Part shown: piece by piece, positions 1-64,000 of the stretch
Position numbering within the stretch: position 1 is the stretch's first letter
How the letters are laid out: each line of letters opens with the position of its first letter
Source of the DNA: an uncultured bacterium
GTDB taxonomy: Bacteria > Omnitrophota > Omnitrophia > Omnitrophales > Abzuiibacteriaceae
Assembly: GCA_964387845.1 (NCBI GenBank)
Contig: CAYLXA010000006.1
Span: 1 to 64,000, forward strand
Direction of reading: 5' to 3'
DNA length: 64,000 bases
Notes under the pieces: model-generated
Database searches by the model: none
Seen by the model: the letters and a program-made list of their open reading frames with translations, nothing else
What the model was told of the DNA's origin: nothing
Made by a program: the position numbers and the translations under genes

Positions 1-92
1 AGAACGCCTGCTGAAGTATTTAATGAATTGTTGCATTAGTAACTTGTATCCACACAGTTTCAAAAGTGCCAGGTTCAGAAATGGACTAGTTA

Positions 93-443
93 ATGACAGA
101 AATAGATAAAAGAAAATTTCAACATAAAGAATTGGCTGAAGGACGTTGGAATACTTTTTCTTTTGAAGAACAAATGGCTAACATTGGTAGCGAAGTCGAG
201 CGTGCGCTCAATTGGCGTGCCAAGAAAAATGAGGATTATGCCAACCGGGCATTTGAGCGTGCACTCGAGCTTTTTGACCTGACACTCGATGATACGAAAC
301 ACAAGCACCGCCTTCGCGAAATCACGCGCGCCCGCGAAGCGTGGGTTGATTTTTACGCAAACGGAAACGAATACGGCACGTCAGAAAAATCCTGGCGGAA
401 ATATTTTCTTGAGTTTACTTTCGCCACGCGCCGGAATCGGTAA
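93..443 (+). CDS. hypothetical small helical protein (116 aa), charged, no signal peptide
   Basis: Intact ORF with ATG start; no recognisable family motifs. EE..E / E-rich helical segments are vaguely MazG-like, but this is unsupported. Confidence 0.35.
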   Translation: MTEIDKRKFQHKELAEGRWNTFSFEEQMANIGSEVERALNWRAKKNEDYANRAFERALELFDLTLDDTKHKHRLREITRAREAWVDFYANGNEYGTSEKSWRKYFLEFTFATRRNR

Positions 444-503
444 TAAAAAATCAGCTATACGATATGGCTACATTCCACGCATCATACAAATTGGAGATCA
501 ATC

Positions 504-1244
504 ATGAAAGATGCAATATCCAAAATAGTGGTTAGCGCCATTTTCACATGCATACTTCTTTTAAATGTGGCGCAAGCAGATAGCGCCTCCATTCCTGAAG
601 CCATTCAAGATTCCGCTAAATCAATTGTCTGGGTGTCGACAGGCGGAAAAGGCAGCCTCGCCAAAATAGGAGGCCTTATCTCTTACAATCCCAAACTGAA
701 AATGGAAGATTATGACACCACCGCATTCCATACGGGATTTGTCATTGATCCTTCCGGAATTATCGTGGTTTATCCCGGTGCACTCATACAATCTGAAGAG
801 GGAAAGCCGATTGAAGTTGTGACTGCTTCCGGCAAAACATATCAAGCTCGTCTTCTGAATCGTACGCAGGAATTAGCTAGTATTAAAATTGAGCCAGAAG
901 AACCTTTGGTAGCACTATCTTCGGACAGGCCGGGCGCTTTTACGTCTATGGAATCTCTTTATATGGTCAGCCGCCGGAAAAACGGAGAGTTGGCAATATG
1001 GCCCGTGAAGATGGGCGGACTTATGAATCAAGAGCCTGCAATGGGAGGCAGCTACACAGACAATATTGTTATGGCAACAGAGGGCAAAATTGATACCGAT
1101 AGCGGTATTCTTTTTAATGAGAAAGGTGAATGGGCCGGTTATGCAGTCAAATTTTACAGTATAAAAATGCAAGGCTATTTACCCCAGCAGTCGGTAAATG
1201 CAATCACGTCAAGCCGTATCAGAAACGCAATACAACAGCTTTGA
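504..1244 (+). CDS. secreted trypsin-like (S1-fold) peptidase-domain protein, possibly degenerate
   Basis: N-terminal signal peptide (hydrophobic stretch then ...AQA). 'TDSGILFNEKGEWAGYAV' resembles the GxSGGxLxNxxGExxG serine-motif region of DegP-like proteases, but the His/Asp are not clearly placed. Confidence 0.35.
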   Translation: MKDAISKIVVSAIFTCILLLNVAQADSASIPEAIQDSAKSIVWVSTGGKGSLAKIGGLISYNPKLKMEDYDTTAFHTGFVIDPSGIIVVYPGALIQSEEGKPIEVVTASGKTYQARLLNRTQELASIKIEPEEPLVALSSDRPGAFTSMESLYMVSRRKNGELAIWPVKMGGLMNQEPAMGGSYTDNIVMATEGKIDTDSGILFNEKGEWAGYAVKFYSIKMQGYLPQQSVNAITSSRIRNAIQQL

Positions 1245-1288
1245 TATAGGTAGGGGACAGTTCCCAAAAAAGGGGACAGGTAAATACT

Positions 1289-1684
1289 GTGCAGAAAACG
1301 AAAATATTCAATATTCCAATCTCACGTGACGCGAAGCGCGTGTATCAATTTACGTCCAACCCTGAAAACCTGCCGAAGTGGGCGAAGGCGTTCTGCCTGT
1401 CCATTAAAAGAGCAGGCAATGAATGGGTGATGACGACGCCGATGGGCGAGGCAAAGGCCCGTTTTGCGCCTCAAAACAAGTGGGGCGTTCTCGATCATTA
1501 TGTAAGCCCGAAGCCCGGTGTTGAAATTTATGTACCGATGCGCGTGATCGCAACCGCAAAAGACGCGAGCGAAGTGGTTTTTACGCTGATTCAAATGCCC
1601 GGCATGACGGACGATGCTTTTGCGGAAGATATTAAAATGGTTGAGAAGGATTTGAACAGTTTGAAGCAAGTTTTGGAATCCTAA
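1289..1684 (+). CDS. SRPBCC (Bet v1/AHSA1/polyketide-cyclase-like) family protein
   Basis: GTG start with a GGGGACAGG RBS. Size and composition fit SRPBCC, but no diagnostic motif was seen, so the family call is tentative. Confidence 0.4.
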   Translation: MQKTKIFNIPISRDAKRVYQFTSNPENLPKWAKAFCLSIKRAGNEWVMTTPMGEAKARFAPQNKWGVLDHYVSPKPGVEIYVPMRVIATAKDASEVVFTLIQMPGMTDDAFAEDIKMVEKDLNSLKQVLES

Positions 1685-1721
1685 CGTTGTCCGGTCAATA
1701 TATATCGATAGGGAGGGGCGC

Positions 1722-2186
1722 ATGAAAAAAATAATGACGGGTTTTAGTTTGGTGTTGTTTGTATTTTCTTTGATTTGTTTAACGCCTGTAAGTTTTGCCA
1801 ATGACGAAGTCAGGACTGAGCCTCAGCAGGACATGAATCCGGCGGGGAATGTGCCGCCGCAAGGCAAAACTTGGGACAAAGCTTGGAGCGGTTACTTCGG
1901 CCGCGATCTTCCTGATCCGCTCGCCGATCCCAACATGACGCCTGAAGAATGGAGCCGCAAGCGTGAAGAAGCCGCAAAGCGCGGGCAGGCCGCCGCCGAT
2001 TTTACGGCTGCCGCAACCACGGTTGTCAGCGCTGGTACGGCCAGCCCGACACTGGGCGTTACGGCTGCGCAAATGGCAGTTTCAGAAGGTGCCGGCGCAG
2101 TTGTGGAAGCAGAAACTACGCCGCCGCCCGCCAAGCCGGGCCTCTTGAGGCGTGCTTGGAATTGGATCAAGAGCTGGTTTAAGTAA
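1722..2186 (+). CDS. secreted hypothetical protein (signal peptide; A/T/P-rich C-terminal half)
   Basis: Strong GGGAGGGG RBS 6 nt upstream of the ATG. Classical signal peptide 'MKKIMTGFSLVLFVFSLICLTPVSFA'. Confidence 0.45.
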   Translation: MKKIMTGFSLVLFVFSLICLTPVSFANDEVRTEPQQDMNPAGNVPPQGKTWDKAWSGYFGRDLPDPLADPNMTPEEWSRKREEAAKRGQAAADFTAAATTVVSAGTASPTLGVTAAQMAVSEGAGAVVEAETTPPPAKPGLLRRAWNWIKSWFK

Positions 2187-2221
2187 AGAAAACAACCGAA
2201 ACGAGAAATCCGAAAGGCCCC

Positions 2222-3112
2222 ATGACAAAATATATTTCCCGGTTTTTTGCGATTGTGTGCATTTTGTTGTTTGCCTGTACACTTACACTTCACGCCGATG
2301 ACAAAACGGCGCGGCAGGACAAAATCAATAAGGAAATGGACAAATTCGGCATCAAGCCGAAAGAAGATGGTTCGGGCGCCAAGGAACCCGCCAAAGATTC
2401 CGGAGCCAAGAAAGACGATGGCGCAAAACCGGCCGAGAAGCCCGAGATGACAAACGGTTCTGCGACCAACAACGGTAAGGATGCGGTGAACGTTCAACCT
2501 CACAATATCGACGGCAAAACCGGCCCGGCCACACCGCTCAAGCCGGGCGAGTCGATGTCGTTTCCGCCGGGAACGGTCGGGGTGATTGTCCGGAATCCGG
2601 GCGGCAAAGACGGTATTCATGTGACGGTGACTCATCCCAACGGCGATAAAACCGGCATCAATACAAAAGAAAATTCATTCCTGGGCGATGTGCACAAACC
2701 GAATGTGGTGGACAACAAAGGCCAGGGTTCCGTGATTATCAAAGGCAAAACGGAGTCCGGCGGAATCTCTGTGACACAATTAGGCCCCGGAAAGCATATG
2801 GAATTACCCGCCGGAACAAAAGAAGTCCGGGTTGAAAAAGACCCGGCCGGCATAGGCAATGACAAAGACCCTGATGTCGATGTCACGGGCCCTGACGGCA
2901 GCAAGCAGCATCATGGTGAATGGAGAAAGTGGAAAAAAGTAGAAGGAAAAAACGAAAAGAACGATTCAACTTCACAAAACCCGGATGAGCGCTTTGATGT
3001 GCCGGGATCGGAATTGGCATCCAATCCGGTGCGGGGCGCGGAGATAGAGGAAGGCCGCGCGCTTGAGGAAGCCCATCATCCGGATGCGCAGCATCACGGT
3101 CATTATCAATAA
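2222..3112 (+). CDS. secreted low-complexity K/D/G/P-rich protein
   Basis: Signal peptide 'FFAIVCILLFACTLTLHA'. Repetitive charged composition (GAKKDDGAKPAEKPE...) with a His-rich C-terminus. Confidence 0.4.
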   Translation: MTKYISRFFAIVCILLFACTLTLHADDKTARQDKINKEMDKFGIKPKEDGSGAKEPAKDSGAKKDDGAKPAEKPEMTNGSATNNGKDAVNVQPHNIDGKTGPATPLKPGESMSFPPGTVGVIVRNPGGKDGIHVTVTHPNGDKTGINTKENSFLGDVHKPNVVDNKGQGSVIIKGKTESGGISVTQLGPGKHMELPAGTKEVRVEKDPAGIGNDKDPDVDVTGPDGSKQHHGEWRKWKKVEGKNEKNDSTSQNPDERFDVPGSELASNPVRGAEIEEGRALEEAHHPDAQHHGHYQ

Positions 3113-3198
3113 TTCCGGAGGTGTTACGGCATGCCACTTTCCAGAAGCCTTGCAGGCAAATGTTCAAATGTTGGGCCAGACACCGCCAGCAATACTTT

Positions 3199-3228
3199 TT
3201 GAATTAACTTGAGTTAATAACGTAAATA
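3199..3228 (+). promoter_or_regulatory. candidate sigma70-like promoter (TTGAAT-N18-TAAATA) upstream of the 3258 CDS
   Basis: Hexamers read directly from the sequence; an AAGGAGG RBS follows at 3245–3251. Confidence 0.3.
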
Positions 3229-3257
3229 AAAATCGAGATCAAACGAAGGAGGTATTT

Positions 3258-3824
3258 ATGAAACATTTTAGTTTATCCTTTTTGCTCTCAAGATTAATCA
3301 TCGCAGCGATGACGTTTGTGTTTGCATTGTCATCCCAAACGGCTTATGCCGGAAGCGCCCGGGAGATTAATGCTTCTTATGAAACCGCGCTGGATATCCT
3401 CAAGCGCGAATCTCTCGGTGCGGAAGATGCTTTAAAGAAAGCGAAAGGCATTCTGGTGATTCCCGGCATGTGGAAGTTCGGCCTTGGGCTTGGCGGGGAA
3501 TATGGAGAGGGCGCATTAAAAGTCGGCGGGTCATTTGTGGATTATTACAGCATGATCGGGCTTTCGCTCGGATGGCAGGTTGGTATTCAAAAGCATACCG
3601 TTATTCTGGCTTTTATGGATGACGATATTCTCAAAAAATTTCAGTCAAGCAGCGGCTGGGAATTTGGCCTGGACGGCTCGGCAACTCTTATTGCGGTTGG
3701 TATCGACGGCGATATCACAACACTTACCCACAACGAACCAATCCTGGCGTTTGTGATTGATCAAAAGGGTCTGATGGTCAACCTGACCCTTGAAGGCTAC
3801 AAATTAACCAAGATTAAAAAGTAA
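3258..3824 (+). CDS. secreted SYLF/DUF500 (Ysc84-like) lipid-binding domain protein
   Basis: Signal peptide. The Gly-rich beta pattern 'GGEYGEGALKVGGSF...GWEFGLDGSATLIAVGIDG' is typical of the SYLF/DUF500 family, at the expected ~190 aa size. Confidence 0.5.
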   Translation: MKHFSLSFLLSRLIIAAMTFVFALSSQTAYAGSAREINASYETALDILKRESLGAEDALKKAKGILVIPGMWKFGLGLGGEYGEGALKVGGSFVDYYSMIGLSLGWQVGIQKHTVILAFMDDDILKKFQSSSGWEFGLDGSATLIAVGIDGDITTLTHNEPILAFVIDQKGLMVNLTLEGYKLTKIKK

Positions 3825-3856
3825 AAGCAGATGAATAAATTTGAAGAACACAGGAC

Positions 3857-3885
3857 TTGCAATCCCCTCATTTCTTTCATAAAAT
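3857..3885 (+). promoter_or_regulatory. candidate sigma70-like promoter TTGCAA-N17-TAAAAT
   Basis: Near-consensus hexamers with 17-nt spacing. An AGGAGG RBS (3919–3924) sits 8 nt before the ATG at 3933. Confidence 0.4.
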
Positions 3886-3932
3886 GGAGCCCTTCAAAGT
3901 CGTGACACAGAGGCCAACAGGAGGAATTGCGT

Positions 3933-4313
3933 ATGGACATTAAAAAACTAATCCCACTTCTCTTAATCGCCGTTGTTTTTATTGCCGCTAAATCCGATGA
4001 GAGATCAAAAGGATGGTTTGGGAGCGGGACTACCGAATCTGCATCAACTTCTAGCTCGTCTTATGGTAATTATGGCACGTCATCAACAGCTTCTACGGCT
4101 TCGGCAAGCAAAACAACCGCTAAAAATGCGGCTGCCGACGAAGAACCGGCAGATGCCCAGGCAAACGCGCTCAGCGTTCTAGCGAAAAATCCGGAAGCGA
4201 TTAAATCATTATTAAGCCTTGCCAAAGCTATGGAGCAAGGAAACACGCAGCCGGCCTCTGAAACAACACCCAAGGCCAGCACAACGACAGCCCAAAAGAG
4301 CAGCTGGCGTTAA
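3933..4313 (+). CDS. secreted S/T/A-rich low-complexity protein
   Basis: ATG at 3933 preferred over the TTG at 3927 because of RBS spacing. Signal/TM 'LIPLLLIAVVFIAA', then Ser/Thr/Ala-rich tracts. Confidence 0.4.
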   Translation: MDIKKLIPLLLIAVVFIAAKSDERSKGWFGSGTTESASTSSSSYGNYGTSSTASTASASKTTAKNAAADEEPADAQANALSVLAKNPEAIKSLLSLAKAMEQGNTQPASETTPKASTTTAQKSSWR

Positions 4314-4344
4314 GGCCGACTTTTTGGCGCACCGACTTTGAGAG

Positions 4345-4380
4345 CCCCTCGGCGGGTAAAACCGCGCGAGGGGTTTTTGT
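4345..4380 (+). terminator. rho-independent terminator (CCCCTCG...CGAGGGG stem followed by TTTTTGTTT)
   Basis: GC-rich inverted repeat at 4345–4351/4367–4373 with a U-run, immediately downstream of the 3933–4313 CDS. Confidence 0.6.
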
Positions 4381-4472
4381 TTCTGCCAACCGCTCGCTCT
4401 TAGTTGGCTGAATTACTGGAAGAACAGGGTATTTTCCTGTAAAATCTCACACCAACGGCAAAAGGATCTCGG

Positions 4473-4898
4473 ATGATTCGATTCATGATTCAATTAGAGA
4501 AAATAACATGGTGGTATTGGCTTGCGAGCGTTTTGCTGCTTACAATCGGCCTCTTGGGCAACCCGGGCGCTTTTTATTTTTTGATTGTGCTGTGTTTCAT
4601 TCAAGTCGTTCATTTTGGGATTTTAGACCAATCCATCCGGTCTTTTACGGTTCAGCTGCGCCTGGCAATGCTCGGGATCGTGCTGTTGTGTTATTGGGAG
4701 CCGCTCAGGTGGCTGTATTGGATTCCGTTTTTTGGTTTATGGGCAAATGTGCTGTTTGGTTATTGCTTTTTAGCGCGTGTGATGTCGCTTGCAAGTTGGA
4801 ACCGGAAAGAAAAGCTGTCTTTCAATCTTATTAAACAAACCATTTTTTCTCCGCCTGTCCGAGGGTGTATTTTGGATACGCCTTTGAAACATCAGTAG
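4473..4898 (+). CDS. small integral membrane protein (3–4 TM), hypothetical
   Basis: Hydrophobic helices throughout; AAAGGA RBS before the ATG. Confidence 0.35.
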   Translation: MIRFMIQLEKITWWYWLASVLLLTIGLLGNPGAFYFLIVLCFIQVVHFGILDQSIRSFTVQLRLAMLGIVLLCYWEPLRWLYWIPFFGLWANVLFGYCFLARVMSLASWNRKEKLSFNLIKQTIFSPPVRGCILDTPLKHQ

Positions 4899-4902
4899 CC
4901 TC

Positions 4903-5550
4903 ATGAGCGGAATTCTCGAATCAATCGAAGCGGCACTTAAAAATTCGGCCAGCTATTTACCGCTTGAGTGGTCTGCATTTTTGGGCGGCATGATCGAAGA
5001 AATCATTGCGCCGATTCCGTCTCCTTTTGTGATGGCTGCTGTCGGTTCCGCAGCTTACGCGCAAAGCAAAATGTTTCCTGCGCTCGTGTGGTATGCCTTC
5101 ATGGGCTCGGTCGGAAAAACCATCGGTGCATGGGTCATTTATGCGATTGCAGACAAATTGGAAGATGCCATTGTGCCGAAATTCGGCCGATTTTTCGGAA
5201 TTTCGCACCAGGAAGTTGAGGGGCTTGGGAAAAAATTTAACGGCGGATGGCGCGACGATTTAATTCTGTTCACGCTCCGTGCGCTTCCCATCGTGCCGAG
5301 CTCACCGGTTTCGGCGGTGTGCGGTATCATCAAAATTAATCTTCGAACTTACATGATTGCGACGCTTCTCGGAAATTTTGTCCGGAACTTCATTTATATT
5401 TATTTGGGTTACGTGGGGCTTTCGGCCTATCATTCCGTTTTGAGCGGGCTCGATAATCTGGAATCCGTTGTTCAAATCGTCATTTTCACCGCTCTCGCGG
5501 CATTTGTGGGCTGGATTTATTATCAAAGGCATCAAAGAAGCAAAAAATAG
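4903..5550 (+). CDS. DedA/SNARE-associated (VTT domain) membrane protein
   Basis: Multi-TM protein of DedA size with a hydrophobic/Gly-rich core; family assignment from overall pattern only. Confidence 0.45.
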   Translation: MSGILESIEAALKNSASYLPLEWSAFLGGMIEEIIAPIPSPFVMAAVGSAAYAQSKMFPALVWYAFMGSVGKTIGAWVIYAIADKLEDAIVPKFGRFFGISHQEVEGLGKKFNGGWRDDLILFTLRALPIVPSSPVSAVCGIIKINLRTYMIATLLGNFVRNFIYIYLGYVGLSAYHSVLSGLDNLESVVQIVIFTALAAFVGWIYYQRHQRSKK

Positions 5551-5565
5551 AAACGGGGAATTTTC

Positions 5566-6165
5566 ATGAAACTATTGAAAGCCGGCCTGTCGGCCGTTGT
5601 GAGTTTATTTACCGGTCTTTTAATTCTTGTCGCAGCAGAAACGCCGCCGAGCAATTTTTCGGCTGAAATGGTTATGCGAGCCCAAAACCAAGTAATGCAG
5701 GGCAAGATCTACGCTTCCAATCAGAAAACCCGCATGGAAAACCCGGTCAATGTAATTATCGCCCGGCCGGATTTAAATGTATCGTGGGTTTTAATGCCGC
5801 AGCAGAAAATGTATATGGAACAGCCGCTTGATCCGGCAAATTTGCCAAAAACATCCGTTCAGATGCCCGGTGAAATTGAAAGAATCGAAGTCGGGACGGA
5901 ATCCATTGACGGCAGGCAGGCTCGGAAATTCAAAGTCACTTATTCCGACAACGGCCGGCAGGATTCACTTTATCAATGGATGGCCGAGGGCATTCCGATT
6001 CCCGTTAAAATGGAATCGATGGATGGCAGCTGGTCGATGGAATATCGCAATATCCATGTCGGTCCGCAGCCGGACGTTATTTTTGAAGTGCCGCCCGGGT
6101 ATCAAAAAATGGCGATGCCGAATTTAAATGACATGATGGCACAGGCGATGCAGGAAAATTATTAG
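5566..6165 (+). CDS. secreted DUF4412/LolA-like periplasmic protein
   Basis: Signal peptide; size and pattern ('FEVPPGYQKM', beta-rich) resemble the LolA-fold DUF4412 family. Confidence 0.35.
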   Translation: MKLLKAGLSAVVSLFTGLLILVAAETPPSNFSAEMVMRAQNQVMQGKIYASNQKTRMENPVNVIIARPDLNVSWVLMPQQKMYMEQPLDPANLPKTSVQMPGEIERIEVGTESIDGRQARKFKVTYSDNGRQDSLYQWMAEGIPIPVKMESMDGSWSMEYRNIHVGPQPDVIFEVPPGYQKMAMPNLNDMMAQAMQENY

Positions 6166-6170
6166 CCCAA

Positions 6171-6473
6171 ATGAAAAAAATTTTATTCTGCTTCACAGTT
6201 CTTTTAATCGGTTCAGTCGTTTCGTTCTCGCTTCACGCCGAAGAGCCCAAGCAGGCCAAAAAAAACAGGCAATCCATTACCGGGATTCTGACAGAAGTCA
6301 CAAAAACATCTCTCACGATTCGTACGCAGGACGGCAAAGAACTGAGCTACATGCGCGGCTTTAAACTCAAGATGCCCGAGAAAGTTGGAAAGGGAAGCCT
6401 TGTGACGATCCACATCAATCCGATCCTGGGCGTCGTCAAATCGATTGAGCCCGGGACGGGGAAGAAGCAGTGA
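6171..6473 (+). CDS. small secreted hypothetical protein
   Basis: Signal peptide 'VLLIGSVVSFSLHA'. Confidence 0.35.
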   Translation: MKKILFCFTVLLIGSVVSFSLHAEEPKQAKKNRQSITGILTEVTKTSLTIRTQDGKELSYMRGFKLKMPEKVGKGSLVTIHINPILGVVKSIEPGTGKKQ

Positions 6474-7327
6474 TTCAAAAAGTCCGCGTCTTCCTGGAGA
6501 TGATTAAGTTTGAGCATTCGGTTTTTGCGCTGCCGTTTGCGTACCTCGGACTTTTTTTGGCTTCAAACGGGCTTCCGACGTTTCACAGCTTTTTCTGGGT
6601 GACGCTAGCAATGGTGTCGCTCCGGACTTCCGCGATGTGTTTTAACCGCTTGCTTGATCAGCAAATCGATTCGGAAAATCCCAGAACGCAGAATCGCGCG
6701 CTGCCGCGCCGGCTGATCACGCGCCGTTTTACGTGGATGGCCGCTGTGATCGGTGTTTTTATTTTTGTGAAGTCGGCTGAGAATTTAAACGAACTTTGCT
6801 TGGCATTGACGCCGGTTCCGATCGCACTTTCCTTGATTTATCCGCTCGTGAAACGTTTTTCGTGGATCTCGCACTGGGTGTTGGGACTGACGCTCGGCAT
6901 TGCGCCTTACGGCGGCTGGCTGGCGGCGCGTCCCGAATGGAGCTGGATTCCGGGGCTTCTCGCGATTGCCGTTTTAAGCTGGGTGAGCGGTTTCGATATC
7001 TTTTATGCGCTTCAGGACGCCGATTTTGACCGCAAAAAAGGGCTTTTTTCACTGCCGGCAAGTTTCGGCGAGCCGAGGGCTATTTTTGTTGCAAAATGCC
7101 TCCAGGGACTTACAATATTAGCTCTTATTTTGGCCGGAATTTTATCGTCCCGCCATCTGTTCTATTGGGCCGGTATTGGGCTGGTTTCGGCGTTTATTTA
7201 CCGCGAACACCGGCTGATTGATCAATTCGGGCTCAAAAAAATTAACGAAGCTTTTTTTAACATGAACGCATGGGTCAGCGTTGTCATTTTTCTGGCCGCG
7301 TGGCTTGATTTGATGGTTTTTCCATGA
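6470..7327 (+). CDS. UbiA-family aromatic prenyltransferase (likely 1,4-dihydroxy-6-naphthoate polyprenyltransferase, MqnP-like)
   Basis: Multi-TM protein with the UbiA Asp-rich motif 'NRLLDQQIDSEN' and a second 'YALQDADFD' motif. Overlaps the downstream UbiX-like gene in a futalosine-pathway operon. Confidence 0.7.
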   Translation: MIQKVRVFLEMIKFEHSVFALPFAYLGLFLASNGLPTFHSFFWVTLAMVSLRTSAMCFNRLLDQQIDSENPRTQNRALPRRLITRRFTWMAAVIGVFIFVKSAENLNELCLALTPVPIALSLIYPLVKRFSWISHWVLGLTLGIAPYGGWLAARPEWSWIPGLLAIAVLSWVSGFDIFYALQDADFDRKKGLFSLPASFGEPRAIFVAKCLQGLTILALILAGILSSRHLFYWAGIGLVSAFIYREHRLIDQFGLKKINEAFFNMNAWVSVVIFLAAWLDLMVFP

Positions 7328-7941
7328 AACAAAAACCTTACGTGGTTGCGATTACAGGCGCGAGCGGCTCCATTTACGGCGTCCGCTTGGTCCGCGTTTT
7401 GGCGGAACTGGGACGTGAAATCGCGCTCGTCATCTCCGAATCCGCGAAGACCGTGATTCGCGAAGAGCTCGAAATCGATCTCGGCGATTTGCGTTCACCC
7501 CGGCTTGAGAAATTATTCGATCCGCAAACACTTTCCAAAATTTCTTATTATTTCCACGGCGATTTCACATCTCCCATCGCGAGCGGTTCTTATCCCACAG
7601 AAGGCATGATCATCGTTCCGACGTCGACGACCACGCTTGCGCGGGTCGCGGCCGGCATTTCGCAAAGTTTAATCGAACGTGCCGCCGAATGCATGATCAA
7701 AGAAGGACGCAAGCTCGTTTTGGTTCCGCGAGAAACACCGCTGTCTGCGATTCATCTGGAAAATATGCTGAAACTTTCCCGGATCGGCGTCTCAATCGTT
7801 CCGGCGATGCCCGGGTTTTATTCGGGGCAAAAATCGGTTGATGAAATGATCGATTTTGTGGTCGGCAAAGCGCTCGATCAAATCGGCGTCGAGCATGCGC
7901 TTTTTCAGCGCTGGACGGGCTCGCGGGAGAAAGTATCGTGA
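7324..7941 (+). CDS. UbiX/Pad1-family flavin prenyltransferase (MqnL-like)
   Basis: 'VVAITGASGSIYGVRLVRVL' flavoprotein N-terminus; ~200 aa; conserved 'LVLVPRETPLS'. Confidence 0.8.
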   Translation: MKQKPYVVAITGASGSIYGVRLVRVLAELGREIALVISESAKTVIREELEIDLGDLRSPRLEKLFDPQTLSKISYYFHGDFTSPIASGSYPTEGMIIVPTSTTTLARVAAGISQSLIERAAECMIKEGRKLVLVPRETPLSAIHLENMLKLSRIGVSIVPAMPGFYSGQKSVDEMIDFVVGKALDQIGVEHALFQRWTGSREKVS

Positions 7942-8804
7942 ACGTGAAGATCTCGACCGGAATCCGGCTCGGTAGAATCAGCTACATCAACACACTTCCT
8001 TTTTATCACGGCTTTGAATCCGAACAGCTGGAGGCGCGGGCCGCCTTTGGCGAGCCTCGCTTCGGGCGGGAAGGCGTTCCGTCGCAGATCAACGCCTGGA
8101 TTTCTGCGAAAGAAATCGATATCGCGCCCATTTCGGCTTTGGAATATGCACGGAATCCGAAAGATTATTATTTACTGCCGGGGCTTTGCATCGGCGCGCA
8201 CGAATTTTCGGGAAGCGTGTTGTTGATTAGTAAGGAAAAAATAGAAAACCTGGACGGCAAAAAAATCGCCATCACGCAGGATAGCCTGAGCGCACAGGCG
8301 CTTGCCAAGATTCTGCTAAAGAAGCGTTTTGGATTCCGGAATGAATTTACAATTTCCGCCCAATCCGCGGATGACATGCTGAAAGAAGCGAGCGCATGCC
8401 TCGTGATCGGCGATGCGGCGCTTTTCTACGAACCGAAAGAATTTGTTTATAAATATGATTTGAGCGAGCTTTGGTGGGAATGGGCATTGAAGCCCTTTTG
8501 TTTTTCGGTGTGGGCCGTGCGGCGCGAATTTTTTGACGCAAATTCCGAAGAAGTCATCGCTTTTTCAAAGCGCCTGAAAGCCAATACGGTCAAAAATCTG
8601 GGCCAGCTCCAGATGTTGATTCAGGAAGGTCTGGGTCTCCAGATTCATGACGCTAAATTTCCGGTTGTGTTCAGTTATTTATCGAGTCTGAAATTTAATT
8701 TCAACGAAACCATGCAGCAAGGTTTGGCCCGCTTTTTTGATGACGCCGCCGAACTTGGATTTGTGCCGCATTCTCCGGCACTGCAAATGATTGAGGGGGA
8801 ATGA
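7938..8804 (+). CDS. mqnA: MqnA/MqnD-family futalosine-pathway enzyme (chorismate dehydratase-like)
   Basis: 'LGRISYINTLPFYHG' is the hallmark N-terminal motif of the VitK2_biosynth (MqnA/MqnD) family; periplasmic-binding-protein-like size. Confidence 0.6.
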   Translation: MNVKISTGIRLGRISYINTLPFYHGFESEQLEARAAFGEPRFGREGVPSQINAWISAKEIDIAPISALEYARNPKDYYLLPGLCIGAHEFSGSVLLISKEKIENLDGKKIAITQDSLSAQALAKILLKKRFGFRNEFTISAQSADDMLKEASACLVIGDAALFYEPKEFVYKYDLSELWWEWALKPFCFSVWAVRREFFDANSEEVIAFSKRLKANTVKNLGQLQMLIQEGLGLQIHDAKFPVVFSYLSSLKFNFNETMQQGLARFFDDAAELGFVPHSPALQMIEGE

Positions 8805-9898
8805 TGTCTCAGCTGGCCGAAACTTCTGTCCATCATGAAATTTTGCAGAAAGCTGTCGACGGAAAAAGAATCAGCGTCGAAGAAGGCATCAAACTTTTCT
8901 CCTGCGATTTGCTCTCGCTCGGCGCTGCAGCCACGAAAGTCAGAAACCGGCTGCATCCCGAACCGGTCGTTACATTTGTGATCGACCGGAACGTCAGTTA
9001 CACGAATATTTGCATCGTCGACTGCGATTTCTGCGCATTTTACCGCCGCCCGGACCACAAAGAAGGCTACACGCTCACGAATGACCAGATTTTCGAAAAG
9101 ATCCAGGAGCTCGTTGATATGGGCGGCACGCAAGTCCTGATTCAGGGCGGCGTCAATCCCAATTTGCCGCTCGATTATTACATCAATTTGATCCGTTCAG
9201 TCCGGGAGAGATTTCCGCAGGTTCACATTCATTCGTTTTCGGTTGTGGAGCTCGATTTTATCGCGAAAAAATCAAAACTTCCGATCAAAGAAGTGCTGCT
9301 CAAGTTTAAAGAAGCCGGCCTCAACTCACTTCCGGGCGCCGGATCCGAGATGTTAGTGGAGCGTGTGCGCGATATCATCAGCCCCAAGAAAAATTCAACC
9401 GAGCGCTGGATTGAAGTCATGCGGACGGCGCACGAAGTCGGTTTGCGTTCGACGGCCACGATGGTGATCGGCCACATCGAAACATTCGCCGAAAGAATCG
9501 AACATCTGGAAGTTTTGCGCAAGCTTCAGGATGAAACGCACGGTTTCCGCGCGTTTATTTCGTGGACCTTATCACCCAAGGGAACACCGCGCATGAGCCA
9601 TCTGGAGCAGGCAAGCGGCGCTGATTTCCTCAAAACCGTCGCGATTTCACGGCTCTTTCTGGATAATTTTGAAAATATTCAAAGCGGTTGGCTCACCGAA
9701 GGCTTGAAGCTTGGGCAAACCGCGCTTTCCTTCGGCGCCAACGATATGGGCGGCACGCTTTTGGAAGACAAGGTGCTGGAGCCGACGGGCGTTCAGGTCA
9801 ATACGCGCCGCGATGATTTGGTGACGCTCATCAAAAAAGCCGGCTACATTCCCGCGCAGCGCAATACAAACTACGAAATTCTGCGCGTTTTCAAATAA
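8801..9898 (+). CDS. radical SAM menaquinone-biosynthesis enzyme, MqnC/MqnE family (dehypoxanthine futalosine cyclase or aminofutalosine synthase)
   Basis: 'NICIVDCDFCAFY' CxxxCxxC cluster motif and ~365 aa; adjacent to the MqnA-like gene. Confidence 0.7.
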   Translation: MMSQLAETSVHHEILQKAVDGKRISVEEGIKLFSCDLLSLGAAATKVRNRLHPEPVVTFVIDRNVSYTNICIVDCDFCAFYRRPDHKEGYTLTNDQIFEKIQELVDMGGTQVLIQGGVNPNLPLDYYINLIRSVRERFPQVHIHSFSVVELDFIAKKSKLPIKEVLLKFKEAGLNSLPGAGSEMLVERVRDIISPKKNSTERWIEVMRTAHEVGLRSTATMVIGHIETFAERIEHLEVLRKLQDETHGFRAFISWTLSPKGTPRMSHLEQASGADFLKTVAISRLFLDNFENIQSGWLTEGLKLGQTALSFGANDMGGTLLEDKVLEPTGVQVNTRRDDLVTLIKKAGYIPAQRNTNYEILRVFK

Positions 9899-9905
9899 TT
9901 CCTTT

Positions 9906-10601
9906 ATGGTTTATACGCAGCCTGACTCCAAATCCATTCAATCCATTTTTGATTCGATTCCAAAGCGCTATGATCTTCTGAATACAGTTTTCAGTTTATC
10001 GTTAGACCGCAATTGGCGCAAAAAAGCCGCGAAATCGGTTATCGAAGGAAACGAAAAATCGGTTTTGGATATCGGTGTCGGAACAGGGAAGTCCATTAGC
10101 GCATTTTTAAAAACGAAACATTTCGATCTGTCCGTCGGATGCGATTTTTCAAAAGGGATGCTCGAAGTCGCCAAAGGCAATGTGAACGGAACGAAGCTCG
10201 CATGTGCGGATATGCATGCGCTGCCGTTTTCGGATGAATCATTCGACATTATCACCTCGAGTTTTGTGCTCCGCAGCGTCCAAAATATGGTGCTTTTTCT
10301 TTCCGAAGTCCGGCGGGCGCTCACCAAAAACGGAAAAATTGCATTTTTGGATTTAACGCGTCCCACAAATCCCTGGGTTTGGAATTTGATGTACAAACCT
10401 TACCTTAAATTTTACATTCCGCTGATCGGAAAAACGGTTTCTCGTCACGACAGGGCGTATCAGTTCTTGTCGCAATCCATCCAGCATTTTATCGATCCTC
10501 ATATTTTAAAGAGCCAGCTTGAGCAAGCCGGATTCAAAGACGTTTCCTTTAAGCCGCTCACGTTTGGAATCGCGACACTGTTTATGGGTAGAAAAGCATG
10601 A
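9906..10601 (+). CDS. menG: demethylmenaquinone/ubiquinone C-methyltransferase (UbiE/MenG family)
   Basis: 'YDLLNTVFSLSLDRNWRK' (the UbiE YDxMN...HRxWR motif) and SAM motif I 'VLDIGVGTGK'. Confidence 0.75.
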   Translation: MVYTQPDSKSIQSIFDSIPKRYDLLNTVFSLSLDRNWRKKAAKSVIEGNEKSVLDIGVGTGKSISAFLKTKHFDLSVGCDFSKGMLEVAKGNVNGTKLACADMHALPFSDESFDIITSSFVLRSVQNMVLFLSEVRRALTKNGKIAFLDLTRPTNPWVWNLMYKPYLKFYIPLIGKTVSRHDRAYQFLSQSIQHFIDPHILKSQLEQAGFKDVSFKPLTFGIATLFMGRKA

Positions 10602-11440
10602 AAAAGGCAGCCCGGATTTTGCTGTCGCTTTTGGCCGGCGTTTTGATTTCGGCTTTTTTAGCGCCTATTCTGCATCAATTTCTGCCATTTAAATTCGAGA
10701 AAATCTTAAACCGGCTGCTCATTATCTCAATTGTTATCGTCTGCTTTGTTTTTGTCCGGTTCGACAAAAATTTCTTCCGTGAAATCGGTTTTCAAAAGGG
10801 GTATTTCAATTTCCGAAATTGGCTTTCCGGATTTGTGCTGAGCTGCGCGGTTTTGTTCGCGCTGGTTTTCCTGGAACTAAACCTCGGCGCTATGGGCTGG
10901 TCCGAAAACTTTTCACTGACGGTGTCGCTTATTTTCTCATCATTATTGACCGCGGTTGTGGTCGGTATCACGGAAGAATTTTTCTTCCGCGGCTATCTTT
11001 ACTTGAAGTTCAAAAAAATACTAAGCGTTACGCAGTCTTTATTGTGGACGAATGTCATTTATTCCGCCGTTCATTTTATGAAGAGCGGACGGCCTTTGAT
11101 CGAAGGCGATCCGACGATGTGGGACAGTTTGCGGGTGATCGGCGCGAGTTTCCGTGGATTCATCCAATTCGGAAATTTCTGGGCGGCATTTGTAGGTCTT
11201 TTTATCTTCGGTTTAGTTCTCAGTTTTGCGTTTTCGCGGACCAAGTCGCTTTATCTTTCCATCGGAATTCATTCCGGCGCGGTTTTCTTCATCAAGCTGA
11301 CGAGTAAATGGTTTGAGTATGACTCCTCATTTTCGTCGCTGATTTACGGCGGGAAGGGCTTTTATTCGGGCTTTTTGGGCTGGCTTTTTATCGGCCTCAT
11401 TGGCTTCGGTGTTTTCTTGTTTACTAAAAAGCATCACTAA
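10598..11440 (+). CDS. CPBP-family intramembrane metalloprotease (CAAX protease/bacteriocin-processing family)
   Basis: 'ITEEFFFRGYL' (EExxxR) and 'SAVHF' (FxxxH) motifs in a multi-TM protein. Confidence 0.65.
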   Translation: MKKAARILLSLLAGVLISAFLAPILHQFLPFKFEKILNRLLIISIVIVCFVFVRFDKNFFREIGFQKGYFNFRNWLSGFVLSCAVLFALVFLELNLGAMGWSENFSLTVSLIFSSLLTAVVVGITEEFFFRGYLYLKFKKILSVTQSLLWTNVIYSAVHFMKSGRPLIEGDPTMWDSLRVIGASFRGFIQFGNFWAAFVGLFIFGLVLSFAFSRTKSLYLSIGIHSGAVFFIKLTSKWFEYDSSFSSLIYGGKGFYSGFLGWLFIGLIGFGVFLFTKKHH

Positions 11441-11462
11441 TTTCCCGCCTCAACCCTCATAT

Positions 11463-11769
11463 TATCCATTTTTAACTACGCTCAGGCCCTCGGCTCAGCC
11501 GACGTTCGGATTTCCCAGCGAGAAATCCTCTCTCGACTTCCGGCTGCCCTCGGCAAGAATGGTTTGCCCAAAAGGCAGCTCACGGAACCGCGAGGAGCTT
11601 GGTCCTGCCTGATATTCGTTGGCAGGTCCGAGCGGTGAGTGGGCAGGCGGCTTGACGCCGCAGGAGCGTCAAGACCGCCGGTGCCTGACGGGCAAACCAT
11701 TCTTGCCACCATGCTCGGGCAGCCTCCCAGACGCGTCTTCGCCGAGGCCTTCGCAGTTAAAAATGGATA
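11463..11769. repeat. GC-rich ~307-bp imperfect palindrome with nested hairpins; candidate structured ncRNA or MITE-like element
   Basis: Terminal arms TATCCATTTTTAA...TTAAAAATGGATA. Perfect 18-bp internal inverted repeat GGCAAGAATGGTTTGCCC (11552–11569) / GGGCAAACCATTCTTGCC (11690–11707). 8-bp GGCTGCCC/GGGCAGCC pairing. Local hairpins CTTGACGC-N7-GCGTCAAG (11651–11673) and a central GGTCCTGCC...GGCAGGTCC hairpin. GC is clearly higher than the flanks; the ORFs called inside look spurious. Confidence 0.4.
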
Positions 11770-11878
11770 CAGACCTGCTTCAATCCAATGAGTTTGACTT
11801 TCTCCTTAATCTGCAGTATCCTAAGACTCTTTTTTACCAATTGCGAAAGACATAAATATAGTAACATCAATCACTTAC

Positions 11879-13051
11879 ATGAATTCAAAACGCCAAATCT
11901 ATTATTTCGACTATAACGCGACAACACCGATGGCGGAAGAAGTGTTGGCCGAAATGATGCCGTTTTTTGGCCCCGCCTACGGAAATCCGTCCAGCACTTA
12001 CCGGTTGGGAAGCGAATCGTTGCGCGCCCTGACTCAAGCGAGGCGCCAAGTTGCTAAGCTGATCGGTGCGGATGAGCGTGAAATTATTTTCACGGGCGGC
12101 GGAACGGAAAGCAACAACATGGCGATCTGGAGCGCGCTCCAAGCCGATCCTTTCAAAAGAAAAATCGTGACCAGCGCGGTCGAACATTCTTCGGTCCGAA
12201 ACGTCCTTTCCGATTTGGAAAAAAGCGGTGTTGAGGTTGTTAAAATCCCGGTTTCGCCGGCGGGTGAATTGGATTTAGACAGACTGGAAAAAGAGCTGAC
12301 CGAAAATGTTGCGGTTGTTTCGATTATGTGGGCCAACAATGAAACAGGTGTTGTATTTCCGGTCGATAAAATCACCCAGATTGTGAAATCAAAGAATATT
12401 TTGCTCCACGTGGACGCGGTGCAGGCGATCGGGAAAATTAAAATCGATTTATCGAAAACCGCCGTTGATTATTTGTCGCTCGCAGCACACAAATTTTACG
12501 GGCCGAAAGGCATCGGCGCGCTTTTTGTCCGGAAAAATGCCCCGGTTCATCCTTTGATTTTGGGCGGCCATCAGGAGCGCGGCCTGCGCGGCGGAACGGA
12601 GAATGTGCCGGGTATCGTTGGTATGGGAAAAGCCGCAGAGCTTCTTTTGAAAACCAGCGAAGATTCAATCATTCAAATGGGAAGATGGCGCGAACAGCTG
12701 GAGAAAGCCCTGATTCGCGATATTCCGGAAATTATTGTGAACGGAAAGTTATCGGCGCGGGCTTGCAATACGCTAAACGTTACGATTCCGGGCGTTTTAT
12801 CCGAAGTTTTGATCCCAAAGCTGGATGAGGCCGGTATTTGTGTCTCAAGCGGTTCGGCGTGCCTGACGGGCGCTCAAGAACCTTCGGTGGTTTTGCAGGC
12901 GATGGGTGTTTCGAAAGAAGACGCGATGTGTTCCGTTCGTATCAGCTTGGGATCCAAAACAACGCAGGAAGAAGTGGATTATTTAATTCAGATGATGCCG
13001 AAAGCGGTCCGGGAAATTCGGCAAACCAAAATTGGAGCGAAAAAGCAATGA
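11879..13051 (+). CDS. cysteine desulfurase (NifS/IscS family, PLP-dependent)
   Basis: 'FTGGGTESNN', 'SLAAHKFYGPKGIGALFVR' (PLP Lys) and the catalytic 'SSGSACLTG' loop. Confidence 0.85.
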   Translation: MNSKRQIYYFDYNATTPMAEEVLAEMMPFFGPAYGNPSSTYRLGSESLRALTQARRQVAKLIGADEREIIFTGGGTESNNMAIWSALQADPFKRKIVTSAVEHSSVRNVLSDLEKSGVEVVKIPVSPAGELDLDRLEKELTENVAVVSIMWANNETGVVFPVDKITQIVKSKNILLHVDAVQAIGKIKIDLSKTAVDYLSLAAHKFYGPKGIGALFVRKNAPVHPLILGGHQERGLRGGTENVPGIVGMGKAAELLLKTSEDSIIQMGRWREQLEKALIRDIPEIIVNGKLSARACNTLNVTIPGVLSEVLIPKLDEAGICVSSGSACLTGAQEPSVVLQAMGVSKEDAMCSVRISLGSKTTQEEVDYLIQMMPKAVREIRQTKIGAKKQ

Positions 13052-14151
13052 TTCAGGAATCGGATGTTTTGAGCGCGCTGAAGCAGGTGCAAGATCCCGA
13101 CCTTAAGATTGATATCGTGACGCTCAAGTTCGTGAAGAACGTCACAATCAAAGGTGGCGATGTGAGTTTCGATATCGAGCTGACGACTCCGGCGTGCCCC
13201 GTGAAAGACCAATTAAAAGAAGAGGCAGGCCGGGTTGTCCGGAAAATCCAGGGCGTGGTGAATGTGAATGTGAATATGACTTCTAACGTAAAAGCGCGGG
13301 CGAGCGCGGGAAGCGCTGTGCTGCCGAAAGTAAAAAATGTGATTGCCGTTGCGAGCGGCAAGGGAGGTGTCGGAAAATCAACCGTGGCGGCTAATTTGGC
13401 GCTTGCACTTGCGAAAACCGGTGCAAAAACGGGTTTGCTGGATGCCGATGTGTACGGCCCGAGCATTCCGGTGATGTTTGGCGTAAACGATCAGCCGGAA
13501 GTGACCGGTGATCAGAAAATTATTCCGATTGAAAGTCAGGGCTTGAAACTCATGTCGATGGGTTTTATCTCGAATGATGATTCGCCCGTGATTTGGCGGG
13601 GCCCGATGGTGCACGGTATTTTGCAGCAATTCCTGACGCGCGTTGAATGGGGCGCTCTCGATTATTTGGTGATGGATTTGCCGCCCGGCACAGGCGATGC
13701 GCAGCTGACACTCACGCAATCGGCGCCGATTTCGGGCGCTGTGATTGTCACGACGCCGCAAGAAGTGAGTCTTGTGGATGCGCGCAAAGGCCTCAAAATG
13801 TTTCAGAAAGTGAATGTGCCGGTCCTTGGTATTGTCGAAAACATGAGTTATTTTGTCTGCCCCGATTGCAACAAACGTCACAACATTTTCCGCTCGGGCG
13901 GCGGCCGTAAAACTGCCGATGAATTGGGCGTTTTGCTCTTGGGTGAAGTGCCGATTGATCCGGAAGTTTCGGAATCGGGTGACGCCGGCGTGCCGATTGT
14001 GGCGCGTAACGAAAAATCACCGGCCGCGAAGGCGTATCAAAATATTGCCGGAGCCGTTGCCGCGCAGCTCAGCATCGTCAATATGAAAAACGCTAATGTC
14101 CAATCTGATTTTAAAATGACCTGGAAAACGGTGCCGCAAAACCCGTCATGA
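13048..14151 (+). CDS. Fe-S cluster carrier ATPase Mrp/ApbC/NBP35 family with an N-terminal DUF59 (MIP18-like) domain
   Basis: ATG at 13048 overlaps the NifS stop (ATGA). Deviant Walker A 'ASGKGGVGKST' and a CPDC (CxxC) motif. The upstream ORF extension to 12838 lies inside nifS and is rejected. Confidence 0.85.
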   Translation: MIQESDVLSALKQVQDPDLKIDIVTLKFVKNVTIKGGDVSFDIELTTPACPVKDQLKEEAGRVVRKIQGVVNVNVNMTSNVKARASAGSAVLPKVKNVIAVASGKGGVGKSTVAANLALALAKTGAKTGLLDADVYGPSIPVMFGVNDQPEVTGDQKIIPIESQGLKLMSMGFISNDDSPVIWRGPMVHGILQQFLTRVEWGALDYLVMDLPPGTGDAQLTLTQSAPISGAVIVTTPQEVSLVDARKGLKMFQKVNVPVLGIVENMSYFVCPDCNKRHNIFRSGGGRKTADELGVLLLGEVPIDPEVSESGDAGVPIVARNEKSPAAKAYQNIAGAVAAQLSIVNMKNANVQSDFKMTWKTVPQNPS

Positions 14152-14477
14152 GCGAAATCGCGATTCCGACCGAAATCAAGCAAGCTGGCCCGCAGGAACT
14201 TGGGATCAAGTGGTCAGATGGGCACGACAGTGTTTATGGCTGTTATAATCTTCGGCTCCACTGCCGCTGTGCCAATTGTGTGGATGAATGGAACGGAGCA
14301 GCGAGATTAAATCGCGAGATGGTGCCGACGGATGTTCATCCGCTCACGATTGAAAGTGTCGGGCGTTACGGGCTTAAAATCAATTGGAGCGACGGGCACA
14401 GCACGGGCATTTATGCGTATCAGTCGTTGAGAGATTATTGTGAATGCAGTTTATGCGTGAAAGCGGGGAAGTCATGA
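14148..14477 (+). CDS. DUF971 (gamma-butyrobetaine hydroxylase N-terminal-like) domain protein, Fe-S assembly associated
   Basis: Duplicated 'W-DGH' halves ('IKWSDGHDS...', '[10 protein letters not shown]') with CxxC pairs; start overlaps the Mrp stop. Confidence 0.55.
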
Positions 14478-15070
14478 GAAAAGAAAAAAACGGATTGGGC
14501 ATTGCTGATGATCCAAAAATCGAATCACTCATCAAGGATTTAATCGAAAAGCTCGGCGAGGATCCGTCGCGCGAAGGTTTGCTCGAAACCCCAAAGCGCG
14601 TCGAAGCGTCGCTTCGTTATTTAACGAGAGGCTACAAGCAGGATATCGAAAAAGTCCTCAACAACGCGATTTTTGAAGAAAATTACGACGAGATGGTCGT
14701 GTTAAAAGACATCGACCTTTTTAGTCTGTGCGAACATCATTTGCTTCCGTTTTACGGAAAAGCACATGTTGCGTATCTGCCCAACAAAAAAATCATCGGC
14801 CTATCCAAAATTCCGCGTGTGGTGGACGTATTTGCGCGCCGTTTACAGGTTCAGGAGCGCCTCACGGGACAAATCGCTGACTGTCTCATGCAATATTTGA
14901 AGCCGAAAGGTGTTGCGGTCGTGATTGAAGCGTTTCACTTGTGTATGGCGATGCGCGGTGTCGAAAAGAAAGATTCTTACTGCGTGACGAGCTCCATGCT
15001 CGGCGGATTCAGGTCCGATGAAAGGTCGCGTGCGGAATTCCTGAGTTTGATCGGAAAGCGGAACGGCTAG
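14474..15070 (+). CDS. folE: GTP cyclohydrolase I (FolE)
   Basis: '[20 protein letters not shown]' active-site motif. ATG at 14474 (ATGA overlap with the upstream stop) preferred over the in-frame ATG at 14444. Confidence 0.8.
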
Positions 15071-16125
15071 TTTTTCGTTCCGGAACGGAGCGATTCGATT
15101 TCGGCTTCGAGATTGGCAATTCTTTTCTTCAGGTCGCTGACATCCCCAAAACTTTCGGCAGCGCGAAGCTGTGCGGCGATTTGCCTGCGCATTTCCTGAT
15201 AAGGCCGCGCCGGCTGGCCAAACCAAATTTGCTTAGCCGGAATTTTTTTGCCGGAAGGAACGCCGGAATTTCCGCCGAGCATCGTACCGTCGCCGATTTC
15301 CACGTGATCCGCGAGCCCTGCGCCGCCGCCCATAGTTACAAAATTCCCGATTTTGCAGCTTCCGGAAATTCCGCATTTTGCTGAAATTGCGCAATGCTCG
15401 CCGATTTCCACATTGTGCGCGATTTGGACCTGATTATCGATTTTGGTTCCTTTGCCGATGACGGTTTCGCCGACCGTGGCGCGGTCTATCGTGGTTCCGG
15501 CGCCGATTTCGACATCGTCATGCACGACAACGATACCGACTTGCGGCACTTTTTGCTGCTGCTTGCCGTCAAATACAAACCCGAATCCATCTGCACCCAA
15601 AACGGCACCGGCATGAATCGTGACGCGGTTTCCAATTTTGGTTTGATCGTAAATTGTCACATTCGGGTGAATAACGGAATTTTCGCCGATCACGGCTGAC
15701 TCACCGATGTGAACATTGGCCCGGATGACCGAATTTTTTCCGATCTGTACTTTCTCGCCGATCACGGCGAATGCCTCTACTGTCACATTGTCTCCGATTT
15801 TGGCCGTCGGCGCGATGAAAGCTTGTTTTGAAATTTGTCCGTCGAATTTTTTTGGCGGATGAAACAGGGAAAGCAGCATGGCGAACGCGAGTTTGGGATT
15901 ATCGGTTTGAATCAGCGGCTTGGATGATTTCGTGATGTTTTTGGGGACGATGATGCAGGCGATTTCGCTTTTCTCAAGCGCCGGCAAGTCTTTCGGGTTC
16001 AGTAAAAACGTAATACCACCCCGAATCGGCTTTTCGAATCCGGAAACATCGCCGATTTCGATTTTGGAATCACCGATAACCGTTCCGTGAATGATTTCTG
16101 ATAACTTTTGAATCGTGTAAGGCAT
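15067..16125 (-). CDS. lpxD: UDP-3-O-(3-hydroxyacyl)glucosamine N-acyltransferase (LpxD) with a ~35-aa C-terminal coiled-coil-like extension
   Basis: Long left-handed beta-helix hexapeptide repeats and an LpxD-type N-terminus '[14 protein letters not shown]'. ATG at 16125 chosen by homology to canonical LpxD starts; a TTG at 16173 is also in frame. Confidence 0.8.
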
Positions 16126-16185
16126 GGCGAGCATTTTAACTGGTAGGAGTCGAAAGTCAAGAAGGTCTGCCAAAGCTAAACAACT

Positions 16186-16214
16186 CTTGTTTTCCTAACT
16201 TCTGATGGTATAAT
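16186..16214 (+). promoter_or_regulatory. candidate promoter with extended -10 (TGgTATAAT) and weak -35 (CTTGTT, 17-nt spacer)
   Basis: Hexamers read directly. An AAGGAG RBS at 16228–16233 precedes the ATG at 16241. Lies in the divergent region between lpxD and the lipoprotein gene. Confidence 0.35.
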
Positions 16215-16240
16215 GCGTTATCAAACCAAGGAGTTTTCTA

Positions 16241-17215
16241 ATGAAAAAGTTTTTTATCTTAATTCCATTGCTCCTGCTTTTGACCGGCTGCTTTGACGCT
16301 ACTTTTAATTTTAAAACAAATGTTGCTTCCGATGGTTCGATTACCCGCGAAACTAAGATAGAAGGCCGGGGCGCCGACCGCTTTTTACCGCCCGCCGGCA
16401 AGGGCTGGGAAGTCAAAACCTACCAAACTCGCGGCGGCCAGTCGGTTTTAGATGATAAATATCACCATATTTATGCGATCGGCCGTTTTAAAAATTCTTC
16501 TCAGATGGGCAGCGATTATCAATACGATTCCGAAAGCGCTTTTACCGAAGTCAGCGATGAAGAACGGCAGAATTTTATCCAGCTCGGAGTTGTAGAGCCT
16601 TTCAACGAAACCATTTATTCCAAAAATAATGTTCAGGTCGTTAAGAAGAGCGGTCTTTTCAAATCGCAATTTGAATATGCAGAGACTTTTAAAAATCAGC
16701 ACATCATCGAATTGCTTTTGAATGATTTGAAAAAGGAAGTTGTGCGCCAGCAGGAAGTCGCGGTTGAAGAAGCCGGCGCAGCTTCCGCTCCGGCCGCTCA
16801 AAACGCACAACCGGGAGAAGGCGCTGAAAAAGCCGGGGCAATCGATCCCGAAGTGCTGCCGGTTACCATTGAAGGGCAGCTTTTATCAGCTCAGAAAGTT
16901 GAGACCATTGCGCGTGAGCGATTGGACAGAGAAATCCTTTCACAATTTAAATTTCATTCCGAAGTGACTTTGCCCGGAAAGATCATTTCATCGAATGCCG
17001 ACCGCGTGCTTGGCAATACCGCAATCTGGGACTTTACCGCGAAAGATTTTAAGGGAGGCATTGCCCAGAAGACACTTTCCATTCAATCGGAAATGATCGA
17101 ATGGAAAACCATCGTTTTGCTTTCTGTTTTGGCGCTTGTGATCATTTTTGGAATCGGGTCAGCACTTACCAAGAAACCAAAAACCGGCCGTTCACGTTCA
17201 AGTAAACGGCATTGA
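16241..17215 (+). CDS. lipoprotein (lipobox LLLTGC) with a C-terminal TM helix and basic tail; hypothetical
   Basis: 'LLLLTGCFD' lipobox. C-terminal '[16 protein letters not shown]' TM plus a [14 protein letters not shown] tail. Confidence 0.5.
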
Positions 17216-17217
17216 TT

Positions 17218-18219
17218 ATGAAAAAAGCGCTGATCACAGGAATTACGGGGCAGGATGGCTCCTACCTAGCCGAATTTTTGCTGAAAAAAGGCTATCAGGT
17301 TCATGGCATCATCCGCCGGACGAGCACCTTCAATAGCCGCTCGCGCCTGGAGCCCATTTATCAGGATCCGCAAATCAAACATGCGTCACTCATTTTGCAT
17401 TACGGTGATTTGAATGACGCAAGTTCGCTAAACAAATTGCTTCGCACGATCCGCCCGAATGAAATTTATAATTTAGGCGCGCAATCGCACGTTAAAACCA
17501 GCTTTGATATTCCGGAATATACTTCAGAAGTTACCGCGATCGGCGCGCTCCGGCTTCTGGAGGCAATCCGCGAGTCCGGCCTTCATCCCAAATACTATCA
17601 AGCTTCTTCCAGCGAAATGTTCGGCCGCGCACTGAAAGGGAAGAAGCAGAATGAAAAAACCGTGTTCAATCCCGTAAGCCCTTACGCGGCTGCGAAGGAA
17701 TTTGCGAACCGCATCACAACCATTTACCGGGAAAGTTACGGCATGTTTGCCTGCAACGGTATTTTGTTCAATCACGAATCGCCGCGGCGCGGTGAAACAT
17801 TCGTCACGCGTAAGATCACGATTGCGGTCGCGCGTATCAAGCATGGCCTTCAGGACAAACTTTATCTCGGAAATTTGAATGCCAAACGCGACTGGGGTTT
17901 TGCGGGCGACTATGTGGAAGCAATGTGGCTCATGCTCCAGCACAAAAAACCGGATGATTACGTGATCGCAACCGGCGAAACGCACACCGTGCGCGAATTT
18001 TTAGAAGAAGCGTTTGATTATGCAGGCCTCAATTGGAAAAAACATGTTCGCATTGATCCGCGCTATTTTCGTCCGTTAGAAGTTGAGTACTTGCAGGGTG
18101 ACGCGTCCAAAGCGCGCAGGGTTTTGGGATGGAAGCCGCGCGTTTCCTTCAAACAATTGGTGCAGATGATGGTTGACGCGGATATAGCCGCTTTTCATTC
18201 TGAAAGAGTTAGAGTTTAA
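17218..18219 (+). CDS. gmd: GDP-mannose 4,6-dehydratase (Gmd)
   Basis: '[19 protein letters not shown]' Rossmann motif, 'YAAAK' catalytic Y-x3-K, and a typical Gmd '[12 protein letters not shown]' segment. Confidence 0.9.
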
Positions 18220-18251
18220 AATTAATTCCCTACTTTTTCTGGCTTACCAAT

Positions 18252-18956
18252 ATGTTTTCGCTGATTATTCCCACTTACAATGAACGTGAAAATATCCTTT
18301 CGCTTCTGGAGCAGGTTGCTAAAGCTCTAAAAGGCAGAGAATACGAGGTTATTGTCGTCGATGATAATTCTCCCGATCAAACATGGAAAGCGGTAGAAGA
18401 ATATCAAACCACCCATCCTTGGATTCGCTTAAAGCGGCGGCTCAATAAGCGGGGGCTCAGTTCAGCTGTTTTGGAAGCGTTTGAAATAGCCAATGGGGAT
18501 ATTTTCGGCGTTATGGATGCGGACCATTCTCATGATCCCGAGCTTTTACCGAAGATGATTCATTTGATTGAAAATAAACAAGCTGATTGCGTTATCGGTT
18601 CGCGCCGAATCGCAGGCGGCGGCATTCAGGATTGGTCGTGGCATCGAAAATTTTCAAGTTTTTGCGCCACTTTTCTAGCCCATCAATTGACAGGGCTTCG
18701 CACGCAGGACCCTATGAGCGGTTTCTTTTGTATTACACGAGATACCTTTTTGAGTGTATCCGAAAAAGTGAAGGCAAAAGGCTATAAAATACTGTTAGAA
18801 ATTTTGGCCAAAGCGAGAGGGATACGTGTTGTAGAAGTTCCGTATATTTTTAAAGATCGTAAGCAGGGTAGAAGCAAATTATCACCGGTAGTTATCATGC
18901 AGTATCTTCAACAGGTCGCAGATCTGTTCTTCTATCGCGCCCGAAATAGCGCTTAA
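18252..18956 (+). CDS. GT2-family polyprenyl-phosphate glycosyltransferase (Dpm1/ArnC-like)
   Basis: 'LIIPTYNEREN', 'VIVVDDNSPDQT', DAD/DxSH motifs; ~230 aa soluble GT2. Confidence 0.75.
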   Translation: MFSLIIPTYNERENILSLLEQVAKALKGREYEVIVVDDNSPDQTWKAVEEYQTTHPWIRLKRRLNKRGLSSAVLEAFEIANGDIFGVMDADHSHDPELLPKMIHLIENKQADCVIGSRRIAGGGIQDWSWHRKFSSFCATFLAHQLTGLRTQDPMSGFFCITRDTFLSVSEKVKAKGYKILLEILAKARGIRVVEVPYIFKDRKQGRSKLSPVVIMQYLQQVADLFFYRARNSA

Positions 18957-18975
18957 TTCATAGGAATTTTTACAT

Positions 18976-20979
18976 ATGTGCGGTTTTAGCGGTATTGTTG
19001 ATTTTAAAAGCAGCCAAAATTCAGAGCTCGAGCAATGTTTGCGGGCAATGAATAAAACATTGTCACATCGCGGCCCTGATGATCATGGGTATTTTTTGGC
19101 AAGTTTTGAGGATTCCTCAAGCTTTGCTCGATTTAGCGACAACCATCCGCGTCCCGCGTCTAGCAAATCGAGTGAGTTCAATCTGGGTTTTGGCCATCAG
19201 CGGCTATCGATTATTGACCTAAGCTCAGCCGGAGCTCAGCCGATGTCATCAGCGAATCACAGGCTTTGGATCGTCTACAACGGAGAAATTTTCAATTTTG
19301 TCGAGATTCGAGAGGAATTGAAGGCGCAAGGCGTTGTTTTTCAAAGCCAATCCGATACGGAAGTGATTTTGCACGCTTACGAACGTTGGGGCAAGGATTG
19401 TTTAGAGCGTTTTAATGGTATGTGGGCTTTTGCGATTTTTGACCGTCAGAAAAAAGAAATTTTCTGCGCCAGGGACCGGTTCGGTATAAAGCCGTTTTAT
19501 TACTATTTGGATTCCCGTTATTTTATTTTTGCCTCCGAACTGAAAGCAATTTTGCAGCATCCGCATGTACGGAAAGCGCCGAACGACCGTATGGTGTTTG
19601 ATTTTTTAATTTATGGGTACCAGGACCATACCGAAGAAACTCTTTTTCATAATTTGAAACAATTAATGCCGGCGCACCACATGACCATTGATCGCCAGGG
19701 GAAACCGGTCATAAAGCGCTGGTGGGATATCCGGGTAGCACAAGATAAACAATCCGATTCTCATACGCTTAATTTTGATGAGTCGGCAGACACTTTCCGT
19801 GATTTGTTCGAAGACTCGGTCCGCATCCGGCTGCGCAGTGATGTGCCGGTCGGTATATCGCTCAGCGGGGGTTTGGATTCCTCCGCCATTGCACAAGTCG
19901 TAACCAATCTCGGGAGGAAAAAAAGCGATGCAAGGAACATTTACCGTTCTTTGACTTTCAGTGCTTGTTATGAAGAGGCCGGCTTTGATGATCGCGCGTT
20001 TGTGGAAGAAGCTCTCAAAACGTTGGATGCGGAATCGTTTTACATCTTTCCGAAAGCTCAGGATCTTTGGGATGAAATCGAGAAGATGACCTGGATAATG
20101 GATGAGCCGTTTCATTCAAGCAATCAATTTGCACAGTGGAGCGTTATGAAATTGGCGGCACAGCATAAAATCAAGGTGCTGCTCAGCGGGCAAGGTTCTG
20201 ATGAGTATTTGGCAGGCTACCGAGGATACAATAGTGTGTGGTTGGCGGAGTTGCTGAAAAGAGGAAGCTGGAATCAGGCGTTCGAAGAAATGAATCAAAT
20301 ATGCGCTCACCAAGACGGCATCAAGAAAACATCCCTTTTTTTACGCGTTTTGTTTGGAATCATGCCTCGAATGTTCTTAAATTTGGTGCAACCGGTTGAA
20401 CGTTTGATTGGTAAAACTCCGAAAGGGCACGATGTTAGTTTGTTCAATCCGGATTTTGTGAACCGCTTTGCAGGCCAACACCAGGCTTACTGGCAGAATC
20501 GGCACAAGGAACTAGCTCATTTAAATCAAAAGCTATACCGAGATGTATTCCAATACAGTTTGCCGCTTTTGCTGCATTACGAGGACAGAAACGGTATGGC
20601 ATTTTCCATTGAAGCCAGATATCCTTTTCTGGATCATCGGTTGCTTGAATTTGCGTTTTCATTGCCGCCCGAGCTTAAAATTCACGAAGGGCGTAACAAG
20701 TGGATGCTTCGAAAATCAATGCAAGGAATCTTGCCTGAAAGAATCCGTGATCGAAAGGATAAAAAGGGGTTTGTGACCCCGGAAACCGCATGGCTGCAGA
20801 ACGGTCTAGATAAGATAAAGCCGTTGTTTAAAGATTCAAAATTAAAATCAAATGCTTACACCAATGTTAAGAAGGTTTTTAATCATTTAGATAAAATGGG
20901 CGCTAATGCCCGGTATAGCCATCAGACAGATTTGTGGCGTGTCATTAACCTCGAAATTTGGCTCCAAAAGTTCTTTTAA
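18976..20979 (+). CDS. asparagine synthase (glutamine-hydrolysing) family amidotransferase (AsnB/WbpS-like)
   Basis: N-terminal 'MCGF' Ntn catalytic Cys and 'SLSGGLDSS' PP-loop; 667 aa. Confidence 0.85.
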   Translation: MCGFSGIVDFKSSQNSELEQCLRAMNKTLSHRGPDDHGYFLASFEDSSSFARFSDNHPRPASSKSSEFNLGFGHQRLSIIDLSSAGAQPMSSANHRLWIVYNGEIFNFVEIREELKAQGVVFQSQSDTEVILHAYERWGKDCLERFNGMWAFAIFDRQKKEIFCARDRFGIKPFYYYLDSRYFIFASELKAILQHPHVRKAPNDRMVFDFLIYGYQDHTEETLFHNLKQLMPAHHMTIDRQGKPVIKRWWDIRVAQDKQSDSHTLNFDESADTFRDLFEDSVRIRLRSDVPVGISLSGGLDSSAIAQVVTNLGRKKSDARNIYRSLTFSACYEEAGFDDRAFVEEALKTLDAESFYIFPKAQDLWDEIEKMTWIMDEPFHSSNQFAQWSVMKLAAQHKIKVLLSGQGSDEYLAGYRGYNSVWLAELLKRGSWNQAFEEMNQICAHQDGIKKTSLFLRVLFGIMPRMFLNLVQPVERLIGKTPKGHDVSLFNPDFVNRFAGQHQAYWQNRHKELAHLNQKLYRDVFQYSLPLLLHYEDRNGMAFSIEARYPFLDHRLLEFAFSLPPELKIHEGRNKWMLRKSMQGILPERIRDRKDKKGFVTPETAWLQNGLDKIKPLFKDSKLKSNAYTNVKKVFNHLDKMGANARYSHQTDLWRVINLEIWLQKFF

Positions 20980-21150
20980 CTCCTAATCTCTCCCCAGAAC
21001 GTTAAATTGATTGTTCGAAACCTGCTTTCACGGTATAATTCGCTTTAACTTATTGCTATCGCTTATGATAAACAATGTCCACCTTCTTCATTTGAGGGTC
21101 GAATAATCATCTTTCTCTCACTTTATTAACAGAGCCAAAATTCTGAAAAA

Positions 21151-23034
21151 ATGACCAAAAAAGGAATTCTCATATGTAACGACGCGGTCCTTATCGCCTT
21201 TGCCTATTATCTGTCCTATTTTCTTAGGCTTGACTGCAGTTATCCGGCCCAGTACATCGATTTCATTTATAAAACACTTCCCATTATCGTTTCTATCAAA
21301 ATTATCACCTTTTTCTTTGTCGGAATGTATAAACCGGTTTGGCGCTATGCCAGTATCAGTGCGGTTTTGCTGACGATATCGGCCGTTCTTCTGTCTTCAC
21401 TTGTGGCTGTCTTTGCTCTTTATATTGCCGATTTAAGAGCGCCCCGGTCTATTCTAATTCTGGACCTCATCCTAACGTTTATGCTCGTTGGCTTGTCGCG
21501 GCTTATGGTCAGGCTATTCAAAGACTACGCGGTCAAGCTGTCAAAAACCAGAAATGAGGCCAAAGATCAAGCGCAGAAAAGAATTTTGATATATGGTGCG
21601 GGGGATGCGGGGGAGCTTGTGCTGCGAGAACTGAAGTCGAATCAACGCACTTGGCATGTCGAAGTTGTTGGCTTTATTGATGACAATAAGAGCAAAGGAT
21701 CTCGCATTCACAATGTTCCTATTTTAGGCAATATCGATGACTGTGACCATATTGTTGATCGTTATCATGTAGAAGAGCTGATTGTTGCGATATCATCGCT
21801 TCCCGGCGAGAAAATGCGTCATTTGGTTGAACGATGCGGACGGCTCGGCGTCCGGTTCAAGGCGATCCCTAGAATCGGAGATATTGTTGATGGAAAAATT
21901 AAAATGAGCCAATTGCGCGACATTGAAATCGGCGATCTTCTAAAGCGTGATCCTAAAAATTTAGATTGGGATTTGATTAAAAAATTCATTAAAAACAAGC
22001 GGGTTTTTGTTTCGGGCGCGGGCGGGTCTATCGGAAGTGAGTTGTGTCTTCAAATTGCGGAATGCAGTCCTGCAAAATTAATCCTGGTAGAGAATTCCGA
22101 ATTTAATCTTTATTCAATCCAAACCAAGTTATCGGATCGTTGGCCAAAACTTCAAATCTCGAGTTATCTTACCAGCGTTACGGATCAAGCCAAAATCGAC
22201 AACGTTATTTCCGAGTCCCGGCCTGAAATCATTTTTCACGCCGCTGCGTACAAACATGTCCCGATTTGTGAAGAGAATATTTGTGTTTCTGTGTTAAACA
22301 ATGTGGGCGGCACTATTAATCTTGCCCGCTCTGCGGATCGGCATGGTGTCGGCCAGTTTGTTTTCATATCGACGGATAAGGCGGTTAATCCCAAAAGCAT
22401 TATGGGGCAAACTAAAAAGCTCGGTGAATTATTTGCCTACAATCTGGACCGCAGAAGCAAAACCAGCTTTATGATTGTCAGGTTTGGAAATGTGCTCAAA
22501 AGTTCCGGCAGTGTTTTAACCCGCTTCCGGGAGCAGGTTCTAAAAGGCGGGCCCGTAACAGTAACGCACCCCGATGCAACGCGGTACTTTATGCTGATTG
22601 ACGAAGCCGTCAAATTGATTTTACAAGCCGCATCTATTGGTAAGGGCGGTGAAACTTTCGTGCTGGATATGGGCTCTCCGGTTAAAGTGGTCGATATGGC
22701 GCGGGAACTGATTACAACCATGGGATTTCGGCCCGACAAGGATATTAAAATAGAATTTACGGCGCTCCGGCCCGGCGAAAAAATTCATGAAGAATTGTTC
22801 GAAGATATTCATCTCATGGACTCAATTCATGAAAGTATTTTTATGAGTAAGAACGATGTCCTGGATTGGGAAGAATTAAATGCTTCGCTAGAACAATTAC
22901 TGCTTCATGCGAGCCGTCATCAGCCTGAATTAGCACAAAAAAGCCTTGAGCGTATTTGTCAATTGCCCGCATTGACTGCGCGCCAAAATAATACATCTTC
23001 TGTTCTAGCTAGAAACATTAATGCGCGTCTCTAA
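21151..23034 (+). CDS. membrane-anchored UDP-HexNAc 4,6-dehydratase (CapD/WbpM/PglF family)
   Basis: N-terminal TM helices and two Rossmann motifs: 'ILIYGAGDAGE' and 'VFVSGAGGSIGSEL'; ~630 aa. Confidence 0.85.
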   Translation: MTKKGILICNDAVLIAFAYYLSYFLRLDCSYPAQYIDFIYKTLPIIVSIKIITFFFVGMYKPVWRYASISAVLLTISAVLLSSLVAVFALYIADLRAPRSILILDLILTFMLVGLSRLMVRLFKDYAVKLSKTRNEAKDQAQKRILIYGAGDAGELVLRELKSNQRTWHVEVVGFIDDNKSKGSRIHNVPILGNIDDCDHIVDRYHVEELIVAISSLPGEKMRHLVERCGRLGVRFKAIPRIGDIVDGKIKMSQLRDIEIGDLLKRDPKNLDWDLIKKFIKNKRVFVSGAGGSIGSELCLQIAECSPAKLILVENSEFNLYSIQTKLSDRWPKLQISSYLTSVTDQAKIDNVISESRPEIIFHAAAYKHVPICEENICVSVLNNVGGTINLARSADRHGVGQFVFISTDKAVNPKSIMGQTKKLGELFAYNLDRRSKTSFMIVRFGNVLKSSGSVLTRFREQVLKGGPVTVTHPDATRYFMLIDEAVKLILQAASIGKGGETFVLDMGSPVKVVDMARELITTMGFRPDKDIKIEFTALRPGEKIHEELFEDIHLMDSIHESIFMSKNDVLDWEELNASLEQLLLHASRHQPELAQKSLERICQLPALTARQNNTSSVLARNINARL

Positions 23035-23043
23035 GTTATCGCA

Positions 23044-25575
23044 ATGAATTTGAAGAAAGCCGGATTGCTTGTTTATTGCATTTTCTTTGCTTGCCTACCG
23101 CTTTCAATTTCTCTATCGGAAGCTTGTGTAGTATCCATCTTAATTCTTTTAGTGCTTGATCAAGCTTTTCAATTCCAAAAGGAAAAAACACAAACAGCCG
23201 GCTGCCCGGGAGAAAGCAGTTTGCTGCATAAAACACCGGTTGATTTATACGTTGTTTTGTTTTTATTCTTCTTCTCGCTATCCTTTCTTGTTACTTGGCT
23301 TCAAACCCCGGAAAATTTCGATCTTAGTTTTCGCGGCTTTTTGAAAGTATTGAAATGGTTCATTATTTTTTACGGTGTTGTCCGGTTTATTAATGATCCC
23401 CCTAAAATCAAACTCGTCAGCTATGTGATTTTATTGGTGGTTTCCGTTATTGTCTTGAACGGTATTGTTCAATTGATTTATGGCCGCGATTTATTGATGG
23501 GGTATTCGGCAACAGCGCCTTTTAAACTGCCCAGAGTCAGGTCTTCATTTTCAAGCGATAACGGATTTGCTACTTATTTAATGATGACGGTGCCTTTTGC
23601 GGTATTGAGCGGTTACATGTTCATGAAAACGGTAAAGAATGCCTGGGGCCGGCGGGCAATCCGTTTATTGATGTGGATATTTATCGCACTTGCTTTAATT
23701 TGTTTTTCGCAGACGCGGACGAGAGGCGCATGGATTGCCTCTATTTTTGGATTGCTTAGCTTGTTCTTCGTTTATCGGCCTAAGAAGAGCACTTCTTTTT
23801 TGATCGTGCTTACCATTTCGAGTATTTGCCTGATGCCTATTTTATTAAATGGAATCGTTAATAACCTCCATATTGATCATTCAACCGGTGTGATGAGATT
23901 TTATTTTGATGAGGATATTTTCACATACGCAAAAAAGGATTTTGGGCGTTTAAAATTGTGGATGGAAGCTCTTGCGATCGCGTCGGATCATTATTGGTTC
24001 GGCACAGGACCAAACACATATGCAAAGATTGCGGTTAATTTTAAATCCTTCGAATATGGCGGTATTTATCCGCATAATTCGTACTTAAAGCTGTTTGTTG
24101 AAATTGGCTTTTTGGCGTTCTTAGCTTTCGCAGCGCTTTTAGCCAGTATTTTGTACGTTGTGATCCGGTCCATTAAGCATTTTCGTAATCATCAAAGCGA
24201 CCTGGTTATTCTTCAGGCCGGTGTATTGATTGCCATTACTTCCTTTATGGCAAAATCATTTGTGGATACCGAAATAGAATCGCTAAAGAGAGTTTATCTG
24301 TTTTGGCTTTTTTCGGGATTGGGTTTCTCAATTTCCCGGCAGCTGTTGATGGACCGGTTTCGAATGCGGTTTTTAGCATCTAAAGATATCGTTTCGGTAT
24401 TGCATATCGGCAATCAGCAATCCATTCGCCGCTTAATCGGCATGAATATGGAGCATCAAGCAAAGTCCGGTTATCAGGTTATGGCGCTTACATCGTCAAA
24501 GGCGCCGTATTCTGAAGTCAGGGGGGTTCCGGTTAAGACAATTTTGTTTGAAGAGCAGTCGATCCGCCCAGTCCGGGATTTCTTTGAATTGATACGGCTT
24601 GTGAAAGCTATAGTTTCATTTTCGCCCGACATTGTTCATACGCATAGTGTTAAATTCGGGATTTTCGGCCGCCTGGCCGCACGGATAGCTTGCGTTTCTT
24701 ATGTGATTCATACGGCACACGGAATTTATAGGCCTCACGATGTTAATCCAACCAAACGGTTCCTGATTGACGGTTTGGAAAAAATCGCGGGGTATTTATG
24801 CGATGCAGTTTTGTTTGTGAGCCGTTTTGATTTATCGGCATACGTTAATCAAAAAATTGTCAGCCGGTCGAAAGCGTCATGGATTGGCAACGGGATTGAT
24901 CTCAACCGTTTTAACCCCGCAGCCTATGATCGTGACGAAATTGCGCAAAAGCGGAAAGAGATTGGCGTGCAAGACAATCAATTTTTAATCGGGCTCGTGG
25001 CGCGTCTTGTCAAGGACAAGGGTTGTGAGGAATTTTTTGAAGCTGCCCGCATCATTTCAGCACAGCATCCAAACGTGAAGTTTTTGGTGGTAACTTTGAG
25101 TTACTCGAGAAATGACAGTATTTCAGAAAAAATTGTTGAACAGCATGGATTAAGCGAGAAGGTGATTTTCCTACGCGACAGAGACGACATGCCGATCTTG
25201 TATCTGGCCATGGATTTGCTGGTGCATCCTTCGTGGCGCGAAGGTTTTCCGCGCTCTCTCATGGAAGCTTCCGCAATGGGCACGCCGTGTGTGGTAAGCG
25301 ATATCAGCGGCAATCAGAATGTCATAGAAAATGATGTTACGGGTTTGATGTTTGAAGTAAAAAATGCTCAAGAAATGTCGCAGAAAATCAATTGGGCAAT
25401 GGCTCATCCGCAGGCGATGAAATCTATGGCATTTAGAGCGCAGGAAAGGGCCAAGCAAGATTTTGATCAGCAGAAAATGTTCCAGCGAATTGATATCGCC
25501 TACGAGAAGAATCTTTCTGGCGCGGAATTTAATGAATCGTTGTGTCCGGAAGTTTATGAGTTGGCAAGCCGTTAA
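23044..25575 (+). CDS. fusion protein: N-terminal O-antigen ligase/Wzy_C-family polytopic membrane domain plus C-terminal GT4 glycosyltransferase
   Basis: N-terminal ~430 aa is multi-TM with the Wzy_C signature 'PHNSYLKLFVEIGFLAF'. The C-terminus carries the GT4 motif 'SWREGFPRSLMEASAMGTPCVVSDISGNQNVIENDVTGL'. Confidence 0.65.
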   Translation: MNLKKAGLLVYCIFFACLPLSISLSEACVVSILILLVLDQAFQFQKEKTQTAGCPGESSLLHKTPVDLYVVLFLFFFSLSFLVTWLQTPENFDLSFRGFLKVLKWFIIFYGVVRFINDPPKIKLVSYVILLVVSVIVLNGIVQLIYGRDLLMGYSATAPFKLPRVRSSFSSDNGFATYLMMTVPFAVLSGYMFMKTVKNAWGRRAIRLLMWIFIALALICFSQTRTRGAWIASIFGLLSLFFVYRPKKSTSFLIVLTISSICLMPILLNGIVNNLHIDHSTGVMRFYFDEDIFTYAKKDFGRLKLWMEALAIASDHYWFGTGPNTYAKIAVNFKSFEYGGIYPHNSYLKLFVEIGFLAFLAFAALLASILYVVIRSIKHFRNHQSDLVILQAGVLIAITSFMAKSFVDTEIESLKRVYLFWLFSGLGFSISRQLLMDRFRMRFLASKDIVSVLHIGNQQSIRRLIGMNMEHQAKSGYQVMALTSSKAPYSEVRGVPVKTILFEEQSIRPVRDFFELIRLVKAIVSFSPDIVHTHSVKFGIFGRLAARIACVSYVIHTAHGIYRPHDVNPTKRFLIDGLEKIAGYLCDAVLFVSRFDLSAYVNQKIVSRSKASWIGNGIDLNRFNPAAYDRDEIAQKRKEIGVQDNQFLIGLVARLVKDKGCEEFFEAARIISAQHPNVKFLVVTLSYSRNDSISEKIVEQHGLSEKVIFLRDRDDMPILYLAMDLLVHPSWREGFPRSLMEASAMGTPCVVSDISGNQNVIENDVTGLMFEVKNAQEMSQKINWAMAHPQAMKSMAFRAQERAKQDFDQQKMFQRIDIAYEKNLSGAEFNESLCPEVYELASR

Positions 25576-26173
25576 AACAATTTTTGATTTTACGTTGTCT
25601 CTTTTGGCTTTAGTCGTACTATCGCCGCTTTTGCTGATTGTGTCAGCGGCTATTAAATTTGACTCAGAAGGGCCTGTCTTGTTTGTTCAAGATAGGGTCG
25701 GCCTGAACGGAAAGATTTTTAAAATTTATAAATTTAGATCCATGCTCAATAACGCACAAGATGGTTTCGGCCCCTCTGGCCGCGTGTTGACCCAAGCTGA
25801 TAACCGTATTACTAAGCTCGGAAAGTTTTTAAGGGGTTCCAGTATTGATGAAATACCGCAGTTGTGGAATGTGGTCAGGGGAGAAATGGCATTAATTGGA
25901 CCGCGGCCCGTACTTCCGGTCCAAGCAGAGCAATTCTCGGATTTTCAAAGAGAGCGCCTTCGGGTGAAGCCCGGCTTAACGGGTCTTGTGGCTGTGCGCG
26001 GCGGTTATGAGCTTTCGTGGCCGCAGCGAATCCGTTTGGATGTTTGGTATGTACGGCATCAATCTTTTGCGCTGGATTGTTACATATTTTTTAAAACAAT
26101 CGAACTGTTGATTGCCGGCCGTTCGATTTATAATTCGCAGGGAGTAAGTGAAGATTTCAAGCCCGCGAAATAA
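25556..26173 (+). CDS. small monotopic initiating phosphoglycosyltransferase (bacterial sugar transferase family, PglC/WbaP-C-terminal-like)
   Basis: ATG at 25556 (the extension from 25463 lies within the upstream CDS). Has 'RIFDF' + TM + 'GPVLF.QDRVG..GK.F...KFRSM' and 'PGLTG' motifs. Confidence 0.75.
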   Translation: MSWQAVKTIFDFTLSLLALVVLSPLLLIVSAAIKFDSEGPVLFVQDRVGLNGKIFKIYKFRSMLNNAQDGFGPSGRVLTQADNRITKLGKFLRGSSIDEIPQLWNVVRGEMALIGPRPVLPVQAEQFSDFQRERLRVKPGLTGLVAVRGGYELSWPQRIRLDVWYVRHQSFALDCYIFFKTIELLIAGRSIYNSQGVSEDFKPAK

Positions 26174-26186
26174 ATTGTGAGTTGCT

Positions 26187-27311
26187 ATGAAAAAAATTCC
26201 GTTGTCTTCGCCCGACATTACAGACCAAGAGATTGACGCCGTCGTTCGTGTTTTACGCACGTCAAGATTAAGTTTGGGGCCAGAGCTTCCTGCTTTTGAA
26301 AAGGAATTTGCAGAGTATATCGGCACTCGGTTTGCGGTTACGGTCTCAAGCGGAACCGCAGGCCTGCATTGTGTCATGAAGGCGCTCAATATCGGAGATG
26401 GTGACGAGGTAATCACAACACCGTTTAGTTTTATTGCTTCTGCGAATTGCATTTGGTTCGAACGGGCCAAGCCTGTATTTGTTGATATTGACAAGAGCAC
26501 GATGTGTATTGATGCGTCCAAAATCGAATCCGCCATTACACCGAAAACAAAAGCGATTTTGCCGGTGCATTTAATCGGCGAGTGTTGCGCTATGGATCAA
26601 ATTCAAGACATTGCGCGAAGGCACAAATTATCGATCATTGAAGATGCCTGCGAAGCTCTTGGAACCACATGGAACGGTAAAAGAGTCGGAAGTTTTGGAG
26701 ATGCTTCTGTTTTTGCTTTTTATCCGAACAAACAAATGACAACCGGAGAAGGAGGTATGATTGTAACCAACAACAGTCAAATTGCCGAAGTTTGCCGCAG
26801 CTTGCGTAATCAAGGGCGCTCGCCGGGCGACGGTTTTGTTTTTGACAGGCTTGGTTACAATTATCGGCTAAGTGATATTCAGTGCGCTTTAGGACGAATC
26901 CAGCTGCAGCGCCTTGGAAGCATGATTGAAATGAGGAGACAGGTAGCTGATTGGTATGCCGAGGAGTTGGGCGGTACACCGGATATTATTCTCCCGGAAA
27001 GTATTCACCGCTCTGAAATCTCTTGGTTTATTTTTTTGATTCGGTTGAATGCAGATTATGCTGCCGATGACCGAAATGAGATCCGAAGGCTATTGTCCGA
27101 GCAAGGCGTTGAAACAGCGGCTTATTTTCCCAATATTCATCTCCAAAGTTTTTATAAAAAAGAATTTAGTTATAAGGCCGGCGATTTTCCTGTTTGCGAA
27201 AGCACATCACAGCGGACCATTGCGCTGCCATTTTATAATCGATTAAGCAGGGAAGAAGTGCGCTATGTTGCAGATAATCTGAAGGCCGCACTTCAAAAAG
27301 TATCAATTTAA
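26187..27311 (+). CDS. DegT/DnrJ/EryC1 PLP-dependent sugar aminotransferase (PglE/WecE-like)
   Basis: 'AVTVSSGTAGLH', a PLP-Lys region 'FYPNKQMTTGEGG', and 'GYNYRLSDIQCALG'. Confidence 0.85.
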   Translation: MKKIPLSSPDITDQEIDAVVRVLRTSRLSLGPELPAFEKEFAEYIGTRFAVTVSSGTAGLHCVMKALNIGDGDEVITTPFSFIASANCIWFERAKPVFVDIDKSTMCIDASKIESAITPKTKAILPVHLIGECCAMDQIQDIARRHKLSIIEDACEALGTTWNGKRVGSFGDASVFAFYPNKQMTTGEGGMIVTNNSQIAEVCRSLRNQGRSPGDGFVFDRLGYNYRLSDIQCALGRIQLQRLGSMIEMRRQVADWYAEELGGTPDIILPESIHRSEISWFIFLIRLNADYAADDRNEIRRLLSEQGVETAAYFPNIHLQSFYKKEFSYKAGDFPVCESTSQRTIALPFYNRLSREEVRYVADNLKAALQKVSI

Positions 27312-27334
27312 TATTTAACCGAGAAAAGCGCACC

Positions 27335-28000
27335 ATGCTAAATAGCCAGAGCAATTTTGATTCTATCAATTTCCGCGATTTTCTTTCCTTAATTAAAAAG
27401 CGAAAGCATATTTTTATTGTAACGTTTGTTCTTTTATTCTCGTCCTTATATTGGTGGAAAACCGCATATTTTCCGACTTTTCGGCTTCAACAGGGAATTT
27501 TAATGCGGGACGGCTCCGGCCAAATCGTTGAACCTGATTATTTATTCAATTTGAGAAAGCATTTTTTTCAAAGCGATTGGATAGTAGCTAAAATTAATTC
27601 TAGAATTCCCGATTCAACCTTAGACCATAAAACTTTACAAAAACGGTTATTGACCAAGGTGATCCCTTTCGCCGGGCCGTCTCCCAAGCATCATCAATTG
27701 GAGCGTGGGTATATTCTAGCTCTTATTGTCGATTCGGATTCTGCCGACCTTGGAAAACTTGTTTTAAGCCACTGGATTGCTGTTCTTAAAGAAGAGTTAT
27801 TGAGAATTGATGATGAAGTCGGTTTAGATTTTAAGTTCAGTGTTGCAACCGAGCCTGTATTGATTAGAAGTCGATTTACAGAGAAGCTGGAAGCAACCGG
27901 TGTTTCGTTTGCATTAGCTTTTTTGCTTTCGATATTCACAGTCGTGAGTTTCGAAATTTTTGCCAAACATAGCGGACGATCTCAAAATTTGAATTCCTAG
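27335..28000 (+). CDS. short Wzz-like (polysaccharide co-polymerase N-terminal domain) membrane protein
   Basis: 'INFRDFLSLIKKRKHIFIVTFVLLF' resembles the Wzz N-terminal motif/TM; second TM at the C-terminus; lacks the long periplasmic coiled coil. Confidence 0.35.
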   Translation: MLNSQSNFDSINFRDFLSLIKKRKHIFIVTFVLLFSSLYWWKTAYFPTFRLQQGILMRDGSGQIVEPDYLFNLRKHFFQSDWIVAKINSRIPDSTLDHKTLQKRLLTKVIPFAGPSPKHHQLERGYILALIVDSDSADLGKLVLSHWIAVLKEELLRIDDEVGLDFKFSVATEPVLIRSRFTEKLEATGVSFALAFLLSIFTVVSFEIFAKHSGRSQNLNS

Positions 28001-28013
28001 CGCCCCTGCGGTT

Positions 28014-29429
28014 ATGGATATGATTTTTGGAATTATTATAATTATTTGTATTTATGCAGCGTGGATTTTCTTGACAGTAAAGTCATTCAATCACCCCCGC
28101 ATTTTATTTTTAACCTCAGTTATTCTTGTTTCATTTGTAAACTTTTCTTTTTCTGATAATGAACTTTTCAGTCGTTTTGCTATCCCCGACGTTCTTTTTG
28201 TAACGCTCTTTGGGATTTATTTATTACGCGTTGCTCTGCTCCAAAGAGAAGAAATAGTTTTGCCTAAGAGCGCCTGCTTTGTCTTATTAATTTTTATTAC
28301 CGCTATTTTCCTTTCTTTTCTAAGCGCAATTCCAGATTCTGATATGATTTTTGGCGGAGGAGAATTTCTGATCATTTTGCAAGGCATTCTTGTTTTTGTT
28401 ATGGGAGTTCATTATGTTAAAACTGAACAAGAATTTATATCGTTTCTTAAAATGTGGATGATTTCCGTGATTTTGACATCAATTGTCTGTTTTATCGATA
28501 TGGGTGATATGATTTTTGCTCCTCCCGTTATCGAGAAGCTTCCATTTGCACATAGCGGATTTTTCGGGATTTTTGACCTTCTGTCCAAACAGACTTTCAT
28601 TCATGATTTCTTGTCTCCGTGGCCTTCTAGAATTATGGGCCCGTTTCGTTCGAATGGCCAGTTGGGCAGTTATTCATTAACATCATTCTTTGTAATGCTG
28701 GCCTATCTGTATGCGCCGGGTCAAACAGCCAAAACAAAAAAAGTAATTATCTTCCTTGCTTGGTGTCTCGGAATTTTTACTTTTCTGTCTATGGCGCTGA
28801 GGTTTTTGCCTAGTTTTGCTTTAGGGCTTGGGTTGTACGCTGTTTTCACTTTCAGGAAGTCTAAAAGACAAGGTTTTATTTTGTTGTGCTTGATAGCCGC
28901 GGCCGTGCTGCTGATTGTATCGATCGCTGCTTTTAATCCGCAGCTAGTTCCAAAATGGGCTCGCGATCTTAACATCACCAACACGCAGGTGGGAACAATG
29001 GGGAGCAAGCCGCTTCGTGCATGGGCTTTGTCATCCGTGCAAGAAGCATTTCTAAATCATCCATTGTTTGGCGTTGGGTTTGGCCGTTTTATCCAATCAG
29101 ATTATATTAATTTGACGCGCGGCTTTGAAATTCATAGCACACCGCTTCAATTTCTTGCCGAAACTGGAGCGGTAGGATTTCTTGCGTACTTATTTATGAT
29201 GGCGTATTTTGGTTATCTTGCTTTTCGTAACATTGTCTTGTCTCGTTTGAATGAATGGAAGGATTTTTTTATGGTACTCGCGTTTGGAATTTTATCGCTT
29301 CCAATCAGTTACTTATATAACCGACATCTCAAAGAACGAACCTTTTGGTTTTTGTTAATCTTAATTTATGCCGGATATCGATTTTTAAATGAAAGGCGCC
29401 TGCTTCAAGGCAAAAAAATCCAGACGTGA
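28014..29429 (+). CDS. Wzy_C/O-antigen-ligase-family polytopic membrane protein (polymerase or ligase)
   Basis: ≥10 TM helices; 'EIHSTPLQFLAETGAVGFLAY' Wzy_C loop motif. Paralogue of the 42748..44124 CDS, sharing a C-terminal 'YLYNRHL(K/R)ERTFW' block. Confidence 0.5.
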   Translation: MDMIFGIIIIICIYAAWIFLTVKSFNHPRILFLTSVILVSFVNFSFSDNELFSRFAIPDVLFVTLFGIYLLRVALLQREEIVLPKSACFVLLIFITAIFLSFLSAIPDSDMIFGGGEFLIILQGILVFVMGVHYVKTEQEFISFLKMWMISVILTSIVCFIDMGDMIFAPPVIEKLPFAHSGFFGIFDLLSKQTFIHDFLSPWPSRIMGPFRSNGQLGSYSLTSFFVMLAYLYAPGQTAKTKKVIIFLAWCLGIFTFLSMALRFLPSFALGLGLYAVFTFRKSKRQGFILLCLIAAAVLLIVSIAAFNPQLVPKWARDLNITNTQVGTMGSKPLRAWALSSVQEAFLNHPLFGVGFGRFIQSDYINLTRGFEIHSTPLQFLAETGAVGFLAYLFMMAYFGYLAFRNIVLSRLNEWKDFFMVLAFGILSLPISYLYNRHLKERTFWFLLILIYAGYRFLNERRLLQGKKIQT

Positions 29430-30571
29430 AACTGTTTTCTCAAGCGTCAATGTTGGCTGATCGCTGTATCATGTTTGTGGCGGTGAAAGGATTTGCTCTT
29501 AGCAACTCAAGACTCCCTTTGATGAAGTTCTTTATTAAGCAGGGGTGGAGAGTAGTTGCGGCAACTTCCGAAGACGATCATATCAACCATTTAAAGAACG
29601 AAGGCGTCATTGTTGAACCGATTTCATTTCGAAGAGGCGGTTTTCATCCATTTTCAGATTTCCGTGCACTAATTCAATTAATCAAAGTTTATCATCGCTA
29701 TCGACCGGCTCTGATCCAGCATTTCAATGGTAAGCCGATTGTTTTAGGAAATTTTGCCGCGCTTTGTCTGAAAAAAGTACTGATTGTGAATACGGTCACA
29801 GGCCTTGGGCATGCGTTTCTGGAGATGAATTTTTCATTCCGGCTGTTTGCATGGATTTATCAATTATTTTGCAGCCGCGCGGCTGCAACTATTTTCCAGA
29901 ACGAAAGCGACTATGAAGTTTTTGTTAAAAACGGTTGGGTCAATTCAAAAAGAGCGCATGTGATTGTCAGTTCGGGAATTGATTTTGAAAGATTTATAGG
30001 TGATCCTAAAAAAAGAACCGAAACGCCCACTATTTTACTGGCAGCTCGGCTTGTCTGGATGAAAGGCATCTCTGAATTTGTGGATGCTGCCCGGGAAATT
30101 AAATCCCGATTTCCGGCTGCACGCTTTTTTTTAGCTGGCGCGCCGGATTTAATTCATCCCGATTCGATTCCCATGGACTGGGTGCGTGAACGGACCCGGG
30201 AAGGCGTGATTGAGTATTTGGGCTATGTTGAACATCCCGAGAAACTATTGCAAACCGTTTGGGTTTGCGTATTGCCGTCTTACCGGGAAGGTGTTTCAAG
30301 AATTTTACTTGAAGCAGCGGCTTGCGAAGTGCCGATCGTGGCAACCGATGTCCCGGGCTGCAGGGAAACCGTCCAAGATGGAAAAACGGGAATATTGGTA
30401 CCTCCGCGCGATCGGCAGGCTTTGGTGCAAGCAATTACAAAATTACTGCAAAACCCCAAAGAAGCTCAGAAAATGGGCGAGCAAGGAAGGCGATTTGTTC
30501 GTGACAAATTTGATGTTCACCAGATCATGCAAAAATATATTCAAATTTATCAATTGATCGGTTTGAACTGA
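29426..30571 (+). CDS. GT4-family glycosyltransferase
   Basis: 'SYREGVSRILLEAAACEVPIVATDVPGCRETVQDGKTGILV' (E-x7-E motif). Start could be a downstream ATG (29450). Confidence 0.75.
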   Translation: MKLFSQASMLADRCIMFVAVKGFALSNSRLPLMKFFIKQGWRVVAATSEDDHINHLKNEGVIVEPISFRRGGFHPFSDFRALIQLIKVYHRYRPALIQHFNGKPIVLGNFAALCLKKVLIVNTVTGLGHAFLEMNFSFRLFAWIYQLFCSRAAATIFQNESDYEVFVKNGWVNSKRAHVIVSSGIDFERFIGDPKKRTETPTILLAARLVWMKGISEFVDAAREIKSRFPAARFFLAGAPDLIHPDSIPMDWVRERTREGVIEYLGYVEHPEKLLQTVWVCVLPSYREGVSRILLEAAACEVPIVATDVPGCRETVQDGKTGILVPPRDRQALVQAITKLLQNPKEAQKMGEQGRRFVRDKFDVHQIMQKYIQIYQLIGLN

Positions 30572-31434
30572 TGTCCGTACTTGATAAGCCCGTTTTTATT
30601 GTCGGAGCACCCAGATGCGGCAAAAAAATGACAGCAGAAGTTCTTGCCAGGGACTCGTCTGTGTATGCTTTTCAGTATGAAATGAATTTTTTGTGGCGTT
30701 ATGGTCACGCAGCGTTTCCGCACGATCGGCTGACTCCCCAAATGTTGTCCAATGATATCAAGACCTACATCCAAGATCAATTTACAGGGGTGCTAGGCAA
30801 GCATGGTAAACTGCGCATTGTGGACCGGACAGATCATAATGTGGTTCGCCTTGATTATGTCAACGCTGTTTTCCCGGACAGTTTTTTCATTTTTGTCGTG
30901 CGGGACCCGCGAGCTGCAGTTGCTTCCGCTATCCGGCGCCGGCAAGAGAAAGTTGGCTTCGTTCCTTATCTCAAGAAGTCGTTAACGGTTCCGACGCGGG
31001 ATTTGATATATTATGGCTTTCGGTATTTGAGTGACATTGCGCAAGCGCGGCTCAGAAAAAACGGCTATAAGAATTTGTGGGGCATTCGAACGCCGCAAAC
31101 TCTATCTTTAAGTCCCGAAAGCTCATTGGCCGAGAAATGCGCAGTACAGTGGAAGGAATGTGTACTGGCAGGCCTGCAATTTTCAAAAACATTTCCGCCG
31201 GAACGGTTTCTGATCGCTCGGTATGAGAAGTTAACCAGAGATCCGGTTGGTGAATTTAAGCGGATATTTGATTTTGCCGCTCTGTCTTGGAATTCTGAAA
31301 TTGCAAAGTGGGTGACCGAGAATGTTCATACTAATAGTATGGATAAATGGAAACAGCAGTTAAGCGATGACGATTTGCTGCAAGTACAATTACACACAAA
31401 AGATCTGGCGCAACGATTAAGTTACTCATTTTAA
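30571..31434 (+). CDS. sulfotransferase-family protein (Sulfotransfer_3-like)
   Basis: P-loop-like 5'-PSB 'GAPRCGKKMT' near the N-terminus and a 3'-PB-like 'VVRDPRAAVAS'. Confidence 0.55.
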   Translation: MSVLDKPVFIVGAPRCGKKMTAEVLARDSSVYAFQYEMNFLWRYGHAAFPHDRLTPQMLSNDIKTYIQDQFTGVLGKHGKLRIVDRTDHNVVRLDYVNAVFPDSFFIFVVRDPRAAVASAIRRRQEKVGFVPYLKKSLTVPTRDLIYYGFRYLSDIAQARLRKNGYKNLWGIRTPQTLSLSPESSLAEKCAVQWKECVLAGLQFSKTFPPERFLIARYEKLTRDPVGEFKRIFDFAALSWNSEIAKWVTENVHTNSMDKWKQQLSDDDLLQVQLHTKDLAQRLSYSF

Positions 31435-31444
31435 CTTCAATTTT

Positions 31445-32110
31445 ATGAATAAAGATTGGACCCACGAATTTCATGCAAGGTTTCATCCAAAAGGATTGAG
31501 TCTTGGTGAGCGGTTTTTTAAGAGAGCATTTGACATTACGGTGGCAATACTTGGTTTATGTTTAACGTGGTGGGTTATTGTGATTGCATTTATTTTGGCT
31601 TGGCTTGATACCAGGCAATCGGGTTTTTTTGTTCAAAATCGCGTGGGATATCGTGGAAAATTATTCAAACTTCTAAAAATAAGGTCAATGCGGGATAATC
31701 CTGCCATTAAAACAACCGTAACAACCGCTAATGATCCACGTATTACAAAGTTAGGCAAGTTCTTCAGAAAGACCAAAATTGACGAACTGCCGCAACTTTT
31801 TAATGTTCTGTGGGGAGATATGACCTTGGTGGGCCCGAGGCCTGATGTTATGGGGTTTGCAGATCGTTTAGAAGGAGATGATCGAATCATTCTCTCCATT
31901 CGTCCCGGGATTATTGGTCCGGGCACGCTCAAATATTTGTATGAAGAAGAAGAGTTGGCCCGACAGTCGAATCCGGAACAGTATAATCGCGAAGTTATTT
32001 TTCCGGATAAAGTCAGGCTGAATCGCGCATATATTGAAAACTATTCTTTCTGGAACGATCTCAAATATATTTATAAAACCTTGCAACGCATTAAATACCA
32101 TCAACAATAA
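31445..32110 (+). CDS. second small initiating phosphoglycosyltransferase (bacterial sugar transferase family)
   Basis: 'RAFDI' + TM + 'GFFVQNRVGYRGKLFKLLKIRSM', 'ELPQLFNVLWGDMTLVGPRP' motifs; paralogous to the 25556..26173 CDS. Confidence 0.75.
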   Translation: MNKDWTHEFHARFHPKGLSLGERFFKRAFDITVAILGLCLTWWVIVIAFILAWLDTRQSGFFVQNRVGYRGKLFKLLKIRSMRDNPAIKTTVTTANDPRITKLGKFFRKTKIDELPQLFNVLWGDMTLVGPRPDVMGFADRLEGDDRIILSIRPGIIGPGTLKYLYEEEELARQSNPEQYNREVIFPDKVRLNRAYIENYSFWNDLKYIYKTLQRIKYHQQ

Positions 32111-32128
32111 TTCTCAAAAAGGATCCGT

Positions 32129-33106
32129 ATGGGTATTTCAGGTTTAAAGAAGGTTGATATTATTGCGACAGTGGGCCCAAGGTCGTTGTCTAAGCAAGTT
32201 ATTTGTGACATGATTGATGCGGGCGCCTCTATCTTGCGGATCAACGGATCGCATGAGAATTTGGAAAGCATTCGAGTTTGTGCTAGCCAGCTACGCAAAT
32301 GGATGGGCAAGCGCGCTAAAATCTTAGTAGATATTCCGGGCAATAAGATCAGGACCATGCATTTGGGCGACCCTATTATTTTGAAACCCGGAAAAGAAAT
32401 TCAGCTTTTCAAGCATCAGGTTAATTTCCCCGGTTTTTTTAAATTGCTCAGAAAGGGTGACACCATTCTGGCGAATGACGGCTTGGTCAGGTTCAAGGTG
32501 CAAAAACCATCCGGCGAGGCAATTGTATTTAAATCAGAAACGGAAGGAAAGCTTGAGAATAATAAAGGATTCCACGTATCACGAAAACTTTCCTTACCGT
32601 TTTTGTTTGAAAAGGATATCCAGATTTTTAAATTAGCCAAACAAATTGGAATCGATTTTGTCGGTCTTTCATTTGTACGCTCGGCGGACGATGTTCGAGA
32701 GGCAAGGCAATATTTCAAGAATAGTAAAACCAAGCTTTTGGTCAAGGTCGAAACCCGGGGTGCGGTTGACCGGCTTGAAGAAATATTGGCGGAATCCGAT
32801 CAAATTTTGATTGACCGGGGCGATCTTGCGGCTGAAATTGGTTTTGAAAATGTTTCATGTGTTCAAACTAAAGTAATCAGCGCTGCCAAGAAGAGAAAAG
32901 TCCGCGTTGCATTGGCAACGCAGTTTCTGCACAGTATGGTTGATCGCGATGTTCCTTTGATTGCTGAGGTGGATTCGCTTTATTACGCAATCCGATCAGG
33001 GATTGATGCCGTTCAAGTATCGGAAGAAACTTCGATTGGCCGGTTTCCCGAAAAAGTAATTCGAGTTTTAACTACCATGATTCAGCAAAGCAAGAGAAAA
33101 GTTTAG
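32129..33106 (+). CDS. pyruvate-kinase-like barrel-domain protein lacking the C-terminal regulatory domain
   Basis: 'KIIATVGPRS', 'RINGSHE' (cf. NFSHG), 'ILVDIPGNKIRT', 'VKVETRGAV', 'IDRGDLAAEIG' all align to PK catalytic motifs. Only 325 aa against ~470 for canonical PK. Confidence 0.55.
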   Translation: MGISGLKKVDIIATVGPRSLSKQVICDMIDAGASILRINGSHENLESIRVCASQLRKWMGKRAKILVDIPGNKIRTMHLGDPIILKPGKEIQLFKHQVNFPGFFKLLRKGDTILANDGLVRFKVQKPSGEAIVFKSETEGKLENNKGFHVSRKLSLPFLFEKDIQIFKLAKQIGIDFVGLSFVRSADDVREARQYFKNSKTKLLVKVETRGAVDRLEEILAESDQILIDRGDLAAEIGFENVSCVQTKVISAAKKRKVRVALATQFLHSMVDRDVPLIAEVDSLYYAIRSGIDAVQVSEETSIGRFPEKVIRVLTTMIQQSKRKV

Positions 33107-33108
33107 GC

Positions 33109-34053
33109 ATGATTGCTCGCTATTTCAAGAAGGCGCTGGAATATAGCCGGCTAATTCCTATTTGGGAAGAATTTTTATGGCAGAAATCCTACATGGAAGC
33201 CTCTGCGTCGTCGCGGCTATCGGATTTGCGTTCTTTGTGTTTTATGGTTGGACCCAACCGCAATTTGGCCTCTCTCGTAGCGTTGCTTATTTACTTACAT
33301 AAGAACGGGGAAGCCGTGAACCATGCGGGTAGCCGTATTTTTCCTAAAAAAGAAATTGATATTTGGCATCAATGTTCCGAGAACCGTTTTGATTTATTTT
33401 GCCGCTATCTTGAATTTCTTTCGAGCCGCGGAATGCGAGGGCAGACAGGGGGATCTATTCGCTACTCAAATGCTGTGGCAGATCACCCTGAAGCCAAGCA
33501 GCTTGTGCTCAATCGATTTCCGGATTTAAACCGCCGGTCGCCTGTCCATGCGTTGGTGTGGAAAGAGCCTTTAATGATTTACAAGTTTCTGGCTAGCGAT
33601 GGAATGAAGACTGTAGAGTTGTTAAAGTGCTATCAAAAAATTAAGTTGCTTTTGCCGGTTAGAAATCCTCTGGATTGCGCCATTTCAAATAAGAATTTAG
33701 GAGAACGTTGGCTTAAGCGGGCCTATGGCCTTACCGATTTTAGTCTCGAGTCGGTTCTAGAAGCTTTATTTAAGATATATCATTCATTTTTTACATGGAG
33801 TAAAACGTACCCGGGTCGGTGCATGGCGCTGTTTGAGAACGAATGCTCTGAAAATACGCTGAGCCAACTGGCGCAATTTCTCTCCCTAGAGCATGATCCT
33901 GCATGGATTGTGGATTGTTTGCAGGTTTGGAAAGTCAATCAGCACTATCGGTGGGAAAAGTCATGGCTGGAATACTATAAAATTTTGTGCGATCGTTATT
34001 TCTCAGATGTTCCCGAGATTAAAAATCGGTTTTTATTAATGGTAGGATCTTGA
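33109..34053 (+). CDS. hypothetical protein, possibly divergent sulfotransferase (RNPLD 3'-PB-like motif)
   Basis: 'LLLPVRNPLDCAISNK' resembles the sulfotransferase 3'-phosphate-binding motif (RNPKD/RDPRD). No clear 5'-PSB loop was found. Confidence 0.3.
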   Translation: MIARYFKKALEYSRLIPIWEEFLWQKSYMEASASSRLSDLRSLCFMVGPNRNLASLVALLIYLHKNGEAVNHAGSRIFPKKEIDIWHQCSENRFDLFCRYLEFLSSRGMRGQTGGSIRYSNAVADHPEAKQLVLNRFPDLNRRSPVHALVWKEPLMIYKFLASDGMKTVELLKCYQKIKLLLPVRNPLDCAISNKNLGERWLKRAYGLTDFSLESVLEALFKIYHSFFTWSKTYPGRCMALFENECSENTLSQLAQFLSLEHDPAWIVDCLQVWKVNQHYRWEKSWLEYYKILCDRYFSDVPEIKNRFLLMVGS

Positions 34054-34072
34054 AAATCAGGAGTATGGGCTT

Positions 34073-34969
34073 ATGCTAGAATTAAAATCTACCGCTTCAT
34101 ATGTTGAGACGATCCGGAGCAGACGCGCGGGCCTTAAGTTCAATTTTATCCGATCGGCGCTTTCGAAATTCTATAACCAACTATGCCTAAGATTCGAAAA
34201 TCAGTTTTTCATTTCGTTTCCAAAATGCGGGCGGACATGGTTGCGCTTCTTTCTTGCGAAATACATCGCAGATAAGTACCAAGTTCCTTTCATGCTGGAT
34301 CATTCGGTTGTCATGCGCGCCCTGAGCTTTGGAACCGGATTTAACTTTGCGCCTCATTTTCATTTTACACATTCAGGTTTTGATGTTCCCGATAAGAATC
34401 AATTTAATAAAATAGCAAAAGCGTTTCGAGGTAAAAAAATCCATTTTCTCATCCGGGATCCAAGAGATGTGGTTATTTCGTACTATTGGCACTATCAAAA
34501 AAGACAGAAGCGATTGAATAAGGATGTTCCACGCGATACGCCGCTTTCGGTTTTTCTGCGTCATCCGGAGGTCGGAATTTCTCAAATCATTGAATTCATG
34601 AACCGTTGGTATGATCAGAGAGGAGACTTTAGTCAATTTTCAATTTGGTGTTACCAGGATTTTAAAAAAGATTCCGGTTTGTTATTTAAAAAGCTTTTGG
34701 AAGGCGTTGGAGAAGGGAAGATTGATCAAGAAGTTTTTGAAAATGCGCTGCAATATTCTAACTTCGATAACATGCGGGCAATGGAATTGAATCAAAAAAT
34801 TAAAGATCCTATGTTGCGCACGCTTGATACGGGCGATCCTGAGGCATTCAAAGTGAGGCGGGGTGTTATCGGGGGATATCGTGACTACTTTTCAAAAGAA
34901 GATCTTGTATTTGCCAATTCGGAAATGGCCAAACTGAATACTAATTTTGGTTACTCGGTTGATCGATAG
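34073..34969 (+). CDS. sulfotransferase (Sulfotransfer_1-like; PAPS-dependent)
   Basis: 5'-PSB 'FPKCGRTWL' (cf. PKSGTTW) and 3'-PB 'FLIRDPRDVVISYYWHY'. Confidence 0.7.
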   Translation: MLELKSTASYVETIRSRRAGLKFNFIRSALSKFYNQLCLRFENQFFISFPKCGRTWLRFFLAKYIADKYQVPFMLDHSVVMRALSFGTGFNFAPHFHFTHSGFDVPDKNQFNKIAKAFRGKKIHFLIRDPRDVVISYYWHYQKRQKRLNKDVPRDTPLSVFLRHPEVGISQIIEFMNRWYDQRGDFSQFSIWCYQDFKKDSGLLFKKLLEGVGEGKIDQEVFENALQYSNFDNMRAMELNQKIKDPMLRTLDTGDPEAFKVRRGVIGGYRDYFSKEDLVFANSEMAKLNTNFGYSVDR

Positions 34970-34981
34970 CGAATCGAACTT

Positions 34982-35860
34982 ATGGCTTTTCATTGTTTCT
35001 CGGTCGACGTAGAGGGGTTTTGCGAGTCAAACTCCGAGTCGTTCACCGTCCCATCTGGATTAATCGCCAATCGATCGGAGTTAGACGAAATTCAGGCAAA
35101 TATTGAAACGACACTTCAGCTGCTCTCACAATTTCATGTGAAAGCAACTTTTTTTTGTTTGGGTCATTTGGCTTCTCAACGGCCGGAAATTATTAGGGCC
35201 ATAGCAAATGAGAAACATGAAATCGGTTCGCACGGTTATTGGCACAAACGGTTGTTCAATTTAAAGTCGGCGGATCTTGCGGAGTCAATTATCCGATCCA
35301 AAGAAGAACTCGAACAAGTATCCGGCCAAAAAGTTCTCGGTTTCAGGGCGCCCGATTTTTCAATTCAAGCAAGTAATATAAAAGTGTTAGATCTTATTCA
35401 AAAAGCTGGTTACTTGTATGATTCCTCAATTTATCCAATTTCCATGCACGATGTTTACGGTATTCCGGGGGCCAGAAGAGACCTTCATCAATTGGCCAAT
35501 GGAATGATCGAGTTTCCGCCGTCCTCTATCCGTTTCTTAGGTGTGTCCTTTCCGGTTCTTGGAGGCGGATATTTTCGTTTGGCGCCCTTGTGGGTTTCGC
35601 GCTTGGCACTGAAACATTTTACGAGGGCCGGAATGCCTGCGATGATGTATCTCCATCCATACGAAATAGGAGACCGATTTCCCCAAGTTTCCAACCTGTC
35701 TCCTTACCGGAAGTTTCGTCATTATATCAATCTATCAAAAGGAAAGCGCAGACTTCAGTCCATTTTTAAAGAACACAAATTTTATCCGGCAGCAGAATTC
35801 GTTAGTTCCTTCCAAACAGCAAATTCAACACTAAAAGGCAATGTCGATACTTCAAATTAA
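34982..35860 (+). CDS. polysaccharide deacetylase family protein of the PEP-CTERM/exosortase-locus type (NodB-like + DUF3473)
   Basis: 'FSVDVEGF', 'HEIGSHGYWH' NodB motifs; the C-terminal 'GGGYFRL.P' block is typical of the XrtA-locus deacetylase subfamily. Confidence 0.6.
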   Translation: MAFHCFSVDVEGFCESNSESFTVPSGLIANRSELDEIQANIETTLQLLSQFHVKATFFCLGHLASQRPEIIRAIANEKHEIGSHGYWHKRLFNLKSADLAESIIRSKEELEQVSGQKVLGFRAPDFSIQASNIKVLDLIQKAGYLYDSSIYPISMHDVYGIPGARRDLHQLANGMIEFPPSSIRFLGVSFPVLGGGYFRLAPLWVSRLALKHFTRAGMPAMMYLHPYEIGDRFPQVSNLSPYRKFRHYINLSKGKRRLQSIFKEHKFYPAAEFVSSFQTANSTLKGNVDTSN

Positions 35861-35926
35861 GTGGGGCGGTTTACGGGATAAAGAGCGCGCCACTGATAAA
35901 CCCGGCAATGCATTGCGGTGAAAACC

Positions 35927-36556
35927 ATGAAATACGGTTTACGTTCAGCTATTGCACATCTTCAAATCGAGGGGCTTGGGGCTTTCTTGCTTCGTGCTTT
36001 TCAGATTTTTCTTCGATTATTTTATTATGATATGAAAGCCGAGCTTTTATCGCTTGATTTTAAGCAGCCCTTTTCATTCTCGCATGGTAAAACCTCGCTC
36101 CAAATAGACAAATTGGCTGACGGCGATATCAAGGCTTTGTCTAAAATTACGATGTATGATGAATCGGAAATTCAGAGGAGGCTTCACCGGGGTCAATTTT
36201 GCATGATCGCAAAAGTTGACGGCAATATTGTGCATTACTCATGGGTAACCCGTGAAGTTCAGCAGGCTGACGAAATAGAATCGACACTTCAATTCCAACC
36301 CGGTTGTTTCTATATCTACAACTGCAGAACCCTAAAAAAATTTCGCGGGCTTGGAATTTTTCCGAGCGTGCTTGGTCAAATCATTCATGAAACAAAAGCG
36401 AGGGGAGCATCCAAGGCTTATGCGTTAGTCACGTCTATGAATCATGCCTCAAAGCGCTCATTTTCTAAACTTCATTTTCTGCCTGAGCGAGAATTTAGAG
36501 TAACGCGGATTTTATTCTGGTATTTTGGAAAGCATCAAAACTTATACAGGATTTAA
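35927..36556 (+). CDS. GNAT-fold acyltransferase-like protein
   Basis: 'CRTLKKFRGLGIFPSVLGQII' resembles the GNAT motif A (R/Q-x-x-G-x-G/A). GTG at 35918 is an alternative start. Confidence 0.35.
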   Translation: MKYGLRSAIAHLQIEGLGAFLLRAFQIFLRLFYYDMKAELLSLDFKQPFSFSHGKTSLQIDKLADGDIKALSKITMYDESEIQRRLHRGQFCMIAKVDGNIVHYSWVTREVQQADEIESTLQFQPGCFYIYNCRTLKKFRGLGIFPSVLGQIIHETKARGASKAYALVTSMNHASKRSFSKLHFLPEREFRVTRILFWYFGKHQNLYRI

Positions 36557-37592
36557 ATTTTTGATTACGATCAAAATTTATCAAAAAAATCTACCGGACA
36601 GCTGGGATCAATTGGTTGATGATTGCGCCGGCAGTTGGTATTTTAAATCGAGATGGAAGCGCGTCCTGGACGCTGTTTACAATCACCCAAGTTATTATTT
36701 AGCAGCGGAAGAAACCGGCAAGCTGGTCGGTATCTTGCCCTTGATGTTGGGCGGGAATCTTTTATTCGGGCGTTTTTTGGTTTCTCTTCCTTATTCCTGT
36801 TACGGCGATATTTGCACAAAAGATGCCAATGCGCGAAGTGCTCTTTTGCAAAAAGCGAAGGAAATCGCTCGGTCGCACGGTGTGGAATATTTACAAATTC
36901 GGTCTCAGCATCCGGTTGGCGACCGAGATTTCGTGACCATTTCTGATAAAGCTACTTTTCAATCCGCACTTAATTCCAGTCCTGATTTGTGGTGGGAACG
37001 CCTTTCTGATGATGCTAAACGAGATGTCCGGAAAGCTTTATCGGCCGGCTGTGAAGTCAGAATAGGCGGAAAAGAGTATCTCGATGATTTTTATCACGTT
37101 TTTTGCCGCAGAATGCAGGAATTGGGCTCGCCGGTATATGGGAAAAATCTTTTTCATAAAGTAATCGATATTTTTCAGGATGATGCCAAGATTGTTTTGG
37201 TTTCAAAAGGGGAAAAACCTATTGGCGCCGGTTTTTTGATGATTGATCGGCAAAATATAGAAATACCTTGGTCTGCGTCTTTGGCTTCGGAATTTAAACA
37301 TAAGCCAAACCATTTGATATATTGGAAAGCGGTTCAGTATGGCTTTGAGCGCCGTTGCCGCATGATTGACTTCGGAACTTCTAATCAGGATTCGCCAAAT
37401 GCCGCATTCAAATTGCAGTGGTGCGCACAAAAAATCCCATTGGCATGGTCTTATTACCCTGTCAGGCAGAAAAGGCTTAGTCTCTTAAGTCCCAAAAATC
37501 CTAAATTCAAACTTGCGATTGAGCTTTGGAAAAAACTACCTCCGCCGGTTGCTGATTTCATAGGGCCAAAACTAATTCGCGGCATTCCATAA
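36525..37592 (+). CDS. FemAB-family (GNAT-fold) protein of the type associated with PEP-CTERM EPS loci
   Basis: ~350 aa; FemAB/acetyltransf_6-like pattern. Overlaps the upstream ORF, so the true start may be downstream. Confidence 0.5.
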   Translation: MESIKTYTGFKFLITIKIYQKNLPDSWDQLVDDCAGSWYFKSRWKRVLDAVYNHPSYYLAAEETGKLVGILPLMLGGNLLFGRFLVSLPYSCYGDICTKDANARSALLQKAKEIARSHGVEYLQIRSQHPVGDRDFVTISDKATFQSALNSSPDLWWERLSDDAKRDVRKALSAGCEVRIGGKEYLDDFYHVFCRRMQELGSPVYGKNLFHKVIDIFQDDAKIVLVSKGEKPIGAGFLMIDRQNIEIPWSASLASEFKHKPNHLIYWKAVQYGFERRCRMIDFGTSNQDSPNAAFKLQWCAQKIPLAWSYYPVRQKRLSLLSPKNPKFKLAIELWKKLPPPVADFIGPKLIRGIP

Positions 37593-38851
37593 TGATATCC
37601 AAATGCTGGACTAGTTTGTTAGTGTTCCTGTTTATTCTTGTGTTGTGGGTTATTTACCACATCTGGGGAACGGCCATTTTTCTGCATGCTTGTGAAGGGC
37701 AGTTTGGGTCTTTTTTGAATCAACTATTCTCAGCGCGAATCTCTGAGGTGACGCCTGAATACTGTTCGGATCGAGCCGGCCAATTTGTGTCGTACTTCTT
37801 AACAGCTATTTTATTTACTTCGGGCTTTATCGCTGTTTATATCCATGTCATTGAATATTTAAATTCTGTCAAACGGTCATGGTTTGGAAATTGCGTGATA
37901 ATTTTATTGACGATTTTTTTAATTTTCTCGGGAAGTGAGTTGGGTGTACGTTTGTATCAACTTCTCAAAGACGAGGTGCCTTTTTCAAAAAATTTGAATG
38001 ATTTTTACGACCCCATATTGGGATGGAGGGGAGAGGGGCGATTTGGTAATTTGCGCACCGATCGTCCGAAAGTGTTTTTTATAGGTGATTCGTTCACAGA
38101 AGCCAAGAAGGTTTCTGAAAGTGCAAAGTTCTTTAATGTAATCCGCGATGAATTAAAAATCGAACCCTTTGTTTACGGTAGAACCAGTTACGGCACTTTG
38201 CAGGAATATCTGATTTTAGATCGCTACATGGATTTAATTGAGCCGGATTTAATTGTTTTGCAGATATGCTCAAACGATTTTATTAATAATTCATACGAGC
38301 TTGAAAAGCTGAGTTTTTTTAACAACAAAAGAATTCAAAGGCCTTATTGGATTAACGGACAAATCGAACTCCGTTTTCCGAGAGATCATGAATGGCTGCA
38401 TGCAGTTAAGTTTAAATTGTCCAGCTACTCGCGCCTATTCCACTTTATTTTAATCGGCTTTGATTATCTTTCAATCCGCCTCTGGCAGTTGAGTGGTGCT
38501 GAGAGCGTAGAGATGCGTATTAAGCGCGAAGGTGTTCATTTTGACTTATTTCGCGAATCGGTCGAAATAACGGATCATATCGTGGGGCTCATGCAGGAAC
38601 GGGTATCCGGCGTACCCATAGTCGTAATTCCAACCGACCGCAGCGAGCCATATTTGGGAGAGTTCCGGAAAATCTTTCAGAAATACAAAATTCGATTTCT
38701 TGAAGAAGCTTCGATTGAACTAGAGCATAAAAAAGCGAGCGGGGTTTTGGTTACGTTTAAAGACGGCGTGCATTGGAATGATCAAGGGCATCGCATTGCC
38801 GGACAAGTTATCTCGGCAGCGTTGCAGAATATTGTTCGGCGCAGGAGTTAG
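37592..38851 (+). CDS. membrane-anchored SGNH/GDSL-family hydrolase/acyltransferase
   Basis: N-terminal TMs; 'FFIGDSFTEA' (block I GDS), 'DGVHWNDQGH' (block V DxxH). Confidence 0.55.
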   Translation: MISKCWTSLLVFLFILVLWVIYHIWGTAIFLHACEGQFGSFLNQLFSARISEVTPEYCSDRAGQFVSYFLTAILFTSGFIAVYIHVIEYLNSVKRSWFGNCVIILLTIFLIFSGSELGVRLYQLLKDEVPFSKNLNDFYDPILGWRGEGRFGNLRTDRPKVFFIGDSFTEAKKVSESAKFFNVIRDELKIEPFVYGRTSYGTLQEYLILDRYMDLIEPDLIVLQICSNDFINNSYELEKLSFFNNKRIQRPYWINGQIELRFPRDHEWLHAVKFKLSSYSRLFHFILIGFDYLSIRLWQLSGAESVEMRIKREGVHFDLFRESVEITDHIVGLMQERVSGVPIVVIPTDRSEPYLGEFRKIFQKYKIRFLEEASIELEHKKASGVLVTFKDGVHWNDQGHRIAGQVISAALQNIVRRRS

Positions 38852-39159
38852 TTTCCACGAAATGCGCGTTGAAACCATTTATTGAGTTTTCTCTCGATGG
38901 CGGGAATTTTGGGATCCCAAAAATGTTTTACGTTATCGGATCGATATACTTGGTAGAAATCAAGCAAGCGGATTAGTTCCAATAATTCCTCTTTTGATAC
39001 CTCATCAAATACGACCGGCTGGCTCTGAGATGTGCGCTGCAGCAAGGCACTAGCTTTCTTGGCCTCAATATTGATTTTAGATTGAGCCAACTCTCCGATC
39101 GCTTTGAGGATTAACTGCCACTCATCTTGATTGATATCAGCCAGTGTGATTCTAGGCAT
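38848..39159 (-). CDS. small hypothetical protein (103 aa)
   Basis: Intact ORF overlapping the neighbouring genes' ends by 4–8 nt; no recognisable motifs. Confidence 0.3.
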   Translation of the reverse strand: MPRITLADINQDEWQLILKAIGELAQSKINIEAKKASALLQRTSQSQPVVFDEVSKEELLELIRLLDFYQVYRSDNVKHFWDPKIPAIERKLNKWFQRAFRGN

Positions 39160-40477
39160 CGTTTTTTACCAGTAAATTAAATTGATCGGCCAAGCAACCG
39201 GCCAACCGATATGCATTGAACCGGTCAATATAATCAGCGGGATTATGCACTTTTACTTTATTTTGCTTCCAATCGTCATAAAGTTTGATAATCGATTGTT
39301 TGATTTCGGGCAATGATGAAGGCGAAGCAATGTAAACAGAGGGGAGAGGGCGTAAATATTCTGAACAAACACCGGTTTTTGGGATAATGGCAAGAATCGG
39401 TTTTTGAAGGGCCATATAATCAAATATTTTTGCATTAACGATGTGATCCTTCATTTCTTCTTCAACCATAACCAGCAAAGTGCTTGCATCTGAAATAATT
39501 TTAAGCGCCTCCTTTTGCGAACAAAGAGGCTTTAGATCGGTTATTGCCCGAATGTGGCGAAATTTGTCTGGCAGTAATTTTAGGTTACTGACAAACTTAA
39601 TACGTATTTGCGTGGCCTCTATTCTTCTTTCATCAATTAGTTGTTCAATGCTTGTAAAAAAAGCATCAGGGCAGCGGTCTCCATAAAAAGCACCCATATA
39701 ACCAATGGTAAAGGTTTGGTTACTGCTCTGACCGGATTCTTTCCGAACTTCATCAATCATCTCTGGATCGAAGCCATTTGTTACGGTTACAAATTTATCG
39801 GAATTGGGCGCGTGGTGCCTTAAATCTTGGTTGATGTGTTCGCCGACGCTGGTAATGAGATCTGCAGACCGGATCATTTGCTTTTCTAAGTACTGTTGAA
39901 GCTTTCGATGAAGAGGAGTGGGAAAGAACATATTTTTATTGGTTGTCCAAACATCGCGGAAATCGGCAATCCATGGCTTTTTGCATATTTTTTTTAGAGT
40001 CCAAGCAACCAGATGATTAGAAGCCGGTCCGAATGTCGAAAAAATGAGGTCGCATTGATGTTGTTTCATTATTCTCAAGCCTCCCATTACGGCAAAAGGA
40101 AACCAAAGTATTTGGCGGTCCGGGACTAGAAAGAAAGCGGTAATCCATCGTATGAATTTGCCGCCTATTGAACTTTTTATTTGAGAAAAGGAGCCTCGAA
40201 CAGACGAAAACGGGTCTAGGCTAAAGGTTCTATTGATGGTAACTTGAGAGGGGATTCCGTTTATCTGCCGAATATCCCCATCGGACTCTCGACTTGAATT
40301 GTGCAATGTTAAAACGTGGACATTCCACCCATGCTGGGTTAAATATTTGGAAAAATTCTTGCTTCGGATGCTGCCGCCTGCCGGAAGTGGGGGGTATGCG
40401 TAGCTGATAAAACACACACTCTTGGGATTAGATAAAGACATGGCTAAAATCATATCAAAGAAAACTGGTTTATGCAT
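39152..40477 (-). CDS. GT-B fold glycosyltransferase (GT4-like)
   Basis: N-terminal 'VCFISYAYPPLPAGGSIRSKNFSKYLTQHGWNVHVLT' is a typical GT4 N-terminal domain; size fits. Confidence 0.5.
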   Translation of the reverse strand: MHKPVFFDMILAMSLSNPKSVCFISYAYPPLPAGGSIRSKNFSKYLTQHGWNVHVLTLHNSSRESDGDIRQINGIPSQVTINRTFSLDPFSSVRGSFSQIKSSIGGKFIRWITAFFLVPDRQILWFPFAVMGGLRIMKQHQCDLIFSTFGPASNHLVAWTLKKICKKPWIADFRDVWTTNKNMFFPTPLHRKLQQYLEKQMIRSADLITSVGEHINQDLRHHAPNSDKFVTVTNGFDPEMIDEVRKESGQSSNQTFTIGYMGAFYGDRCPDAFFTSIEQLIDERRIEATQIRIKFVSNLKLLPDKFRHIRAITDLKPLCSQKEALKIISDASTLLVMVEEEMKDHIVNAKIFDYMALQKPILAIIPKTGVCSEYLRPLPSVYIASPSSLPEIKQSIIKLYDDWKQNKVKVHNPADYIDRFNAYRLAGCLADQFNLLVKNDA

Positions 40478-40560
40478 CCCTGGTTTTTTGTTAAAATACG
40501 CTTCTTCGGGAGTTTAAATCAATGACCATAAAAGGTCTGTTTGAAGTTTAAAGGGAGCGT

Positions 40561-41367
40561 ATGAACAGAGGATATGATCGGCAAATTGAAGAGCATTATA
40601 AGGGCGTCGCAAAAGAACAGGGTCTTTTGTCGACGAGCACCATGGCGGATGAAATTATCCGGAATTTGGAAACAGATGCGATTGTTCAATTTTTGAGAGC
40701 AGCCCTCAAAGACTGTCCGACTCAGGCAATCGTGATGGATGTTGGGTGCGGCAATGGGTATACCTTAGAAAAATTGTCGAAACAATTTCCCAACTGTCAG
40801 TTTATCGGCGTTGAAAAATCAAACGATCTTAGAGCGCTGGCATCATCAAGATTCTCAAAGAGTGAACGCGTCAAGATTGTAGAGGGCGACATACGACAAG
40901 AAAATTTCTCGAAGGGCATTCAGGCGGATGTCCTGATTTGCCAGAGAGTGATCATTAATATTTTGAGCTTGGAAGATCAGAAGCAGGCGCTTCAGAATAT
41001 TTTAAATGTGTTAAAGCCCAAAGCTCATTTGATATTTATAGAATGTTTTGAAGAGGCTCTCGAAAAACTGAATGTTGCCAGGAGTGAATTTGGTTTAGAG
41101 CCTTTGCCTCCGGCTCATCACAACATGTACTTGCCTTCGGATTTTTTCAGTGTGGCCGGATTGAGAGCTCTCGATTCGCATCATGAGCTGCCCCCCGCAA
41201 ATTTTCTATCTACTCACTATTACATCACGCGCGTTCTTCATCCCTATTTCAACCAGGGGAAACCGTTTAAGCATAATTCCGAATTCGTTAAGTTTCTTTC
41301 CGGCGCGTTGAAGCCCGGTGTCGGTGATTATGCTCCGCTCAAGGCATGCATATTTAGAAAAGGTTGA
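40561..41367 (+). CDS. class I SAM-dependent methyltransferase
   Basis: Motif I 'VMDVGCGNGYTLEKL' and post-I acidic 'IGVEKS'. Confidence 0.65.
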   Translation: MNRGYDRQIEEHYKGVAKEQGLLSTSTMADEIIRNLETDAIVQFLRAALKDCPTQAIVMDVGCGNGYTLEKLSKQFPNCQFIGVEKSNDLRALASSRFSKSERVKIVEGDIRQENFSKGIQADVLICQRVIINILSLEDQKQALQNILNVLKPKAHLIFIECFEEALEKLNVARSEFGLEPLPPAHHNMYLPSDFFSVAGLRALDSHHELPPANFLSTHYYITRVLHPYFNQGKPFKHNSEFVKFLSGALKPGVGDYAPLKACIFRKG

Positions 41368-41392
41368 CACGATTAAGTCAATTGGCCGCTTT

Positions 41393-42718
41393 TTACGACC
41401 TTTTGATCGGCCATTTTTTCTTCCAGTAAGCCAAGACCTCTTTCTCCATAGACAGGGAAAATAGATATGGCCACTCAATATATTCCTTGGAATTAATAAA
41501 ATAGAGTTGAAAGGTCGTGATTACCATTGTGCTGAGAATGTTTGCGCAAGCAGCGCCGTGGGCTTGAAATTTCGGAATGAGAAATAAATTCAGAACAAGT
41601 GATACAGCGAGTCCTAAAAAATTTGAGATAGCCATTAGCCCGCTTTTCTTTTCCAGCAAAAGGATGATGTTGCAGGTTTGGCTCGGAATGCCGACCAATG
41701 AAGAAATTCCCACAAGAGCGAATAAACCCACTTGGGAACTATAGTCCTTTGGCACTAACTGCGGAATGAGCTGGATTGCCCCCACAATACCCATAATCAC
41801 AATTGCTTGAAAAATAATGCGTGTTTTAACAATAGACATCAGTAATCGATTGCGCTTCTTGATTGCTTGTTGGTCGTGGGCTTCAAAGATATATGGAACA
41901 ATCGTAATTTGATTAAATCTTTCGGAAGCATCAAAGAGCGTGCTAAAAAAATGGTAAGGTGCTAATACGCTTAATGAGGTAATGGCCCCCAGAAGGTATC
42001 GATCGTAGTATTGCCACACCTTTTTTCCCACATCTCCAAAACAAATCGGAAATCCATAGCGGAGACCGCTTTTTATGAATTGTAAATTGGGAACGGAGAA
42101 GGGTTGGATTTTGTACTTACTTAAAAACCAGATAAAAATTGCTAGAAAACTAAAACTCCAGGTCCAGGTAACCGTGTAAATAGTAACCGGCCCAATCAAA
42201 AGAGCTGCGATCATAAAAACCAACCAGAACGCGACTTGCAATATAGTGATATTGTTAAATTCCTTTATCTGTTTTGAATAATTGAAGTAAATCTGGAGCA
42301 GAGGAAAAAGACCGGATAAAAATAGAAGAAAAGACAAATTAAAAAAGAGCTGACCGGACAAGTTGAAATCAATCATGGCGGATATTGTGTCAATTGGTAT
42401 GAAAATCAAGATGAGTACCAGGAGGCAAAGCATTGAAGCTAATTGAAGAAAATTTGAGTATTGAAAATACAGGACCCGGCTTTCCTGGTTCAAAGCCGGA
42501 ATTTCTCTGCGTAAATAATCGCCCCATCCCAAATCCGAAACCGCCATCCACATTCCCATAGTAGCAACAAAAAGGCTGTAGAAGCCGTATTCAGTACTTG
42601 TCAGCTGCCGGACAAGAAAAATGGCCAAGCAGCCTTTTAAGCCGATTGTAATTACTCGAGACACGGTCGAGTGGATGTACTGGCCGATAATGGTGGTTTT
42701 AATTGAGCTCATGAGCAA
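41393..42718 (-). CDS. Wzx-like polysaccharide flippase (MOP/MATE superfamily)
   Basis: ~12 TM helices, 441 aa, N-terminal pattern typical of PST-family flippases. Confidence 0.5.
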   Translation of the reverse strand: MLMSSIKTTIIGQYIHSTVSRVITIGLKGCLAIFLVRQLTSTEYGFYSLFVATMGMWMAVSDLGWGDYLRREIPALNQESRVLYFQYSNFLQLASMLCLLVLILIFIPIDTISAMIDFNLSGQLFFNLSFLLFLSGLFPLLQIYFNYSKQIKEFNNITILQVAFWLVFMIAALLIGPVTIYTVTWTWSFSFLAIFIWFLSKYKIQPFSVPNLQFIKSGLRYGFPICFGDVGKKVWQYYDRYLLGAITSLSVLAPYHFFSTLFDASERFNQITIVPYIFEAHDQQAIKKRNRLLMSIVKTRIIFQAIVIMGIVGAIQLIPQLVPKDYSSQVGLFALVGISSLVGIPSQTCNIILLLEKKSGLMAISNFLGLAVSLVLNLFLIPKFQAHGAACANILSTMVITTFQLYFINSKEYIEWPYLFSLSMEKEVLAYWKKKWPIKRS

Positions 42719-42747
42719 GCACGCTTGATTGATGGTGTTGTGTGATG

Positions 42748-44124
42748 TTAGGAAGAAATCTGGCGCTCTCTATTAAATGTCTTCAGGCGGGAAGCCAAAT
42801 AAATAACTGCGATGAACAGCCAAAAAGTCCGTTCCCTTAAATGACGATTGTACAGATAGCTGGGAATTAGGCAGATGAATCCAAACAAAATAACGGCGTG
42901 AAATTCTTCCCATGCTGTTCGACGCGAGAACCAGAAATTCTGGAATGCCAGGAATAGAAAATATCCCATGAATATCAAATAGGCCAATGTCCCGACGATT
43001 CCGGTTTCGGCAAGAAATTGCAAGAGAGTACTGTGCATTTCATATCCACGAATGGATACTTGATAATCGGATTGGATAAAGCGGCCGTACCCAATTCCAA
43101 GAGTTGGATGATTTTCAAAGCTGTGTTTGGCGGCATCGATTTGGTTTCCTATAAAACCCTTTCCGGAGGCGAGGGATGACATTTTCTTGACGTTGCGCAA
43201 AATCGAGTTTTGAAAAATCTGAGGATTTAAATAGCTCATGAGTGAAAAAACAAGAGCGCACACAATTGCAATGGAAGCAAAAAGCGCAGACGCTTTCGGA
43301 GATTTCTTGCACAGATACACGGTAATAACGAGAATCCCGGTCGCCAGACTGGGGAAAACGCTGAAGCGTGCGGTAAAAAATGCGCAGAGTATCAGCAGCG
43401 GGGCAATGATCCAGATTCTTAGGCGACTCTTAATGCTTTGACCGGGCGCGAAAGAGAAGGCAAATAGCGCGAAGAAAGTGGTGGTAGCAAATGCGGAAAG
43501 CTGGCCGGGGGTTCGGAATGGCCCCTGGATACGAAAACTGTGCGGAGACAAAAAGGAATTTGCAAATACGCCCGGATGAATGATGTCACCGATAGAGAAA
43601 AAGCCGGTTCCTTTTCCGATTTTCGGTGCTTGGTTAGATAAGTCACTCATATCGATCAAAGAAACCGTGATTGCAATGATGGCGGCAACAGTCCAAGCGC
43701 GCATGATCTTGAAAAAATCATCCTCTGACTGTGTGTGTTCGGCGATTAACAGGAAAAATAACATGCCGACTACAATGGCAAATGGTTGGCCTTCGCCATA
43801 GATCACTGCTTTAATGGTTGATTCGCTCAGAAGAGATAAAGAGATGGCTGATAGAAGGATCAGAAAAATCAATGACGGATAAAGCGGAAAAGAAAATGAA
43901 TCACGCAAAATGACTTTTCGAATTACAAAAACCAATAATAAGGTAAAGAGCAGAATATCGGGCAGGGCAATGCGGCCTAGAATTTCCCCTTTAAAAAAAG
44001 AAAGATTGATTAGGCAGATGGTTGAAATCCATAGATAAAGCAGCCAATTTGGATTTGAAATGCCTTTTGCGAAAACCCAAAGCCATGCCGCGCAGAGTAT
44101 CGCCAGGATAGCAAGGGTTAGCAT
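42748..44124 (-). CDS. Wzy_C/O-antigen-ligase-family polytopic membrane protein, paralogue of the 28014..29429 CDS
   Basis: 'EMHSTLLQFLAETGIVGTLAY' and the C-terminal 'YLYNRHLRERTFW' block shared with the other copy. Confidence 0.5.
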   Translation of the reverse strand: MLTLAILAILCAAWLWVFAKGISNPNWLLYLWISTICLINLSFFKGEILGRIALPDILLFTLLLVFVIRKVILRDSFSFPLYPSLIFLILLSAISLSLLSESTIKAVIYGEGQPFAIVVGMLFFLLIAEHTQSEDDFFKIMRAWTVAAIIAITVSLIDMSDLSNQAPKIGKGTGFFSIGDIIHPGVFANSFLSPHSFRIQGPFRTPGQLSAFATTTFFALFAFSFAPGQSIKSRLRIWIIAPLLILCAFFTARFSVFPSLATGILVITVYLCKKSPKASALFASIAIVCALVFSLMSYLNPQIFQNSILRNVKKMSSLASGKGFIGNQIDAAKHSFENHPTLGIGYGRFIQSDYQVSIRGYEMHSTLLQFLAETGIVGTLAYLIFMGYFLFLAFQNFWFSRRTAWEEFHAVILFGFICLIPSYLYNRHLRERTFWLFIAVIYLASRLKTFNRERQISS

Positions 44125-44127
44125 AAA

Positions 44128-45357
44128 TTAATGGCGTCTGTTTTGTTGAGTGATGATAGAAATCAATAGAACGCTCAGGCAAGACAGTAAAAAAGAGTTC
44201 GACAGTGATAATGCAATCGAAGAAATTAAAAAATCCCTTCGTGAGAAAACCACTTTTGGCTCGTCCATATTTTCAAATCTAAAAATTTTTGGCTTGGTAG
44301 ATTCGATTTCTTTGAAGAGAGAGTTTTGGCTTTCGGTGACGGCATTTTTATCCGCTTGAAGCGTGTCAAGCCGTGCTATCGTATTTTGCAACTCTGCTTT
44401 GGTATGCTGCAAAAACGATTTAAAAGACGAAGTGTGTGTGGCGAAGTTTATAGAAAGAGCCTCCGATATACTGATAAGCCCCTGGACCACAAGATTTAAA
44501 TTTGATTCCAAATCGTTAAGTTCTCGCCCTATCTTGGTTTTTGTAGCCTGTTCAAAATTTCGAAGCAATGTGCTTTCGGACTGATGATTTAACAAATGGC
44601 GGGACAATTGAATAGCGTTTTGAGCACTTTCCAAAACCTGCTTGGGATAATCGGTGCTCAAAGCTTTTAACTGAAGTTCAGCTTTAAGCAATTGATTGAT
44701 CAGTTTGTCGCTTTGTTCGGTCGTGACGAGCGAACGTTCTTTGAGATTGGCTAAAGTAGGTGCATTGAAACGGTTGAGAATTTCATTCATTTGCGCATCG
44801 ATTTCTTTCTCTTTTTGAAAAAATCTGGACTGTTCTGCCTTCAGTTCTTCAACGTAAAGTTTAAGATTTTCCAGCTCTTCCTCATGCTCCTGATAACAAA
44901 CCTCAGTCCACGCCTGTAAAACTTTTGACGCTATTTCTTGATTCGGATGCTGAACATAAAAGATGATCATATAAGCATTTACGTATTTGCCGTTTGAGGC
45001 CGGCATATTTCCAATGTCTTGGAGCTTAATCGAGATCGCATTGGATATTTGGCTGTTGCTGAGTTTGATATTTTGTTCTTCGAGTTTAAATCTTGTTTCC
45101 GTGATGATTTGGGGCTCGTGCAAGAAAAGGAGCCTGAGATTTAAAAGATGGGAGTAATTAATGTAAGCCATCTCGCTTTTTGCGAAATATTTTTTTTCTA
45201 ATTTCGGGCCTTTGAATTGATAAAACTGATACCCAAAAGAAAGAGCAAACGCGACGAAGGAGAGAGAAATGAAAAGGACTTTCTTTTGCCAAAAAAAAGC
45301 AATGAGTGTCCGTAAATCAATAGGATCTTGCAATTTCTTTGTCTCAAGTCTGTTCAT
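44128..45357 (-). CDS. Wzz/polysaccharide co-polymerase (chain-length determinant) family protein
   Basis: N-terminal 'IDLRTLIAFFWQKKVLFISL' + TM, a long heptad/coiled-coil periplasmic region, and a C-terminal TM. Confidence 0.5.
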   Translation of the reverse strand: MNRLETKKLQDPIDLRTLIAFFWQKKVLFISLSFVAFALSFGYQFYQFKGPKLEKKYFAKSEMAYINYSHLLNLRLLFLHEPQIITETRFKLEEQNIKLSNSQISNAISIKLQDIGNMPASNGKYVNAYMIIFYVQHPNQEIASKVLQAWTEVCYQEHEEELENLKLYVEELKAEQSRFFQKEKEIDAQMNEILNRFNAPTLANLKERSLVTTEQSDKLINQLLKAELQLKALSTDYPKQVLESAQNAIQLSRHLLNHQSESTLLRNFEQATKTKIGRELNDLESNLNLVVQGLISISEALSINFATHTSSFKSFLQHTKAELQNTIARLDTLQADKNAVTESQNSLFKEIESTKPKIFRFENMDEPKVVFSRRDFLISSIALSLSNSFLLSCLSVLLISIITQQNRRH

Positions 45358-45469
45358 GGATTAGATAAAAGTGGTGTGCTAATAGAGGAGTATGATAACA
45401 TATCATCTTTAAATAACAACAAATAACAACATGATTTATAGTCCAATTTGAACACTTTTTAAGAGAAAA

Positions 45470-46381
45470 ATGAGCCCTCATTCAACTGGTTTTAGAGATT
45501 GGTTGAGGATATTTTTGTCAACTTGCGCGGCTTCAATATTATTTTTTTTGCTGGGAAGCGAACTTTTAATACGGGCAAAAGTGGCTCCGCAGGATTTGTT
45601 CGAAAAGCACCGGCACTTATTTTTTAATTCGGACAAAACAAACGCGGTTTTTGGAGATTCGCACGGCGCTCAAGGCTTTACGGGAGAGCCTGATTTTGTG
45701 AATCTGTCGTTTCCTTCCGAGTCAATTGACATCATATACAAGAAAATAAAATTATATTTTAAAAGCCGAACGCCTCACAAAGTGGTTCTTCAAGCCGACC
45801 CTCATCTATTTTCTGATTACCGCATGAAGGAGCGCGCCGATGATTATGTTGAGCTTTTTAAGAACCCGAGACTGCCTTATTTTCAGATTTTGACGCCTCG
45901 GCATCAGAAGTTCCTGCTTTATTATTGGAAAAATTTTTTAGCTGGAAGCGATTTTAAAAATCATTTTCAAATGAACCCAGACGGTTCTCAAATGATGGAT
46001 AAAAAAGAGAAAAGATCCCACGTTTATGATCTTCAGGGCAGGATTTTCTTGCAGAGACCTCGGGGAGATTTTGAGAAATCTCACAGTATGAAAAAATATT
46101 TTGAAGTTTTAGATTATTTAAAAAGCCGGAACGCGGATGTTTGTCTCGTCACATTTCCGGTTTCTCCTGCCTATGTTGAAGCGGCTCGGAAATTTCCTGA
46201 ATTTGAAAAGGCTAGACAATTTCTGGAGAAAATTGCCGCGCAACACGGCTTCCGTTATGCCAGTTATTGGGATGCTTTTTCCGATGCGGGCATGTTTGTT
46301 AACGAAGATCATCTTGGCATCGAAGGCGCGCGACAGTTGACTGGCAAAATCATGACGGATTGTTTTCATGGAAAAAATTAA
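45470..46381 (+). CDS. membrane-anchored hypothetical protein (possible SGNH-like esterase)
   Basis: N-terminal TM; 'AVFGDSHGAQGF' resembles a GDS block. Otherwise unassigned. Confidence 0.3.
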   Translation: MSPHSTGFRDWLRIFLSTCAASILFFLLGSELLIRAKVAPQDLFEKHRHLFFNSDKTNAVFGDSHGAQGFTGEPDFVNLSFPSESIDIIYKKIKLYFKSRTPHKVVLQADPHLFSDYRMKERADDYVELFKNPRLPYFQILTPRHQKFLLYYWKNFLAGSDFKNHFQMNPDGSQMMDKKEKRSHVYDLQGRIFLQRPRGDFEKSHSMKKYFEVLDYLKSRNADVCLVTFPVSPAYVEAARKFPEFEKARQFLEKIAAQHGFRYASYWDAFSDAGMFVNEDHLGIEGARQLTGKIMTDCFHGKN

Positions 46382-47339
46382 ATATTTTGTATTTAATTTT
46401 TGGAATTATTTCTGGAGAATACCGCCGTTCTCTATTTTCTACCGGGCGTATTATTTATTTAGAGCCAGCTGGCCGGTGTGGTTTTATGTTTTAAACAAAG
46501 CGCCACGCGAGTATCATCGGAAGCATCGTTCAAATCTTAATCAAATCCAAAAGCGAACAGTGGAAGATTTAACGAGGTTTGGCATCGGTTCCGCTCACTT
46601 CAGCGACATGTTTCCCGAGCTGGATTTTTCACTATTTCAAAAGAGCCTGGCCGAAGCTATGTTGATAGGTGAGAACCAAAAACAAATCGAAGAACAGTCG
46701 AAAGGGCAAAGTGCCCAGAGCAAAAAATATTACCTGGTTGAATTATGGAAAAAGCCGTTTCATTTTGACTTTGCCAATCCGTTCATGTCCTTAGCTGCCA
46801 GCGAAAGAATTTTAACAATTGTGAATCATTACCTGGAAATGGCTGCGCACTTAAGTTATTTGAATTTATGGTATACGGTCCCCATGGAAAAAGCGGCGAA
46901 CTACAGTCAGCGCTGGCATCGTGATCCGGATGATCGAAGGTTGGTCAAATTATTTCTTTATTTAAATGATGTGGATGAAAACAGCGGGCCGTTTCATTAT
47001 GTTTCAGGATCGCACGATCAGGGCCCCCACAGAAATGTACTGCCTTCAAGGCCGCCTTATAGCACTTATCCGAAAGAAGGAGAGGTTGAGAAGCTGATTT
47101 CCAAAGATGATATACGCCAATGCACGGGCCGGGCCGGGACGCTTATTTTTTGCGATACCAGAGGGCTGCACAAGGGCGGGCATGCCACTAAAAATCCAAG
47201 GATTTTGTTTAATGCAGTTTATTTGACAGAAGGAGCCATTCCTTCCGAGAAAAGAAAAATTAATTACATTCTAAATCAGCCAAATCGCACGCATAATCCT
47301 CTAGCTGATTACGCATTAAGTTGGGCAGAATCTAGTTAG
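46368..47339 (+). CDS. PhyH-family Fe(II)/2-oxoglutarate-dependent dioxygenase
   Basis: 'RWHRDPDD' (HxD) ... 'NSGPFHYVSGSH' (distal His) in a ~320-aa protein. Confidence 0.55.
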   Translation: MEKIKYFVFNFWNYFWRIPPFSIFYRAYYLFRASWPVWFYVLNKAPREYHRKHRSNLNQIQKRTVEDLTRFGIGSAHFSDMFPELDFSLFQKSLAEAMLIGENQKQIEEQSKGQSAQSKKYYLVELWKKPFHFDFANPFMSLAASERILTIVNHYLEMAAHLSYLNLWYTVPMEKAANYSQRWHRDPDDRRLVKLFLYLNDVDENSGPFHYVSGSHDQGPHRNVLPSRPPYSTYPKEGEVEKLISKDDIRQCTGRAGTLIFCDTRGLHKGGHATKNPRILFNAVYLTEGAIPSEKRKINYILNQPNRTHNPLADYALSWAESS

Positions 47340-48030
47340 ACTTTTTACGTAAATATAGTTCCGCCAAAGCCAAATCAATTTTTGAATCAATATTAACAGA
47401 GCGTTCCACGGGCATGACGTAAGCCAGGCTTTTTTTGCCCCAAAGCGAGTGTTTTTTCATTAAAGTATCCCGCCGGACTGCATATACGGCCCCGTTTAAA
47501 GCAAATACGCGCGGCAAATCCTGACGCCTAATGCCTTCATGCCAGAATTTTGGCAGGAAAGGTTTCAAAGTCCCCTTATGAATTTGCATGGTTTTGCCCG
47601 GATGCGGATCCGAGATTTCGGAAACACTGATAACCGAATCAGCCTTTGAGTCTCTTAAAAGCATGATGGATCGATCGATGTCTTGCGAAGTTCTTAATGG
47701 CGCTGTGGGCTGAAGCAAAACAATGAAGTCATATCGACCTTGCTTTTTTTCCATAAAATTAACGGCATGTTTGAGCACGGAAAGAGAGCTGGCACGGTCT
47801 GTGGCGAGACGCGAGGGGCGAGTAAATGGAGTCACCGCGCCATATTTTCTTGAAACAGAAATAATTTTGGTGTTATCGCTCGAGACAATGCAATCGGTCA
47901 AGTAACGGCTTTTTTTCGCGGCTCTAATACTGTATGCGATAAGGGGAAGCCCAGCCAATGGCTTGATATTTTTCTTCGGAATACCTTTTGATCCGCCTCG
48001 AGCCGGAATAACGCCCAAAACCCTCAGCAT
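47332..48030 (-). CDS. CMP-nonulosonic acid synthetase (acylneuraminate cytidylyltransferase, NeuA family)
   Basis: 'VIPARGGSKGIPKKN' cytidylyltransferase P-loop. ATG at 48030 chosen; the upstream extension is unlikely. Confidence 0.75.
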   Translation of the reverse strand: MLRVLGVIPARGGSKGIPKKNIKPLAGLPLIAYSIRAAKKSRYLTDCIVSSDNTKIISVSRKYGAVTPFTRPSRLATDRASSLSVLKHAVNFMEKKQGRYDFIVLLQPTAPLRTSQDIDRSIMLLRDSKADSVISVSEISDPHPGKTMQIHKGTLKPFLPKFWHEGIRRQDLPRVFALNGAVYAVRRDTLMKKHSLWGKKSLAYVMPVERSVNIDSKIDLALAELYLRKKSN

Positions 48031-48992
48031 ATTGAAGGTACCTCGCGCTCTTCCCAATTGTAAATCACGTCTTTTCCGCAATGGCTTGCAAAACGGCCTC
48101 TGTAATAATTTCGGTTCAACAATTCCTCTTCACTTAGGCCGGGATTCTCAATTCCTATCATGCTTTCGTATTCAGCGGATGAAATCTCGGCATGGATTTT
48201 TTTATTCAGATTTTCACGAGAAAGTTTACAGGCGGCAGTAAGTTCTGAAAGCTGTTTCGGATTGATTGAAACCGGGCCGTCCCTCGTTTCTTCCGGCTTG
48301 AGTAAAGTAAAATGGCGTTCAATGACGGAAGCGCCGAGCGATATAGCGATAAAAGAAGCTTTTAGGCCATCTTTGGCGGGTGCGGAATGGTCGCTAAATC
48401 CAACGGATGGCGTAAATTGCAGAAGAAAATTCATTCTCCTTAAATTTAATTTATCCAGCGGTGTCGGGTATCGTGTTACACAATGCAAAAAACTAAATTT
48501 TTTATTTTTTAGAATAGATGCTGTTTTACGGATTTCGTCGTCATAAGTACCGCCCGTGGAAATGATCAACGAATCAAATTGTTCCGCAAGCTCGCGAATC
48601 ATGGGGAAGCTTGCGCAATCGATGCTTGCAACTTTGATAGTCGAAAATCCCAACGATTTTACAAGCGGGATTCGATGGCGCGAAAAAACCGTTGTGAGCG
48701 GAAGGATTTTGGCCTTTTGGCAGGTTTCGAGGAATATGTGGTGATCTTTTTCGGAAAGCTCTAGAGGCTTTAAACGGTTCTTTTCAGCCGCGCAGGGGCG
48801 TTTGATGATTTTCTGAATGCCATTTTCGATTTTTCCTTCTTCAAATTCAGGGCGATAAGTTACGTCATCTGCGAAAATGGTTTGAATTTTGGCGTAGGCG
48901 GCACCGTTTTCTTTGGCTGCCCACACCATCTCTTTTAGAAGGGAAATGCTTCCGTTATGATTTTGACAAAATTCGACAATAATTTCTGTCAT
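48024..48992 (-). CDS. nonulosonic acid synthase (NeuB/PseI/LegI family, PEP-dependent aldolase-like)
   Basis: 'EFCQNHNGSISLLKEMVWAAKENGAAYAKIQT' is a NeuB-family N-terminal TIM-barrel motif. Confidence 0.8.
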   Translation of the reverse strand: MTEIIVEFCQNHNGSISLLKEMVWAAKENGAAYAKIQTIFADDVTYRPEFEEGKIENGIQKIIKRPCAAEKNRLKPLELSEKDHHIFLETCQKAKILPLTTVFSRHRIPLVKSLGFSTIKVASIDCASFPMIRELAEQFDSLIISTGGTYDDEIRKTASILKNKKFSFLHCVTRYPTPLDKLNLRRMNFLLQFTPSVGFSDHSAPAKDGLKASFIAISLGASVIERHFTLLKPEETRDGPVSINPKQLSELTAACKLSRENLNKKIHAEISSAEYESMIGIENPGLSEEELLNRNYYRGRFASHCGKDVIYNWEEREVPSIC

Positions 48993-48997
48993 TGGAT

Positions 48998-50167
48998 TTA
49001 GTAGGCGAGTTTCTTTTCGCTTTCAAGCTTGATGTCTGCCAAAATATCCGCGATTTTTTTGCCTGCGTTTCCGCGGCCGTAAAGGTAATCACGGGAATAA
49101 ACGCCGTGTTTTAATTGCTTCTGAATAGCGCTTTTGATTTTTGGAGTATCGTTCTGGACTTGAATGACGTTTCGGCCCATTTCGCGTCCTCCTTGGCGGT
49201 CTCCGATTGTGACAGCCGGAATTCCTAAAAACGAACCTTCGCGGATGGCCATGCTGGAATTGCCGACGATGCAAGCTGAATTAATTGCAAGCGAAAGAAA
49301 ATCTTCCGCAGGCAAGTTGCGGATAAAGTGCACATTGGGGATCTTGTTTTGTTCGCGGTAAAGCCTGATACCTTTAGAGATTTGATCAGAGCCGGCGTCG
49401 ACATTAGGCCAAAACCAGAAGGTAGGCATTCTAATCTCAGAAACAGCGTCCAATGTCTTTCTAACTTGGCTTAATCCCGATTGTTCTTGTGTGGTGACGG
49501 GGTGCTGCAGGACAATCAAATAGCTATTTTTCTTTGGTGTAAACATGGCGCCAACGCCCTTACGCATGACTGAATCCAAAGGCCGCGTTTTCCCCCTTGA
49601 AACATCCAACGCTAAATCAATGGACGGACAGCCGGTAAAAAAAACATTTCTTGGGTTTTCGCCCAATCGGATAATTCTCTTTTTTGCAAGCGCGGTCGAA
49701 GCAAAATGATAATTAGAAAGCTTGGTCACGGCATGACGTACTTTTTCATCGATGGAGCCCGTGATTTCACCGCCCTGGACGTGAGCAACGGGAATATTCA
49801 TATAAGAACCTGCGATAGCAGTTGCAATGGTTTCGTACCGATCAGCCACGGTCAAAACAATATCAGGTTTCAGATTGGAAAAAGCAGTAGAGAGTTCTAG
49901 GATGCTCAAGCCCGTTGTCTTGGACATTGTCACCAGGTTTTCCCCTTCCAAGACAGAATAAATTCGTTCGGCCACCCGGAAACCGTCTTTGACGATGACA
50001 TCAACGACCGATCCGAATTTTTCAAGCAATGCAGAAGCGCCCACGATGAGTTGGAGTTCAAGAGCAGGGTGCGCCTGAACCGCGCGTAAGACAGTCTTGA
50101 TTCTGGCGTAGCTAGCCCGGTTGGTGACGACAATCGCAATTTTTCTTTTTTGCTTCCTTTTTTTCAT
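48998..50167 (-). CDS. UDP-N-acetylglucosamine 2-epimerase (hydrolysing), NeuC family
   Basis: 'KIAIVVTNRASYARIKTVL', 'VAHVQGGE', 'GNSSMAIREGSFLGIPAVTIGDRQ' epimerase_2 motifs. Confidence 0.8.
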   Translation of the reverse strand: MKKRKQKRKIAIVVTNRASYARIKTVLRAVQAHPALELQLIVGASALLEKFGSVVDVIVKDGFRVAERIYSVLEGENLVTMSKTTGLSILELSTAFSNLKPDIVLTVADRYETIATAIAGSYMNIPVAHVQGGEITGSIDEKVRHAVTKLSNYHFASTALAKKRIIRLGENPRNVFFTGCPSIDLALDVSRGKTRPLDSVMRKGVGAMFTPKKNSYLIVLQHPVTTQEQSGLSQVRKTLDAVSEIRMPTFWFWPNVDAGSDQISKGIRLYREQNKIPNVHFIRNLPAEDFLSLAINSACIVGNSSMAIREGSFLGIPAVTIGDRQGGREMGRNVIQVQNDTPKIKSAIQKQLKHGVYSRDYLYGRGNAGKKIADILADIKLESEKKLAY

Positions 50168-51696
50168 GATCGTGTTTCTGAAACCGGCGCAGGCTCTCGA
50201 GTTTGATTTAAGTGAAAAGTATTTTTAATCTCAGCAAGTAAAGCTCTGGTAACATCCTTAACATTTTCCCAAGTGACCACATAAGGAACCGCGTAGGGCT
50301 GGCGCCGTGTTCCGGGGTGGCTGCCTTTGAAAAGAGCTGTGATGTATTTTAATAAATTTTCGCGGTTGGGGCGAAAATTTTTTAGAAGCTTTTGAATAAC
50401 GGAGGGCAGGTCTTTGATGTTTTCTAGATAAAAGGCGTTGTCATAATTTTTGTAAAAAGTGTCGCCAAGCACAACCAATGGCTTTTCAAGCAAGATAGCT
50501 TCCATCCCGATTGTATTGGATATGGAAACAATTAAAGAAGCGTTCTTCACTATATCAAAGCTTGGCAGCTGAGTATCTAAAAGTCTCACATTGTAAATGG
50601 AGCGCAGCCGGCGATATTCGGAAAGCGGTCTTCGGCCCAGAAAAATCGGATGGTCCTTAACGTAAAGTCTGTAGCCGGCCGGCAAACTTTTGCTGATATT
50701 TTCGATCACGGCGAGCTGATCGCAATAAAAGGGAGCCAAAATGAGCGTTGAGCGTTCGGGCTGTACTTGGAGCGGGTAAAAAATGTATTTTTCACCGGCA
50801 ACCGGTTTTTCGAAAAGATTGAGCGCTTTTCCCAGGTGGTGGCGGAACACGCGCGAAATTCTTGAGCGCACCAAATCCAAAAATTTCATCCGGCTGATAT
50901 CCAGTGGATCCGTAAAGTTATCCCAGCTGAAAGTAAATAAATTAATCAGTGCTTTAAAGCTGAAGTTGGGAACCTTGCTCCGTGTTTTTAAATAAAGCAG
51001 AGGTTCGTAATGATTGGTGTATTCGTGCAAGAAGGATTCGGCATGCTTTCTTTCATCGGTTGTTAATTCACGCGTCTTCAATTCCCGATAGGCAAGCTCG
51101 ACCGGTTCGCGTGAATCAAGGCAATCGTCATAAATCGAAAGGCGATGATTCAATTTTAAACTTCCCAGGGACCAAACGGGCACGCCTCGCTTTTTACCGA
51201 TTTTATAAATTAAATAGCTTAGCATGCAGCAAACGTCGTCCATGATAATCAAATCCGGCTGCTGCCGCTCAAGCGCCTCCTCCACAAAATGGATGCAAAG
51301 CTCCAGTGCACGCATGGCTTTATCATATGGCAGCTTTGAAATGTAACGGTCTGAAGAAATGTAAAAGGGTAGATTGGGGATGCCCAGTTCTTTTTCTTTT
51401 TGTTCTAAGAAGGAGAGGTCGTAGGGCGCCGACCAGTTTTTGGAGCGCAAATAATCCGTAAAAATACAGATTTCGTTCCAGGTCTTGTCTTGCTCGAGAA
51501 GTCTCTTGGCACTGATTTGTCCGTAAGAAATTCCTGAAAATTTTACAGATGGGATATCTTGACGCAGAAGTACGCTGATCCGCTGAAAGAAAATCTCATA
51601 AATTGATAAAAAGAAAGTAATTTTCATTAAATTGTCTAAAAGACCGCCCTTTAACTGGAAGGAAAGGAGTATAAACACAAAGATAAAACGCGTCAA
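50164..51696 (-). CDS. GT-B-like capsule-biosynthesis protein, KpsS/KpsC (Capsule_synth) family, or alternatively TagF-like
   Basis: 'YIFYPLQVQPERS' (cf. KpsC/KpsS 'PLQVxxDS') and a downstream 'YVKDHP' block. Family assignment is uncertain between Capsule_synth and Glyphos_transf. Confidence 0.45.
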   Translation of the reverse strand: MTRFIFVFILLSFQLKGGLLDNLMKITFFLSIYEIFFQRISVLLRQDIPSVKFSGISYGQISAKRLLEQDKTWNEICIFTDYLRSKNWSAPYDLSFLEQKEKELGIPNLPFYISSDRYISKLPYDKAMRALELCIHFVEEALERQQPDLIIMDDVCCMLSYLIYKIGKKRGVPVWSLGSLKLNHRLSIYDDCLDSREPVELAYRELKTRELTTDERKHAESFLHEYTNHYEPLLYLKTRSKVPNFSFKALINLFTFSWDNFTDPLDISRMKFLDLVRSRISRVFRHHLGKALNLFEKPVAGEKYIFYPLQVQPERSTLILAPFYCDQLAVIENISKSLPAGYRLYVKDHPIFLGRRPLSEYRRLRSIYNVRLLDTQLPSFDIVKNASLIVSISNTIGMEAILLEKPLVVLGDTFYKNYDNAFYLENIKDLPSVIQKLLKNFRPNRENLLKYITALFKGSHPGTRRQPYAVPYVVTWENVKDVTRALLAEIKNTFHLNQTREPAPVSETRS

Positions 51697-51785
51697 CTTC
51701 TATGATGGCAAACGCTTGCCTTGAAAAGATGCATTGATAATCAAAGGGGGATCGGGTAAAATTCTCTCTTTGAAAGGCAGAAGAA

Positions 51786-52496
51786 ATGTCTCAATTAGAA
51801 GAAAAGCTTAGCTCTACAGACGAACAGAAAAAATCCGGATTACGCCGCGGTTTTAAAGCAGTTATTGAGAGACTTAGCCCCGCGCTTCTTTGGCAATTAC
51901 GGCGCTGGACCTATCTCAAGAATCCCAGAGAATTTTGGGCGCGTGTCGGTCAGGACAAAGGTTATGAGAACCCAGGCCCTGAAGTTACCCGGATTCAGGG
52001 TAAATTTATTGCTGATAAGATCAAGCCTTTAGCTCCGCGGTCTGTGCTCGAGATTGGCTGTGGCTGGGGCCGTATTTTGGGAGTTGTTCGTGAAGAGTTG
52101 GGCGCGGATGTAAAAGTGGTAGGTCTTGATTTTGGGCACCCGCAAATCACAACGGCAAAGAGCCGGCTTGGCAATTCATGCGGATTTGTGGAAGGCAATG
52201 CAGCCAAACTGCCTTTCAAGGACAATAGTTTTGACGTGGTTTATACGATGGGCGTTTTTATGCATATCCCGCCGGAATTTATTGAATCTGCTTATAGCGA
52301 AGCTGTTCGTGTCAGCCGGAAATACATTGTGCATGGCGAAGACTTAAGCGGAGCCTATCATCGTTTTCGCTATGACCACGAAAAAGAATACCGAAGCCGC
52401 GGATTTGGCATTCAAACCTGTGAAGCACCTAAGCTTCTTCACGTAGACCCAAAAAAGATCCCGCAATTTTTAATCGTACAAAAAAAATCTGTTTAG
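51786..52496 (+). CDS. class I SAM-dependent methyltransferase
   Basis: Motif I 'VLEIGCGWGRILG', 'VVGLDF', 'VDVVYTMGVFMHI'. Confidence 0.6.
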   Translation: MSQLEEKLSSTDEQKKSGLRRGFKAVIERLSPALLWQLRRWTYLKNPREFWARVGQDKGYENPGPEVTRIQGKFIADKIKPLAPRSVLEIGCGWGRILGVVREELGADVKVVGLDFGHPQITTAKSRLGNSCGFVEGNAAKLPFKDNSFDVVYTMGVFMHIPPEFIESAYSEAVRVSRKYIVHGEDLSGAYHRFRYDHEKEYRSRGFGIQTCEAPKLLHVDPKKIPQFLIVQKKSV

Positions 52497-52513
52497 AATT
52501 AAACAGATTTTTT
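52481..52513. terminator. AU-rich bidirectional hairpin terminator between convergent genes (A6-ATCTGTTT-agaatt-AAACAGAT-T5)
   Basis: Perfect 8-bp inverted repeat flanked by an A-run on one side and a T-run on the other; overlaps both stop codons. Confidence 0.45.
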
Positions 52514-54184
52514 CTTGGCCGCAATTCTTAAAACTTTTTCCAGCCATTCGGATAGAAATTTCTGATCCAAAGAACTCTCAAGATTCAGTTTAGTCGTGGC
52601 AATGTCTTTGCTTGCGGAGGGGTCGACTTTAATGCGCTCGTGCAGCCTTCTGACCAAGGCTTGCGCAAAACAAAACTGTAGAAGCAGCAAAAGATGTTTT
52701 TTTGTTTCTTGATTCCATGTGCATTTAAAATATGAAATGTAAGCACCAAACCAATCGGTGACCCAATCGGCTTCGAATATTTTCTGAACCGGGTTTTTGC
52801 ATGCTATATGGACTAAGTCATATAGAAAAAATTCGTGCTTTCGGACACCCTCGAAGTCCAGTATGAAAATTTCTGAATCCTGAACTCCGCCAAATGATAA
52901 ATTTCCGCCAGAGATAATATCGCCGTGCACTGCAGTTCTTAGATTGGCGGCGTTTATGAATTTTGTTTTAAAGTATGTGCCCGCGATCTTGAGAACGGCT
53001 TTGAATGAAATTGTCTTTTCCAGGCATAGCAACAGCAGGCGCTTTGCGAAATCCAAACCAAAGAAAAATCGATCAAAGCGCTCAATCCATGTGACTGGCT
53101 CTTGATTAACTCGAGCTTGAAATTCAAACAATGCATCCAAAATTAATTTTTGAGATCCGGCTGAAAGGTTGGAAATATTTTCACGGTTGCCGATCGGATG
53201 CAGCTTCTCGTAGAGGGTGGTGTACTTGAAAAAAGAGTCAGACTGGATTCTGAGAACGCGAAACGTATTTGGTTTTGGATTTTGCAATGCTTTGAGGGTG
53301 TTTTTGTCTTTCAAAAATTGAAAAATATTTTTAGGACTTAAATTTCGTATTTTTTTAACCACAACAGTTCCGGCGTCCGATGTTTTTAAGGAGACATTGC
53401 CCCGCGATGTCCATGCTTTGTCCCACTGTTTGACGCTGAATGCTACTAAAATTCTTTCGCTAAGCATGTTAAAAGGAGCGATCAGCATGAGTCGTTCCAG
53501 GTGTGGTCTTGTTTTGGGAAACCACTTCATTAAGCTTCGGAATCCCGGACACCACGTGCCGCTTACCGCTTGAACTTCCAGAAAAGGGAATTGCAATTTC
53601 CATGCGAACGGGACCGTTTTTCTTGAAAGATAATCTTTTTCTGTGAAAGTCTTAAAAATAGTCCTGAAAAAAGTGCGTAAATTCAAAAAATAAGATGCGT
53701 TGATAAATTCTATAATGATAATGCCGTCAGCTTTTACAACCCTGGAAAATTCTTTAAGGCAAATTCTTTTTAATCGCAATGGGATCAAATGAAAGAATCG
53801 ACAGGATAGAACAATATCAAATGCCTGTTTTTGAAAGGGTAAATGCTCGGCGTCACCCTGAATTAAAGGCAATGGCGCTGACAAATTTGCTTTTGCTTGC
53901 ATGAGCATCTCATAAGCATAATCAAGTCCAATTATTTTCTGTGCACGGCTTTGAAGGAGATTTAGATTTCTGCCCGTACCGGTCGCAATGTCCAAAATCT
54001 TCTGTTTTGACAAGTCTGTGTAACCAAGAGATTCCAGAAGTCGAAGCGTCATCCGATTAGTTTGTTCAAGATCAAACAAACCCTTTTCATCACTGTAGCG
54101 TGCTTGGTGGTAAGAAGCCGCAATCATTTCATATTTTTCTTTTAGGTGCTTCTTACGGCTCTGCGGAGTTATTTCGGGTATCAT
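52499..54184 (-). CDS. bifunctional methyltransferase + protein-kinase-like (APH/WaaP-fold) phosphotransferase fusion, WbdD-like
   Basis: N-terminal SAM motif I 'ILDIATGTGRN'. C-terminal kinase motifs 'VVKKI' (beta3 Lys), 'HGDIISGGN' (catalytic loop), 'ILDFEG' (DFG-equivalent). Helical C-terminal tail. Confidence 0.5.
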   Translation of the reverse strand: MIPEITPQSRKKHLKEKYEMIAASYHQARYSDEKGLFDLEQTNRMTLRLLESLGYTDLSKQKILDIATGTGRNLNLLQSRAQKIIGLDYAYEMLMQAKANLSAPLPLIQGDAEHLPFQKQAFDIVLSCRFFHLIPLRLKRICLKEFSRVVKADGIIIIEFINASYFLNLRTFFRTIFKTFTEKDYLSRKTVPFAWKLQFPFLEVQAVSGTWCPGFRSLMKWFPKTRPHLERLMLIAPFNMLSERILVAFSVKQWDKAWTSRGNVSLKTSDAGTVVVKKIRNLSPKNIFQFLKDKNTLKALQNPKPNTFRVLRIQSDSFFKYTTLYEKLHPIGNRENISNLSAGSQKLILDALFEFQARVNQEPVTWIERFDRFFFGLDFAKRLLLLCLEKTISFKAVLKIAGTYFKTKFINAANLRTAVHGDIISGGNLSFGGVQDSEIFILDFEGVRKHEFFLYDLVHIACKNPVQKIFEADWVTDWFGAYISYFKCTWNQETKKHLLLLLQFCFAQALVRRLHERIKVDPSASKDIATTKLNLESSLDQKFLSEWLEKVLRIAAKKKSV

Positions 54185-55239
54185 AATTTGCGCGCTTTTA
54201 GATTGGTAAATTGAGGGGAGTGGTGTATTAAAAAATTCCGAAGAATGGCCGCGACAGCTCGATGGCCATTGCGTGTCAGGTGTCCGTCTTTTTGGTAGTA
54301 AAGAGTCTGCGTGTCAGGAAGTTTCTTCATTTCTGGTGTTAAATCCAGAAAAGGAATCTTTAGTTCGTGAAGCCACGCCGCTACCGTTCGGTTCGGCTGT
54401 CCCAAATCATACAAAAGATCAAAGTTTGCAATTTGATTTGCAAGTTCAGCTTGGTCATCAGATTGCACCATGGTTTTATACGGGATCAAAACAACAAGAA
54501 GGGGGGTATTGATTTTCTTGGTTTCTTCTACTAATTCTGCCGTCAGAGTTTTAGAATATTCGTAATCTCTTTGAGCTGTTGGCGATAAATTTTTTGCTGT
54601 TAGTGCCAAATATTCATCCGGCAGTTTCCATTTTTGATTGACCCGGCGAAAAAATAGACGATGTCTCAGTATTTTTAGCAATGTAACGATTTTAATATCA
54701 CGGTGGCTTCTTACCGTCGGGCGATCAGACGAGGCGATGTTGCCATTTTTTCTTTCCCAGCGCCAGTTACCAACCAAGTCATTGCCCAGGTAAAGCATGT
54801 AAATAATAAGATCCGGCGAGTATTTCTTTCCGTAATGTTTTAGCCATTGCACTTGATGAATTAAATCAAACCCGCCTGATGCCGTGTTTAGAATTTCAGT
54901 GCCCAATTGCCGTTCAAGCAAATCTGCGAATATGAACGGGCGATCGACGCCGTAACCAAAGGTGAATGAATCGCCGAGAAGGACGATGCGCGGCCCTTGT
55001 TTTATTTGAATCGGATCATCGCGGAACCCGTCTTCGTTTGTCGTAATGGACACATCGTATTCGCTTGATACCATGCGTTGATCGAGTTTAGGCGCGTAAT
55101 GAAACCCGGTGTGGGGATCTGATTCCCACGGGGACCAGCTCTTTTTTGGATAATTAATGAATTGAAGGCCCGCTTCGGACAATAAAAGCACAATCAAGAT
55201 AGAAGCGAAGAGTAATAGTATTTTCTTAAGAATATCCAT
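54181..55239 (-). CDS. membrane-anchored SGNH/GDSL-family hydrolase/acyltransferase
   Basis: N-terminal TM; 'IVLLGDSFTFGYGV' block I; 'DGHLTRNGHR' block V. Confidence 0.55.
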   Translation of the reverse strand: MDILKKILLLFASILIVLLLSEAGLQFINYPKKSWSPWESDPHTGFHYAPKLDQRMVSSEYDVSITTNEDGFRDDPIQIKQGPRIVLLGDSFTFGYGVDRPFIFADLLERQLGTEILNTASGGFDLIHQVQWLKHYGKKYSPDLIIYMLYLGNDLVGNWRWERKNGNIASSDRPTVRSHRDIKIVTLLKILRHRLFFRRVNQKWKLPDEYLALTAKNLSPTAQRDYEYSKTLTAELVEETKKINTPLLVVLIPYKTMVQSDDQAELANQIANFDLLYDLGQPNRTVAAWLHELKIPFLDLTPEMKKLPDTQTLYYQKDGHLTRNGHRAVAAILRNFLIHHSPQFTNLKARKL

Positions 55240-55339
55240 CCGCTTTATGGGAGTTTTTTCATTCGAAATATGGTATGCTAGCGCAATTTAAGGGGTTATT
55301 TTATCATGCGCTGTTTCGTTTGTAATCAATTAAGAAAAT

Positions 55340-56287
55340 ATGATCTATCCGGAACATAAAACAGCTGCTGTTGTTTTTTCGATTGATGATATTCATCCTG
55401 CGTCTTCCATAAATGGTTACGAAGCGGGCGGTGATCTTGCGAAGGGTGTTTTGGGCCGGCTTCGGCAGCTTACTGTCGAGCATTCCGATTTTTGTGCCAC
55501 CTTGTTTGTTACCGCCGATTGGCGCGCGAAATCACCTTACCCGAATCTGCAAAACCGCATTTTAAACTACATTCCAGGAATGGGCGCGCACTTCGGCGCT
55601 CTTCCGCAATGGCCGGAAGGCTTTATGAGTCTTGATCGGCACCCTGATTTTGTTTCTTATCTTGACACTATTCCCCGGATCGAAATTGGCAGCCACGGCC
55701 TTACGCATGTGGGGTTGGGAAAAAATTTGATACGGGAATTTTTAGGGCTTTCTGAAAATGAAATTAGAAAACGTGTGAGTAAAATCGCCCAGATTTTTCA
55801 AAATGCGGGCTTGAAGAAACCTGCAGGTTTTTGTCCGCCGGGCTGGGGTTATAATGAGTTGTTATTGAAAGTAATTCCAGATTTCGGATATTCTTATATT
55901 GCCTGTTCGCGCGATTTAAACACGCCGATTAAAAGAGATGCTGTTTGTAATGAAAGTGGCATCAAAAACGTTTCTCTTGTGAACCCATGTTTTTTACCGG
56001 GTTCAAAAATTGTTCACATTCCGTCAAATTGGAGTGTCACGTGCAATTTGGACCGCGCTTATCAAATTATTGAATCGGGCGGCGTTTTATCAATCAAGGC
56101 ACATGCCGTTAAAAAAATGGGAACTTATGTGAGTGCCGATGGTTTAGATGATGCTTGCCAAAATTATTTGAGCAAACTATTTCATTCCTTAAAATCCCGT
56201 TTCGGCAACTCGATTTGGTGGACAACTATGAAAGAATTGGCCGTCCGATACCGCGACTCGCAATTTTCACATGCAAATTCTTCTTAA
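55340..56287 (+). CDS. polysaccharide deacetylase-like (NodB/DUF2334-like) protein
   Basis: 'AAVVFSIDDIHP', 'IEIGSHGLTHV' NodB-type motifs. Confidence 0.45.
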   Translation: MIYPEHKTAAVVFSIDDIHPASSINGYEAGGDLAKGVLGRLRQLTVEHSDFCATLFVTADWRAKSPYPNLQNRILNYIPGMGAHFGALPQWPEGFMSLDRHPDFVSYLDTIPRIEIGSHGLTHVGLGKNLIREFLGLSENEIRKRVSKIAQIFQNAGLKKPAGFCPPGWGYNELLLKVIPDFGYSYIACSRDLNTPIKRDAVCNESGIKNVSLVNPCFLPGSKIVHIPSNWSVTCNLDRAYQIIESGGVLSIKAHAVKKMGTYVSADGLDDACQNYLSKLFHSLKSRFGNSIWWTTMKELAVRYRDSQFSHANSS

Positions 56288-57233
56288 TCCCTCCACGAGC
56301 GCTGAAGAGTATATTCAATGCGCGGATGCTTGTTTCGGAAATTGGGGCGGCCGGCCTATGTATGAGTGGGTGTTCAACCGGCAAGTCGGTCCCATCCCGT
56401 CCGATCGTTTTGTTTTGGTGCGCGATGGTAAAATCGCCGGCGGAAGCGCGTTAACTTTCAGGCCTCTAAGGACTTCAAAAGGCAAATTAATGCAAGCGGC
56501 CGTTATCACCGGTTCATTCACTCTGCCAAATTTTAGAAAGCAGGGATTTTTTTCTACCATCATTGATTTAACTTTTAAGAGGTCTATTGAATTAGGGGCA
56601 TCTGTTTATCTTGGTTTTGCAGCAGCCAAGAATATGAGCGTGAACCGGTTGTTGGAGGCGGGCTGCGAAATTCTGCCAAGCCATTATTTTCAATTCAATA
56701 CCCAAAGTGCAAAGCAAACAGACTTTCGGATTCGTGTTTGCAATGTTGATGATTTTGATGCTCAAAAAAGGGCGTTCAATATTCGGTCAAAGCGCATGAA
56801 AGGGAAAAGCCATTTTGAATATTCGTTGGACGAATGGAAGGGGCAGATGATTAACAGGCCTCACCCGACTTTTTTATGTGAAGTTTTTGATGATCGTAAA
56901 AATTTGGGTTATTTTGTGACGAGCGATATTGAGGAGAAATACCGTTTGATTGAATTTTTCGCAGAAGATGAATCGTTTGATGAAAAAATTGTTTTGGCTG
57001 CTATTAATTATGCTCGTCAGTTTACGCAAGTCATAGATGCCTATACGATTGAAGCCAATACGCATAGAATTTTCCAGAATTGCCATGGCTATGAGATATC
57101 GGGATTATTATTTTTGAGAGCTTGCTCCCAGGGCGCAGACAGATCGCTCACACGTGCTTATTTGGACCAAGATCCAGCGCGCACGCAAAGCAGTTTATTG
57201 CCGTTTGCTTTTACCTCAGGCGATAGAATGTAA
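56271..57233 (+). CDS. GNAT-family N-acetyltransferase-like protein
   Basis: 'FRKQGFFSTIIDL' resembles the GNAT motif A (Q/R-x-x-G-x-A/G); ~320 aa with two lobes. Confidence 0.4.
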   Translation: MQILLNPSTSAEEYIQCADACFGNWGGRPMYEWVFNRQVGPIPSDRFVLVRDGKIAGGSALTFRPLRTSKGKLMQAAVITGSFTLPNFRKQGFFSTIIDLTFKRSIELGASVYLGFAAAKNMSVNRLLEAGCEILPSHYFQFNTQSAKQTDFRIRVCNVDDFDAQKRAFNIRSKRMKGKSHFEYSLDEWKGQMINRPHPTFLCEVFDDRKNLGYFVTSDIEEKYRLIEFFAEDESFDEKIVLAAINYARQFTQVIDAYTIEANTHRIFQNCHGYEISGLLFLRACSQGADRSLTRAYLDQDPARTQSSLLPFAFTSGDRM

Positions 57234-57318
57234 TTTGAATTTGTTTTGGAAAAATGAGTTTTTTTCCGAATGTATTTTAGGATATTTATCATGAAACTTG
57301 AAACTAGTAGAGGCTAAA

Positions 57319-58290
57319 ATGATCCAATCTCAGGCTTTCGATTACTCAAAGGAAAAGCTGGAATATGTGAATTGTAATTTTTGTGGATCTGACAATTATT
57401 TAATTTTGAGCAAGAAGGACCGTAATGGTTTAGATGTTAGAATGTGCATATGCAAATCTTGCGGGCTTATGTTTTTGAATCCCAGGATGACCCGAGAAGG
57501 TTATGATCTGTATTATCAGCAGGAATACCGTTCTCAAATGGAAAGACTTAAAATCAAAGAAAGTTCCAGAGATGATAATGTTTTATTTGAAAGAGGGAAA
57601 AGGGCAGGAAGGGAAATATTCAAACTTCTTGGGAAATATTTAAAAGATGGTATTACCATCGATGTGGGTTCTGGTACGGGAGGAATCTTGAAAAGTTTTC
57701 AAGAGCTTAACCCCGCTTTAATTCCTGTAGGTATCGAGCCTTCATCGTCAGCAGCTGAGTATGCCATTGCACATGGCGTAAAAACGTACACTTGTTTGTT
57801 TGAAGATTTCTCAGAAAATCTCGGCTCGATTTCTAATATTATGAGCATGAGAAATTTAAATCATTTATTGGATCCAAAGGCTTTTTTAGCTTGGGCTTAC
57901 CAAAATCTCTCTGACGATGGGCGGCTTGTTTTGTTGGTGCAAAATTTTCGCCACGCATCAAAGGATCGAGGAAAAATGATCTCTCAAGTAGATCATTGTT
58001 ATTATTTTGTTCCTGAAACTATCATTCCGCTTCTTAAACATTCCGGATTTGAAATTATTTTTTTTGATAATCCAGACGATCAAGGAATTTACAGTGTTTT
58101 AAAAAAGAAAAAAGCAGGACTGCCTGCAAGTATGAAAATTGTTGCAAAAAAGGTTGTCAAAAAGTATTTTTCTGTGAACGATCAAAAAATAGCCGGCAGC
58201 ATTTTAAAATCGTTTTCTCCCATTAAATTAAAAGTAGCAAAAATAAAATATTTATTTAATCATGCTATATTAAAGTACTTGAACTTCTAA
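57319..58290 (+). CDS. class I SAM-dependent methyltransferase with an N-terminal C4 zinc ribbon
   Basis: 'CNFCGS...CKSCGLMF' zinc ribbon; motif I 'ITIDVGSGTGGIL'. ATG at 57319 with a GAGG RBS preferred over the TTG at 57298. Confidence 0.6.
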   Translation: MIQSQAFDYSKEKLEYVNCNFCGSDNYLILSKKDRNGLDVRMCICKSCGLMFLNPRMTREGYDLYYQQEYRSQMERLKIKESSRDDNVLFERGKRAGREIFKLLGKYLKDGITIDVGSGTGGILKSFQELNPALIPVGIEPSSSAAEYAIAHGVKTYTCLFEDFSENLGSISNIMSMRNLNHLLDPKAFLAWAYQNLSDDGRLVLLVQNFRHASKDRGKMISQVDHCYYFVPETIIPLLKHSGFEIIFFDNPDDQGIYSVLKKKKAGLPASMKIVAKKVVKKYFSVNDQKIAGSILKSFSPIKLKVAKIKYLFNHAILKYLNF

Positions 58291-58449
58291 ATGGGCCAGA
58301 GACAGCCACTCTATCACGAGCCCGTTTAAGCTTGACTTCTTGAGGCCCCTTCCCCATAATAAACTTCTAAAATTAGCTAATTTTAGCTGTTGCAGTTCAA
58401 AGGAATATAAGGGGAATAACCAAGTTATTTTTAGGTTTTTATTTAATTA

Positions 58450-59454
58450 ATGCTATTACATACGACTGCTAGATACATATCACGAAGATTATACTCTCAC
58501 GTATTTGCCAAGACTCCTCAGACAAAAGCGTTGTGGTGGTCATTCCGCGAGCATGTCCTGAATCGTTTTATACGGGGCGAGACGATCAAGGTTGAACTTT
58601 CCGCTAACTGCAATGCGCGCTGTTCGTTTTGCTGGATGTTTCAATCCGAAGCTAAGCCGGCAGGATTGATGACGCTGGAGAATTTCAAAAAATTTATTGA
58701 TATCAATAAAAACGATTTCAAAAAGCACCGGACGCACATCCAGCCGTTTTTTAACGGGGAAGCGCTGGTCAATCCGCATTTTTTTGATTTTATCGATTAT
58801 ATTGTCGCCAACAAAATTCCTTTGGCCCGTCTGGATACCAACCTCGGCGTGAAGCGCGATATGGATAAATTGATGAGCTATCCGTGGCCTGTCATTTGCG
58901 TCAACATCGGAGGAATCACAAAAGAAGTGCACGAGAAGGTTATGAAGACGAGATGGGAAATTGTAACTGAGAACTTGAAACGAATTTTACAAATCGACAA
59001 GAGCCGCGTGTTTATCAAAGCAACTCCGGTGAAGATTAATCTTCATCAAATTAAATCATTTCCACAATTCATGAAGGAGATGGGCGGCGACCCGGATCGT
59101 GTTGAATTTGGGACGACGGGTTTTAATATTCCTGCTGAAGCGACTGATCAGGAAATCGTGGATTATTTTAACGAGGTTGTTTCTCCGGAGGTTAACGAGC
59201 ATTTGCGATTTACGTATGATCTCTCGAAGCCCCGTTATGATATCAAAGCCAAAAGGCCGGGATGTCATTTTTTAAATGACTGCGTCACGTTTGATGGCAA
59301 GTTGACCATTTGCTGTCATGATCAATTGGGAAAACTCAACGTAGGAAACAGTTTTGAAACTCCGCTTTATGATCTGAAGAAATCCAAGAAGTATCATGAT
59401 TTTCGTCTGGCAGGCATTGATCAAAAGTTTAAGATGTGCAAAGAGTGCAATTAG
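58450..59454 (+). CDS. radical SAM protein with a C-terminal SPASM-like Cys cluster
   Basis: '[12 protein letters not shown]' (CxxxCxxC). C-terminal 'CHFLNDC...CCHD...CKEC' cysteines. Confidence 0.55.
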
Positions 59455-59566
59455 TCGTTCAGTTTTTCCAGTTTCCCGCCCGGTTCGTATCACATTCGAA
59501 ACCATCAGCAATGCTAAAGAAAGGTTGGTCGGCAGCGTGAGTGCTTTTTGGAAAAAACACAGGGTC

Positions 59567-60508
59567 ATGGTTGCGGGCGGCAGCGGCTTTTTGGGGTCTT
59601 ATGTTGTAGAGAAGATTCGTCAGCGTGGTTGCCGGAATATTTTTGTTCCGCGATCTTCTGTGTATGACTTGCGTGAAGAAGCTCGGGTCCGCAAAGCCTT
59701 CCAAAAGTTTAAGCCAACGCTTGTCATTCATTTGGCTGCGGTTGTGGGAGGGATTGGCGCTAACCGGAAAGAGCCCGGCCGGTTTTTTTACGATAATGCG
59801 GTGATCGGCGTGCATTTAATGGAGCAAGCCCGGCTCTCAAAAGTGAAAAAGTTTGTTGCAATCGGTACTATCTGCGCTTATCCCAAATTTTGCCCCGTTC
59901 CATTCAAAGAAATTAACCTGTGGAATGGTTATCCGGAAGAAACGAATGCGCCGTATGGGCTGGCGAAGAAAATGCTTTTGGTCCAAGCTCAAGCCTATCG
60001 CGCTCAATATGGATTTAATGCCATCTACCTTTTGCCGGTCAATCTCTACGGCCCGCGCGATAATTTTGATTTAGAATCCGGCCATGTTATCCCGGTTTTG
60101 ATCCGAAAATTTATAGAAGCGAAAAGAAAGAATAAAAAAGAAGTCGTTTTGTGGGGCAACGGCAGCCCGACGCGGGAATTTCTCTATGCGGCAGATGCGG
60201 CGGAAGGTATTTTGCTTGCAGCCGAGAAATACAACAAACCCGATCCGGTTAATTTAGGTTCCGGTAATGAAATTAGTATTTTGGACTTAGCTCGTTTAAT
60301 TCAAAAACTAACAGGCTATAGAGGAAAGTTGATTTGGGACAAAACCAAGCCGAACGGCCAGCCGCGCCGATGTCTTGATGTTTCTCGGGCAAAACGAGAA
60401 TTTAATTTCAAAGCTGCTGAAAAATTAGAAGATGGATTGCGCAAAACAATTCAATGGTACCAACAAAACCGAGAACCCATCCTTTTTAATCGTAAAAATT
60501 CCCGTTAA
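59567..60508 (+). CDS. fcl: GDP-L-fucose synthase (GDP-4-keto-6-deoxymannose 3,5-epimerase/4-reductase, Fcl)
   Basis: ATG at 59567 ('[11 protein letters not shown]' Rossmann). 'YGLAKK' catalytic YxxxK. The upstream extension to 59396 is rejected. Confidence 0.85.
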
Positions 60509-60510
60509 TA

Positions 60511-61896
60511 ATGTTATCCAACCACCAGTCTTCCGAAAGGGATCTTTCCCAGAGATTTGGCAGAAATAAAACCAATGAAATTAGCCGTCTCATTTATGAA
60601 ATCGGGAGGCGGGAAGGGCTCGCATCGGATGAAGTCCTTAATCAAGCGCTTCAAGCCATCTCGCCGGCTGCGACTCTAGAATCTGTCGCCTTCGCTTCTC
60701 TTAAGAAAGCGCTTCTCAAACGCCGCTATCCCAGTTTTTCGGAAGAAGAGTTTTCCAAAATTTATTTTGCGCCGCTGCGTTTTCCGGAAAGTCGGGAAGA
60801 GGCCGATCCTCAAACAAACGATTTTCGGCCGGATGAAATTGTCATCGCACGGCATGCCAAAAATTTTCCACTCACGAAACGAATCACGAGTTTTTGGCCC
60901 GAAGTTCCCGTCCGCGAAATTGAATCGCTGGATGAGTTGCGAAGGCCCAAGAAAGAGTGGCTGGGCGATTTCGGTAAAAAGCGAATTGCGATTTCCAACG
61001 AACACTTTGATTTGGTCAAACCGTGCCCCTGTACGGCGAATGCCTGTTCCTGCAATTATCATGTCCTCAACATTGGCTACGGCTGCCCGTACGATTGCAC
61101 CTATTGCTATCTGCAGGATTATCAAAATCTGCCGGCCATTGTGCTGCCGGCTGACCTGGAACCATTTTTAAACCAAATGGGCTCAGTTCTGAAGCAAAAA
61201 CCGGGATTTTTTACACGTATCGGCACCGGCGAGTTTGCGGATTCTTTGGCACTCGATTGGCTGACGGAATATTCCAAAACCCTGGTTCCGTTTTTTAAAA
61301 ATAAGCCGGTCATTCTGGAGCTGAAAACCAAAAGCGATTGCGTAGAAAATCTGCTAGAACTTGATCACGGCGGCCGTACGGTGATTGCGTGGTCCGTCAA
61401 TCCCGAGCGCTTTTCTAAGGAAGAAAAAAGAACAGCGCCGGTTCATAAGCGCCTTGAAGCTGCGCAGCTTTGCGAAAAAGCCGGCTATGGAACGGCTTTC
61501 CATTTTGACCCGATCTTACAAGCTGCAAATTGGGAAGAAGATTATCAAGATTTGGTCCGCGATTTATTTAATCATGTAGGCATTTCGTTGCGTTGGATTA
61601 GTCTGGGAACGCTGCGGTTTCACAAAGACTTGCGCGGCGTCGCCGAATTCAGGCATCCGGACAGCGAAATTTTCTTAGGAGAGCAGCGTTTGGATGTTTC
61701 CGATCAGAAAATGCGGTATGCGGATGAAGCCAGAGTCTCTGTTTATCGGAAAATGATTTCTTGGATCAAGCAGTTCAACGAAAAAGTTCCGATTTATTTA
61801 TGTATGGAACCGCCCGAAATTTGGAAAACCGTCTTTGAGAGCAAGCCCTATCAGGGAAGGATTGACAGCTGGATTGCGCACGGTTCAGCGCGTTAA
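60511..61896 (+). CDS. SPL (spore-photoproduct-lyase)-family radical SAM protein with a ~150-aa N-terminal extension
   Basis: 'GCPYDCTYCYLQDY' matches the SPL-family CxxxCxYCYLQ cluster motif; 461 aa. Confidence 0.5.
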   Translation: MLSNHQSSERDLSQRFGRNKTNEISRLIYEIGRREGLASDEVLNQALQAISPAATLESVAFASLKKALLKRRYPSFSEEEFSKIYFAPLRFPESREEADPQTNDFRPDEIVIARHAKNFPLTKRITSFWPEVPVREIESLDELRRPKKEWLGDFGKKRIAISNEHFDLVKPCPCTANACSCNYHVLNIGYGCPYDCTYCYLQDYQNLPAIVLPADLEPFLNQMGSVLKQKPGFFTRIGTGEFADSLALDWLTEYSKTLVPFFKNKPVILELKTKSDCVENLLELDHGGRTVIAWSVNPERFSKEEKRTAPVHKRLEAAQLCEKAGYGTAFHFDPILQAANWEEDYQDLVRDLFNHVGISLRWISLGTLRFHKDLRGVAEFRHPDSEIFLGEQRLDVSDQKMRYADEARVSVYRKMISWIKQFNEKVPIYLCMEPPEIWKTVFESKPYQGRIDSWIAHGSAR

Positions 61897-62489
61897 TTTT
61901 CCGGATTCTTCGGTTCCGGCTTTCCGAATTTCTGAATATCCGCTTCCTTCATTAAATTCTGCCACCAGCCCGAAAAAGCTTCCGCGGCTTTTGCGCGTTC
62001 TTCATCACTCATGGTTGAATCAATATTTTGATGCTGCTCGATGAGCTTCCGGATGCGGAGCGCGTCGCGGATTCTTTCTTCAAACAGGCGCGGAGATTCG
62101 CCGGCAACTCTCCCTACCCAAGCTTTGTAAAATTCGGGGTTGAATTGAGAGCCGTCAGCCGTAAAGAAGCGCTCAATTTCGGCGCGAACTTCCGCATCAG
62201 AAGCCGAAATTTGTTCTTGCTCGGCCTGATGCAGCAAGACAATATTCTGCCAAGCCGAAGCTTCCAATTGATCGATATCCGGCTTTTCGTCGGGGCTTCT
62301 TTGCGAAAAAAGTTCGGCGGATTTCAGGGCATCCTGGAATGTTTTGAACGAAACAGTCTTGCCGAATACTTTACCGACGCCTTTTGATTCTTCCTGAAGA
62401 CTCAGAAAGACATTTTCAATTCCCCAAAGCGCGAAGGAAATCACAATCAGCCAAATAATAAACGGAACTATCCGGCGCATTAGTTTCAT
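61893..62489 (-). CDS. membrane-anchored periplasmic protein, possibly SurA/PpiD N-terminal chaperone-domain-like
   Basis: N-terminal TM 'IVPFIIWLIVISFALWGI'; the rest is helical and acidic. Weak similarity to the PpiD N-domain. Confidence 0.3.
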   Translation of the reverse strand: MKLMRRIVPFIIWLIVISFALWGIENVFLSLQEESKGVGKVFGKTVSFKTFQDALKSAELFSQRSPDEKPDIDQLEASAWQNIVLLHQAEQEQISASDAEVRAEIERFFTADGSQFNPEFYKAWVGRVAGESPRLFEERIRDALRIRKLIEQHQNIDSTMSDEERAKAAEAFSGWWQNLMKEADIQKFGKPEPKNPEN

Positions 62490-62637
62490 CTGTAAACTCC
62501 CCCAAATTTGAAGAGCGTACCATAGCTTCCGGGATCTGTAAAGGAAGCCATCCGTGTTTAAAGTTTATGATTCAATTTCCCGTATAATTCTGTAAAATAC
62601 GTTCTCGGCGTCTTCATTGGTCAAATACGGAGAAAAC

Positions 62638-63054
62638 ATGAAAAAAGCATACGCAGGGTTTACGATGATCGAAATTTTAATGGTAGTGATCATCATCGGT
62701 ATTTTGGTCTCATTAATCGCGCCGCGTCTTGCGGGCCGTTCCGAAGAAGCGCGCCGCCAGGCTGCAAAAGCCGATATCGAAGGCGGTCTTGCGCTCGCGC
62801 TCGACCTCTACGAAGCGGACAATGGAAAATATCCGAATGAATTGCAGGATTTGCTGAAGAAACCCGGCGACGCTATTAATTGGAAAGGCCCTTATCTGAA
62901 AAAAGGTATTCCGAAAGATCCGTGGGGAAATCCGTATGTGTATCGCTCGCCCGGCAGCTCTAACACGGATACTTACGATTTATCGTCTGCCGGACGTGAC
63001 CGGAAAGAAGGCACTGAGGACGACGTTTCTAATTGGGGAGACATTGAGATTTGA
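62638..63054 (+). CDS. gspG: type II secretion system major pseudopilin GspG
   Basis: Prepilin N-terminus 'GFTMIEILMVVIIIGIL' (G-F-T-x-x-E). GspG-specific 'WKGPYLKKGIPKDPWGNPYVY...AGRD...DDVSNW'. GGAG RBS before the ATG at 62638. Confidence 0.8.
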   Translation: MKKAYAGFTMIEILMVVIIIGILVSLIAPRLAGRSEEARRQAAKADIEGGLALALDLYEADNGKYPNELQDLLKKPGDAINWKGPYLKKGIPKDPWGNPYVYRSPGSSNTDTYDLSSAGRDRKEGTEDDVSNWGDIEI

Positions 63055-63386
63055 AGCTTTCAAAAATTTGCTCATGGATCGTTGTTTTCTCGATTTTCAT
63101 TTCATTTTCCGGATGTGTGCACAACAGAAAAACGCCCGTCATTTTAGACCACAAGCCGGAGCAGCCGTACGAAGTCATACAAACCGTTGAAACCGAGGTT
63201 GATTGGGGGGCGCTTCAATGGGTTTGGTTTTGGTGGCATTACATGCCGTGGTATTCATCTTCCAATAGTATCCATCGCGAAACCCTGATCAAGAAAGCCA
63301 AGAAGTTAGGCGCTGATGCCATCATCAATGTCAAATACCTTCCAAGACGAAGTGGTGCTACAGGCGATGCCATCCGCTTTAAGTGA
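63051..63386 (+). CDS. lipoprotein with a C-terminal YbjQ/DUF74-like segment
   Basis: Lipobox 'ISFSGC'. C-terminal 'LIKKAKKLGADAIINVKY' resembles the YbjQ_1 family. Confidence 0.35.
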   Translation: MKLSKICSWIVVFSIFISFSGCVHNRKTPVILDHKPEQPYEVIQTVETEVDWGALQWVWFWWHYMPWYSSSNSIHRETLIKKAKKLGADAIINVKYLPRRSGATGDAIRFK

Positions 63387-63559
63387 TTTTTAGCAGTTCA
63401 GTCACGCTCAAATTTTATAATCCTTTTTAAAAAATTTATCGCGTCTGGGTAGATTTTCATCTCGCCACAGTAGATAACCCTCAGTTTTTTCTTCTCCAAC
63501 ATTGATTTCAGCCGCTGCTTCGGGTATCTACGTTCTGTTGTCAAAATTCTATCGATGAG

Positions 63560-63835
63560 GTGATTGGCGTGAATGATAAAGGAGAATGTCACAGCAAGTT
63601 TACGTTTCAGGATGCGCTTTCGGACTATGCGGAGCTTTCTGGATTTCGTTTGTCTGAGAACCTGAAGAAGGATCTGACCACCCTATTTTACAGGCCCGAG
63701 CTTGAGATTGAAACGGTCTGTGCGGTGCAGTACGGAAAAAGCATTTGGCTGATTGGATCGAAAGAGGATTTGAGATGGTTTGAAGGCATTTTCTCAGTGG
63801 ACCCAAAAGTAAACCGGGTTACCCGGCTGGCGTAA
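63560..63835 (+). CDS. hypothetical protein (91 aa)
   Basis: ORF only; GTG/ATG start context is weak. Confidence 0.2.
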   Translation: MIGVNDKGECHSKFTFQDALSDYAELSGFRLSENLKKDLTTLFYRPELEIETVCAVQYGKSIWLIGSKEDLRWFEGIFSVDPKVNRVTRLA

Positions 63836-64000
63836 CTTTTCAAATGAAATGCGGGAGGTGAAATGGAGTGGATTATTCCGACGAAGAACGCGATTGGTGG
63901 CTTGTTCAGCCCCGAGCATCCAGTCAAATGTGGTTTGAGGAGGGTGGTTTCAGGGCTTTTAGCCGCCTCTTTATCCAAAAACCGCTTGAGAGCGATCGCG

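Follow-up and report, generated by a model that had tools for sequence, protein, structure and literature searches.

The window (the whole 64-kb stretch of DNA analysed here) contains a gene for a barrel-only pyruvate kinase (PK), which lies inside a co-directional string of glycan-biosynthesis genes (Table 1). Besides the block of sulfotransferase and PK genes, the string holds a PglF-like dehydratase, a Wzy_C-GT4 fusion, Bac_transf, a DegT aminotransferase, Wzy_C, GT4, an XrtA-type deacetylase, GNAT/FemAB-like proteins and a GDSL-like protein, and its synteny is the same in loci L002/L003 (PK identity 79%). The Bac_transf gene ends upstream of the PK gene with a stop codon at 32108-32110, and 2 nt separate the PK stop codon (TAG, 33104-33106) from the ATG of the gene that comes next. 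The preliminary description of this DNA had placed the gene in a glycan operon and between sulfotransferases. Both statements hold, and a third neighbour with a predicted sulfotransferase fold can be added to the two that are recognized by Pfam. This ORF, immediately downstream of PK, matches no Pfam or NCBIfam model and has only 5 homologues among 5.8e9 proteins. With its AlphaFold2 (AF2) model (pLDDT 82.9), the top 50 Foldseek matches in PDB are all PAPS sulfotransferases, the best of them at E = 4.8e-6 with a TM of only about 0.4; its VRNPLDCAIS segment can be aligned with the 3'-phosphate-binding motif of the sulfotransferase next to it in BLASTP/hhalign comparisons, which is a match at the motif level only. 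The fold search thus indicates a divergent sulfotransferase fold for this protein. No sat, cysC or second PK was detected in the 64-kb window by tblastn and custom HMMs. The flanking parts of the window contain genes of the futalosine pathway of menaquinone and NeuB/NeuC, according to Pfam scans.

Table 1. Features of the window discussed in the text
Feature	Position	Strand	Basis and remarks
Co-directional glycan-biosynthesis gene string	21151..38851	+	ORF map, Pfam + NCBIfam matches
Sulfotransferase (Sulfotransfer_3/Sulfotransfer_1), presumed PAPS consumer	30571..31434	+	PF13469/PF00685, E = 2.9e-20 and 3e-9
Polyprenyl-phosphate sugar phosphotransferase (Bac_transf)	31445..32110	+	PF02397, E = 3.4e-51; TIGR03025, 190 bits; directly 5' of PK, same operon
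Shine-Dalgarno-like AAAGGA	32118..32123	+	5 nt 5' of PK ATG; read from sequence
Barrel-only pyruvate kinase (A+B domains, 325 aa)	32129..33106	+	ORF, ATG start, PF00224, PykF alignment, AF2/Foldseek
Orphan 314-aa protein, predicted divergent sulfotransferase fold	33109..34053	+	AF2 + Foldseek
Sulfotransferase (Sulfotransfer_1), presumed PAPS consumer	34073..34969	+	PF00685, E = 1.1e-13
NeuB	48024-48992	minus	15 kb from PK, different operon
NeuB + NeuC-like epimerase	48024-50167	minus	

The PK reading frame is exactly as first described, and the four motifs quoted for it are all found, RINGSHE at residues 37-43, DIPGNKIRT at 68-76, VKVETRGAV at 205-213 and IDRGDLAAEIG at 228-238. The protein matches the PK barrel family PF00224 over profile positions 2-327 of 328 (E = 3.4e-59, 201 bits, cut-off 30), and the Pfam scan gives no match to PK_C (PF02887). 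Among solved relatives it is closest to E. coli PykF, with which it aligns over residues 1-337 of 470 (E = 7e-46, 32-33% identity), so that it stops about 130 residues short of the C-terminus of a normal PK. The AF2 model of the barrel (pLDDT 93.7) resembles the A+B domains of PykF, PykA and PKM, with query-normalised TM of 0.85-0.92 in Foldseek. Curated NCBIfam models of PK all score the protein below their cut-offs (TIGR01064, 260.6 versus 306.4 bits; NF004491, 271.3 versus 432), as is expected of a protein that is without a third of the model. A weak match to the HpcH/HpaI aldolase/citrate lyase beta family (PF03328), 22.4 bits against a threshold of 25 and confined to residues 170-261, is an echo of the common PEP/pyruvate-barrel superfamily and does not signify membership.

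Absence of the allosteric C-terminal domain had been recognized at the outset, and its loss is confirmed as native. The search of the 64-kb window with PK_C domains (tblastn) produced no PK_C-like coding sequence (best E = 0.66, away from the gene), the stop codon is coupled to the start of the next gene, the syntenic homologue with 79% identity (P0002) has the same length, and PK_C is absent from all 120 best database matches, 93 of which are as long as the window PK. A frameshift or sequencing artefact concealing a full-length PK is ruled out by the lack of any remnant, by the conserved length and by the nature of the downstream ORF, an unrelated protein with predicted sulfotransferase fold.

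The active site was compared with Arg73, Asn75, Asp113, Arg120, Lys207, Lys270, Glu272, Gly295/Asp296, Thr328 and Ser362/Glu364 of PKM2, which we take to be the catalytic and ligand set from their roles in PKM2 and rabbit PK. In the PykF alignment, their equivalents are R37, N39, D68, R75, K146, K206, E208, G231/D232, T264 and S298/E300, invariant or nearly so (with Lys or Arg at 146) in 43 family members; H42 and K73 complete the list of catalytic and ligand residues in the window PK. By this alignment, every PEP, Mg2+ and nucleotide-phosphate ligand is kept, as are the catalytic Lys and Thr, and the catalytic Lys/Arg/Glu and Mg2+ ligands that the preliminary description had singled out are all present. 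The K+ ligands, which it had also named, fared differently, as the K+ site (Ser77, Thr114, Glu118) is not conserved. Position 118 is taken by the family-invariant Lys73, position 114 by Ile/Leu, and position 77 by Ser in the window PK and by Ala in 30 of the 43 family members. Lys in place of Glu at this position is the signature of K+-independent PKs, and the altered site therefore does not exclude PK activity. In all, six family-invariant residues depart from textbook PKs: G40 (Phe), P70 (Lys), K73 (Glu), D229 (Ala), Q296 (Met) and E299 (Gly). Because the full-length PKs P0170 and P0185 share several of the special features, including Lys at position 117 and IDRGDL, these residues mark a clade of K+-independent PKs, not a new active site, and the latter interpretation of D229/K73 was discarded. 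We infer that the window protein is an active PK, catalysing PEP + ADP -> pyruvate + ATP.

By sequence criteria, the window protein belongs to a widespread, unnamed clade of barrel-only PKs of about 320 aa. We define this clade by length (about 315-345 aa with no C-domain, or with APS kinase, nucleotidyltransferase or ATP sulfurylase in its place) and by three signature motifs, D-[LI]-P-G-N-K-[IV]-R, I-D-R-G-D-L and Q-x-S-E-E-T, which in the window PK (325 aa) read DIPGNKIR, IDRGDL and QVSEET. Identity to other members is 38-53%, and to P0002 79%. In a neighbor-joining tree of 255 barrels (a single distance tree, midpoint-rooted, without bootstrap), the clade enclosing the window PK has 165-168 members, 128 of them short, 37 of APS-kinase-fusion length, 3 of nucleotidyltransferase-fusion length and none of canonical length; its nearest neighbours of canonical length are P0170 and P0185, with the same motif and IDRGDL. 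The window PK falls in a small subclade of short forms, sister to a clade rich in APS-kinase fusions, and each of the 4 independent loci of this subclade (window/L002, L004/L094, L091, L096) has a sulfotransferase within 2 kb, with APS kinase additionally present in the L091 operon. Several public records label the protein plain 'pyruvate kinase'. In C. jejuni, a clade member is found alongside the housekeeping Pyk, Cj0392c. Given this separate Pyk, the sub-cut-off scores with PK models and the lack of canonical-length PKs in the clade, we agree with the preliminary description that the protein is very unlikely to be a housekeeping glycolytic PK.

Gene neighbourhoods were tabulated for 86 non-redundant loci that span more than 10 phyla, with genes called by domain HMMs. 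In 73 of them, ATP sulfurylase (Sat) is encoded on the same strand no more than 3.5 kb away, usually directly adjoining, with gaps mostly between -13 and +19 bp. APS kinase is found close by, or as a fusion partner, in 47 loci, and in 27 loci Sat is present and APS kinase is absent within 3.5 kb. Other neighbours are an Na_H_Exchanger-like transporter (27 loci), sulfotransferase (15), CysQ-like protein (9), TauE (7) and CDP-OH_P_transf (6). Domain fusions also occur: 27 of the 120 best matches are PK-barrel::APS-kinase proteins of about 500 aa, one protein (P0175) consists of PUA_2, ATP sulfurylase and the PK barrel, and in P0185 a full-length PK, PK_C included, is fused to ATP sulfurylase, which argues that sulfate activation recruits ordinary PK chemistry. 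The barrel is also fused to a LicC-like cytidylyltransferase (NTP_transf_3) in about 15 Planctomycetota loci and one locus of a Methanoperedens MAG; Sat and CDP-alcohol phosphotransferase (CDP-OH_P_transf) are next door at these loci, APS kinase is absent within 10 kb, and Sat adjoins the fusion in all Planctomycetota cases examined. In Binatia (L092), the PK barrel is paired with CDP-OH_P_transf in a glycan cluster without sulfation genes. A protein with two PK barrels and adenylate kinase (P0144) has canonical motifs, lies outside the clade and was set aside. The window locus is an exception, in that its PK is neither adjoining nor fused to ATP sulfurylase or APS kinase, and is flanked by the three sulfotransferase-fold genes instead.

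A link to sulfation and PAPS, which the preliminary description did not draw despite the adjacent sulfotransferases, is the best-supported reading of these data. Its notion of a repurposed stand-alone PK barrel stands as regards the intact barrel and the non-glycolytic setting; the jobs it proposed are not supported, and the evidence points to sulfate activation instead. Most likely, the protein uses PEP to provide ATP for sulfation and does not serve glycolysis. More specifically, and with a probability of about 0.55, we propose that the protein is a K+-independent PEP:ADP phosphotransferase which regenerates ATP from ADP for PAPS synthesis and frees APS kinase from its dead-end E-ADP-APS complex. 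The proposal draws on the fold, the intact catalytic residues, the native truncation, the clade membership, the neighbourhoods and the fusions. A PK barrel that had lost the allosteric and tetramerisation C-domain would have been co-opted into sulfate activation as an accessory enzyme, and there ADP released by APS kinase (CysC) would be turned back into ATP at the expense of PEP, for a net reaction of sulfate + ATP + PEP -> PAPS + PPi + pyruvate. If flux runs in this direction, the unfavourable sulfurylase step would be pulled forward and formation of the E-ADP-APS complex, which inhibits APS kinase, would be prevented, the probable kinetic benefit of the arrangement. At the window locus, the gene would have moved from sat/cysC into a glycan operon, among three genes of sulfotransferase fold, and would there sustain the PAPS supply for polysaccharide sulfation. 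APS kinase is known to form a dead-end E-ADP-APS complex (PMC3734648), and PAPS was 'practically missing' in vitro without an added PK/PEP ATP-regeneration system (PMC9885120).

Several observations temper this proposal. ATP sulfurylase, the tightest partner of the clade, releases PPi and not ADP. With 64 kb devoid of sat and cysC, the sulfation link in the window is drawn from the sulfotransferases and from homology. The LicC-like and Binatia contexts fit a broader supply of NTP for nucleotidyl-transferases, or other chemistry, at least as well, and the selective advantage of a dedicated ATP recycler is a conjecture, because bulk PK and the ATP pool might make one unnecessary.

A bolder and distinctly speculative version would make the PK barrel a docked, obligate third subunit of PAPS synthase. 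Contacts with Sat/CysC, in what would be a physical complex, may then replace the lost C-domain interface, as the natural fusions suggest, and PAPS synthesis would be PEP-driven, a second bioenergetic solution beside the GTP-driven CysDN system. The Planctomycetota combination of PK::cytidylyltransferase, Sat and CDP-alcohol phosphotransferase might, in the same spirit, feed an undescribed pathway of sulfated or CDP-activated head groups, or else the barrel could use an acceptor other than ADP, for instance PAP, and close a PAPS salvage cycle.

The sulfation-specific proposal has to be weighed against a general NTP-regenerating module, in which ADP/CDP/GDP/UDP and PEP give NTP for the attached nucleotidyl-transferase or kinase (Sat, LicC-like, APS kinase), and which in the window would support consumption of nucleotide sugars and PAPS by the glycan pathway generally. 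Canonical PKs accept several NDPs, Sat and cytidylyltransferase each use NTP and give off PPi, and both the LicC-like fusions, followed by Sat and CDP-OH_P_transf, and the Binatia pair without sulfation genes would be accommodated. We nevertheless regard this as unlikely: Sat is found in 73 of 86 loci against 6 for CDP-OH_P_transf, its adjacency in all examined Planctomycetota cases leaves sulfate activation as the common denominator, and no fusion to a sugar-1-phosphate nucleotidyltransferase of the classical nucleotide-sugar pathway was seen in the clade.

Slightly more doubtful is a PK fold with a changed acceptor in sulfonucleotide metabolism, acting on PAP towards PAPS, on AMP/APS-related species, or on a small hydroxy-acid or anion destined for cytidylylation. 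Among the known reactions of PK are phosphorylation of glycolate, fluoride and hydroxylamine and sulfuryl transfer from sulfoenolpyruvate; the six family-invariant departures from textbook PKs, the CysQ-like PAP phosphatase genes that often adjoin, and the context of cytidylyltransferase and CDP-alcohol phosphotransferase, which suits a kinase making an X-phosphate, would all be in keeping with such a switch. Yet the residues that bind PEP, Mg2+ and nucleotide phosphate are all kept, several of the special ones (Lys 117, IDRGDL) recur in full-length P0170 and P0185, and full-length PK, too, occurs fused to Sat.

The roles first suggested for the gene, handling PEP or pyruvate on behalf of the glycan, in nonulosonate synthesis of the NeuB type or in pyruvylation, or else phosphorylating a sugar, now seem very improbable. 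NeuB and a NeuC-like epimerase are encoded in the window, and NeuB also lies within 10 kb of L004 and L091, the two closest out-group loci. However, PK consumes PEP, in a reaction strongly exergonic towards pyruvate + ATP, and so would draw on the same substrate as NeuB; what pyruvyl transferases use is likewise PEP and not pyruvate, and no such enzyme (PF04230) was found among the window ORFs scanned. Across the 86 loci, NeuB is within 10 kb on either side in 12 and never adjoins PK, and no fusion to a NeuB-pathway enzyme was found in the clade. The fusions go to APS kinase and ATP sulfurylase instead, with Sat close by at most loci. Least probable of all is that the gene is a plain PK of glycolysis, a pseudogene left by truncation or a product of misassembly, as the bare 'pyruvate kinase' of public records might have it, considering the equal length of most best matches, one architecture across many phyla, the tight coupling into the operon without a PK_C remnant, and the scores, clade and separate C. 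jejuni Pyk discussed above.

Canonical bacterial PK (E. coli PykF, PDB 1PKY/4YNG; PF00224+PF02887; TIGR01064) shares with the window protein the (beta/alpha)8 A-domain and the inserted beta-barrel B-domain lid. Unlike it, the window PK is without the C-terminal alpha/beta domain, and hence without the effector site and the C-C tetramer interface; its B-domain is shorter by about 10-15 residues, Lys73 replaces the K+-site Glu, the Ser77 equivalent in the family is Ala or Ser, and the context of the clade is sulfate activation or sulfotransferases, not glycolysis. K+-independent ('Lys117') PKs, reportedly described by Laughlin & Reed and by Oria-Hernandez et al., similarly have Lys at the position of rabbit-muscle Glu117 inside a D-L-P-G-x-K-I-R motif, but they retain the C-domain and work in central metabolism, whereas the clade has lost this domain or swapped in APS kinase, cytidylyltransferase or ATP sulfurylase. 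Short PKs of the Bacillus type (NF005234/PRK06739, 352 aa) are of barrel-only length as well, and represent a separate lineage to which the window PK does not belong (160.6 versus 564 bits).

Consecutive enzymes of sulfate activation are also fused or clustered in PAPS synthase-type proteins (Sat-CysC, CysNC, metazoan PAPSS1/2), and PK::APS-kinase and ATP-sulfurylase::PK are analogous Rosetta-stone fusions. PK is not known to take part in any of the described fusions, however, and those systems are driven by hydrolysis of GTP (CysN) or PPi, not by PEP. The proposed chemistry and its rationale, removal of ADP and regeneration of ATP, are those of in vitro PAPS cascades with PK/PEP regeneration (PMC9885120); that cascade is an engineered mix with commercial muscle PK, whereas in the clade the coupling would be natural and genetically encoded.

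Literature searches, reviews on sulfate activation included, found no published functional description of PK in PAPS modules. The only mention found is a line in a gene list, 'Pyruvate kinase, barrel domain (CPS)', for C. jejuni ICDCCJ07001; the sulfation cluster of C. jejuni HS:19 is different, a CysDN-type module without PK. PAPS supply is a recognised bottleneck for sulfated glycosaminoglycans, whether microbial or in vitro, and PK/PEP regeneration is added by hand (PMC9885120).

If the proposal is true, a third component would join the textbook two-enzyme pathway of PAPS synthesis and would account for the drive of Sat-type sulfurylases that lack the CysN GTPase, while the natural fusions (PK::CysC, Sat::PK) would offer compact enzymes for PAPS production. 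Bacteria need PAPS, their sulfate donor, to sulfate capsules, exopolysaccharides and natural products. Stray 'pyruvate kinase' annotations would then flag genomic capacity for sulfation, as at the HS:41-type capsule locus of C. jejuni, which has been linked with outbreaks of Guillain-Barre, and in many gut Lachnospiraceae/Oscillospiraceae. The clade as a whole is also a natural experiment on the behaviour of a PK barrel that has no allosteric domain.

The barrel-only pyruvate kinase (PK) gene at 32129-33106 is a real ORF, as the preliminary description had it, with an AAAGGA ribosome-binding site 5 nt upstream of its start; the preceding gene stops at 32108-32110, the PK stop codon TAG is at 33104-33106, and the ATG of the next gene lies 2 nt further on. 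The PK barrel domain (Pfam PF00224) matches at 201 bits over profile positions 2-327 of 328, and Pfam assigns no C-terminal PK domain (PK_C, PF02887) to the protein. Residues 6-323 match the first ~337 positions of the ~470-position NCBIfam PK profiles, with scores under the curated cut-off of every matching model, and the nearest solved structures are those of E. coli PykF (residues 1-337 of 470, E = 7e-46). The AlphaFold2 model, based on an alignment of 43 sequences (pLDDT 93.7, pTM 0.90), shows an eight-stranded barrel with an all-beta insertion at ~77-150, the B-domain lid. All Foldseek matches of this model are pyruvate kinases, with TM of 0.85-0.92 when normalised by query and about 0.6 when normalised by target, which fits targets with an additional domain.

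The C-terminal truncation is native, and a frameshift is refuted by several observations. With the PK_C domains of eight full-length relatives as queries, tblastn gives no match of note in the 64-kb window (best E 0.66, away from the PK gene); the downstream ORF encodes an unrelated protein with a predicted sulfotransferase fold; a syntenic homologue with 79% identity likewise has 325 residues; and the 120 best database matches (93 of 301-350 aa, 27 of 494-514 aa) include none with PK_C.

When the protein is aligned with PykF and 43 family members, the ligands of PEP, Mg2+ and nucleotide phosphates known from well-studied PKs are all present, invariant or nearly so (R37, N39, H42, D68, R75, K/R146, K206, E208, G231-D232, T264, S298, E300). 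We take their PKM2 counterparts to be, in the same order, Arg73, Asn75, His78, Asp113, Arg120, Lys207, Lys270, Glu272, Gly295/Asp296, Thr328, Ser362 and Glu364. The residues of the K+ site have been exchanged: an invariant Lys73 takes the position of rabbit Glu117, and 30 of 43 members have Ala at the equivalent of Ser77, a pattern known to mark K+-independent PKs. Further family-invariant departures from standard PKs (G40, P70, D229, Q296, E299) raised the possibility of a remodelled active site, a reading that was rejected: the IDRGDL motif and the Lys are also found in P0170 and P0185, the full-length PKs nearest to the short forms, and therefore mark the parent PK clade, not new chemistry.

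When 1.84 billion representatives are searched with a profile, the top ~57 clusters, scoring above ~285 bits, are 315-345, ~500 or ~575 aa long; PKs of the canonical ~470 aa set in right below, at ~282 bits, so that the scores are continuous, without a gap. A neighbor-joining tree of 255 barrels, a single distance tree with no bootstrap support values, places the window protein in a small short-form subclade, whose sister clade has many APS-kinase fusions. The larger enclosing clade, of 165-168 members, contains 128 short, 37 fusion-length, 3 NTase-fusion-length and no canonical-length sequences, all 69 of the latter falling outside it. In public records these proteins go under 'pyruvate kinase' or 'hypothetical protein', and the fusions under 'adenylyl-sulfate kinase'. 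There is no dedicated NCBIfam model for the short clade, and the literature searched, which included few subscription-journal papers, gave no functional account of these barrel-only PKs, though one could exist elsewhere. The fold is known and the chemistry is probably known too; the role and the architecture appear to be unrecognised, yet conserved.

The ~500-aa relatives consist of a PK barrel and an APS kinase (PF01583) that begins ~10 residues past the end point of the window protein. P0175 (725 aa) combines PUA_2 and ATP-sulfurylase domains with a barrel-only PK, and P0185 (859 aa) is a complete PK (barrel and PK_C) fused to PUA_2 and ATP-sulfurylase; the PK-sulfurylase link therefore reaches beyond the short clade. 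These fusions are Rosetta-stone connections of PK chemistry with sulfate activation. Outside the short clade, the possibly eukaryotic P0144 (1051 aa) has two PK barrels of canonical type and, after them, an adenylate kinase domain, a putative AMP -> ADP -> ATP cascade in a single chain.

Among 185,579 species genomes scanned, 155 relatives turned up and 80 loci were kept; these are from Campylobacterota, Planctomycetota, Omnitrophota, Bdellovibrionota, Myxococcota, Nitrospinota, Lachnospiraceae/Oscillospiraceae, Elusimicrobia and some archaea. Neighbors were tallied with in-house HMMs over 86 non-redundant loci. ATP sulfurylase (Sat) lies within 3.5 kb on the same strand in 73 of these, with gaps mostly of -13 to +19 bp; APS kinase (CysC), separate or fused, is present in 47, sulfotransferase in at least 15 (the counts for this family are lower bounds), CysQ-like genes in 9, TauE in 7 and CDP-OH_P_transf in 6. 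Typical gene orders are APS kinase - TauE - ATP sulfurylase - PK barrel in Malaciobacter halophilus, APS kinase - ATP sulfurylase - PK barrel in Nitrospina, ATP sulfurylase - PK::APS kinase - sulfotransferase in an Oligoflexia MAG, and, within an NRPS cluster of Thalassomonas viridans, sulfotransferase ... TauE - APS kinase - ATP sulfurylase - PK barrel - CysQ-like.

The simplest reading, to which we assign a probability of about 0.55, is that a K+-independent, non-allosteric PK has been recruited to sulfate activation. As its active site suggests, the barrel protein would convert PEP and ADP to pyruvate and ATP, needing no K+ and free of allosteric control. ADP is a product of APS kinase, an enzyme prone to a dead-end E-ADP-APS complex (PMC3734648), and in one in-vitro cascade PAPS was 'practically missing' when PK/PEP was left out (PMC9885120). 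A dedicated or docked PK would strip ADP, remake ATP for both Sat and CysC, and let PEP drive the process as a whole, which would be helpful to Sat-type sulfurylases that lack the CysDN GTPase. Loss of the C-domain removes effector control together with the C-C tetramer interface; in the fusions, the dimeric APS kinase fills the vacated position, which may hint at direct association.

Several facts, however, do not fit this reading. Sat, the commonest partner, yields PPi, not ADP, and in 27 loci Sat occurs with no APS kinase inside a 3.5-kb range. Some 15 loci of Planctomycetota, and one in a Methanoperedens MAG, code for a ~580-aa protein in which the PK barrel is fused to a LicC-like cytidylyltransferase; the closest PDB matches of the latter are CTP:phosphocholine cytidylyltransferase 1JYK and the PntC-type 6PD1. 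In the Planctomycetota loci ATP sulfurylase follows, and next comes a CDP-alcohol phosphotransferase (Pfam-confirmed in L068, by custom HMM in L049, L065 and L086); L068 also has a PAP2-domain membrane protein divergently upstream, and no APS kinase is found within 10 kb of these fusions. These fusion loci may yield a head group that is sulfated or CDP-activated. In a Binatia glycan cluster, PK barrel - CDP-OH_P_transf occurs without any sulfation gene. Together with the Sat-only loci, these contexts suggest a broader NTP supply or a changed acceptor. A general supplier of NTPs to nucleotidyl-transferases, which would suit both the cytidylyltransferase fusions with Sat and the Binatia pair, is an unlikely alternative; a changed acceptor for the PK barrel, which draws on the same contexts, is slightly less likely still. 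The preliminary description had proposed PEP supply for NeuB or pyruvylation, or a sugar kinase. A NeuB gene does occur in the window and close to L004 and L091, the two nearest out-group PK loci, but this job fares poorly in the family at large and is very unlikely, NeuB being found within +-10 kb in 12 of the 86 loci and never adjoining the PK. A glycolytic PK or an artefact is essentially excluded by the PK_C null result in the window, the conserved length and the separate housekeeping Pyk of C. jejuni (Cj0392c; PMC4178425), whose barrel-only gene is therefore a second paralogue.

Coordinates of the features discussed (window positions, or positions in named loci of PK-barrel relatives)
Feature	Position	Strand	Remark
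PK-barrel ORF	32129..33106	+	325 aa, ATG start
Sulfotransferase	30571-31434		PK neighbor
Bac_transf phosphoglycosyltransferase	31445-32110		PK neighbor
Orphan ORF, predicted sulfotransferase fold	33109-34053	+	314 aa
Second Pfam-recognised sulfotransferase	34073-34969		PK neighbor
XrtA/PEP-CTERM-type deacetylase	34982-35860		TIGR03006, 242 bits, below 276-bit cut-off
249-aa ORF	47332-48081	-	downstream of NeuB/NeuC-like genes
NeuB-family synthase	48024-48992	-
NeuC-like UDP-GlcNAc 2-epimerase	48998-50167	-
Two Bac_transf and three Wzy_C-type proteins	23044-25575, 25463-26173, 28014-29429, 31445-32110, 42748-44124
Menaquinone gene run	6470-10601	+	upstream of glycan region
ORFs without Pfam match	16241-17215, 27335-28000, 44128-45357, 2222-3112		324, 221, 409, 296 aa
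Planctomycetota PK::LicC-like fusions	L068:9959-13731; also L049, L058, L060, L062, L065, L066, L069, L071, L076, L080, L085, L086
Methanoperedens PK::LicC-like fusion	L053		ATP sulfurylase upstream
C. jejuni GB55 capsule module	L039:6621-15567; also L072, L075, L037, L051
Na_H_Exchanger examples	L039:10985-12238, L072:10982-12235, L070:8707-9975

The window PK gene lies inside a long co-directional glycan operon, and the 64 kb contain no sat, cysC or second PK. The orphan ORF next to it matches no Pfam or NCBIfam model, and 5.8 billion proteins contain only 5 homologues of it. The top 50 PDB matches of its model (pLDDT 82.9) are all PAPS-dependent sulfotransferases, TPST2, CurM ST, Stf9 and SULTs among them (best E 4.8e-6, TM only about 0.4), and GPxRN and RNPLDxxxS motifs stand at the expected 5'-PSB and 3'-PB positions; the protein probably represents a new, very divergent sulfotransferase family. 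The sulfotransferase association recurs in every independent subclade locus available: 1.9 kb upstream of PK in L004/L094, as a Sulfotransfer_3 gene overlapping the PK stop in L091, which also has APS kinase in the operon, and as the C-terminal domain of a 678-aa protein overlapping the PK stop in L096.

The NeuB-family and NeuC-like genes indicate that the locus probably also makes nonulosonic acid. With two phosphoglycosyltransferases of the initiating type and three Wzy_C-type proteins, of which one (843 aa) carries a fused GT4 glycosyltransferase, the glycan region suggests that two or more polysaccharide pathways are merged here. Three of the four Pfam-less ORFs are in the glycan region and one is near the window start; the 221-aa one lacks an NCBIfam match too. 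The menaquinone run is partly futalosine-type (MqnA-like VitK2_biosynth, MqnC-like radical SAM) and also has UbiA, a UbiX-like flavoprotein and UbiE. These genes hint at the lineage, and since their G+C is about 0.50 versus 0.42 in the glycan region, the glycan island may be of different origin.

The commonest fourth gene of the module (27/86 loci) encodes a ~400-440-aa Na_H_Exchanger (CPA-type) membrane protein, whose slot is occupied by TauE in other loci; it may be the sulfate importer of the module, a role seldom assigned to that family. In C. jejuni GB55, the array DUF2972 - APS kinase - ATP sulfurylase - PK barrel - Na_H_Exchanger lies right beside kpsC/kpsS, and in strain ICDCCJ07001 the same genes were tabulated, without comment, as HS:41-specific capsule genes (PMC2993937). 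We found no published report of a sulfated HS:41-type capsule in the literature searched; the gene content implies that this capsule, in a Guillain-Barre-associated serotype, would be sulfated or modified with a PAPS analogue.

Follow-up and report, generated by a model that had tools for sequence, protein, structure and literature searches.

The window, by which we mean the whole 64,000-nucleotide stretch of DNA analysed here, carries a compact operon of four minus-strand genes, next to which lie two plus-strand genes linked to the same cassette:

45470-46381, plus strand: DltD/SGNH-like protein, probable O-acyl tailoring component, cassette-linked (weak Pfam DltD match)
46368-47339, plus strand: PhyH-family Fe(II)/2-oxoglutarate dioxygenase, probable tailoring enzyme, cassette-linked (Pfam PhyH)
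47332-48030, minus strand: CMP-nonulosonate synthetase of the acylneuraminate cytidylyltransferase family (CTP_transf_3)
48024-48992, minus strand: NeuB-family PEP-condensing nonulosonate synthase of a SAF-truncated clade (Pfam NeuB, tree)
48998-50167, minus strand: NeuC-type hydrolysing UDP-GlcNAc 2-epimerase, GNE-like subgroup (TIGR03568, tree)
50164-51627, minus strand: probable CMP-nonulosonate glycosyltransferase, Capsule_synth or KpsC/KpsS-like (Pfam, PDB match, linkage)

Arranged by coordinates, the operon reads cytidylyltransferase, NeuB-like synthase, NeuC epimerase and KpsC/KpsS-like gene, with gene ends that overlap or lie no more than 5 nt apart. The preliminary description had placed an epimerase, a PEP-condensing synthase and a CMP-transferase at 47332-50167 on the minus strand, and open reading frames for all three are found there. 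Its reading of these genes as the core of a nonulosonic acid (NulO) pathway also held, NeuC being of the hydrolysing type and the NeuB-like protein a NeuB-family enzyme. The fourth co-directional gene was missing from that description; it overlaps the start of neuC by 4 nt. Domain matches of the operon products and of the plus-strand enzymes have E-values far beyond chance. The three core genes most likely produce a nine-carbon sugar resembling sialic acid, and its activated form, for a polysaccharide of the cell surface.

The epimerase matches Pfam Epimerase_2 with 240 bits and clears the 235.9-bit cut-off of the NCBIfam model NeuC_NnaA (TIGR03568) with 370.6 bits, whereas it stays below the cut-off of the non-hydrolysing WecB model (81.7 vs 210.15); the clustering with WecB that would have spoken against the earlier assignment was not seen. 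Its best PDB match is the epimerase domain of human GNE (4zht, 241.9 bits), followed by Acinetobacter baumannii LegG (5xvs, 192 bits) and NmSiaA (48 bits). In a neighbour-joining tree with a small reference set it groups with human GNE (97/100), and E. coli K1 NeuC and the LegG enzymes of A. baumannii and Sulfitobacter fall elsewhere. Six contexts of such GNE-like enzymes (the window, L086, L087, L088, L095 and L096) show NeuC, NeuB and CTP_transf_3 with no 4,6-dehydratase.

The synthase matches Pfam NeuB (PF03102) over residues 22-264 (164.6 bits, E 3.4e-48), but it remains below the equivalog cut-offs for NeuB (TIGR03569, 164.8 vs 399.65, with model positions 3-267 of 329 matched) and for PseI (145.3 vs 340.25). 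A Pfam search found no SAF domain (PF08666) in it, and hhalign pairs its tail with no more than the linker and the first SAF strand; most of the SAF domain is lacking, Arg314 included, and the KRPG region is absent. Arg314 is described as essential for the activity of bacterial NeuB (PMC8208679). The barrel, on the other hand, conserves NmNeuB residues E25, K53, Q55, T110, F112, K129, S132, S154, Y186, S213, H215, E234, H236 and D247. N184 is replaced by Thr, at a position where canonical sequences have Ser, Thr or Ala, and E134 by Asp. The latter change is common to archaeal and eukaryotic synthases, for which 6-phosphorylated substrates have been suggested as the link (PMC8208679); neither a kinase nor a HAD phosphatase was found in the window.

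The AlphaFold2 model of the synthase (pLDDT 94.5), a monomer that gives no view of tail arginines at the neighbouring active site, has a NeuB-like fold, its top Foldseek matches being NeuB, SpsE and PseI (E 1e-17 to 1e-14, 27% identity at 1e-17). DAHP and Kdo-8-P synthases match at E of about 1e-8 with 12% identity, and they give no sequence-level matches. We therefore rejected such an identity, which the preliminary description had regarded as fatal to its assignment. In a neighbour-joining tree with a small reference set, whose Leg member (L091) is validated through gene context only, the synthase belongs to a clade of its own (bootstrap 100/100). A long branch divides it from E. coli K1 NeuB, and it also stands apart from the Sulfitobacter LegI and two PseI (Sphingobium, Campylobacter jejuni). 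Thus, when both enzymes were placed among the Neu, Leg and Pse clades, as had been proposed, NeuC found its place with GNE and the synthase fell outside all three. Judged by its sequence, this key enzyme is a member of a large branch that is uncharacterised and distinct from the known synthases of the Neu, Leg and Pse types.

Members of this SAF-truncated clade come from Nitrososphaerota, CPR, Chloroflexota, SAR11, Prochlorococcus and Omnitrophota. The clade is set apart by invariant residues adjoining the active site (C9, Q10, D125, C126, R300, N312 and W313) and by a four-residue insertion around D208, near the active site. Its database names are inconsistent ('general stress protein', 'diacetyllegionaminate synthase', 'SpsE'), no member has a known product, and we found nothing specific to it in the literature on NulOs in Omnitrophica, Thaumarchaeota, SAR11 and Prochlorococcus or on teichulosonic acid and Kdn synthases. 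Among 82 loci, a CBS-nucleotide-sugar dehydrogenase neighbours the synthase in 60, other usual partners being ManC with HAD, NUDIX, AP_endonuc_2 or unknown proteins. NeuC lies nearby in only 11 of the 82, mostly beside a second, canonical NeuB. Since NeuC is rare and the dehydrogenase common, the usual substrate of the clade may not be ManNAc. Two families among the unknown neighbours (c8 and c15) were considered as diverged NeuC-like epimerases and rejected (hhalign probability <1%); they are related to one another (92%).

None of these usual partners (CBS-dehydrogenase, HAD, ManC, 2-hydroxyacid dehydrogenase, AP_endonuc_2, NUDIX) was found in the window, whose synthase is an atypical member of the clade, fed by NeuC. 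Its arrangement is seen again in just one genome, from Candidatus Omnitrophica (SICL01000065.1), where the module of capsule-type glycosyltransferase, PhyH, NeuC, NeuB and CTP_transf_3 is kept at 62-72% identity; a GNE-like NeuC is also paired with a SAF-truncated NeuB in L037 and L039.

The open reading frame of the cytidylyltransferase extends over 47332-48081, and the true start is likely the ATG at 48030, in agreement with the 232-aa product annotated on the source contig. It matches CTP_transf_3 (PF02348) with 73.2 bits (E 3.4e-20) and reaches no specific equivalog, scoring just under the PseF cut-off (171.4 vs 205.7) and at most 52.5 bits with the KdsB models (cut-offs 155-281). A cytidylyltransferase follows the SAF-truncated NeuB in 65 of the 82 loci, and that of the window is 46-62% identical to these. 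By these comparisons it is predicted to be of the NulO rather than the KdsB type.

As for the fourth gene, its open reading frame reaches a TTG at 51696, the ATG at 51627 giving the 487-aa product called in NCBI. Pfam Capsule_synth matches residues 302-416 only (29.4 bits, cut-off 20). More distant matches are those to the NCBIfam BFO_1060 glycosyltransferase (E 2.8e-7, 30 vs a cut-off of 200), to KpsS (E 3.8e-5, 23 vs 600) and to KpsC in the PDB (6mgd, E 1.4e-5). BFO_1060 is an orthologue of the Tannerella forsythia transferases for Pse and Leg derivatives (PMC5420450). Homologues of the window protein stand beside NulO genes in L086, L093, L094, L022, L039, L040, L057 and L061, and inside the pse cluster of Sphingobium. 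The product is probably a KpsC/KpsS-like nonulosonate transferase.

The cassette is adjoined by genes for a Wzx flippase (41393-42718) and Wzy (42748-44124), and sulfotransferases are encoded at 30571-31434 and 34073-34969. The PhyH protein (Pfam PhyH, 33.9 bits) has a 66% identical orthologue directly upstream of neuC in the Omnitrophica locus L086, a 48% identical one in L094 and a 27% identical homologue in the Sphingobium pse cluster. The DltD/SGNH-like protein is a weak match, just under the Pfam DltD cut-off (22.1 vs 22.7 bits); its orthologue in L086 (55% identical) adjoins an MBOAT gene. Neighbouring methyltransferases co-occur with the module. In the syntenic relative L093, whose transferase is 79% identical, the DltD/SGNH-like gene, NeuC and PhyH are all missing. 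The flanks are preserved in a close relative, with a different NeuB-cytidylyltransferase pair between them and without NeuC. The NulO cassette is a swappable module.

We propose, with a probability of about 0.55, that UDP-GlcNAc is the source of a nonulosonic acid which the four-gene operon (51627 to 47332), part of a surface-polysaccharide locus of the Wzx/Wzy type, produces, activates and probably transfers. The GNE-like NeuC would hydrolyse and 2-epimerise UDP-GlcNAc to free ManNAc, as the equivalog model and the phylogeny suggest. The SAF-truncated synthase, whose active site is intact and whose substrate is suggested only by the adjacent NeuC, would then use ManNAc and PEP in a metal-dependent condensation (His202, His227), whose product would be a 5-acetamido nonulosonic acid built on the Neu5Ac skeleton. 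This sugar would be converted to its CMP form by the cytidylyltransferase and added to the repeat unit by the KpsC/KpsS/BFO_1060-like protein, a role to which its recurrent linkage points. Tailoring of the sugar or the polymer is probably the task of the PhyH dioxygenase, the DltD/SGNH-like protein and the methyltransferases nearby. Against a Neu5Ac-type reading stand the absence of Arg314, the rarity of NeuC near the clade, the E134D change and the lack of NeuC in L093.

A possible but considerably less probable reading is that the product is a different, perhaps undescribed ulosonic acid. The synthase would have a preference of its own; its usual partners suggest, for instance, hexoses, their 6-phosphates or uronic acids. 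NeuC would then provide an N-acetylated analogue of such a substrate, or later steps, PhyH being one candidate, would carry the product outside the Neu, Leg, Pse and Kdn series. The invariant residues beside the active site, the dehydrogenase linkage with its variable feeder genes, and the PhyH and methyltransferase genes that accompany the module are consistent with this, as is a Serratia NeuB fused to an AP_endonuc_2-type domain, which gives Kdn and Neu5Ac without NeuC (PMC9000132). On the other hand, the residues of the barrel that bind PEP, metal and aldose are those of NeuB, the dehydrogenase, HAD, ManC and NUDIX partners are all absent from the window, and directly upstream in the same operon stands a hydrolysing NeuC, whose only known role is to supply a ManNAc-type aldose to a NeuB-type enzyme. 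More speculatively, the clade might constitute a fourth functional class of nonulosonate synthase with products outside Neu, Leg, Pse and Kdn. Elsewhere it would be coupled to the dehydrogenase and maybe yield an oxidised (dicarboxylic) C9 acid; in the window, the GNE-like NeuC would have taken the place of the dehydrogenase module, and the linked PhyH dioxygenase and methyltransferases would turn the sugar into an undescribed modified sialic acid such as a hydroxylated N-acyl form. That the cassette is a decaying or silent transferred element adding nothing to the glycan is very improbable: its content does differ between close relatives (L093 and the window), but none of the four open reading frames is disrupted, their starts and stops are coupled, the catalytic residues are conserved, and orthologues at 62-85% identity are retained in other genomes.

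The preliminary description had also suggested that a plus-strand 4,6-dehydratase and a DegT aminotransferase feed a legionaminic-type variant. Both genes exist: a PglF-like membrane SDR at 21151-23034 (Polysacc_synt_2, 342 bits) and a DegT aminotransferase at 26187-27311 (427 bits). Together with an N-acetyltransferase they would yield UDP-diNAcBac, from which the NeuC-like protein, acting as LegG, and the NeuB-like protein would lead to Leg5Ac7Ac. We consider this product unlikely, even though the pair shares a 45-kb glycan locus with the cassette, the TIGR03568 family takes in LegG-type enzymes, as the match to A. baumannii LegG indicates, and NeuC and LegG references are mixed in the tree, so that specificity may switch easily; a GNE-like NeuC also occurs with SDR and DegT genes in L039. 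Against it, the two proteins fail the LegB (30 vs 475) and LegC (268.7 vs 420) models, and their genes lie at least 20 kb from the cassette, on the other strand and in a separate operon, flanking a Bac_transf priming phosphoglycosyl transferase. Searches of the 16-62 kb interval revealed no hexapeptide (LbH) acetyltransferase, the conserved L086 cassette has neither dehydratase nor aminotransferase, NeuC goes with GNE rather than LegG, and the synthase lies outside the LegI clade. LpxD (15067-16173) is the sole LbH protein. The PglF-like and DegT proteins more likely supply the phosphoglycosyl transferase beside them with a 4-amino-4,6-dideoxy sugar for priming. A pseudaminic route was rejected as well: PseI, PseB (148 vs 407.75 for the PglF-like protein) and PseC (332 vs 423.5 for DegT) are below their cut-offs, neither PseG nor PseH was found, and the synthase is apart from PseI in the tree.

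By itself, finding NulO genes clustered in an environmental bacterium is unsurprising. The earlier view that nonulosonic acids outside pathogens are under-explored is not supported: there is published work on NulOs in non-pathogens, as there is on environmental EPS that is both sialylated and sulfated (PMC8157484, PMC10483923). Sulfotransferases are indeed present in the window. NulO products are usually assigned by placing NeuB in the Neu, Leg or Pse clades, and the window synthase falls outside all of them along with hundreds of relatives in abundant uncultured lineages, which makes genome-based predictions of sialic acid type unreliable for these organisms. With its synthase fed by an ordinary NeuC, the compact four-gene cassette offers the easiest biochemical entry to the product of this clade, and it points to a candidate family of CMP-NulO transferases related to KpsC/KpsS.

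Compared with known systems, the operon shares with the NeuC-NeuB-NeuA pathway of E. coli K1 and Neisseria meningitidis the three reaction types, the Pfam families, the operon arrangement and the catalytic residues of the synthase. It differs in that the synthase, only about 30% identical, lacks Arg314 and most of the SAF domain and belongs to another clade, in that NeuC is 29% identical to K1 NeuC and of the GNE-like subgroup, and in that NeuD, NeuS and NeuE are missing and the transferase is KpsC/KpsS-like instead of a polysialyltransferase. In the animal GNE-NANS-NANP-CMAS route, NANS retains an AFP/SAF-type domain. The epimerase domain of GNE is the nearest match of the window NeuC, and the synthase has Asp at the E134 position as eukaryotic and archaeal enzymes do (PMC8208679), but the ManNAc kinase domain and the HAD phosphatase of that route are absent from the window. 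Like the window synthase, the 'environmental' NeuB proteins of group I (PMC8208679), which come from uncultured organisms, have a NeuB barrel with no SAF domain, keep the catalytic residues and frequently carry E134D; that paper gives neither product nor gene context, whereas here the clade is delimited, its conserved C-terminal tail described and its usual partners tabulated. The LegB-LegC-NeuC-NeuB-acetyltransferase genes of a Sulfitobacter faviae plasmid (L091) share the hydrolysing 2-epimerase and the NeuB-family synthase, although both enzymes are in other clades and the cassette has no equivalents of LegB, LegC and LegH. Finally, the candidate transferase is far below the family cut-offs of the KpsC/KpsS beta-Kdo and T. 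forsythia BFO_1060 transferases, and its N-terminal 290 residues have no match; its C-terminal nucleotide-sugar-binding region (residues 294-440) does match both families, which use CMP-activated ulosonic acid donors.

The three minus-strand genes that the preliminary description had read as the core of a nonulosonic acid (NulO) pathway are present as back-to-back ORFs with CTP_transf_3, NeuB and Epimerase_2 domains, together with a transferase gene that shares 4 nt with the start of neuC (start codon read from the sequence):

50164-51627, minus strand: transferase (CapsGT) of 487 aa, weakly matching glycosyltransferases of the Capsule_synth / KpsS / BFO_1060 type
48998-50167, minus strand: 2-epimerase NeuC (Epimerase_2, 240 bits; NCBIfam NeuC_NnaA)
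48024-48992, minus strand: NeuB-like synthase (Pfam NeuB, 164.6 bits)
47332-48081, minus strand: ORF of a CTP_transf_3 cytidylyltransferase (CTP3), for which the source-contig gene call starts at ATG 48030 (232 aa)

For this cassette, direct observation covers the genes present, their operon packing and family placement, active sites that remain intact, and a linkage that is conserved; homologue searches find the closest relatives of its proteins in Candidatus Omnitrophica MAGs. We consider it very likely (probability about 0.85) that the cassette produces a CMP-activated NulO.

The synthase is predicted, from its sequence and its model, to be competent in NeuB-type catalysis. Its alignment with NmNeuB shows that E25, K53, Q55, T110, F112, K129, S132, S154, Y186, S213, H215, E234, H236 and D247 are kept, while E134 is replaced by Asp and N184 by Thr. 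An AF2 model (pLDDT 94.5) matches NeuB, SpsE and PseI structures at E values of 1e-17 to 1e-14, versus about 1e-8 and only 12% identity for DAHP and Kdo8P synthases, placing the protein in the NeuB family and not with the latter enzymes. Canonical NeuB and PseI identities were both rejected, since the equivalog models match the barrel alone and score 164.8 (cut-off 399.65) and 145.3 (cut-off 340.25), respectively, and the domain search returned no match to a SAF domain in this protein. It belongs to a SAF-truncated clade whose conserved 55-residue tail (consensus ...LSxEELLNRDYYRGRFAS...IYNWE) corresponds, in profile-profile alignment, to the SAF linker and first strand only and lacks the segment bearing Arg314 in NmNeuB. 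More than 1,800 homologues were found, the best 120 of which are about 317 aa long, 53-78% identical, spread over archaea and many bacterial phyla, and inconsistently named in their source annotations.

We built a neighbour-joining (NJ) tree (100 bootstraps) with E. coli K1 NeuB, the synthase of a Sulfitobacter Leg cluster (LegB, LegC, NeuC, NeuB, acetyltransferase), Sphingobium and C. jejuni PseI, and 13 other SAF-containing NeuBs. On a long branch, a single clade (100/100) unites the window synthase with its Omnitrophica orthologue and 27 clade members, apart from the Neu, Leg and Pse references of this tree. Clade-specific invariants (C9, Q10, D125, C126, R300, N312 and W313) and a 4-residue insertion around D208 flank the active site. 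Two of these, C9 (two residues past the catalytic E7) and C126 (directly past D125), are missing from canonical NeuB, LegI and PseI. In metal-dependent Kdo8P and DAHP synthases a Cys where strand 1 ends serves as a ligand, and by analogy metal coordination may differ in the SAF-truncated synthases. "Environmental" NeuBs without SAF and with the E134D change have been noted earlier, with no product assigned (PMC8208679).

The gene neighbourhoods of the clade were compared by fetching 80 loci from species-representative genomes and clustering every ORF up to 6 kb from the synthase, with counts taken over 82 loci. A CTP_transf_3 gene follows the synthase in 65, and a 572-aa CBS plus nucleotide-sugar dehydrogenase protein (TIGR03026, 359 bits; nearest to UDP-ManNAc dehydrogenases, yet below their cut-offs) is found in 60. 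Further partners are a TagB/BFO_1060-like transferase (25 loci), a HAD protein (24), a 2-hydroxyacid dehydrogenase (23), a function-unassigned family of 385 aa (18), ManC (15), AP_endonuc_2 (12) and a function-unassigned family of 347 aa (10). NeuC occurs in only 11/82 loci, mostly adjoining a second, canonical SAF-containing NeuB. The window ORFs include none of the clade's usual CBS-dehydrogenase, HAD, ManC, 2-hydroxyacid dehydrogenase, AP_endonuc_2 or NUDIX partners, and the CapsGT-NeuC-NeuB-CTP3 order is found in the window alone among the 82 loci. This order is kept in Ca. Omnitrophica SICL01000065.1, which holds CapsGT, MBOAT, SGNH, PhyH, NeuC (72%), NeuB (63%) and CTP3 (62%).

The comparison also brought out an apparently undescribed conserved module (loci L006-L085, e.g. 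L006:4000-13000, L028:3800-11000 and L068:3900-9000), ordered CBS-dehydrogenase, one alternative gene, NeuB, CTP_transf_3 and often 2-hydroxyacid dehydrogenase. The alternative position is taken by ManC+HAD, by a NUDIX-like protein, by AP_endonuc_2, or by one of two related families (385 and 347 aa). The module occurs in Nitrososphaerota, CPR, Chloroflexota, SAR11 and Prochlorococcus, among other hosts, and its pathway may lead to a C9 acid that is oxidised (uronic-derived). In Chloroflexota/Anaerolineae (L004/L013, L006, L007, L015) the NeuB-module gene string also has genes for a sulfotransferase and for an ATP-sulfurylase fused to APS-kinase, pointing to NulO-containing glycans that are sulfated in these hosts. 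The window has two sulfotransferase genes; at a threshold of E below 1e-5 they show no homology to the Chloroflexota ones. A gene for PAPS synthesis was not found among the window ORFs scanned, which took in all but a few in the stretches before 16 kb and beyond 62 kb. At L004:14119-16023 (also in L013), a NeuB with SAF is fused to AP_endonuc_2 (sugar-phosphate isomerase/epimerase-like) and followed by a Capsule_synth protein, the architecture of Serratia marcescens NeuB, which yields Kdn and Neu5Ac without NeuC (PMC9000132).

The window NeuC is of the hydrolysing type, as proposed, scoring 370.6 bits on the NeuC_NnaA equivalog (cut-off 235.9) against 81.7 on the non-hydrolysing WecB model. 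Among solved structures it comes closest to the human GNE epimerase domain (241.9 bits), versus 192 bits for A. baumannii LegG and only 48 for N. meningitidis SiaA. An NJ tree groups it with GNE (97/100), apart from the group into which E. coli K1 NeuC and the two LegG references fall, and relatives from its subgroup (L087, L088, L095, L096) lie in NeuB-NeuC-CTP_transf_3 clusters without a 4,6-dehydratase. The GNE grouping and these dehydratase-free clusters favour conversion of UDP-GlcNAc into ManNAc, with moderate support only, given that the other group of the tree mixes NeuC with LegG. A Neu5Ac-type skeleton is the reading to which we lean slightly; a product outside the known series seems rather unlikely.

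The preliminary description had proposed a legionaminic-type product, fed by two plus-strand enzymes. Both genes exist:

21151-23034, plus strand: PglF-like SDR
26187-27311, plus strand: DegT aminotransferase

Their scores and position do not bear out such a role. On the LegB model the PglF-like protein reaches 30 (cut-off 475); DegT reaches 268.7 on LegC (cut-off 420) and 332 on PseC (cut-off 423.5). An LbH acetyltransferase was not found in the glycan locus. The pair brackets a Bac_transf phosphoglycosyl transferase, 20 kb from the cassette and on the opposite strand. A dehydratase and an aminotransferase around a phosphoglycosyl transferase are the usual arrangement for a 4-amino-4,6-dideoxy-HexNAc priming sugar (Pgl, WbpM systems), and we infer this role for the pair by analogy. 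The legionaminic route finds no positive support, and we regard it as improbable.

The resemblance of CapsGT to KpsC/KpsS and to the BFO_1060 family is confined to its C-terminal nucleotide-binding region, with KpsC 6mgd as top PDB match (E 1.4e-5); BFO_1060 is an orthologue of Tannerella forsythia transferases of Pse/Leg derivatives (PMC5420450). The 25 homologues found for CapsGT make up a small unnamed family that recurs beside NulO genes in L086 (the SICL01000065.1 locus), L093, L094 and five clade loci. In the complete pse cluster of Sphingobium sp. TKS pTK1, a 26% homologue annotated "hypothetical protein" lies between pseF and pseG (L090:3876-5252), and a PhyH-family gene (L090:9932-10825) is a 27% homologue of the window PhyH dioxygenase at 46368-47339. 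The latter is also kept in L086 (66%) and L094 (48%), and from this recurrence it is probably a NulO- or glycan-tailoring enzyme.

From about 16.2 to 62 kb the window is a single large Wzx/Wzy-type surface-polysaccharide locus with Gmd, GT2 and GT4 enzymes, two small Bac_transf priming transferases, three Wzy_C proteins, a Wzx flippase, sulfotransferases, deacetylases, GNAT and FemAB-like acyltransferases, SGNH/AlgX proteins, several methyltransferases and a radical-SAM/SPASM protein. The first 16 kb hold futalosine-pathway menaquinone genes and LpxD, indicating a diderm organism. The contig comes from a metagenome assembly (Logan SRR15237813) and is also present at NCBI as a contig of 199 kb. 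One Wzy_C (O-antigen ligase/polymerase-like) membrane domain is fused to a GT4 glycosyltransferase (23044-25575, 843 aa), the other two being separate (28014-29429 and 42748-44124). Among sulfotransferases and a priming transferase, a 325-aa protein (32129-33106) consists of a pyruvate kinase barrel without the C-terminal domain (PK 201 bits; TIGR01064 260.6 against 306.4), a possible role being PEP or pyruvate metabolism linked to the glycan. Two radical-SAM proteins are conserved at the locus edge, the SPASM one (58450-59454) at 92% identity in L093 and one resembling spore-photoproduct lyase (60511-61896) at 75%.

L093 is a closer relative of this surrounding locus, with flanking genes 55-92% identical and a KpsC-like transferase in common (79%). 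Where window 44128-51627 has DltD-like, PhyH, CTP3, NeuB and NeuC genes, it carries a GT4-NeuB(56%)-CTP3(57%) cassette (L093:10001-15836) that lacks NeuC, PhyH and the DltD-like gene. With conserved flanks and differing cassettes, the NulO cassette is an exchangeable module within an otherwise conserved locus.

In the proposed pathway, NeuC would convert UDP-GlcNAc to ManNAc, the SAF-truncated NeuB would condense this with PEP to an acid with the Neu5Ac skeleton, and its CMP ester would be formed; the KpsC-like protein would transfer the NulO to the Wzx/Wzy-assembled polymer, with hydroxylation, O-acylation or methylation as a putative last step. NulOs outside pathogens and their combination with sulfation had been put forward as under-explored and unusual; PMC8157484 and PMC10483923 already document NulO clusters in environmental bacteria and sialylated and sulfated EPS. 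Unusual here are the class of the synthase and the hybrid cassette, in which a GNE-like NeuC is paired with a synthase whose normal partner is a dehydrogenase module.

Follow-up and report, generated by a model that had tools for sequence, protein, structure and literature searches.

The 64 kb stretch of DNA analysed here, called the window below, contains a gene whose product joins an N-terminal class I SAM methyltransferase to a C-terminal kinase domain that, by its modelled fold, is a new branch of the APH/choline-kinase family, one as yet unannotated, with a predicted phosphotransfer activity. The gene is genuine: it encodes two recognisable folds with intact catalytic motifs, belongs to a rare family and recurs in a syntenic neighbourhood, and the chemistry proposed for each domain is predicted from these features. 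The fusion shares only its domain order with WbdD, to which it is unrelated, and most likely decorates a polymer and does not cap it. To the fuller assignment we give about even credence: the protein would be a glycan-directed kinase and methyltransferase that tailors the nonulosonic-acid polysaccharide of a Wzx/Wzy pathway, its activities, substrate and order of action being putative.

The two domains of the fusion protein

The fusion gene (Table 1) is tightly packed between its neighbours. Its ATG shares bases with the stop of the SGNH gene that precedes it (ATGA), and at the other end its own stop lies 2 nt from that of a convergent small methyltransferase gene (window 52494-52501), which leaves no room for terminators between the latter two genes. 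The protein is predicted to be soluble, without a TM segment (maximum Kyte-Doolittle 19-mer 1.48). A first-pass annotation of this DNA had described a methyltransferase fused to a kinase/APH fold; both domains were indeed found, the first as Pfam Methyltransf_11 and the second as an APH-type fold by AlphaFold2 and Foldseek, and the motifs on which it relied, ILDIATGTGRN, VVKK (within VVVKK), HGDIISGGN and DFE, are all in place.

Table 1. Positions of the main features in the window and, for P0007, in locus L011.
Feature	Position	Strand	Basis or remarks
Methyltransferase-kinase fusion gene	52499..54184	(-)	ORF call, start/stop checks; 561 aa
N-terminal class I SAM methyltransferase domain	53429..54184	(-)	res 1-252; Pfam core res 64-158
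SAM-binding motif I ILDIATGTGRN	53966..53998	(-)	res 63-73
C-terminal APH/choline-kinase-fold kinase domain (predicted)	52502..53422	(-)	res 255-561; unannotated family
Lys277, predicted beta3 ATP-binding lysine	53354..53356	(-)	within VVVKK (53351-53365)
Catalytic loop HGDIISGGN	52901..52927	(-)	res 420-428; Brenner-type motif
DFE, predicted Mg-binding Asp (DFG equivalent)	52850..52858	(-)	res 443-445; FFLYD(456)L downstream
SGNH/AlgX-like protein with N-terminal membrane anchor	54181..55239	(-)	ALGX E 3e-13; anchor KD 2.58, res 7-25
Small convergent class I methyltransferase	51786..52496	(+)	weak TIGR03587 'pseudaminic acid biosynthesis-associated methylase' match
PF05159 (KpsS/KpsC-like) glycosyltransferase	50164..51696	(-)	probable ulosonic/nonulosonic-acid transferase
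NeuC gene	48998-50167	(-)	TIGR03568 370.6 bits, cutoff 235.9
NeuB-like synthase gene	48024-48992	(-)	NeuB/PseI matches below cutoff
CMP-NulO synthetase (PseF/NeuA-like cytidylyltransferase) gene	47332-48081	(-)	PseF match below cutoff
Candidate Wzz-like gene	44128-45357	(-)	409 aa; directly upstream of Wzy and Wzx; PF02706, E 0.004, res 13-46, sub-threshold
Wzy-like gene	42748-44124	(-)	
Wzx gene	41393-42718	(-)	
P0007 double pseudo-enzyme	L011 10001-11686		full length retained; beside PF05159 gene

The methyltransferase half, with its Gly-rich motif I and Rossmann-like fold, belongs by family to the class I SAM methyltransferases. Methyltransf_11 (PF08241) matches residues 64-158 with E 1.4e-18 and 67.7 bits against a Pfam cutoff of 21.2, NCBIfam returned only generic matches, all sub-threshold (e.g. 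BioC, UbiE), and Foldseek retrieved 2avn, 4htf and 3l8d (E 1e-9 to 2e-10; TMt 0.68-0.74 to 2avn/4htf). The substrate-side half of the domain (about residues 190-252) matched no solved structure.

The kinase half is cryptic at the sequence level: residues 230-561 drew zero Pfam matches at E<=10, and PDB sequence searches with phmmer and with profiles gave no kinase match, a five-sequence profile retrieving no PDB sequence whatever. Two stand-alone relatives, P0008 and P0009 (P-numbers denote homologous proteins and L-numbers their loci), gave sub-threshold matches to Pfam APH (PF01636; E ~3e-3, 18 bits against a gathering score of 23.2 bits) over Pfam APH positions 171-223, exactly the catalytic-loop/DFE segment. 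AlphaFold2 models built from family alignments (pLDDT 76.5 for the whole protein; pLDDT 86.4 and pTM 0.86 for the isolated C-terminal domain) reproduce the secondary-structure order of protein-kinase-like folds, with Lys277 in a strand (272-278), then a long helix and further strands, and after these a helical lobe in which HGD and DFE lie on either side of a small beta-hairpin; the modelled C-terminal helices 492-520, 525-539 and 541-560 fall within the alignments to APH-fold kinases. As modelled, the domain is a bilobal kinase fold with an APH-type helical C-lobe. Lys277 is invariant in all seven fusions, and the alignments of close homologues show it invariant together with His420-Gly-Asp422, Asn428, Asp443-Phe-Glu and FFLYD456L. 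Compared with the APH/choline-kinase family, exemplified by NahK (4ocj), corramycin kinase (8agy), YtaA (2q83), AmiN (6sum) and LicA (4r77), to whose solved members its identity is 8-15%, the fusion kinase is missed by the Pfam model, is joined to a methyltransferase and has one extra residue in its catalytic loop, with Asn at Asp+6 versus +5 in the canonical HGDxxxxN of P0008 and P0009.

The top Foldseek match for the kinase domain was 2qg7; better alignment to APH, choline or ethanolamine kinases than to WbdD is part of what the first-pass annotation had itself named as speaking against its WbdD assignment. The same match lends some colour to a head-group pathway, in which the kinase would act on an ethanolamine/choline-like alcohol and the methyltransferase would convert, for example, phosphoethanolamine to phosphocholine as a substituent for the glycan, and matches to phosphoethanolamine N-methyltransferases (PMTs), aligned over positions 60-244, point the same way. 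The PMTs were not recovered, however, with the substrate-side query (residues 107-254), so that the similarity lies only in the SAM core to which these matches are confined, and generic methyltransferases outscore PMTs. The window, moreover, contains no LicC-/LicD-type gene or other head-group transferase that we could find, and its sole cytidylyltransferase is NeuA/PseF-like. We consider this pathway unlikely.

Relatives and gene neighbourhood

The fusion protein is very rare and known from metagenomes only. A search of 5.8 billion proteins returned an identical copy and four other full-length homologues (69-38% identity), and a profile of the C-terminal half, run exhaustively against 1.84 billion cluster representatives, added the fusions P0006 and P0007 and the stand-alone P0008 and P0009, with no further credible members beyond these ~9 proteins. 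The fusion set thus comprises seven proteins including that of the window, the other six being 69-23% identical to it. Scanning genome contigs yielded an unrelated archaeal methyltransferase only and no new fusion locus; scanning metagenome contigs re-found two already-known loci and nothing new.

All SAM and kinase catalytic residues are strictly kept in six of the seven fusions (the window protein and five others), down to 37% identity. The exception is P0007, only ~23% identical to the window fusion, which lacks the motif I (LDIATGTGRN) of the other six and is degenerate at once in this motif (LDFSQNCEQ), in the QGDAE segment and in the kinase Asp/Asn/Asp (HGN, S, NFE). Its PF05159 neighbour is nonetheless 62% identical to that of the window over 470 residues, which suggests that the transferase has no need of the fusion's catalysis. 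The joint loss of the SAM and kinase sites suggests that the two activities decay together, a pattern that would be expected if they were steps of one dispensable modification. P0007 also keeps its length and position though both active sites are degenerate, as might a non-catalytic scaffold with vestigial folds that organises the PF05159 transferase and its partners, and WbdD provides a precedent since it too has a scaffolding role (PMC11231755). The strict conservation of catalytic residues in the six other fusions argues for retained catalysis, and we find a pure scaffold scarcely credible.

The neighbourhood recurs across the family. The fusion is immediately preceded by an SGNH/AlgX-type gene in the window, L002-L004 (P0002), L005/L006 (P0004), L007 (P0003) and L010 (P0006), and the two genes overlap in four cases (window, L002-L004, L005, L007); in L008 (P0005), an upstream gene fragment without family assignment likewise overlaps the fusion. 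No more than one or two genes beyond the fusion, a PF05159 gene is present in the window, L002-L005 and L011 (P0007), loci in which NeuB/NeuA also occur with the fusion. The small convergent methyltransferase occupies the same position in L005, with contig-end gene fragments in L006 and L007. On the other side, a plus-strand block (55340-61896) encoding a DUF2334 deacetylase-like protein, a GNAT, a Methyltransf_23 protein, a radical SAM/SPASM protein, an NAD epimerase and a spore-photoproduct-lyase-like radical SAM protein keeps its synteny with the fusion in L002/L003 and, in part, in L010.

Locus L013 encodes the stand-alone kinase-like P0009 four genes from a methyltransferase-PF05159 pair, whose PF05159 protein is specifically related to that of the window (42% identity over 134 aa, E 4e-30). 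There, an MsbA/PglK-type fused ABC transporter gene precedes the methyltransferase and PF05159 genes (1176-5335, plus strand), and L013 may be a variant of this module that relies on an ABC flippase. Two candidate counterparts were rejected: the unfused L013 methyltransferase as a Rosetta-stone equivalent of the fused domain, the similarity being only generic (E 0.001 over 49 aa), and a 438-aa neighbour in L010 as a divergent PF05159 protein, with no similarity and no Pfam match. L011 also carries, between NeuA and DUF2334 in its glycan locus, a gene for an 1819-aa protein with metallo-beta-lactamase/beta-CASP domains (1926-7385, minus strand).

A Wzx/Wzy locus with nonulosonic-acid genes

Nearly all window ORFs of at least 120 aa were scanned with Pfam and NCBIfam, and the matches outline an extensive polysaccharide locus between about 17 and 61 kb. 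It encodes GDP-mannose dehydratase, a GT2, an AsnB-like amidotransferase, a PglF-like dehydratase and a DegT aminotransferase, together with two Bac_transf initiating transferases, several GT4s, two sulfotransferases, deacetylases and GNATs. The first-pass annotation had listed Wzx, Wzy and Wzz here. Wzx and a Wzy-like protein are present, with further Wzy-like sequences at 28014-29429 and in the N-terminus of 23044-25575, while for Wzz there is a sub-threshold candidate only, a possibly divergent chain-length determinant whose place is taken in L002 by an unannotated 401-aa gene; the trio of Wzz-like, Wzy-like and Wzx genes recurs in that locus. No ABC transporter domain was found in any scanned ORF of at least 120 aa of the 64 kb, nor in L002-L005 and L011, and the fusion, with a kinase of APH type and not of WbdD type, loses the standing of an ABC-pathway hallmark that it had been given.

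The plus-strand gene 23044-25575 encodes 843 aa, with a Wzy_C/O-antigen-ligase-like membrane domain (residues 213-363) fused to a GT4 (residues 466-806), an architecture that recurs (848 aa) in the P0006 locus, L010 13444-13790, where it runs off the locus end. At 30571-34969 (plus strand), two sulfotransferase genes flank a Bac_transf gene, a gene for a 325-aa pyruvate-kinase-barrel-only protein and an unannotated 314-aa ORF, a gene set that may reflect sulfation of the glycan or an unusual step that consumes PEP. In bases 1-16 kb there are Fe-S and LpxD genes and genes of the futalosine-type menaquinone pathway, the last including UbiA, a UbiX-like flavoprotein, MqnA-like, MqnC-like radical SAM and UbiE (6470-10601, plus strand); together with LpxD (15067-16173) and a T2SS pseudopilin (62617-63054), the menaquinone genes indicate a diderm host.

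The PF05159 gene probably starts at ATG 51627 and not at TTG 51696, since the 62%-identical homologue in L011 aligns from Met24. Its product resembles KpsC weakly (6mgd, E 1.4e-5), and its best NCBIfam match is the BFO_1060 glycosyltransferase family. BFO_1060 is reportedly named in papers on Tannerella forsythia nonulosonic-acid transferases, and we take it to be such a transferase. A. baumannii KpsS1, a homologue of KpsS, acts in a Wzy-type capsule locus. It belongs to GT118, is 30% identical to KpsS and was identified as a pseudaminic-acid transferase by experiment (PMC12887879). On these two precedents, the gene, lying beside neuCBA, is best read as the nonulosonic-acid transferase of a Wzx/Wzy locus. 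The KpsS/KpsC-like neighbour noted in the first pass is thus present, though as a sign of the ABC pathway it fails. In another candidate role, the kinase might phosphorylate a free hexosamine or nonulosonic-acid intermediate in the manner of NahK or ManNAc kinase, feeding or diverting NeuC/NeuB/NeuA with methylation before activation; we give this precursor kinase little credence.

Proposed reaction and comparison with known systems

As a tailoring enzyme, the soluble fusion would work at the cytoplasmic face, on an undecaprenyl-PP-linked repeat unit or on a nonulosonic-acid residue installed by the PF05159 protein. Its APH-type domain would move the ATP gamma-phosphate to a sugar hydroxyl, the ulosonic-acid residue or its neighbour being the likeliest target, with Lys277 predicted to orient ATP, Asp422 to serve as base and Asn428 and Asp443 to bind Mg. 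The methyltransferase would next act on the same substrate, either on the new phosphate to give methyl phosphate, as WbdD and K. pneumoniae O7 ORF6 do, or on a hydroxyl close by. Once Wzx has flipped the unit, O-acyl groups could be attached outside the cytoplasm by the membrane-anchored SGNH partner. Since Wzy extends the chain at its reducing end, a mark of this kind would sit on every repeat and would be unable to act as a WbdD-style terminator. The fallback idea of the first pass, a sugar decoration, holds for a Wzx/Wzy-assembled polymer, its chemistry being putative. The more specific product, methyl phosphate, or phosphate together with O-methyl, on a repeat unit that contains a nonulosonic acid, made by a third, independently evolved methyltransferase-kinase built on an APH-type kinase, strikes us as possible, if on balance doubtful.

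To our knowledge, methyl phosphate on bacterial glycans occurs only as the terminal stop-and-export signal of ABC-transporter-dependent O antigens, and the makers we know of are two unrelated methyltransferase-kinase fusions. A literature search found no paper joining nonulosonic acid, APH kinase and methyltransferase; for methyl phosphate with Wzy, it brought up only the paper on the WbdD structure, a review of E. coli O antigens and two papers that mention the subject once in passing. Were the proposal correct, the methyltransferase-kinase architecture would have arisen repeatedly, its third lineage in a Wzx/Wzy nonulosonic-acid context, methyl phosphate would serve as an ordinary decoration of each repeat and not as a signal for chain termination and export, and a new family of sugar kinases, working alongside KpsS-like (PF05159) ulosonic-acid transferases, would begin with the C-terminal domain. 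For the annotation of glycan loci, neither 'methyltransferase + kinase' nor 'KpsS-like' is a safe marker of the ABC pathway. As a testable candidate with predicted chemistry, the fusion could represent a third origin of this architecture and an enzyme that adds phospho/methyl groups to nonulosonic-acid glycans.

Like WbdD of E. coli O9a and K. pneumoniae O3 (4azs, 4azt), the fusion places an N-terminal class I methyltransferase before a kinase, in a glycan locus, and WbdD, which phosphorylates and then methylates the phosphate, may be its chemical analogue. The first-pass annotation had called the protein WbdD-like and suggested a hybrid or dual assembly strategy for the locus, ABC plus Wzx/Wzy; on such a reading a methyl-phosphate cap at the non-reducing end would set chain length and license ABC export. 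Beyond domain order, such a terminator finds encouragement in 4azt, the only PDB entry that Foldseek aligned across both domains (542 columns, E 2.8e-7), in the KpsS/KpsC-like gene nearby and in the stand-alone P0009, four genes from an MsbA/PglK-type ABC gene. Yet the fusion kinase is not homologous to the Src-like eukaryotic protein kinase domain of WbdD, the protein ends at residue 561 without the long C-terminal coiled-coil ruler and membrane/polymerase-recruiting end (WbdD residues 460-708), no Wzm/Wzt ABC exporter is found in the 64 kb window or in L002-L005 and L011, and the polymerisation logic set out above opposes both a cap and a hybrid assembly. The shared order of domains survives from the WbdD comparison and the homology does not; a WbdD-type terminator is very improbable.

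A further chemical parallel may be the terminator K. pneumoniae O7 ORF6, whose N-terminal part consists of a methyltransferase followed by an unannotated kinase with the APH-fold AmiN as nearest solved structure, and which makes a sugar 3-O-methyl phosphate by experiment (PMC11231755). Its product and AmiN-like kinase show that APH-like kinases are capable of methyl-phosphate chemistry. By the published description of ORF6, the window protein differs in having two domains only, without the CBM, coiled coil and C-terminal GT2. The pairing with a transferase, finally, is like that of WaaA with the Kdo kinase KdkA, and of WaaP (6dfl), in which a kinase of protein-kinase-like fold phosphorylates a sugar placed by a neighbouring (ulosonic-acid) transferase, and by the logic of these LPS-core pairs the fusion would phosphorylate the sugar placed by its PF05159 partner.
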